Shown here in pieces: positions 1-20,851 of a stretch of 20,851 nucleotides of DNA. Position 1 is the stretch's first letter. Every line of letters starts with the position of its first letter. The notes beneath the pieces are model-generated. The model saw only the letters and a list, made by a program, of their open reading frames with translations, was not told where the DNA came from and did not search any database. Made by a program: the position numbers and the translations under genes. Source of the stretch: Alphaproteobacteria bacterium (GTDB lineage Bacteria; Pseudomonadota; Alphaproteobacteria; UBA828); the NCBI GenBank assembly GCA_965220745.1, contig CBDCQT010000001.1, positions 1-20,851 on the forward strand, written 5' to 3'.

Positions 1-31
1 TGTTCTGTCCTCGTCCCGCCCGGTCTTCCGC

Positions 32-58
32 TCACCTTAACAGCTCCACCGCCTCCAG
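32..58 (-). pseudogene. Displaced original 3' end of the PIN toxin gene at 2976-3371 (LE-AVELLR-stop)
   Basis: Minus strand 58->32 reads CTG GAG GCG GTG GAG CTG TTA AGG TGA. Removing the IS and one TSD copy gives the in-frame C-terminus ...TFDRKAARLEAVELLR*, typical of this PIN family. Confidence 0.85.
53..58. repeat. Left target-site duplication CTCCAG
   Basis: CTCCAG lies immediately before the terminal TG at 59 and again immediately after the terminal CA at 2996. Confidence 0.9.
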
Positions 59-172
59 TGCAAAATCTGGCCGCATTTGACCGCAGTTCTGGTTTTATCT
101 GACCGCGATTCTGATTTTATTTGACCGCCGTTCTGGCGACATCTGACCGTGATTCCGGCGTGATTTGACCGC
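59..172 (+). repeat. IS21 left end: five 22-bp-period transposase-binding repeats
   Basis: TGACCG cores start at 78, 100, 122, 144 and 166, exactly 22 bp apart; consensus about TTCTGGTTTTAT(T/C)TGACCGC. Confidence 0.9.
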
Positions 173-302
173 CGGAGGCCGGGTCTGAGGCCCGGCCCGA
201 TCGCCCTGCGGGCGCCATCGACATCCGTGTTTCCAGACGCGCCGATCCTCTCCCGGCTCAGCCTCATCGATCCACCGATCGACTCGAGGAGGCGGGCCCC
301 CA

Positions 303-1901
303 ATGAAGAGGATCGACACCATGAGCATCAGGGACATCCTTCGGCACCATCACGACCTGGGCTTACCCCGGGCGGAGATCGCGGTGGCCGTGAGCGTGAG
401 CGCGGGGACGGTATCGAACGTCCTGGAGCGCGCGCAGGCGGCGGGTCTGTCATGGCCGCTGCCGTCCGATCTCGACGATGACGGGCTGCGCGCGCAGCTC
501 TATCCGCCGGTGCCGCGAGAGAGCGGGTATGCGCAGCCGAACTGGGATGACGTGCTCCGCGAGCTTCGAGCCAAGCGCAAGCGGCGCCGGGTGCGCGCGA
601 CGCGCCGCACGCTTTGGGAGGAGTACCGCGACGAGGCCCAGGCCCAGGGCGGGAAGGCGTACAGCTACAGCCAGTTCTGCGCGCGCCTGAAGGCGCACCA
701 GGGCAGCTGCGGCGGCTCGGCGCAGATGCACTTCGATTACGAGCCCGGGCTGTACGGGATGGCGGACTTCTCCGGCAAGACGCTGGCGCTTCGCACCGGG
801 CGCGGCGAGACCGACGTGGAGATCTTCGTCGCGGTTCTGGCGCACTCGAACCTGGTCTACGCCGAGGCGGTCCCCGACCAGACGGTGCGCCACTGGATCA
901 TGGCGCACCGGCGCGCCCTAGAGTACTTCGGCGGCAGCCCCCGCCGGTGGGTCATCGACAACCTCAAGTCAGGCGTGGCCGATCCCGACCGCGACGATAT
1001 CCGGCTCAACCCCTCCTACCGGGAGTTCGCGCGCCACTACGAGATCGCGGTGCTGCCCGCGCGCCAGTACCGGGCCACCGACAAGGGGCTGGTCGAGAGC
1101 TGCGTCAGGGCCGTCCAGACGCGCATCCTGCTGGCGCTGCGCCACCACACCTTCTTCTCTCTCGAGGCCATGAACGCGGCCATCCGCCGCGAGCTCGACC
1201 GCCTCAACGATGCCCCCATGGCCAAGCACGGCGAGAGCCGCCGCGCGCTCTTCGAGGCGAACGAGCGGGCAGCCCTGACCGCCCTGCCGGCTCGCCCCTG
1301 GGAGTGGGGAGAGTGGGTCGAGCGCAAGGTCGGGCCGAACTGTCACATCCGCTTCGAAAAGAATCACTACTCCGCGCCGGAGCGCTACATCGGCCGCCAG
1401 GTCGACGTCCGCGCCGGCGAACGCATGGTCGAGGTGTTCCTCGAACGCGGCGGCGAGCGCATCGCCGTCCACCGCCGCAAGGCCGGGTGCAACCAGTACG
1501 CCACCACCCCCGAGCACATGCCGGAGAACCACCGGGCGGTCTGCGATATCCGCCGCCCCGACTACGGCGACATCCTGCTCGGCCGGGCGCGCCGCATCGG
1601 AGCCAACGCGCTGGCCTGGGCCGAGCGGTGCTACGCCTCGCGCGACTTCCCCGAGCAGGCCTTCGCCACCGTGCAGGGCATGATCCGCCTCGCTGACGAG
1701 CATGGCGCCGAGCGCCTCGACGCACTTTGCGCCGAGGCCCTCGACCTCAACCGCCTCGCCTCTGGCTTCCTCAGGGAGCGCATCAAGAACGGCGGCGGCG
1801 AGCCCGGTCAGCCGCGCCCCGAGCACGACGAGACCATCCCCAGCCACGGCAACATCCGCGGTGGCGACTACTACGGCAACAACGGAGGAGCGACGCCATG
1901 A
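303..1901 (+). CDS. istA: IS21-family DDE transposase IstA (532 aa)
   Basis: N-terminal HTH; YSYSQFC; DDE motifs ADFSG, VIDNLKSGV, DKGLVE; NHYSAP; C-terminal HGNIRGGDYY typical of IstA. Confidence 0.95.
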   Translation: MKRIDTMSIRDILRHHHDLGLPRAEIAVAVSVSAGTVSNVLERAQAAGLSWPLPSDLDDDGLRAQLYPPVPRESGYAQPNWDDVLRELRAKRKRRRVRATRRTLWEEYRDEAQAQGGKAYSYSQFCARLKAHQGSCGGSAQMHFDYEPGLYGMADFSGKTLALRTGRGETDVEIFVAVLAHSNLVYAEAVPDQTVRHWIMAHRRALEYFGGSPRRWVIDNLKSGVADPDRDDIRLNPSYREFARHYEIAVLPARQYRATDKGLVESCVRAVQTRILLALRHHTFFSLEAMNAAIRRELDRLNDAPMAKHGESRRALFEANERAALTALPARPWEWGEWVERKVGPNCHIRFEKNHYSAPERYIGRQVDVRAGERMVEVFLERGGERIAVHRRKAGCNQYATTPEHMPENHRAVCDIRRPDYGDILLGRARRIGANALAWAERCYASRDFPEQAFATVQGMIRLADEHGAERLDALCAEALDLNRLASGFLRERIKNGGGEPGQPRPEHDETIPSHGNIRGGDYYGNNGGATP

Positions 1902-2674
1902 CCCTGCGACAACCCAATATCGACCGCCTGCTGCAGCTCGGCCTCAGCGGCATGGCCGAGGCGCTGGAGGAGCAGCGCGACATCGCCGACGTCGACCAGC
2001 TCGGCTTCGACGACCGCCTCGCCTTGATGATCGAGCGCGAGGCCGAGCACCGCGATCACAAGAGCTATCTCGGCCATTTGCGCCAAGCCCAGTTGCGCAT
2101 CCGCGCCGACGTCCAGGACGTCGACTGCCGCGCAGGGCGTGGCATCGCCCGGACCACGCTCACCCAGCTCGCCGCCGGCGACTGGATCCGCCAGGGCCAC
2201 AATCTGATCCTGGGCGGGCCAACCGGGTCGGGAAAGACGTTCGTCGCTTGCGCGCTCGCCCACCAGGCCTGCCGCCAGCACCAGTCCGTCCTCTACCGCC
2301 GCGTGCCCGAGCTGGTCGCGGCGCTCACCCGCGCCCGCGACAAAGGCTCGTTCGACCGCCTGATGGGCCGCCTGGGCAGGGTCTCCCTGCTGGTCCTGGA
2401 TGACTGGGGGCTGCAGGGCTTCTCCGCCGAGGGCCGGCGTGACCTGCTGGAGATCGTCGAGGCGCGCCACGGACGCAAGTCCATCCTCATCGCCAGCCAG
2501 ATCCCCGTGGACGGCTGGCCGAAGGTGATCGGAGAGCCAACCATCGCGGACGCGGTCCTCGACCGCATCGTTCACAACGCCTATCGCATCGAACTCAAGG
2601 GAGAGTCCCAACGCAAGCGCAACAAGCCCCCGCCACTCGACGGCGGCGGCGACGGCAACAGAGCCCCGGCCTGA
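1898..2674 (+). CDS. istB: IS21 helper AAA+ ATPase IstB (258 aa)
   Basis: ATG at 1898 overlaps the istA stop (ATGA); Walker A GPTGSGKT; Walker B LLVLDDWG; ADAVLDRIVHNAYRIELKGESQR. Confidence 0.95.
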   Translation: MTLRQPNIDRLLQLGLSGMAEALEEQRDIADVDQLGFDDRLALMIEREAEHRDHKSYLGHLRQAQLRIRADVQDVDCRAGRGIARTTLTQLAAGDWIRQGHNLILGGPTGSGKTFVACALAHQACRQHQSVLYRRVPELVAALTRARDKGSFDRLMGRLGRVSLLVLDDWGLQGFSAEGRRDLLEIVEARHGRKSILIASQIPVDGWPKVIGEPTIADAVLDRIVHNAYRIELKGESQRKRNKPPPLDGGGDGNRAPA

Positions 2675-2905
2675 AGGCCGGGGTCCATGGGCGCCTGCGG
2701 CGCCTTCCAGGTTGCAAGGGCGGAGGTGCGCGGCGGCATGCTGTGTGTGAGAGCTTGCCGCCGCGCCCCGCAGGCCGTTTGCATGCCCAAGAGGCCTCGC
2801 ATACGCTCGGCTCGGGCTGGCCCAAGGCCAGCCCCCACATCACCAAGGGGAGGGACCACACCGCCAAATCCGGGAGAGACTGCGCGCTGGAGCGCGCCCG
2901 CAGCA

Positions 2906-2996
2906 CGGTCAAGTGTTGCCAGAACCCCGGTCAGATAAAACCAGAACCCCGGTCAAATAAAATCAGAACCGGCGGTCAAATGAACCAGAATCCGCA
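2906..2996 (-). repeat. IS21 right end: four repeats inverted relative to the left end
   Basis: CGGTCA cores at 2906, 2928, 2950 and 2973 (spacing 22, 22, 23); ends in ...GAATCCGCA at 2996. Confidence 0.9.
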
Positions 2997-3371
2997 CTCC
3001 AGCCGCGCCGCCTTCCGATCGAACGTGTAAAGAGGCAGGACCGCCGCGCGCCGCGCCGCCGCGAGCACCATCAGATCGGAAAAATCCGCCCCTCCCGACC
3101 GGTAGCGGAAGGAGGCGCAGGCCACGTCGCCGGCGGCCTCGACGACGAGGCCCTCCGTCGCCACGAGCTCTTCCAGAATGATCGCGATACGCTCCCTGGA
3201 GTAGCCGTAGGCCCGCTCCAGGACCCAGACCAGCTCCACGACGACCTCCCGGCACACGTAGGCCGGCTTCGCGGCCGTCGCCGACTGCAGCAGAGCCCGC
3301 GCCGCCTCCGCCTGCTCCGGATCGTCGCGCACGAGGTAGCGCACCAGCACGTTGGTATCGACGGCGATCAT
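2976..3371 (-). CDS. vapC: PIN-domain (VapC-family) toxin, last 6 aa replaced by IS-derived sequence (131 aa)
   Basis: MIAVDTNVLVRYL, VVVELVWVL, DFSD and TFDRKA supply the four PIN acidic residues; start overlaps the antitoxin stop (ATGA); 2976-2996 is IS end sequence. Confidence 0.9.
   Translation of the reverse strand: MIAVDTNVLVRYLVRDDPEQAEAARALLQSATAAKPAYVCREVVVELVWVLERAYGYSRERIAIILEELVATEGLVVEAAGDVACASFRYRSGGADFSDLMVLAAARRAAVLPLYTFDRKAARLECGFWFI
2997..3002. repeat. Right target-site duplication CTCCAG
   Basis: Identical to 53-58. Confidence 0.9.
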
Positions 3372-3601
3372 TCCTCACACGCTCCTTCGGCCACTGCCTG
3401 ATCCATCCGCTCGAGCGTTACGGCCTGGCCCTCGTGCTGCAGCGCGCCGAACAGCCGATGAATGGGGCGCACGGGCAGTATCCGCACCTCGCCCTCCAGG
3501 ATGACGTAGCGCACGCGATCGCCGGCGCCGACGCCCAGGCTCTCCCGAACAGGCTTCGGCAGCGTCGTCTGTCCCTTCTTCGTGACCGAAGACTCGAGCA
3601 T
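3368..3601 (-). CDS. AbrB/MazE/SpoVT-fold antitoxin (VapB-type, 77 aa)
   Basis: SSVTKKGQTTLPKPVRESLGVGAGDRVRY is the AbrB signature; ATG at 3601 has a G-rich SD (AAAGGGGG) and lies downstream of a good promoter. Confidence 0.9.
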   Translation of the reverse strand: MLESSVTKKGQTTLPKPVRESLGVGAGDRVRYVILEGEVRILPVRPIHRLFGALQHEGQAVTLERMDQAVAEGACEE

Positions 3602-3604
3602 GGC

Positions 3605-3652
3605 GATACCCCCCTTTGCCGGTATCATACGGCCCTGCCTTGCATCGTACAA
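3605..3652 (-). promoter_or_regulatory. Sigma70-type promoter and probable operator of the AbrB/PIN operon
   Basis: Minus strand TTGTAC (3652-3647), 17 nt, TATGAT (3629-3624). Inverted repeat GATACC-N10-GGTATC (3605-3626) overlaps the -10 and SD. Confidence 0.7.
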
Positions 3653-3697
3653 TTATTCCGCCCTTGTGACGTTTGGTCGTTCCCGCGCTGCCCTCTT

Positions 3698-3732
3698 GTC
3701 TCGCGAGACTGTCTCAGATACAGCACAGAGAC
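3698..3732. repeat. Cluster of GTCTC/GAGAC half-sites (probable protein-binding site)
   Basis: Perfect palindrome GTCTCGCGAGAC 3698-3709; imperfect TGTCTCAGATACA 3710-3722; GAGAC 3728-3732. Confidence 0.55.
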
Positions 3733-3754
3733 TCATCCCGACACGAATCGCGGC

Positions 3755-4141
3755 ATGACCAGACTGAGCGTCAACCAGGCGGCCCGCGCAGGCTACGCGT
3801 CCCGCGCCGTCATATACCGTAAGGTCAAGCAGGCAGAGCTCCGCAGCGAGGCCGGCCAGAAAGGCGAGGTGGTCATCGACACCGCTGAATTGACCCGCGT
3901 CTTCGGCGAGCCCGATCCGCAGCGCAAGACCTTCCCCGAACGCCTCACAGACGTCTCTGAAACAGCCCAATTGCGCGCTGAGAACGCCCTGCTCCGGGCC
4001 GAGAACGCCGACCTGCGCCTTCACCGCGACCGCCTGATGCGCCTGCTCGAGCGCGCCGCCCTATCCCCGCAACCCCGCCCGGGCGCCGGCGTGCTCTCCC
4101 GCCTGCTGCGCCGGCGCCGAGGCGCCGAGGTGACACGATGA
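3755..4141 (+). CDS. Plasmid-type HTH (excisionase/MerR-like) DNA-binding protein with C-terminal coiled coil (128 aa)
   Basis: MTRLSVNQAARAGYASRAVIYRKVKQ...IDTAELTRVFG followed by heptads LRAENALLRAENADLR; internal ATG of ORF 3434-4141. Confidence 0.75.
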   Translation: MTRLSVNQAARAGYASRAVIYRKVKQAELRSEAGQKGEVVIDTAELTRVFGEPDPQRKTFPERLTDVSETAQLRAENALLRAENADLRLHRDRLMRLLERAALSPQPRPGAGVLSRLLRRRRGAEVTR

Positions 4142-4332
4142 CGGACGACCCCATGGACCGGTCTCTCACCATCACCCTGCCCATTCCCCAGGTTTTCGCG
4201 CTCCTGGACCTGATCGGCGAGTCCCTCGCCAGCGCTCAGCCATCGTCAGCCACACCTCACAATGCCAGCGCCCTGCACTCCGCACGAGAGAACCTCGATA
4301 CCGCCATTCGGAGCCAACTCAATGACGGATGA
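4138..4332 (+). CDS. Small hypothetical protein (64 aa)
   Basis: ATGA overlap with the upstream gene, preceded by GAGGTG; overlaps the recombinase start by 11 nt. Confidence 0.55.
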   Translation: MTDDPMDRSLTITLPIPQVFALLDLIGESLASAQPSSATPHNASALHSARENLDTAIRSQLNDG

Positions 4333-5380
4333 CCCCGCCCCCCTTCCCTACAGCAACCACAACCAGCTCGCGCCCGTCGCGGACGCCGGCGACACGATTG
4401 AGCGGACCTCGGAGCCTCCGGTCCCGCTCCGCCCATCCCCGAACGCCCTTGTCCCCGCCCTCATCCACCAAGACGGCCCCGAGGCCTCCAAGCGCTACCT
4501 CGAGTTCTTCGCGGCGCAGCTCCGCAATCCCAACACGCGCGCGGCCTATGCCCGCGCCGCCGCCCGCTTCTTCGACTGGTGCCAGGACGCCGCCGGCGTC
4601 GACGCGCTCGCACGGATCGAGCCCATCCACGTCGCCGCCTGGATCGAGCGCCGCACAGCCGACGTCTCCGCCCCCACCGTCAAGCAGGAGCTCGCCGCTC
4701 TCCGCAAGCTGTTCGACTGGCTGGTCCTGCGCCAGGTCCTACCCTCCAGCCCTGCCGCCTACGTTCGAGGGCCCTCGCACAGCGTCAGGATCGGCAGCAC
4801 GCCCGTTCTTACCGTCGAACAGGCCCGCATCCTGCTCGCCAGCATTCCGGAGCACGCCCTCTCCGGCCAACGCGACCGCGCCCTGATCTCGCTGATGATC
4901 TATTCCTTCGCGCGGATCGGCGCGGCCCTCGCGCTCGACGTCGGCGACCTATTCCGCGAGCAGCACCGCCTTAACATCCGCCTGACCGAAAAAGGCGGCA
5001 AGCGTCACGTCATGCCCTGTCACCACACCCTCGATGCCCATCTGGTCTCCTACATGACGATCGCCGGCCTCGGCGCCGACGCCGGGGCTCCCCTCTTCCA
5101 GACCATGGCCCGCGATCGCCGCGCTCTCAGCGGCCGCCGCCTCAACCGGACCGAGGCCTGGTACATGGTCCGCCGGCGCGCCGCCGCCGCCGGCATCGAC
5201 ACGGCCGTGTCCTGCCACACGTTTCGCGGCACCGGCATCACCGCCTACCTGGAACACCCGGACGCCAAGCTCGAGGAAGCGCAGAAGATGGCTGCGCACA
5301 GCGATCCCAAGACCACGCGGCTCTACGACCGCCGCTCCCAGGCGGTCACGATCGACGACGTGGAGCGCATTCGCATCTAG
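4322..5380 (+). CDS. Tyrosine recombinase (plasmid resolvase/integrase type, about 352 aa)
   Basis: SAM-like N-domain (NPNTRAAYARA); catalytic R (FARIG), K (EKGGK), HxxR (HTFR), H (AAHSD) and Y (TTRLY). Start taken at ATG 4322, preceded by GGAG. Confidence 0.92.
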   Translation: MTDDPAPLPYSNHNQLAPVADAGDTIERTSEPPVPLRPSPNALVPALIHQDGPEASKRYLEFFAAQLRNPNTRAAYARAAARFFDWCQDAAGVDALARIEPIHVAAWIERRTADVSAPTVKQELAALRKLFDWLVLRQVLPSSPAAYVRGPSHSVRIGSTPVLTVEQARILLASIPEHALSGQRDRALISLMIYSFARIGAALALDVGDLFREQHRLNIRLTEKGGKRHVMPCHHTLDAHLVSYMTIAGLGADAGAPLFQTMARDRRALSGRRLNRTEAWYMVRRRAAAAGIDTAVSCHTFRGTGITAYLEHPDAKLEEAQKMAAHSDPKTTRLYDRRSQAVTIDDVERIRI

Positions 5381-5406
5381 ATTGCGGCAGACGAGGGCTG
5401 GGCTGT

Positions 5407-5435
5407 TTGACAAGGTAGCGAGCGGTCGCTACCTT
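5407..5435 (+). promoter_or_regulatory. Promoter with palindromic operator for the Phd/PIN operon
   Basis: TTGACA 5407-5412, 17 nt, TACCTT 5430-5435; perfect IR AAGGTAGCGA-GCGG-TCGCTACCTT 5412-5435. Confidence 0.8.
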
Positions 5436-5442
5436 TCTTGGC

Positions 5443-5736
5443 ATGAGGTCGGTCGGTATCAAGATACTGAACAGCAAGCTGAGCGAGTACGTCCGGCTTG
5501 CCGAATCCGGCGAGACGATCCTGGTCACCGACCGTGACAAGGTTGTGGCCGAGTTAGGTCCGCTCAGCGAGACCCGAAGCCCGATCCTCGCCGACGCCTT
5601 CCTCGCAGAAGCGGTCCGGTCGGGCGTGCTGACCCCGCCGAGTCTTACCGCCTCGGGACCGCCGCCCAAGCCCAAGCCCGTCGCCACGCTGGACGAAATC
5701 CTGGCCGATCTGGACGAGAGCCGGCGCGACCGGTGA
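5443..5736 (+). CDS. Phd/YefM-family antitoxin (97 aa)
   Basis: MRSVGIKILNSKLSEYVRLAESGETILVTDRDKVVAELGP is the Phd fold signature; directly upstream of a PIN gene. Confidence 0.88.
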   Translation: MRSVGIKILNSKLSEYVRLAESGETILVTDRDKVVAELGPLSETRSPILADAFLAEAVRSGVLTPPSLTASGPPPKPKPVATLDEILADLDESRRDR

Positions 5737-6137
5737 TCTACCTCGATTCCTCCGTCGCGCTCGCGCATCTGCTGACCGAGGACCGACAGCCGCCCGGCTC
5801 GCTCTGGGACGAGACGTTATTTTCCAGCCGGCTGCTGGAATACGAGATATGGACCCCGCTGCAGGCGCGCGGGCTCGCAGAGTCCCACGCCGAGGCCGCA
5901 CGCTGGCTGACCGGCCGCGTCGCAATGCTGGAGCTTGCTCCCTCGGTGCTGGCACGGGCGCTGGATGCCTTTCCGGGTCCCGGCGCGCTGCGGACGCTCG
6001 ATGCCCTGCATCTGGCGTCCTGTGCCTATCTGGCCGAACACGGGCAGGGGGTCGCGCTCGCGAGCTACGATCGGCGCATGAACGACGTGGCCCGCGCCAT
6101 GGATATTCCCCTCTTTGAGCTCGGGGATCGAACATGA
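5733..6137 (+). CDS. vapC: PIN-domain (VapC-family) toxin (134 aa)
   Basis: IYLDSS, LLEYE, LRTLDALHLA and SYDRRM motifs; GTGA overlap with the antitoxin. Confidence 0.9.
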   Translation: MIYLDSSVALAHLLTEDRQPPGSLWDETLFSSRLLEYEIWTPLQARGLAESHAEAARWLTGRVAMLELAPSVLARALDAFPGPGALRTLDALHLASCAYLAEHGQGVALASYDRRMNDVARAMDIPLFELGDRT

Positions 6138-6280
6138 CCATTGACCGAAAAGAATTGGACCAGCTCCGGGTTGATTTTTCCGACGTCGCTTCGGGACGGC
6201 GATTGTCCCCGGTGCATCCTGGCGCGATTCTGCTTGATGAGTTCCTGCCAGCTGGCAGATCCATGCACGAGGCCCGTTAA
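6134..6280 (+). pseudogene. higA: Truncated HigA/VapI-family antitoxin (48 codons, not in the ORF track)
   Basis: Translates as [48 protein letters not shown]. PVHPGxILxxEFL is the HigA N-terminal motif; the HTH is missing; ATGA overlap with the vapC stop. Confidence 0.75.
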
Positions 6281-6293
6281 CGACGAGGCGGTA

Positions 6294-6758
6294 GTGGCGA
6301 AGGTCGGCCGAAACCAGCCTTGCCCGTGCGGCAGCGGCAAGAAGTACAAACGCTGCTGTTGGGAGCACGACCGGACCACTCACGTCCGTACCATGCCGCC
6401 GATCCCGCCGCATCCGCACCGATTCCCAGCAGAGGCGCCCCACGGATACCACCTCGCCGAAACCGAGCTCGACCGGCTCTCCAACAGCGTCGTCGCCCTC
6501 GTGAACGAAGGCCGTCTCGACGAAGCCGACGCGGTCTGCGAGCGGCTCAGAACCGAGTATCCCGAGGTCTGCGACTGGCTCATGCGCAAGGCCATGATCT
6601 GCGAAGCACGCGGTCAAGCCGAGCTCGCGATCGAATACTGCGAGCGCACTATCGCCTGGATGGATGCGCACCCGGAGAATTTCGAGCCGGAAAGCCGCCA
6701 GCCCTTCTACGACGACATCGAGCGTCTACGAGCCTCGGCCACCACGCCGCGCCGATAG
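6294..6758 (+). CDS. SEC-C motif (Zn-binding) protein with TPR-like helices (154 aa)
   Basis: [20 protein letters not shown] at the N-terminus; GTG 6294 preceded by GAGG; helical repeat [13 protein letters not shown]...[14 protein letters not shown]. Confidence 0.8.
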
Positions 6759-6920
6759 CCTGCCTGACTACCGACACCGGGTGCCAGTCCCCTTCCCATC
6801 CAACCGGCCCCCAGCACCGCAAACCGGATCGACCGCGCCAACCCACACCTTATAACCCTTCCATGTCAATTCCCGGCACGGTCCTATTCACCGCCCATCC
6901 TTTGCTGTCCATTGATACGC

Positions 6921-6949
6921 TTGCATGTCATCGCACACGACAATAGACT
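6921..6949 (+). promoter_or_regulatory. Putative parA promoter
   Basis: TTGCAT 6921-6926, 17 nt, TAGACT 6944-6949; AGGAG at 6965-6969 before ATG 6983. Confidence 0.55.
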
Positions 6950-6982
6950 CGGCAGAGAAGCCTCAGGAGCCGTAAACACAGC

Positions 6983-7675
6983 ATGGCCGTCATATCCATC
7001 GCCAACCCCAAAGGCGGCACCGGCAAAACTACCACTGCTCTGCTCGTCGCCCTCGAGCTCTCCAAATCAGCGAGCGTCGCCATCATCGACGCCGATCCCA
7101 ACCGCATCGTTCACAAATGGGGCCAGGACAGGGAAGACGCCCGCAAGCCGGTGCCCCTCACCATTGCCCCGGCCCCCGAAGAATCCGAACTCATACACAC
7201 CATCACCACCCTCGCGCGCGAAAAGCAGTTCGTCCTCATCGACCTGGAAGGAACCGCATCCCGCACCGTCTCGCGCGCGTTCGCGCGATCCGACTTGGTC
7301 CTCATCCCCCTCAACCCCTCTCCCATCGACGCCCGCCAAGCGGCGGCCGCCGTGCGCCTGGTCCACGAGGAATCCGAGGTCCTGCAGCGAACCATTCCCT
7401 ACTGCCTTGCTTTCGTCAGGACCAATGCCGCCATCGTCACTCGGGATCAGGCCGCCATCCTGGCCGCTCTCGACGACGCCGACATTCCGGTCCTCAGCTC
7501 CGCCCTCATCGAGCGCGCCGCATACCGCGCCGTCTTCCGCGACGCCGCGCTGCTCGACGAACTCACACCTGAAGCCGTATCCGGCCTGGAAAAGGCCATC
7601 GCGAATGTTCACACCTTCACGGCCGAGCTCGTCGCCCTTCTCCGCTCCCTCCAACCCGAAAAGGCCGCCTCATGA
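6983..7675 (+). CDS. parA: ParA-family partition ATPase, short type Ib-like (230 aa)
   Basis: Deviant Walker A KGGTGKTT; IIDADPN; VLIDLEG; SDLVLIP; no N-terminal HTH. Confidence 0.92.
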   Translation: MAVISIANPKGGTGKTTTALLVALELSKSASVAIIDADPNRIVHKWGQDREDARKPVPLTIAPAPEESELIHTITTLAREKQFVLIDLEGTASRTVSRAFARSDLVLIPLNPSPIDARQAAAAVRLVHEESEVLQRTIPYCLAFVRTNAAIVTRDQAAILAALDDADIPVLSSALIERAAYRAVFRDAALLDELTPEAVSGLEKAIANVHTFTAELVALLRSLQPEKAAS

Positions 7676-8043
7676 CAAACAACAAATTCGGGTTCCCCGA
7701 CGCAAAGAACACCGACCCATCCGAAACATCGCCGACCACAGACCTCAGCGACTTCCAACCAGGCGAGCCCCACACGCCCGATCCCGAAACCGAAGCCAAA
7801 ATGGACCGCCGCGCCGCTGACGCCGGCTTCCCCCCGAGAACCGCCGGGAACACATCCACCGCCGACCGTCAGCAGCAGAGCGGCCACCGACGTCGGCGTC
7901 CCAAGGAGCCGGCAACGCAGCTCACCATGCACATCCCCCAACGTGTCGCCACGCGCTTCGCCAACTTCTGCGACGAGCACAGCTTCCCGTCCTACTGGTC
8001 GGCCCTCGAACACCTCATGAACAAAGCCAACGTCCCCGAATAA
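7672..8043 (+). CDS. ParA partner / stability determinant, probable C-terminal ribbon-helix-helix (123 aa)
   Basis: ATGA overlap with parA; disordered N-terminus with DLSDFQP and AGFPPR, basic RRRR patch, then strand-helix-helix QLTMHIP-QRVATRFANFC-SYWSALEHLM. Confidence 0.7.
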   Translation: MTNNKFGFPDAKNTDPSETSPTTDLSDFQPGEPHTPDPETEAKMDRRAADAGFPPRTAGNTSTADRQQQSGHRRRRPKEPATQLTMHIPQRVATRFANFCDEHSFPSYWSALEHLMNKANVPE

Positions 8044-8122
8044 CGCTGCCCCGCCGACCGCCCTCACCTCGAAAACTACCGACACCGCCATCTCCACCGG
8101 CGTCAACACCGGAACAACTCGA

Positions 8123-8293
8123 ATGTGGCTCGAACCCGCCTGGACGCCCGAAACCGCTCAAATACGCTGTTCGCAGTGCGACGACGGAGAAGTCGTCTCC
8201 GCCCTCGACGACAGACTGCGGGAACCTTGCCCCAACTGCGACGGCTGCGGCTGGCTCAGGGAGATATCCGCGACTCACTGGCCACCTTTCTGA
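8123..8293 (+). CDS. Small Zn-finger protein (56 aa, below the ORF-track cutoff)
   Basis: MWLEPAWTPETAQIRCSQCDDGEVVSALDDRLREPCPNCDGCGWLREISATHWPPF*: CxxC...CxxCxGxG (DnaJ-like); weak SD (GGA); fills the gap before the terminator. Confidence 0.55.
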   Translation: MWLEPAWTPETAQIRCSQCDDGEVVSALDDRLREPCPNCDGCGWLREISATHWPPF

Positions 8294-8309
8294 CACCTTG
8301 GCCAGGCCC

Positions 8310-8336
8310 AAGAAAAAGGCCGCGCATCGCGCGGCC
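8310..8336 (-). terminator. Intrinsic terminator downstream of ssb
   Basis: Minus strand GGCCGCGC-GAT-GCGCGGCC (8336-8318) followed by TTTTTCTT. Confidence 0.8.
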
Positions 8337-8372
8337 CGAGTTTCAGGAAGGTAGCAGATCGACCAGAAGCGC

Positions 8373-8813
8373 TTACGCCGCCTGGTCCTCCGTCCCTGCG
8401 GCCTCCGCTTCCTCACCGTTCTCGGCTGCCGCCCCTGCAGCAGCTTCACCGTTCTCCTCCTCCTTCTTATCCAGAAAGGTGACCTTGCTCGACGGGATCA
8501 ACATGATCTCCGTCACCCTACGATCGGAGGTCTCCCCCTCCTTCCTGTAGGTCCGCGTCTGGAGCTTGCCCGACACGAAAACCAGCCGGCCCTTCTTCGC
8601 GTGCTTCTCCAGCATATCGACGAGGCCCTTCTGGAACGTCACAACGTCGTGCCACTCCGTCTGTTTGACCGGCTCCCCCTTCTGCTGATCGAAATAACTC
8701 TCGTCCGTCGCCACGCTGAGCCTGGCCACCCGGCCGCCGCCCTGGAAATGCTTGACCTCCGCGTCCTGACCCAGCCGGCCGATCACCTCCGCCCTGTTCA
8801 AACCATACGCCAT
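8373..8813 (-). CDS. ssb: Single-stranded DNA-binding protein (146 aa)
   Basis: LNRAEVIGRLGQDAE, LSVATDE, TEWHDVV and KKGRLVFVSGKLQTR OB-fold motifs; SD AAGGAG. Confidence 0.95.
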   Translation of the reverse strand: MAYGLNRAEVIGRLGQDAEVKHFQGGGRVARLSVATDESYFDQQKGEPVKQTEWHDVVTFQKGLVDMLEKHAKKGRLVFVSGKLQTRTYRKEGETSDRRVTEIMLIPSSKVTFLDKKEEENGEAAAGAAAENGEEAEAAGTEDQAA

Positions 8814-8907
8814 GATCCTCGCTCCTTTTCATCGTGGTTTTGCCGCAAGCACTCAACATTACTAAAGACGCAATACCGATTCCCCCCCACCAATACCTCC
8901 CCCGTTT

Positions 8908-9939
8908 TCAAAATAACTTCATGTACGCCATCTCCCTTTCCAATTCCTCCATTCGCTGAAGCGAACGCCGCTCCTTTTCATCCTTCCAGGGCACACGCCA
9001 CGGCGAAAACATGGCCACTTCGTTCGCTTTCACACTCAATTCGCGGCACTCCGCGCCGTCGGAACGCCAGACCTCGCGCACAACGCACTCGTCTTCCTCC
9101 GCCTTCCTGCCCGAGACCTTCCTTGCCATCACCTCCAGCTCCATCCGCACCACAACCGGCAGCTCCGGCCTCCATCCCTCCTCCTCATTCCTCGTGACAA
9201 TATCCAGCTCCCCAACGTCAACGAACCACGAGCGATCTCCCACCACCACGTCCGGCCCCCGCCGAAACCTGCGCCGCCGCCTGTACCCCGGAGGCACCGG
9301 CGGATACTGACGCTGAACCTCCGCATTCCGGAGCTTCTCATCGCTCCAAAGCGCCACCTCCACGTGCGGCTTCAAAATGCACTCACCACAAAGAGACGTC
9401 TTTACCGGCCCCTCACCACGCCCCCGCTTCCTAATAAGGCTGCTCGAATGCACCAGATCCCCGCGATAACACCACCCGCACCGGCCCGGCTGCTCCACAA
9501 CCGACTCGCTGGGCGGCCCGTCTCCCACATACGAAGTCCGGATTCTGTCCCCTGCCAAGAGAGGCTCTCCAAACTCCAACTTCCTGAACTCGAACCGAAC
9601 CCTTTGATCGCACAACCGCGCCAACTCCCCGCGAACCAGCTCACCGATCTTTCCGGCCTCCTCTTCCGGAATACCCACTCGCTCCCGCGACCGGCGCCAC
9701 GCCAGAAAAACAGAATTGTCGTCGACCAGAGCGTGTGCCCAAAACGAAACGGTATCGGTCTCGCACAGAACGCGCCGCACCTCCCGATCGAACCTGCAAT
9801 TATCTTCCGCCCACGACGTCCACTCCGCCACCAACGACAGCGGCACTTGCTGTTCCTCGGCGGCTTTCTCCAATTCGCCAAACCTCTGCTCCAACGACCT
9901 CGACTCCCTCAACAACCACTCCGGATCCGACCAGTCCAT
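8908..9939 (-). CDS. Hypothetical protein (343 aa) with a probable internal duplication
   Basis: SD GGAGGGAG; co-oriented with neighbours; protein-like composition; no family recognised. Confidence 0.7.
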   Translation of the reverse strand: MDWSDPEWLLRESRSLEQRFGELEKAAEEQQVPLSLVAEWTSWAEDNCRFDREVRRVLCETDTVSFWAHALVDDNSVFLAWRRSRERVGIPEEEAGKIGELVRGELARLCDQRVRFEFRKLEFGEPLLAGDRIRTSYVGDGPPSESVVEQPGRCGWCYRGDLVHSSSLIRKRGRGEGPVKTSLCGECILKPHVEVALWSDEKLRNAEVQRQYPPVPPGYRRRRRFRRGPDVVVGDRSWFVDVGELDIVTRNEEEGWRPELPVVVRMELEVMARKVSGRKAEEDECVVREVWRSDGAECRELSVKANEVAMFSPWRVPWKDEKERRSLQRMEELEREMAYMKLF

Positions 9940-9985
9940 TTGCTCCCTCCGGCAACAGCCCCGTTACCGATGAAACCGTTCCCTC

Positions 9986-12340
9986 TCACGCACACTTCGA
10001 GTAGCCGCACGAGAGACAGACGTCACAGCCTTCCTGGTAGACCACATCGGGCTGGCCGCATCGCACGCACAGCCTCGGCCGACGGCCCGTTTCCGCTCCG
10101 CCGCCCGTATCTCCGGCGCTCAGCACCACCTGCTCGCGCGCACCCACAGCGCCGATCGATACCAGGTGCTCCTCGATGACCATCCCGATCAGCGCGAGGA
10201 TCGACGGCACGTACTTGCCCTCGACCCACTGCCCGCCGCGCGGATCGAAGACGGCCTTCAGCTCCTCGACGATGAACGACACGTCGCCGCCCCTGCGGAA
10301 CACCGCGCTCATCATCCGCGTGAGCGCCACCGTCCAGGCGTAGTGCTCCATGTTCTTGGAATTGACGAAGATCTCGAAGGGCTGCCGCCTGCCGTCCCTC
10401 ACGATGTCGTTGATCGTGATGTAGATGGCGTGATCGCTCTCCGGCCAGCGGATCTTGTACGTGCTGCCCGGCAGCGCCTCCGGCCGCTCCAGCGCCCTCG
10501 TGAGGTGAACCACCGCCCCGGCCTCGAACTGGTCTTCGGGCATCGCCGGGGGCTTCTCGAGCGGCAGCTCGTCCTGCCTCACCGCCGGCAGCGTCTCCCG
10601 GCTCCCCTCCCGTTTTCGGCCTTCATCGCCGCCTTGCCGGCCACCGCCGGCGCTCTCCAGGACCGCCCCCGTCACCTCGTTCGGACGGTACGTCGTGCAG
10701 CCCTTGCAGCCGAGCTCGTAGGCCCGGAGATACACATCCCTGAAATCGTCGAACGCCATCTCCTCGGGACAGTTGATGGTCTTGGAGATGGAGCTGTCCA
10801 CGAACGCCTGCACGCGCGCCTGGACGGCCAGGTGATCCTCGGGTCCCAGGGACTGCACATCCACGAAATAGTCGGGCAGGAGCGCCGCATCGCCCTTCAG
10901 GCGCCGGAACAGCACATACGCATGATCCTCGACGGCCTCCGCCCTGCGGCTGCCGTCCGGCATCAGTACGTTCCGCGTGTACGAATAGCTGAACACCGGC
11001 TCGATGCCCGACGAGATGTTGCCCGCCAGCAGCGAGATCGTGCCGGTCGGCGCCACCGAGGTGAGCAGCGCGTTGCGGACCCCGGACGCCGCAATCGCCG
11101 CCTTCACGTCCTCGTCGAGCCCCCGTACCGTCGGGCTGCCGCAGTACCCGCCGGCGTCGTAGAGCGGAAACGCGCCCTTTTCCTCCGCGAGCGCCGCCGA
11201 GGCGAGATACGCCGCCCTCCGCAGCGTCGCCATCCAGCGCTCGACCAGGCTGTTCGCCGCGGCGCTTCCGTACCGCGCCCGGCACATGATCAGCGCGTCC
11301 GCCAGCCCCGTGATCCCCAGCCCGATCCGCCGCTTCGCCCAGGCCTCGGCCTTCTGCGCCTCGACCGGGAAGAGCGAGCACTCGATCGCGTTGTCGAGCA
11401 TCCGCACGGCCGTCCCGGCGAGCTGCTCGAGCGCGGCCGTGTCCAGCGCTGCACTCTCCTCGAAGGGATCGCACACCAGGCTCGCCAGGTTGATCGAGCC
11501 CAGGAGGCACGCGCCATAGGGCGGCAGCGGCTGTTCCGAACAGGGGTTGGTGGCGAAGATCTCCTCGCAGTAGGCGAGGTTGTTGGCCTGGTTGATGCGG
11601 TCGATGAAGATCACCCCAGGCTCCGCATACGCATAGGTCGAGCGGACGATCTTCTCCCACAACTCCCGCGCCGAGATCGTCTTGAAGACCACACCACCGA
11701 ACGCGAGCTCCCACGCGCCGTTCTCCCTCACGGCCTGCATGAAGGCATCCGTCACCAGCACCGAGAGGTTGAACATGCGCAGCCGCCCCGGATCGCGCTT
11801 GGCCTCGATGAAGGCTTCGATGTCAGGATGATCGCAGCGAAGGCACCCCATCATGGCGCCGCGGCGAAAGCCCGCGCTCATGATCGTCCTGCACATCGAG
11901 TCCCAGCAGTCCATGAAGGGAAGCGGCCCCGACGCATCGGCGCCCACGCCCTTCACGACGGCCCCCTTGGGCCGGAGCGTGGAGAAGTCGTAGCCGATCC
12001 CGCCGCCCTGCTGCATCGTCAGAGCCGCTTCCTTCAGGTGCTCGAAGATCGACGACATGTCGTCCTCGATCCGGCCCATGACGAAACAATTAAAGAGTGT
12101 CACCTGGCGGTCCGCGCCGGCGCCGGCGAGGATGCGTCCCGCCGGCAGGAACCTGAATCCCTCCAGCGCCTCGTAGAACACCCGCTCCCAGCGCTCCGGC
12201 TCCGCCTCGGGCTTCGCCAGGGCGCGCGCCACCCGGCGCCACGTATCCTCGATCGTGCCGTCTACAGGGTTCCCGCCCGCATCCTTGAGACGATATTTCA
12301 TGTCCCAGATGCGGGACGAGATCGGCAGCATCTCGGTCAT
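9986..12340 (-). CDS. nrdJ: Class II adenosylcobalamin-dependent ribonucleotide reductase with C-terminal TSCPD-like domain and Zn ribbon (784 aa)
   Basis: FLPAGRI, TLFNCFV, GGGIGYDFS, RRGAMM, EPGVIFIDRIN, ATNPCSEQPL, ACLLGSINL, RRIGLGITG, APTGTIS, SISKTIN, KGCTTYR and terminal CxxC...CxxCGYSKCA; ATG 12340 with SD GAGGGGG. Confidence 0.95.
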   Translation of the reverse strand: MTEMLPISSRIWDMKYRLKDAGGNPVDGTIEDTWRRVARALAKPEAEPERWERVFYEALEGFRFLPAGRILAGAGADRQVTLFNCFVMGRIEDDMSSIFEHLKEAALTMQQGGGIGYDFSTLRPKGAVVKGVGADASGPLPFMDCWDSMCRTIMSAGFRRGAMMGCLRCDHPDIEAFIEAKRDPGRLRMFNLSVLVTDAFMQAVRENGAWELAFGGVVFKTISARELWEKIVRSTYAYAEPGVIFIDRINQANNLAYCEEIFATNPCSEQPLPPYGACLLGSINLASLVCDPFEESAALDTAALEQLAGTAVRMLDNAIECSLFPVEAQKAEAWAKRRIGLGITGLADALIMCRARYGSAAANSLVERWMATLRRAAYLASAALAEEKGAFPLYDAGGYCGSPTVRGLDEDVKAAIAASGVRNALLTSVAPTGTISLLAGNISSGIEPVFSYSYTRNVLMPDGSRRAEAVEDHAYVLFRRLKGDAALLPDYFVDVQSLGPEDHLAVQARVQAFVDSSISKTINCPEEMAFDDFRDVYLRAYELGCKGCTTYRPNEVTGAVLESAGGGRQGGDEGRKREGSRETLPAVRQDELPLEKPPAMPEDQFEAGAVVHLTRALERPEALPGSTYKIRWPESDHAIYITINDIVRDGRRQPFEIFVNSKNMEHYAWTVALTRMMSAVFRRGGDVSFIVEELKAVFDPRGGQWVEGKYVPSILALIGMVIEEHLVSIGAVGAREQVVLSAGDTGGGAETGRRPRLCVRCGQPDVVYQEGCDVCLSCGYSKCA

Positions 12341-12546
12341 CGCCGCCCCCTCACGAAGCCCACCGAGCCTGACCCTGCGAATGACGAAAACTCTTCGCGA
12401 TCGCCCCCCGTCTGGTACGGCACGCCCTCGTCGCAAAACGTGCAGACCGAGGGGTCTGCAACCGACCAGCTGCAGGGCTCCCCCCACTCGTCCACACAAG
12501 GCAACTCCTCCGTGCAGCCGCAAATCCGACAAGTTCCACCGCTCAT
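12337..12546 (-). CDS. Small Cys-rich (probable Zn-binding) protein (69 aa)
   Basis: MSGGTCRICGCTEELPCVDEWGEPCSWSVADPSVCTFC... with 7 Cys; SD AAGGAG; stop overlaps the nrdJ start (ATGA). Confidence 0.75.
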   Translation of the reverse strand: MSGGTCRICGCTEELPCVDEWGEPCSWSVADPSVCTFCDEGVPYQTGGDREEFSSFAGSGSVGFVRGRR

Positions 12547-12587
12547 CCTCGCCTCTCCTTCCTGACCTCCCGCAGGCAGACCGCCGT

Positions 12588-13814
12588 TCAACGCTGCGAC
12601 GCCCGGCGCACCTGCTCGACCGACTTCCTCACGTCGACCACGCACGAGTAAGACGAGCCGTCCCGGTACGCCTTCTGCACGCAGCCCACGATCGTCTCCC
12701 CGTAATTGGCCCACACGTGGTCGTGCCACCCGCCCGTCGAATCCTCGATCGGCAGCACCTTCCACTCCTGTTCCACGAAAGCGCCGGCCACCACGCAGAC
12801 CGGCGCCGCCACCGCCAGGCCCACGATCACCGCCCAGCGATGCGGCCCGCCCACCGACTTGATCCGCCTGTTCAAATCGCTGGAGTAGGCCATCAGCCGA
12901 TCGTTCAAAACCTCAATGCCTTCACCCACCTTCGCGACGGCATCGATATTTCCGTAGCTCTTCTCAATTACGTTTACGCTGTCCTCTACCCGCTTCCCCA
13001 CCTCACGCGTCGCCGTCTCCACCTTCTTCAACGTCGACCCGACCAGGTCGGCCTGCCTCGCGATGTCCTTTTGCACCTTCTCGAGCGCGTCCCCCTCGCC
13101 CCCTTTCGACGAAGCAGCTTTCAAGCCTTCCACCACCTCCACTAACGCCACGAGCTGACCCTCCACCCGCCCCAGCCCGGCCCGAACCTCCTCGTCCACC
13201 ACGGGGGCTGCCGCGGCCGGCGCAGGCGGCTTTTGCTCGCGACCCGACGCCGCCTCATCGGTTCCCTCCGGTGTCCCCCCTCCGCCGAGCTTTCCGCCAT
13301 CCTCGCGGCCCTGCTCCGCCCCGGGCCCACTTGCCTTCGTCTGCCCCGCGAACGGTATGCTCTCCACCTTTCCCTGTTTTCCGGCCCCTGCCGGCTGCCC
13401 CGCTCCGTTCGCCCCTGCCAACTCCTCCCGCTTGTCCGATCCGCCTTCCTTCACCGTGTCGCCCCTATCCGCCGCTCCTGCCCCGCCCGGACTTCCTTCC
13501 GAAACGTCCACCCTGCCCTCTCCCCCCTCTCCGTCCTCGGCCTCGCCCGCGCTATCGCTCTCGCCGGCCTCCTCGGCATTTTCCTCACCGCCGCCTTCCG
13601 AGCCCTCAAGCCCGTCCTCCACAGGCACCTCCACGACCGCCTCTTCCTCGGCCTCCCACTGCTGAGGATCCCATCCGTCCAACGCCCCCTGGAACTCAAA
13701 CCCCTCTGCCTCGACCGACTTCCCGGCCCTGCCCGGTTTTCCCGGCTCCGCCTTGCTGTCCGCCATCGGCCCGTCTGCCTTGCCGGCCGCGACTTGCCGT
13801 TCCCTGTCCGCCAC
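12588..13814 (-). CDS. Membrane-anchored protein: acidic disordered N-half, coiled coil, one TM helix, C-terminal Cys pair (DUF6118-like; 408 aa)
   Basis: GTG 4 nt after the virD4 stop; TM WAVIVGLAVAAPVCVVAGAFV; tail NYGETIVGCVQKAYRDGSSYSCVVDV recalls DUF6118 (recognised from memory, unverified). Confidence 0.7.
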   Translation of the reverse strand: MADRERQVAAGKADGPMADSKAEPGKPGRAGKSVEAEGFEFQGALDGWDPQQWEAEEEAVVEVPVEDGLEGSEGGGEENAEEAGESDSAGEAEDGEGGEGRVDVSEGSPGGAGAADRGDTVKEGGSDKREELAGANGAGQPAGAGKQGKVESIPFAGQTKASGPGAEQGREDGGKLGGGGTPEGTDEAASGREQKPPAPAAAAPVVDEEVRAGLGRVEGQLVALVEVVEGLKAASSKGGEGDALEKVQKDIARQADLVGSTLKKVETATREVGKRVEDSVNVIEKSYGNIDAVAKVGEGIEVLNDRLMAYSSDLNRRIKSVGGPHRWAVIVGLAVAAPVCVVAGAFVEQEWKVLPIEDSTGGWHDHVWANYGETIVGCVQKAYRDGSSYSCVVDVRKSVEQVRRASQR

Positions 13815-13818
13815 AGCG

Positions 13819-15774
13819 TCACTCCGCTCCCGCCGCGTCAGGCAGCGCCGGCCCCCTGCCGGCGCCTTTCCTCAACACGAAGGGGTTGGGGTCCCACAGC
13901 CCGCGCGTGCGCCGGTGTTCCCAATAGAGCGTGTGATCGAGGGCAATCGGGTCCCTCGGCATGCCCTTCGGCCGCGCGATCACGAACTGCTTGTTGGCCG
14001 GCAGGGTCATGAGCTCGTCCGGGGTCACCAGGTGCTCCCGCACGAGGGAGCGCGTTTCCCCCGCCTGCGAGGACGTCTTCGACGCAAGAAGCTGCGCATC
14101 CGCCATCCGCCCCGACGTGTTCTCGGACTGCGCCTCGAAGGTCGCCGTTCCGATCGCCTTCGAGACGTCCTCGGCCTGGCTCGTATTCGACCTGGAGAAC
14201 CCCAGGTACTGGACCACCTCGGCCAGATCGATCAGCGTCTTGCGGCTTTCCTCGCCCCACGTCTCGTCGAGGGTCGACACCGACTGCGCGAACGACCAGA
14301 AATGCACCCCCCGCCCGGCAGCCATGTTGTAGCCGTCCATCACGGGCTGCAGGTAACCCAGCATCGGCATCTCATCCATGATCACCAAAAGGTCCCGCTC
14401 GAACGGCCTCCGGCTCGACAGCGCGTTCGGAATCGTGATCCAGAGCCGCATCCACGCCCGCACCTTCGACAGCATCGTCTCCGGCACCACGACGAACAGA
14501 TCCGTGTTCCCGTCTGTCAGCACCGCAGGATCGAAGGTCGACGACCCCATCGACTCCTTCATCGAGTCCATCGTGATGAACGACATCTGGTTCGCGATGC
14601 TCGAGAAATTCGACCCCCGCTCGTCCTCGCCCACCTGCAGCTGCCGCTCCACCGCATCGTGGGCCAGACCGCCCGCGAAGCGGTCGCTCTCCACCACCTG
14701 CTTCTCGAACTGCTCCCTCTCCTTCGCCGGCAGCATCAGCAGGCGCTGGACCTCCGCCATCGTCCGCTCGTTCTCCGGCGCCTTGAACCGCACCCACGCC
14801 ATGTACCCGGCGATGATCGCCCGCGCAGACTCGTAGAAATGCTGCGCATTCGACTGGGACCGCGACGACGGCGGGGTCAGCAGCCCGTCGAGCAGCACGT
14901 AGATGTCCTCCACCGCGTAGCGCTCGTCCTCGCGCACGAACCCGAGCGGGTTGAACGTCTCGCTCCGCGTCCAGGGAACGTGCAGCCCGGGCACGTTGTT
15001 TCCGTGCTCCTTGACCACGTCGAACGGATCCAGCAGCAGCACCCGGCGTCCCAGCTCCCGCCGGCGACGCGCGACCACGCAGAAGATCTCGCCGCGAGGG
15101 TCGAACAGCACCGTCGATCCCGGCCAGCCCCGCTCGTCCGGCGACAGCAGGTTCATCGCGATCGTCGTCCCCTTGCCGGAGCGCGGCGGCGCGAACGAGA
15201 TGGCGGACCCCTCCAGGTCCCAGGCGATCAGCGGCGCGGACCGGCCCTCGCCCCACTGTCCGAGCACGATGCCCCGCTTGCGCGCGAGCTGCGCCATGAA
15301 GCGCTTGTCCAGGAAATTGGCCTTGCCGTAGAGATCCGACTCCGCGCGCCGGCGGCGGCGGCCCTTGTCCAGCGAGCGCAGCCAGAACAGCGCGACTTCC
15401 GCCCACACCAGGCAGGCCAGCACCGCGCCTACGCTCGACGCCACCATCACCACCAGGTCGACCAGACGCCCCTGCGACAGCCGCGCCACCACGGCATCGA
15501 TCGATCCCGTCGCCAGCACCGGCTGGAACACCTCGATCCACGCCGCTCCGCCGAGCGCCGCCGCCGCGCCGGCGAACGTGCCCAGGCGCAGCCCCATCGT
15601 CCTCTTGCTCCGGCCCGTCCCCAGAAACACGCCGAACAGCGCGCAGAGCGCGGCCGACACCGCCACGAGCACCAGCGAGGGCGCCGGCACCGTCCACACC
15701 ATCCACACGCACGCACCCGCGCCCAGACCCGACAGGCCTACGCCCAGCGCCACGTTCCACCACAGCCTGGACAT
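13819..15774 (-). CDS. virD4: Type IV coupling protein, VirD4/TraG family (651 aa)
   Basis: N-terminal TM helices; LYGKANF; Walker A APPRSGKGT; FDPRGE; LLDPF; FNPL; Walker B VIMDEMPMLG; AQSVSTLDETWG; LVTPDELM. Confidence 0.92.
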   Translation of the reverse strand: MSRLWWNVALGVGLSGLGAGACVWMVWTVPAPSLVLVAVSAALCALFGVFLGTGRSKRTMGLRLGTFAGAAAALGGAAWIEVFQPVLATGSIDAVVARLSQGRLVDLVVMVASSVGAVLACLVWAEVALFWLRSLDKGRRRRRAESDLYGKANFLDKRFMAQLARKRGIVLGQWGEGRSAPLIAWDLEGSAISFAPPRSGKGTTIAMNLLSPDERGWPGSTVLFDPRGEIFCVVARRRRELGRRVLLLDPFDVVKEHGNNVPGLHVPWTRSETFNPLGFVREDERYAVEDIYVLLDGLLTPPSSRSQSNAQHFYESARAIIAGYMAWVRFKAPENERTMAEVQRLLMLPAKEREQFEKQVVESDRFAGGLAHDAVERQLQVGEDERGSNFSSIANQMSFITMDSMKESMGSSTFDPAVLTDGNTDLFVVVPETMLSKVRAWMRLWITIPNALSSRRPFERDLLVIMDEMPMLGYLQPVMDGYNMAAGRGVHFWSFAQSVSTLDETWGEESRKTLIDLAEVVQYLGFSRSNTSQAEDVSKAIGTATFEAQSENTSGRMADAQLLASKTSSQAGETRSLVREHLVTPDELMTLPANKQFVIARPKGMPRDPIALDHTLYWEHRRTRGLWDPNPFVLRKGAGRGPALPDAAGAE

Positions 15775-15788
15775 TGCCGCCCCTCCCC

Positions 15789-18152
15789 CTACCGGCCGAG
15801 GCGCATCGCCGCGAGGCGGCCCACGCCGGACGTGATTCCGCCCATCGTGCCCTCCGCGCCGCCGCCGCCCGAACCGCGTCCGCCGATCCACTCCAGCACC
15901 ACCGAAGGCAGCACGTCGATCAGCTTGAAGGCCCCGTTCATCAGCGCGTAGCAGATGAACACGTAGACGACGACCATGGTCAGGAAGCCCACCACCCCGA
16001 TGCCCACGAGGTCATCAGCGTCCCGCAGGTACGGCACGAACACGCCGTTCAGCACCGTGATTCCGGCCACGAACACCCAATAGCCGAGCACGAAGCCGAA
16101 CAGCATCAGCGCCGGCCGAAGCAGCAGTCCCGGCAGGAACAGCCAGCCCTGCCTGGTCACGCTCGTCATGAGCTGGTTGCCTTCGCCGCGCGTCACGTGC
16201 GCGGCCGCAAAGACCGTGACCGCGAGAAACGCCTCGACCACGCTCATCAGCCACGCCAGAATTCCGAACAGGAAGCGCACGAACGGGATCAGCGGCAGCA
16301 CGAAGGTGAGCACCACGCCTGCGATCAGCAGGATTCCCAACACCATGTTGACGAACGCGCCGCCTACGTCCCACACGGCTCTTGCCCCTTCGGCGAATGC
16401 CTCCGCCGAATCTCCGAACAGCGGCACCCACGCCACACTCACCACGGCGGCGTTTGTCGCCGCCGTCGCCGCCAGCAACCCGGTATAGGTCCCGAGCGCC
16501 GCGGCGATCAGGCTCGAGCCGAACGACGCCAACTCGCCGATCGGATTCAGCGCCCGCCCGAACCCGTCCCCCGCAACGAATACGCTCTCCAGGTCCAGCA
16601 GGCCGAACAGCGCTCCCCCCAGCCCCTCCTTCGTGCCGGTCAGCCCCGGCAGCGACCCCGCCATGCCCTGCTCGCCCAGCCGCAAATGGCTCGGCCGATA
16701 CGTCCCGCCCCGCTCCAGGTGCTGCACCAGCACCCCCACGGAACGCGTCACCAGATCGTGCCTCTTCTGCAGCTGCTCATAGTTCGGCGGCACCACGTCC
16801 GGCACCCCGTAAGAGACCGAATGAAAGCTCCCCGTCCGGTACGCGATCGTGTTGATGAAGCTCGCCGCAGCGAGCCACTCCACGTCCCGCTCCATGTCGT
16901 CCAGCCTGGTCCTCCGGTCTTCCGTCTCTACCCGCGCGGCTTCGCCGAGCTGCTCCTCCAGGTACCCGAGGTAGCCGCGCCCCACCGGCTCAAGCAGCGC
17001 GTCCAAGTCCGGCAGTCCCGGGGACTCCCGCGCCTCCCCGCCCACACCCACCTCGATCAGCCCCGTCAGCTGCGGCTGGATCTGCGCCGCGATGCTCTCC
17101 AGCTCCTGCAGCACGGTGCGGTCGCCCACCACCCCCGCGTCGGCGAAGGCCCGGTAATGCGCGTTTCCCGCAAGGATTCTCGACGCGCTGCCGTCCCCCG
17201 GCTCACCCACGTCGCCCAGCCCCAGCTGATCGTCGTCCACGTCCCGGAAGCGGATCGCGCCGCACAGGTTGGGCGTCGTCCAGCCGTGGTAGCCGAAGCT
17301 GATCGTGCCGTCGCCCGACTCCCGTCCCCGCGTGATGAACGTCTGGCCCTCCCGGCGCCGGCCCCCCTTGATGTCCTTCTCCTCCACGACCGCATTCGCC
17401 ACCGCCCTGCAGGTCTCCACCACCAGCGCCCGTGCGATCGCCGAGCGCCACAACTCGTTGTTCGGCAACGGCACCGCCGCCTCCGACTCGCCCAGCATGT
17501 CGTCCGAAAAGGGCTGCCAGATGGTGTTCGCGAAATCCCCGCCGACGCGCGCGAGTCCCAGCACGATGTGCTGGCCCCCGTTCATGCCGCCCGGCGGCAG
17601 CGGCACCATCAGCCCGACCGCGATCACCAGCCGCAACACCTCCCAGCCGCCGAAGCCCCAACGGCCTTCGCGCGCCGTCGCCACCGTGCCTGCGATCGTG
17701 TGGTAGACCAGCAGGAAGCCCGCCAGCACGAGCACGCCCCCGTTGAACACGTAGAGCATGTCCGCCAGCGCAGCCGGCCCCTGGCCGCCCCCTCCCGGCC
17801 GGAAGCCGTTCAGGAAATCGAGGATCGACCGCGTCGACTGCGAGGTCTCCTCGAACGGATCGAGCTCCGTAAAATCGAAGGGGAGTGGGTCGGACTGCGC
17901 CTCGGCCTCGCCCGATATCAGCCCGCTTGCACCGAACGCGGCAAACCCCGCCCCCGTGCCCGCCAGCGTCGCCCCCAGGCAGGCCGGAAGCCGGGCCGAG
18001 GGCTCCCGAAGCCGCGACCAGCGCCACTCGCCCTTCGGCGGCCGAGCGAAGGCGGCACCGCACAGCCCCTTGATCCGGCCGGCCGCGCTCCGCAGCTCGC
18101 GCAGCGAGCGGCCAAACTCGGGGAGAAAGAGGAGCCGGAGAAGGCTTGTCAT
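15789..18152 (-). CDS. traY: DotA/TraY-family integral membrane conjugation protein (787 aa)
   Basis: N-terminal TMs with TAREGRWG...LRLVIAVGLMVP; large soluble region; C-terminal TMs with LPLIPFVRF, LLRPALMLFG and FKLIDVLPSVVLEWIG. Confidence 0.9.
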   Translation of the reverse strand: MTSLLRLLFLPEFGRSLRELRSAAGRIKGLCGAAFARPPKGEWRWSRLREPSARLPACLGATLAGTGAGFAAFGASGLISGEAEAQSDPLPFDFTELDPFEETSQSTRSILDFLNGFRPGGGGQGPAALADMLYVFNGGVLVLAGFLLVYHTIAGTVATAREGRWGFGGWEVLRLVIAVGLMVPLPPGGMNGGQHIVLGLARVGGDFANTIWQPFSDDMLGESEAAVPLPNNELWRSAIARALVVETCRAVANAVVEEKDIKGGRRREGQTFITRGRESGDGTISFGYHGWTTPNLCGAIRFRDVDDDQLGLGDVGEPGDGSASRILAGNAHYRAFADAGVVGDRTVLQELESIAAQIQPQLTGLIEVGVGGEARESPGLPDLDALLEPVGRGYLGYLEEQLGEAARVETEDRRTRLDDMERDVEWLAAASFINTIAYRTGSFHSVSYGVPDVVPPNYEQLQKRHDLVTRSVGVLVQHLERGGTYRPSHLRLGEQGMAGSLPGLTGTKEGLGGALFGLLDLESVFVAGDGFGRALNPIGELASFGSSLIAAALGTYTGLLAATAATNAAVVSVAWVPLFGDSAEAFAEGARAVWDVGGAFVNMVLGILLIAGVVLTFVLPLIPFVRFLFGILAWLMSVVEAFLAVTVFAAAHVTRGEGNQLMTSVTRQGWLFLPGLLLRPALMLFGFVLGYWVFVAGITVLNGVFVPYLRDADDLVGIGVVGFLTMVVVYVFICYALMNGAFKLIDVLPSVVLEWIGGRGSGGGGAEGTMGGITSGVGRLAAMRLGR

Positions 18153-18173
18153 GGGACTTCGCGCTGCCGCGGG

Positions 18174-19301
18174 CTAGAACAGCCCACCCCTCGCGCGCTC
18201 GAGCGCCAGCGCGAGCGACGTCGCGTCCATCGCGCCCCTCCGCTCCGCCAGGCGATAGCCTTCCCACTCCAGCATCAGCCCGATCGCCTGGAGCGTGACC
18301 AATTCGCGCAGCAGGTTCGCCTCGCTCATGCCCTGCAGCCCGACGAACCAATTCGGGTCCTCGAAGCGCCGGCTGGCGAGGATCTCCAGGAGTTCGTACC
18401 GGCTCAGCCCCTCGCCGGCGCGTCCCGCTTCGCCGGGCACCAGCTGCGCGACCCAACCGCCGAGCGCCGCCCCCGGATAGCGCATGCTCCGCGCGTGGCT
18501 CATGAAATCGGCGCCGAGCGCCGTCCTTGCATCCAGAGAGCGGACATAGAGCGCCCTGGACTTCTCCCGCTCCGTGCCCGCCGTCACGAACGGCGGATGG
18601 CCGAACACGACGGGCGCCGCCAGGTTGCGCGACACTTCCACGGCCGTCTCCAGCTCCTCCCGGGTCTTGAAGGTCCGCGTCTCGAGCAGGTTGCCGGGCT
18701 TCAGGTCGGCCCCGTGCGCCTCAGCCGACCCCGTGCAGACCTGCTCGCTCTGGCCGCCCCGCCCCGCATGGCAGTACTTGCTCAGCACCGACTCGAACCT
18801 GGCCTCGTTGTTCGCGCCGCCGACTGCCGAGACCGAGCCCCGGTCGCCGATCACGCGCCCGCCTTCCAGCCTCTCCGCTTCCTCGCCGGCGTTCTCCGCC
18901 GCCCGGCGGCTGTCCCCCAGGCCGCTCAGCCCCGTGATCGTGTCGCACGCGGTCTCCGCCGGCCGGTGCTCCCGCACGCTCCGCGTCTCCTCCACCTCCC
19001 GCGCGATCTGCGCAATGAGCTGGGTCTGCGCGTCCAGCGCCTGCGTCGTCGTCTTCGCGTTCTGGGCGATGTAGCCCGAGACCTGCCCCGTGGTGAGCCG
19101 CAGCGCCTCCACGATGTTGGCTTCCATCACGTCCAGGCGCTGCTTCACCCCGCGCAGCACCCGGCTCGCCTCCGCCCGGTCGTTGTCCGTGGGGTCGCAC
19201 TTGGACCTGCCGAACAGCGCGTGCGCGTCGCCGGCAGCCCCGGCCGTCAGGATCGCCGCCAGCGCAACGCCGCAAACGCTCAGCCACAGCCTGCGCATCA
19301 C
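18174..19301 (-). CDS. traW: TraW-like exported conjugation protein, IncI/MPF-I type (375 aa)
   Basis: Signal peptide; C-terminal SRYELLEILASRRFEDPNWFVGLQ...LLRELVTLQA resembles IncI TraW; position between traU and traY. Confidence 0.65.
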   Translation of the reverse strand: MMRRLWLSVCGVALAAILTAGAAGDAHALFGRSKCDPTDNDRAEASRVLRGVKQRLDVMEANIVEALRLTTGQVSGYIAQNAKTTTQALDAQTQLIAQIAREVEETRSVREHRPAETACDTITGLSGLGDSRRAAENAGEEAERLEGGRVIGDRGSVSAVGGANNEARFESVLSKYCHAGRGGQSEQVCTGSAEAHGADLKPGNLLETRTFKTREELETAVEVSRNLAAPVVFGHPPFVTAGTEREKSRALYVRSLDARTALGADFMSHARSMRYPGAALGGWVAQLVPGEAGRAGEGLSRYELLEILASRRFEDPNWFVGLQGMSEANLLRELVTLQAIGLMLEWEGYRLAERRGAMDATSLALALERARGGLF

Positions 19302-19302
19302 C

Positions 19303-19821
19303 CTACTCCCCGCCCAGCGAGTTCCGGTAATTCTCGAGATTCACGTCGAGGTCGCCGCCCCGCACCGGCTCCCGCAGGAAGTGTCGGCGCCGCGTGTCCA
19401 CCTCCACGCCGGGCAGGCGCTCCAGGTCCCAGGCCAGTGCGCTCGTATCCAGCGACCGGCCCACGTATCCCCGGTAGGCGTTCCGCGCCACCGTGCAGAC
19501 CTGCCGCTCGAGCAGTCCCATCAGATCCTGCATGGACGCTCCCGGATCGTAGAAGACGTCGAACCCTCCGAAATCGAACAGCTCCTCCAGGCACGACAAA
19601 TCCAGGATCGAATCCGGACTCCTGATCCCCTGGTCCGGGTCCCGGATGATCGCGAGGTCCCCCTGCACGCCGGCGGTCGCGCTCTCCATCAGGCCCTTCC
19701 GGATCTCCGGATCGCAGGCCTCGTCGCCGGCGTCCTGGGCTGCCGCATCCTTGATCCCTGCCGACGAAGCGATTCCCGCCGCCATCACGACCGCACACGC
19801 CCATCCGCCCACCCTCGTCAC
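19303..19821 (-). CDS. Exported Cys-containing conjugation protein, possibly TraL-like (172 aa)
   Basis: GTG 19821 overlaps the traU stop (GTGA); signal peptide ending DAAA-Q; three Cys in the mature part including LLERQVCTVAR. Confidence 0.65.
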   Translation of the reverse strand: MTRVGGWACAVVMAAGIASSAGIKDAAAQDAGDEACDPEIRKGLMESATAGVQGDLAIIRDPDQGIRSPDSILDLSCLEELFDFGGFDVFYDPGASMQDLMGLLERQVCTVARNAYRGYVGRSLDTSALAWDLERLPGVEVDTRRRHFLREPVRGGDLDVNLENYRNSLGGE

Positions 19822-20851
19822 AATCCCGCCTCCGCCGCTTGTGCCGCCCCACTCGCAACCAACTCCGCCGCCATGCGGTCCAGCACCGAGCGCTCCGACG
19901 CTCCCTCTCCGGCGTCGCCGGCGACGCGCAGCTCGCGCTCGATCCGCTCCCGCGCCGACCCCGCAGGGAACTGCCGCGCCAGCACCTGCCGCGCGTGCGC
20001 CGGCGCCAGGCGGTCGTACAGTCGCTCGCGCAGCGCCACGTCGCGCGGCGCCGTGGTCAGCGCCCAGAGCTCCGCCGGCCCCGGCCCGTTGACCACCACC
20101 TGCTCGAACCGTCCGCCCCGGTCCGACGCGATCAGCAGCGCCGGCGCGCCGCGCTCGCCCGGCCCCGTCAGCTCGAACCTGATCGCCTGCTGCAGCGTCG
20201 CCGAGAGCGAGAACAGCGACGACAGCGTCTCGACCTCGCGATCCTTGCCGCCGGCGCCCAGCACCCAGTAGCGGTTGGCGAGCTCGGTCAGCGCCTCGCC
20301 GAAATCCTCGATCCTCTGCGACGCCAGGCAGAGTTGCACCCTGAGCTTCCTCGCCTCGCGCACGTCCCTCTCGACCTGCGCCCGCACCGCGTCCGCGCCG
20401 CCTGTCCGGTGAAACTCGTCGAACGCCAGCCGCTTCGGCGTCTCCCTGATCTCCCGCAGACGCTCCACGTGATAGCCGCGGTATCGCTCCGGGATCCGCG
20501 CCGCAGCCTCCGGGCCGATCCACCAGTGCCGTGTGAGCGCGTGCCGCGCCAGCATGTAGACCGCCGCCGTCTGCCGGTCGCCCTCGGCCGAGCCGTGCGG
20601 CGCGACGTCACCCAGGTCGACTGCCGCCACGCGCGCGCGGCCGATATCGAACGCCGTCGGGTGCGCCATGATCGGCCACGCCTCCAGGGCCGCCGTCACC
20701 AGCCTGAGAAAGGCCTCCGTCACCGTCTCGCCGCCGCTTCCGAACTGCGTGTGCCGGACCAGGCCCTGCACCCGCTCGTGACGCGCGGCCGACACGAAAT
20801 CCCGCAGCACCGGCACCGCATAGCGCTGCGCCCGCTCCGCGATCCCCGGCT
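19818..20851 (-). CDS. traU: IcmB/DotO/TraU VirB4-like ATPase, C-terminal part (5' end outside the window)
   Basis: Frame open to the window edge (AQRYAVPVL); PTAFDIG, DRQTAAVYMLAR, Walker B LAFDEFHRT, REARK and LASQRIEDF. Confidence 0.88.
   Translation of the reverse strand, partial: PGIAERAQRYAVPVLRDFVSAARHERVQGLVRHTQFGSGGETVTEAFLRLVTAALEAWPIMAHPTAFDIGRARVAAVDLGDVAPHGSAEGDRQTAAVYMLARHALTRHWWIGPEAAARIPERYRGYHVERLREIRETPKRLAFDEFHRTGGADAVRAQVERDVREARKLRVQLCLASQRIEDFGEALTELANRYWVLGAGGKDREVETLSSLFSLSATLQQAIRFELTGPGERGAPALLIASDRGGRFEQVVVNGPGPAELWALTTAPRDVALRERLYDRLAPAHARQVLARQFPAGSARERIERELRVAGDAGEGASERSVLDRMAAELVASGAAQAAEAGL

Follow-up and report, generated by a model that had tools for sequence, protein, structure and literature searches.

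A class II ribonucleotide reductase gene, nrdJ, occupies the distal part of the transfer gene run of a type IVB plasmid fragment, close to a plasmid-type ssb. The trees indicate that an ancestor of the plasmid captured this gene intact from the chromosome of a member of its host genus, and NrdJ and SSB, probably made from the transfer transcript, would aid conjugative DNA synthesis; the case for this reading as a whole appears to us evenly balanced.

The transfer gene run

The window, i.e. the whole stretch of DNA analysed (20,851 nucleotides), is a complete 20.8-kb contig and represents part of a conjugative plasmid of the type IVB (IncI/Dot-Icm-like) kind. Ten minus-strand genes of the same orientation lead from a traU-like gene to ssb, and the run is closed by an intrinsic terminator:

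19818..20849, minus strand: traU-position gene, C-terminal 343 codons, 5' end truncated by the contig end
19303..19806, minus strand: small ORF at the traV position, start codon uncertain
18174..19301, minus strand: traW-like (NF033888 conj_TraW, E 1.1e-6, 28 bits, under the cut-off of 100)
15789..18152, minus strand: traY, DotA/TraY family of type IVB secretion (TIGR04346, 217 bits, cut-off 100)
13819..15774, minus strand: virD4, VirD4/TraG-type coupling protein (PF02534, 147 bits; PF12696; PF10412)
12588..13814, minus strand: orf408, 408 aa, acidic low-complexity N-terminal part, conserved C-terminal ~100 aa with a hydrophobic helix
12337..12546, minus strand: cys69, zinc-ribbon-like ORF of 69 aa, rich in Cys, with an ATGA overlap that couples its translation to that of nrdJ
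9986..12340, minus strand: nrdJ, 784 aa, predicted adenosylcobalamin-dependent (class II) ribonucleotide reductase that has a TSCPD domain and a Cys-rich tail at its C-terminus
8908..9939, minus strand: orf343, 343 aa, free-standing homologue of the C-terminal domain of a TrwC-family relaxase
8373..8813, minus strand: ssb, mobile-element type (PF00436 OB-fold, 80.9 bits; TIGR00621, 100.9 bits)
8307..8337 (stem 8337-8317), minus strand: intrinsic terminator, 9 pairs, 8 of them G-C, then the T-run TTTTTCTT

The preliminary description had given this order with nine junctions. The order and eight of the junctions (1, 21, 14, 4, 41, −4, 46 and 94 nt) were recovered when recomputed from the ORF coordinates; the first (−4 nt) hinges on the start of the ORF at 19303, which is not fixed. 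Third-position GC is high across all large genes (0.74–0.92), and a Shine-Dalgarno-like purine run precedes the start of each of cys69, nrdJ, orf343 and ssb.

The terminator, 36 nt past the ssb stop, is the sole strong one on the minus strand in 8300-20851, in agreement with the earlier statement that none occurs until 8310-8336. It is convergent with the parA-orf123-orf56 unit. The whole scan returned four terminator-like sites against 6.0 expected in shuffles; the position is notable, the count is not. Beyond ssb and parA the window contains an IS21 pair at 303-2674 and, at 4262-5380, the gene of a tyrosine recombinase; no IS or integrase directly flanks nrdJ, as had been described. The nrdJ module lies where the transfer genes give way to those for maintenance (parA, rep-like, toxin-antitoxin). 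Plain cargo also accumulates at such borders, and this location would count against a transfer role.

The DotA/TraY protein points to a type IVB (MPF_I) conjugation system. A homologous contig of 39.7 kb encodes DotH/IcmK (PF12293, 126 bits), gives weak matches to TraO, DotG and TraQ, and carries thin-pilus genes for a PilN secretin (25.1 bits, under the cut-off of 27.5), the PilQ ATPase, PilS and the N-terminal domain of a PilV shufflon protein. No relaxase family was found among the window proteins and no oriT in the window, nor was either seen on the homologous contig; contig C120 of genome G044 gave no TrwC match. Both contigs are incomplete with respect to the element.

The gene at the traU position had no match in Pfam, NCBIfam or PDB. 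Its identity is 66% with the C-terminal part of a paralogue of 1045 aa on contig C13, and 98% with the homologue in a second element (L069), which is located after TraQ as in the IncI order; the putative label 'traU' is taken solely from the homology to this paralogue and from IncI gene order. The ORF at 19303 is 98.5% identical to its L069 counterpart across 137 aa and 45–56% to paralogues in relatives. Its earlier label 'TraL-like', and likewise 'DUF6118-like' for orf408, find no support, as neither protein gave any match in Pfam, NCBIfam or PHROGs even at E≤5. The traW-like genes of the two elements are 92% identical. VirD4 shows 49–54% identity to same-genus homologues in full-length matches, and the C-terminus of orf408 is found directly after virD4 in eight of ten relatives' loci and also in C10.

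A second element with the same gene order

L069 belongs to a MAG from outside the host's order and shows virD4, an ORF of unknown nature, the Cys-rich ORF, nrdJ and ssb in the same succession, with identities to the window of 75% (virD4), 68% (Cys-rich ORF), 81% (nrdJ) and 55% (ssb). From virD4 through ssb its junctions are −4, 20, 0 and 34–61 nt. The concern that the arrangement is a one-off or chimeric is thereby answered, since a diverged second element repeats the order and independent metagenome contigs bridge the junctions (see below).

Tight or overlapping junctions conserved in both elements, together with the single terminator, fit one transcript with virD4 and the tra genes, and nrdJ is likely to be co-transcribed with the transfer genes, as judged from gene layout. 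A sigma-70 scan found no promoter in the run, although such a scan is uninformative at 67% GC; there may be internal promoters within orf408 or in the 46-nt or 94-nt spacer. nrdJ is absent from all ten same-genus virD4 loci and from the C10 paralogue locus (L007), and is hence dispensable for this type of transfer system.

NrdJ is a predicted functional class II reductase

NrdJ scored 560 bits with TIGR02504 (cut-off 399.95) and 392 bits with PF02867 (cut-off 23.9), and PF00317 was also matched. In an alignment with Thermotoga maritima NrdJ (1xje/1xjk), C85, N265, C267, E269 and C278 fall on its motifs LSAC, NPCGE and ACNLGS; among them are the active-site Cys pair, the Cys of the thiyl radical and the finger-loop Asn and Glu. 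The catalytic motifs noted previously hence keep their Cys, Asn and Glu, with one exception in the surroundings: the family-invariant Gly of NPCGE is replaced by Ser (NPCSE). The TSCPD domain (PF12637) covers residues 628–726 and is followed by CVRCG at 758 and CDVCLSCG at 772; domain and Cys-rich tail mediate re-reduction in such enzymes. Of 382 family-invariant columns, 376 are kept in the window NrdJ and 371 in that of L069, and four derived residues are common to both.

For the pair of element genes dN/dS is 0.23, compared with 0.14–0.23 for chromosomal pairs (range for nrdJ 0.15–0.24). By these measures the element nrdJ is intact and under purifying selection. The two element copies differ by a dS of 0.56, and the element-borne lineage is, on this estimate, old yet still constrained. 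Nor is the gene a recent duplication, because dS relative to the host's own copy amounts to 0.81.

Capture from the chromosome of the host genus

In a tree of 33 rows the two element NrdJ copies are sisters (100/100) and lie within the genus clade (nodes 95/95 and 100/99); a genus clade without them was rejected by the AU test (p=0.017). In a 52-row tree, 17 rows carrying the signature form a single clade (SH-aLRT 100). These 17 are cluster representatives from a database of 5.8 billion proteins, and genomic context is visible for two of them. The nesting of this clade inside the chromosomal NrdJ clade of the host genus points to one capture followed by spread. The question raised beforehand, whether the gene belongs to a mobile-element clade or is a host-like copy, thus finds a twofold answer: it is a mobile-element clade that descends from a chromosomal gene of the host genus.

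At the DNA level the resemblance to the chromosomal nrdJ (79.5% identity) begins and stops exactly at the ORF bounds, 12340-9986. The ~860-nt region upstream of the chromosomal gene is wholly absent from the element copy, which would be free of chromosomal control because this region was not carried along.

Two short NrdJ copies occur only in the window's genome, i.e. in one of 44 genomes of the family and one of 49 of the order. This genome encodes two chromosomal reductases, both class II; neither a class I small subunit nor a class III enzyme was found in it. With only class II enzymes present, the host's whole dNTP supply already depends on adenosylcobalamin, and the proposed link between transfer and B12 availability adds nothing. 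G044 has no short NrdJ apart from that of the element, and the copies of its own family reach no more than 63% identity with the window protein, which speaks for spread of the gene independently of the host.

The genes flanking nrdJ

All seven Cys of cys69 are conserved in L069. The cys69 motif is present at 72 metagenome loci, none with nrdJ, and is fused or adjacent to ParB_N proteins in four of ten loci examined.

Along 336 aa the orf343 protein shares 38% identity (E 5e-46) with residues 1494–1818 of the 1843-aa relaxase at C12, and all eight long matches of a profile search align along this relaxase. The gene has a GC content below that of its neighbours and is missing from L069. Of five homologues of orf343, four seem to be encoded on the same contig as an NrdJ of the element type.

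The window SSB is 60–62% identical to the genome's other element SSBs and 34.5% to the chromosomal one; it falls among the mobile-element SSBs of the genus, apart from the chromosomal protein, hence the designation plasmid-type. The acidic C-terminal tip ending in (I/L)PF, which in SSBs normally recruits partner proteins, is absent from it (...GTEDQAA). Five other element-type SSBs, one an N-terminally cut fragment, end in ITF, LPF or IPF, and the chromosomal SSB in DDDIPF. A tip-less SSB would speak against the explanation that we prefer.

Proposed role and alternative readings

By the evidence given above, an ancestor of the plasmid lineage took one intact chromosomal nrdJ from its host's own genus. 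The gene is now found distally in the operon of transfer and coupling-protein genes, translationally coupled to the mobile-element zinc-ribbon gene upstream and with a plasmid-type ssb downstream. The element NrdJ has since diversified under constraint and is present in the MAG outside the host's order. For its role we propose that, as the tail of the virD4/tra transcript, nrdJ and ssb would be made whenever the element prepares transfer, free of the controls of the chromosomal copy. NrdJ, a single polypeptide, should need only adenosylcobalamin and a thiol reductant, both supplied by the host. It would make more dNTPs available locally, with SSB covering the single strand that is displaced or comes in, and conjugative DNA synthesis would benefit.

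Two alternatives, both unlikely in our view, concern the site and purpose of action. nrdJ, orf343 and ssb could form a leading-region module that acts in the recipient early after entry and not for the donor, raising dNTP pools for complementary-strand synthesis or against dNTP-depleting defences. Leading regions of plasmids such as F and IncI1 characteristically contain ssb, and the leading region of IncI1 follows the tra block on its coupling-protein side. Deposited plasmids also show nrdJ in same-strand runs of establishment-type genes: RecT, ssb, toprim, nrdJ, ArdC and RadC in Sulfuricystis pSTJ2; nrdJ, toprim and DUF932, then a MobH relaxase, in a Piscinibacter plasmid; two orphan methylases, nrdJ and toprim in P. 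aeruginosa pF061_2; and DUF3991-TOPRIM, a UvrD helicase and a truncated nrdJ in Methylosinus pMSC49b. However, the genes follow virD4 closely, in the manner of an operon tail, the corresponding spacers of L069 are merely 20–61 nt, and oriT or relaxase was not found nearby on the incomplete contigs. Anti-restriction and anti-SOS families were not found in the run, and no unusual ssDNA hairpins (Frpo/ssi-like) precede ssb, orf343 or cys69 (z +1.0, +0.8, −1.1 and −0.15 against shuffles).

Equally improbable is a role as plain cargo, with an extra or alternative reductase aiding the host through gene dosage or by providing a short NrdJ, and with no specific function in transfer. Plasmid reductases serving as host traits do exist (e.g. 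nrdDG of pHG1, see below), the module adjoins maintenance genes, and in three of twelve plasmid records examined nrdJ is located among transporter, housekeeping or integrase/IS genes. G044 shows no separate chromosomal short NrdJ, and a search of 37 genomes of its family at E≤1e-100 found 29 without one. The window's genome, however, already holds two chromosomal class II enzymes; nrdJ is tied into the operon by a start/stop overlap with a gene of mobile-element type, a coupling that the diverged element shares; the lineage has stayed constrained over its long history; and in eight of the twelve records, which represent unrelated plasmid lineages, nrdJ is surrounded by tra or DNA-processing genes.

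More doubtful still is the idea that NrdJ, SSB and the orf343 product are a protein kit sent with the DNA into the recipient by the type IVB machine, the coupling protein encoded directly upstream recognising orf343 or a similar signal. Leads in this direction, though no evidence, are the homology of orf343 to a relaxase C-terminal domain and the apparent sharing of contigs by orf343 homologues and NrdJ noted above. SSB is reported to be translocated by an F-type T4SS (PMC8406263), and a screen of such a system lists E. coli NrdE as translocated as well (PMC11288057). If true, NrdJ would raise dNTPs on arrival, with the same two uses as in the leading-region case, and class II reductases would be a recurrent, unrecognised establishment function of environmental plasmids.

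A chromosomal nrdJ misjoined to plasmid sequence by the assembly might be suspected, since the window is a short contig whose remaining T4SS genes are missing from the assembly. In addition, the Logan contigs from X1 and X5 are interrupted near 12289-12311, the point from which the sequence resembles the chromosomal paralogue. Such a misjoining can practically be dismissed: record 17 of X6 (11900-12746, nrdJ-cys69-orf408) runs across the break point, the MAG contig repeats the order, and the element copy has diverged from the chromosomal one as given above and falls in a separate clade. Records 10 (9105-10348, orf343-nrdJ) and 13 (13341-14936, orf408-virD4) of X5 bridge further junctions; the bridging contigs are from sponge metagenomes of two other studies.

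Comparison with known systems

R64 and ColIb-P9 (IncI1) have thin-pilus genes followed by traN/O/Q/U/W/Y, with ssb located past the tra genes on the coupling-protein side. The present system resembles this arrangement but has a VirD4/TraG-type coupling protein, a ribonucleotide reductase and high-GC alphaproteobacterial hosts. A nikAB-type relaxase and oriT were not seen in the window or the homologous contig, both incomplete, and the run has no psiB or ardA.

In deposited plasmids nrdJ is found among tra genes or among ssb/toprim/ArdC genes, parallels that have gone unremarked; reductases near tra genes, which the earlier description called not standard there, are not without precedent. The betaproteobacterial MPF_F megaplasmids pBVIE01 of B. 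vietnamiensis, RPME01 of Methylibium and unnamed1 of Cupriavidus pauculus have an annotated nrdJ, with genes for TraN, TraG/TraH, a T4SS ATPase and a lytic transglycosylase no more than a few kb away, and our literature search returned no paper discussing it. These T4SS are F-like, the NrdJ proteins are just 37–39% identical to that of the window, and the gene forms its own short unit, not a co-oriented operon tail, with no adjacent ssb.

nrdDG of pHG1 in Cupriavidus (Ralstonia) eutrophus H16 is likewise plasmid-borne and required for anaerobic growth; it encodes a class III enzyme and is, as far as that account goes, a host cargo trait unlinked to transfer genes (PMC2864759). ICEAcaSM.3 of Acidithiobacillus caldus is a conjugative element with an nrdB close to the host's chromosomal copy, as here. 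This nrdB encodes a class Ia small subunit that needs the host's NrdA and lies among accessory genes, whereas the window NrdJ is a complete single-subunit class II enzyme within a tra operon, with evidence for a long element-borne history.

Phage reductases, of which Dwivedi et al. reportedly made a survey in 2013, are also carried by mobile elements, presumably securing dNTPs for the element's own DNA synthesis. They are often single-gene class II enzymes beside ssb or replication genes, as in the order protelomerase-ssb-nrdJ-dnaB of Phaeobacter pS26_106. Here, by contrast, a conjugative type IVB plasmid carries the gene in its transfer operon and has it from the chromosome of its host genus. 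Such a capture suggests that DNA precursors may in some plasmids be provided by the element itself, as in many phages.

Organisation of the minus-strand run

The window (20,851 bp, 67.6% GC) is the whole of contig C1 of the source genome G000, which is assembled into 13 contigs of 4.8 Mb. The features of its left third, most of which lie on the plus strand, are as follows:

303-1901 and 1727-2674, istA and istB, an IS21 pair
3434-4141, weak match to a plasmid replication protein
4262-5380, tyrosine recombinase
within the same third, a Phd/PIN toxin-antitoxin pair and a SEC-C/TPR protein
6983-7675, ParA
7672-8043, small ORF (orf123)
8123-8293, plus strand, 56-aa zinc-ribbon ORF (CxxC...CxxCxxC) following parA-orf123 and ending 79 nt from the ssb stop codon

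The right two thirds are taken up by a minus-strand run of ten ORFs, in the order traU-position gene, small ORF, traW, traY, virD4, orf408 (408 aa), cys69 (69 aa, Cys-rich), nrdJ, orf343 (343 aa) and ssb. The ORF coordinates confirmed the positions given for all ten in the preliminary description and reproduced eight of the junctions (1, 21, 14, 4, 41, −4, 46 and 94 nt), while the value of the first (−4 nt) hinges on the candidate start codon of the downstream ORF. The traU-position gene is cut by the contig end, and its 5' remainder has no match anywhere else in the G000 assembly.

Family support is strong for NrdJ (TIGR02504, 560 bits; PF02867, PF00317 and TSCPD), SSB, VirD4 and DotA/TraY, and weak for TraW, whose 28 bits fall short of the cut-off of 100. 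The traU-position gene has no family match and takes its name from a 1045-aa paralogue and the IncI gene order. The labels ‘TraL-like’ for the small ORF and ‘DUF6118-like’ for orf408 found no support, the first having no family match and the second no Pfam match even at E≤5.

The sole strong minus-strand terminator was found at 8337-8317, 36 nt past ssb, in agreement with its earlier placement after the run. This is the point at which the run converges with the parA unit, and the hairpin between the 56-aa ORF and ssb probably ends both units. A purine-rich ribosome-binding stretch precedes each of cys69, nrdJ, orf343 and ssb, and the cys69 stop and nrdJ start codons share an ATGA overlap. At gathering thresholds no Rfam family, and hence no riboswitch, was detected in the window. 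A scan for sigma-70-like promoters returned no sites against 0.7 expected, which is uninformative at 67% GC.

A second element carries the same gene order

When one genome per species was scanned with the VirD4 protein, a query that finds only close relatives, a single locus was returned, L069, on a 39.7-kb MAG contig. Its gene order is that of the window, with junctions of −4, 20, 0 and 34-61 nt, and orf343 is missing. Identities of the encoded proteins are listed below.

Amino acid identity between L069 and the window
traU-position gene: 98%
next ORF: 98.5%
traW: 92%
traY: 73.5%
virD4: 75%
long ORF at the orf408 position: 38%, C-terminus only
Cys-rich ORF: 68%
nrdJ: 81%
ssb: 55%

The remainder of the L069 contig encodes DotH/IcmK, DotG/TraO-like and TraQ-like proteins and an IncI-type thin pilus, consisting of a PilN secretin (weak, below cut-off), the PilQ ATPase, the PilS pilin and the N-terminal domain of the PilV shufflon protein. 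The conjugation system is therefore probably IncI/Dot-Icm-like.

At the DNA level the two loci are 94-100% identical over 20851-19052 (traU to 5' traW) and 64-89% identical elsewhere. The drop near 19052 forms a sharp mosaic boundary. The high-identity segment points to recent recombination between diverged elements, and judging from these alignments the linkage of nrdJ predates that exchange.

Positions 8300-16000 also occur in sponge-metagenome runs of two other studies (word shares 0.74 and 0.50). Independent contigs bridge nrdJ-cys69-orf408 (run X6, record 17, 11900-12746, 12 differences), orf343-nrdJ (run X5, record 10, 9105-10348) and orf408-virD4 (X5, record 13, 13341-14936). Contigs of X5 and of a further run, X1, break at 12289-12311, where similarity to the chromosomal paralogue begins, so that a de Bruijn graph is expected to branch there. 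Alternative joints seen in read mapping had, in all but two cases, sides of ≤29 letters, and all were dismissed as spurious or as diverged variants. A chimeric or one-off arrangement, named in the preliminary description as refuting the idea, is thus countered by the shared order in L069 and by independent contigs across three junctions. X1, the sample in which the window is best represented, also has a 14.6-kb contig (record 7) of about four times the depth, with 53 differences over 18916-20851; the presence of another related element there probably explains why the window contig ends inside the traU-position gene.

Ten virD4 loci of the same genus were compared. Five run in full as traU, small SSB-like gene, ORF, traW, traY, virD4 and the conserved C-terminal domain of orf408; one has this order without the SSB-like gene and four show virD4 and the orf408 C-terminal domain only. 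None carries nrdJ within about 9 kb. Downstream, a convergent TrwC relaxase follows in three, while IS elements or chromosomal genes come next in others. The nrdJ-ssb segment therefore occupies a variable position directly past the coupling-protein operon. The SSB-like gene of these relatives, a distant OB-fold gene located between the traU-position gene and the ORF that follows it (L075, L076, L077, L080, L081 and G000 C13:687187-687519), is 34-39% identical to the window SSB, and the C13 copy has a very long acidic tail (357 aa); the window element is without it.

Origin of the element-borne nrdJ

Three class II enzymes are encoded in G000: the window copy, a 791-aa protein on C5 that is 82% identical to it and lies among housekeeping genes (argH-like lyase, lysA-like decarboxylase, DUF2125, dus), and a long form of 1233 aa on C12. 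Neither a class I small subunit nor a class III enzyme was found in the whole genome. Short NrdJ was detected at E≤1e-100 in 36 of the 44 genomes of the host's family, and G000 alone has two intact short copies, both among these 44 and among the 49 genomes of the order. Split matches in four family genomes probably represent single intein-interrupted genes, and two fragments on separate contigs of G012 were read as one split gene. In the four (G026, G030, G037 and G020) the chromosomal short nrdJ lies in frames of 1176-1189 aa whose match is split near residue 268 at NPCGE, consistent with an intein; database relatives of this size contain intein and homing-endonuclease Pfam domains.

In a maximum-likelihood tree of 33 NrdJ rows, from which the partial L059 and intein-split L068 sequences were excluded, the window and L069 copies group together (100/100) within the same-genus chromosomal clade (nodes 95/95 and 100/99). 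Both sit on long branches, with a stem of 0.15 and tips of 0.16 and 0.24, where the median tip is 0.06. An AU test rejected a genus clade without the element copies (p=0.017); the group tested had been defined post hoc from the tree. Searching the database added nine clusters 84-91% identical to the window NrdJ, compared with about 82% for chromosomal copies. The derived residues R205, L613 and L717 are common to 17 rows, and in a 52-row quick tree these form one clade (SH-aLRT 100, stem 0.22) nested in the genus clade. Of the two outcomes posed in the preliminary description, a mobile-element clade or a host-like copy, the trees favour the first, a clade that has arisen within the chromosomal clade of the host genus.

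DNA similarity of the window nrdJ to the chromosomal copy extends exactly from start codon to stop codon, and the element gene would be free of the chromosomal upstream region, about 860 nt in C5. A recent duplication of the host's own nrdJ was ruled out by a dS of 0.81 and by the host copy lying in a different subclade. The MAG containing L069 (G044) lies outside the host's order, being absent from its 49 genomes, a placement qualified by the possible mis-binning of plasmid contigs. The element copy is the sole short NrdJ of this MAG, and the copies of its own family (37 other genomes) reach no more than 63% identity to that of the window. The simplest reading of these data is that nrdJ was captured once, from within the host genus, and then diversified and spread on mobile DNA, the context being seen for two of the 17 clade members.

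Integrity of NrdJ and selection

The catalytic motifs are retained, as first described, and the active-site residues align with those of T. maritima NrdJ; the window protein has Ser in place of Gly in NPCGE. Relative to 382 columns invariant in 28 chromosomal copies of the family, 376 are kept in the window copy and 371 in L069, the changes being mostly conservative and four of them common to both (K205R, M613L, T664M and A717L). Same-genus chromosomal copies show 0-2 changes in a leave-one-out comparison. Crude Nei-Gojobori dN/dS is 0.23 between the two element copies (dS 0.56), 0.15-0.24 between element and chromosomal copies and 0.14-0.23 among chromosomal pairs. Given these similar ratios, the long branches of the element copies stem from a greater overall amount of change rather than from a loosening of constraint. 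Taken at the level of sequence, the comparisons show a functional-looking reductase gene, under selection and built into the transfer-operon tail of a mobile-element lineage.

Genes flanking nrdJ

The motif CR(I/M)CGCTE..C..(G)..C.W......C..C of cys69 (12337-12546, minus strand) was found at 72 metagenome loci (L086-L157), none of which has nrdJ or virD4 (tblastn, 1e-5); the window arrangement was recovered at none of the 72, and a function of cys69 as an RNR accessory was ruled out accordingly. In four of ten loci examined the motif is fused or adjacent to ParB_N. It occurs stand-alone or at either end of ParB_N/HTH_ParB proteins (L087, L089, L093; adjacent in L086), also in prophage-like contexts, and belongs to no Pfam family. 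By motif and context, cys69 is a small zinc-ribbon module of mobile elements, and its motif is widespread in metagenomes.

Five database homologues of orf343 (8908-9939, minus strand) share 55-72% identity. Four are on contigs of 129,156, 16,170, 442,481 and 114,450 bp, the sizes of contigs with element-type NrdJ, from which we infer co-location. Compared with an 1843-aa TrwC relaxase encoded on the minus strand at G000 C12:141767-147298 (locus L178:3768-9299), the protein matches the C-terminal 325 residues, with 38% identity over 336 residues (E 5e-46). A profile search of 1.84 billion representatives gave 31 relatives, and all eight long ones align along the relaxase. As far as these searches reach, the family is rare, and its members are either free-standing proteins of about 270-376 aa or the final part of relaxases about 1800 aa long; the CxxC pairs of the free-standing form are not conserved in the relaxase copy. 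The AlphaFold2 model from a 6-sequence alignment (mean pLDDT 53, pTM 0.39) was too poor for a fold search. Matches of the profile in the PDB were confined to thioredoxin (E 0.36-0.79) and were taken as chance because the region is predicted to be all-helical and has no CxxC. Nothing usable was returned for cys69, orf343 or orf408 from PHROGs and the ESM Atlas, and the orf343 profile had no relatives in viral contigs.

The window SSB (8373-8813, minus strand) falls with the genus's mobile-element SSBs and ends in ...GTEDQAA, lacking the ..(I/L)PF tip present in five other element-type SSBs (one N-terminally cut) and in the chromosomal SSB of G000. Immediately beyond the stop the codons spell ALLVDLLPS, perhaps the remains of such a tail. 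Orthology between the ssb genes of the two elements was not resolved by the SSB tree, in which seven of ten inner branches are open. G000 is crowded with conjugative elements: about 16 separate matches to TrwC relaxases lie on C3, C5, C10, C12 and C13, and the genome also has 4-6 element-type copies of ssb and another two T4CP types.

Discussion

Conjugation is usually viewed as wholly dependent on the host's nucleotide supply, and dNTP supply can limit phage replication. In the element described here, nrdJ would be transcribed together with virD4 and the tra genes, and NrdJ and SSB would support the DNA synthesis that accompanies transfer. The host genus has no RNR other than the single-gene class II enzyme, which is also the most portable kind. 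The preliminary description was right in its observation and in part in its interpretation: an intact nrdJ does sit in the tail of the tra operon, but the supposed link of transfer to B12 brings nothing new, as the host is already wholly B12-dependent for its dNTPs and the element adds no cofactor dependence.

Twelve plasmid records, picked for size and diversity, were examined among 40 of 861 NrdJ matches. In three, nrdJ lies among tra genes (Cupriavidus pauculus unnamed1, B. vietnamiensis pBVIE01, Methylibium RPME01) and in five within same-strand runs of DNA-processing or establishment type (Sulfuricystis pSTJ2, a Piscinibacter plasmid, P. aeruginosa pF061_2, Methylosinus pMSC49b, where it is truncated, and a Phaeobacter protelomerase plasmid). 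Such contexts on other plasmids would also suit a role of nrdJ in establishment in the recipient; against this, no oriT was found nearby and the spacers tested negative for single-strand hairpins. We rate this role as less likely. Three further records have nrdJ in a cargo-like or chromosome-like context, and a Massilia record fits none of these groups clearly. For the window copy, we rate plain cargo, the other alternative, as equally less likely than the main reading.

Demonstrably, a housekeeping reductase has been recruited from a host chromosome into a transfer operon, and selection has kept it through a dS of 0.56 and apparent cross-order spread. It is a clean, dated chromosome-to-plasmid gene capture with precise ORF boundaries. 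Together with the unremarked parallels in unrelated plasmid lineages, it suggests that dNTP supply can be limiting for the transfer or establishment of plasmids; nucleotide metabolism would then join the functions that plasmids carry for their own spread.

A full-text literature search found no paper on RNRs in tra operons or leading regions. The authors describing an ICE-borne nrdB of A. caldus state that they came across no report of a mobile element other than a phage encoding an RNR, and speculate on dNTP supply (PMC3826726). Plasmid pHG1 carries nrdDG as cargo (PMC2864759), and E. coli NrdE was translocated via an F-type T4SS in a screen (PMC11288057). Our survey hints that plasmid-borne class II reductases are commoner than the literature reflects. 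RNRs encoded by mobile elements are known, and the present case stands apart in its unusually clear origin and in its integration into an operon.
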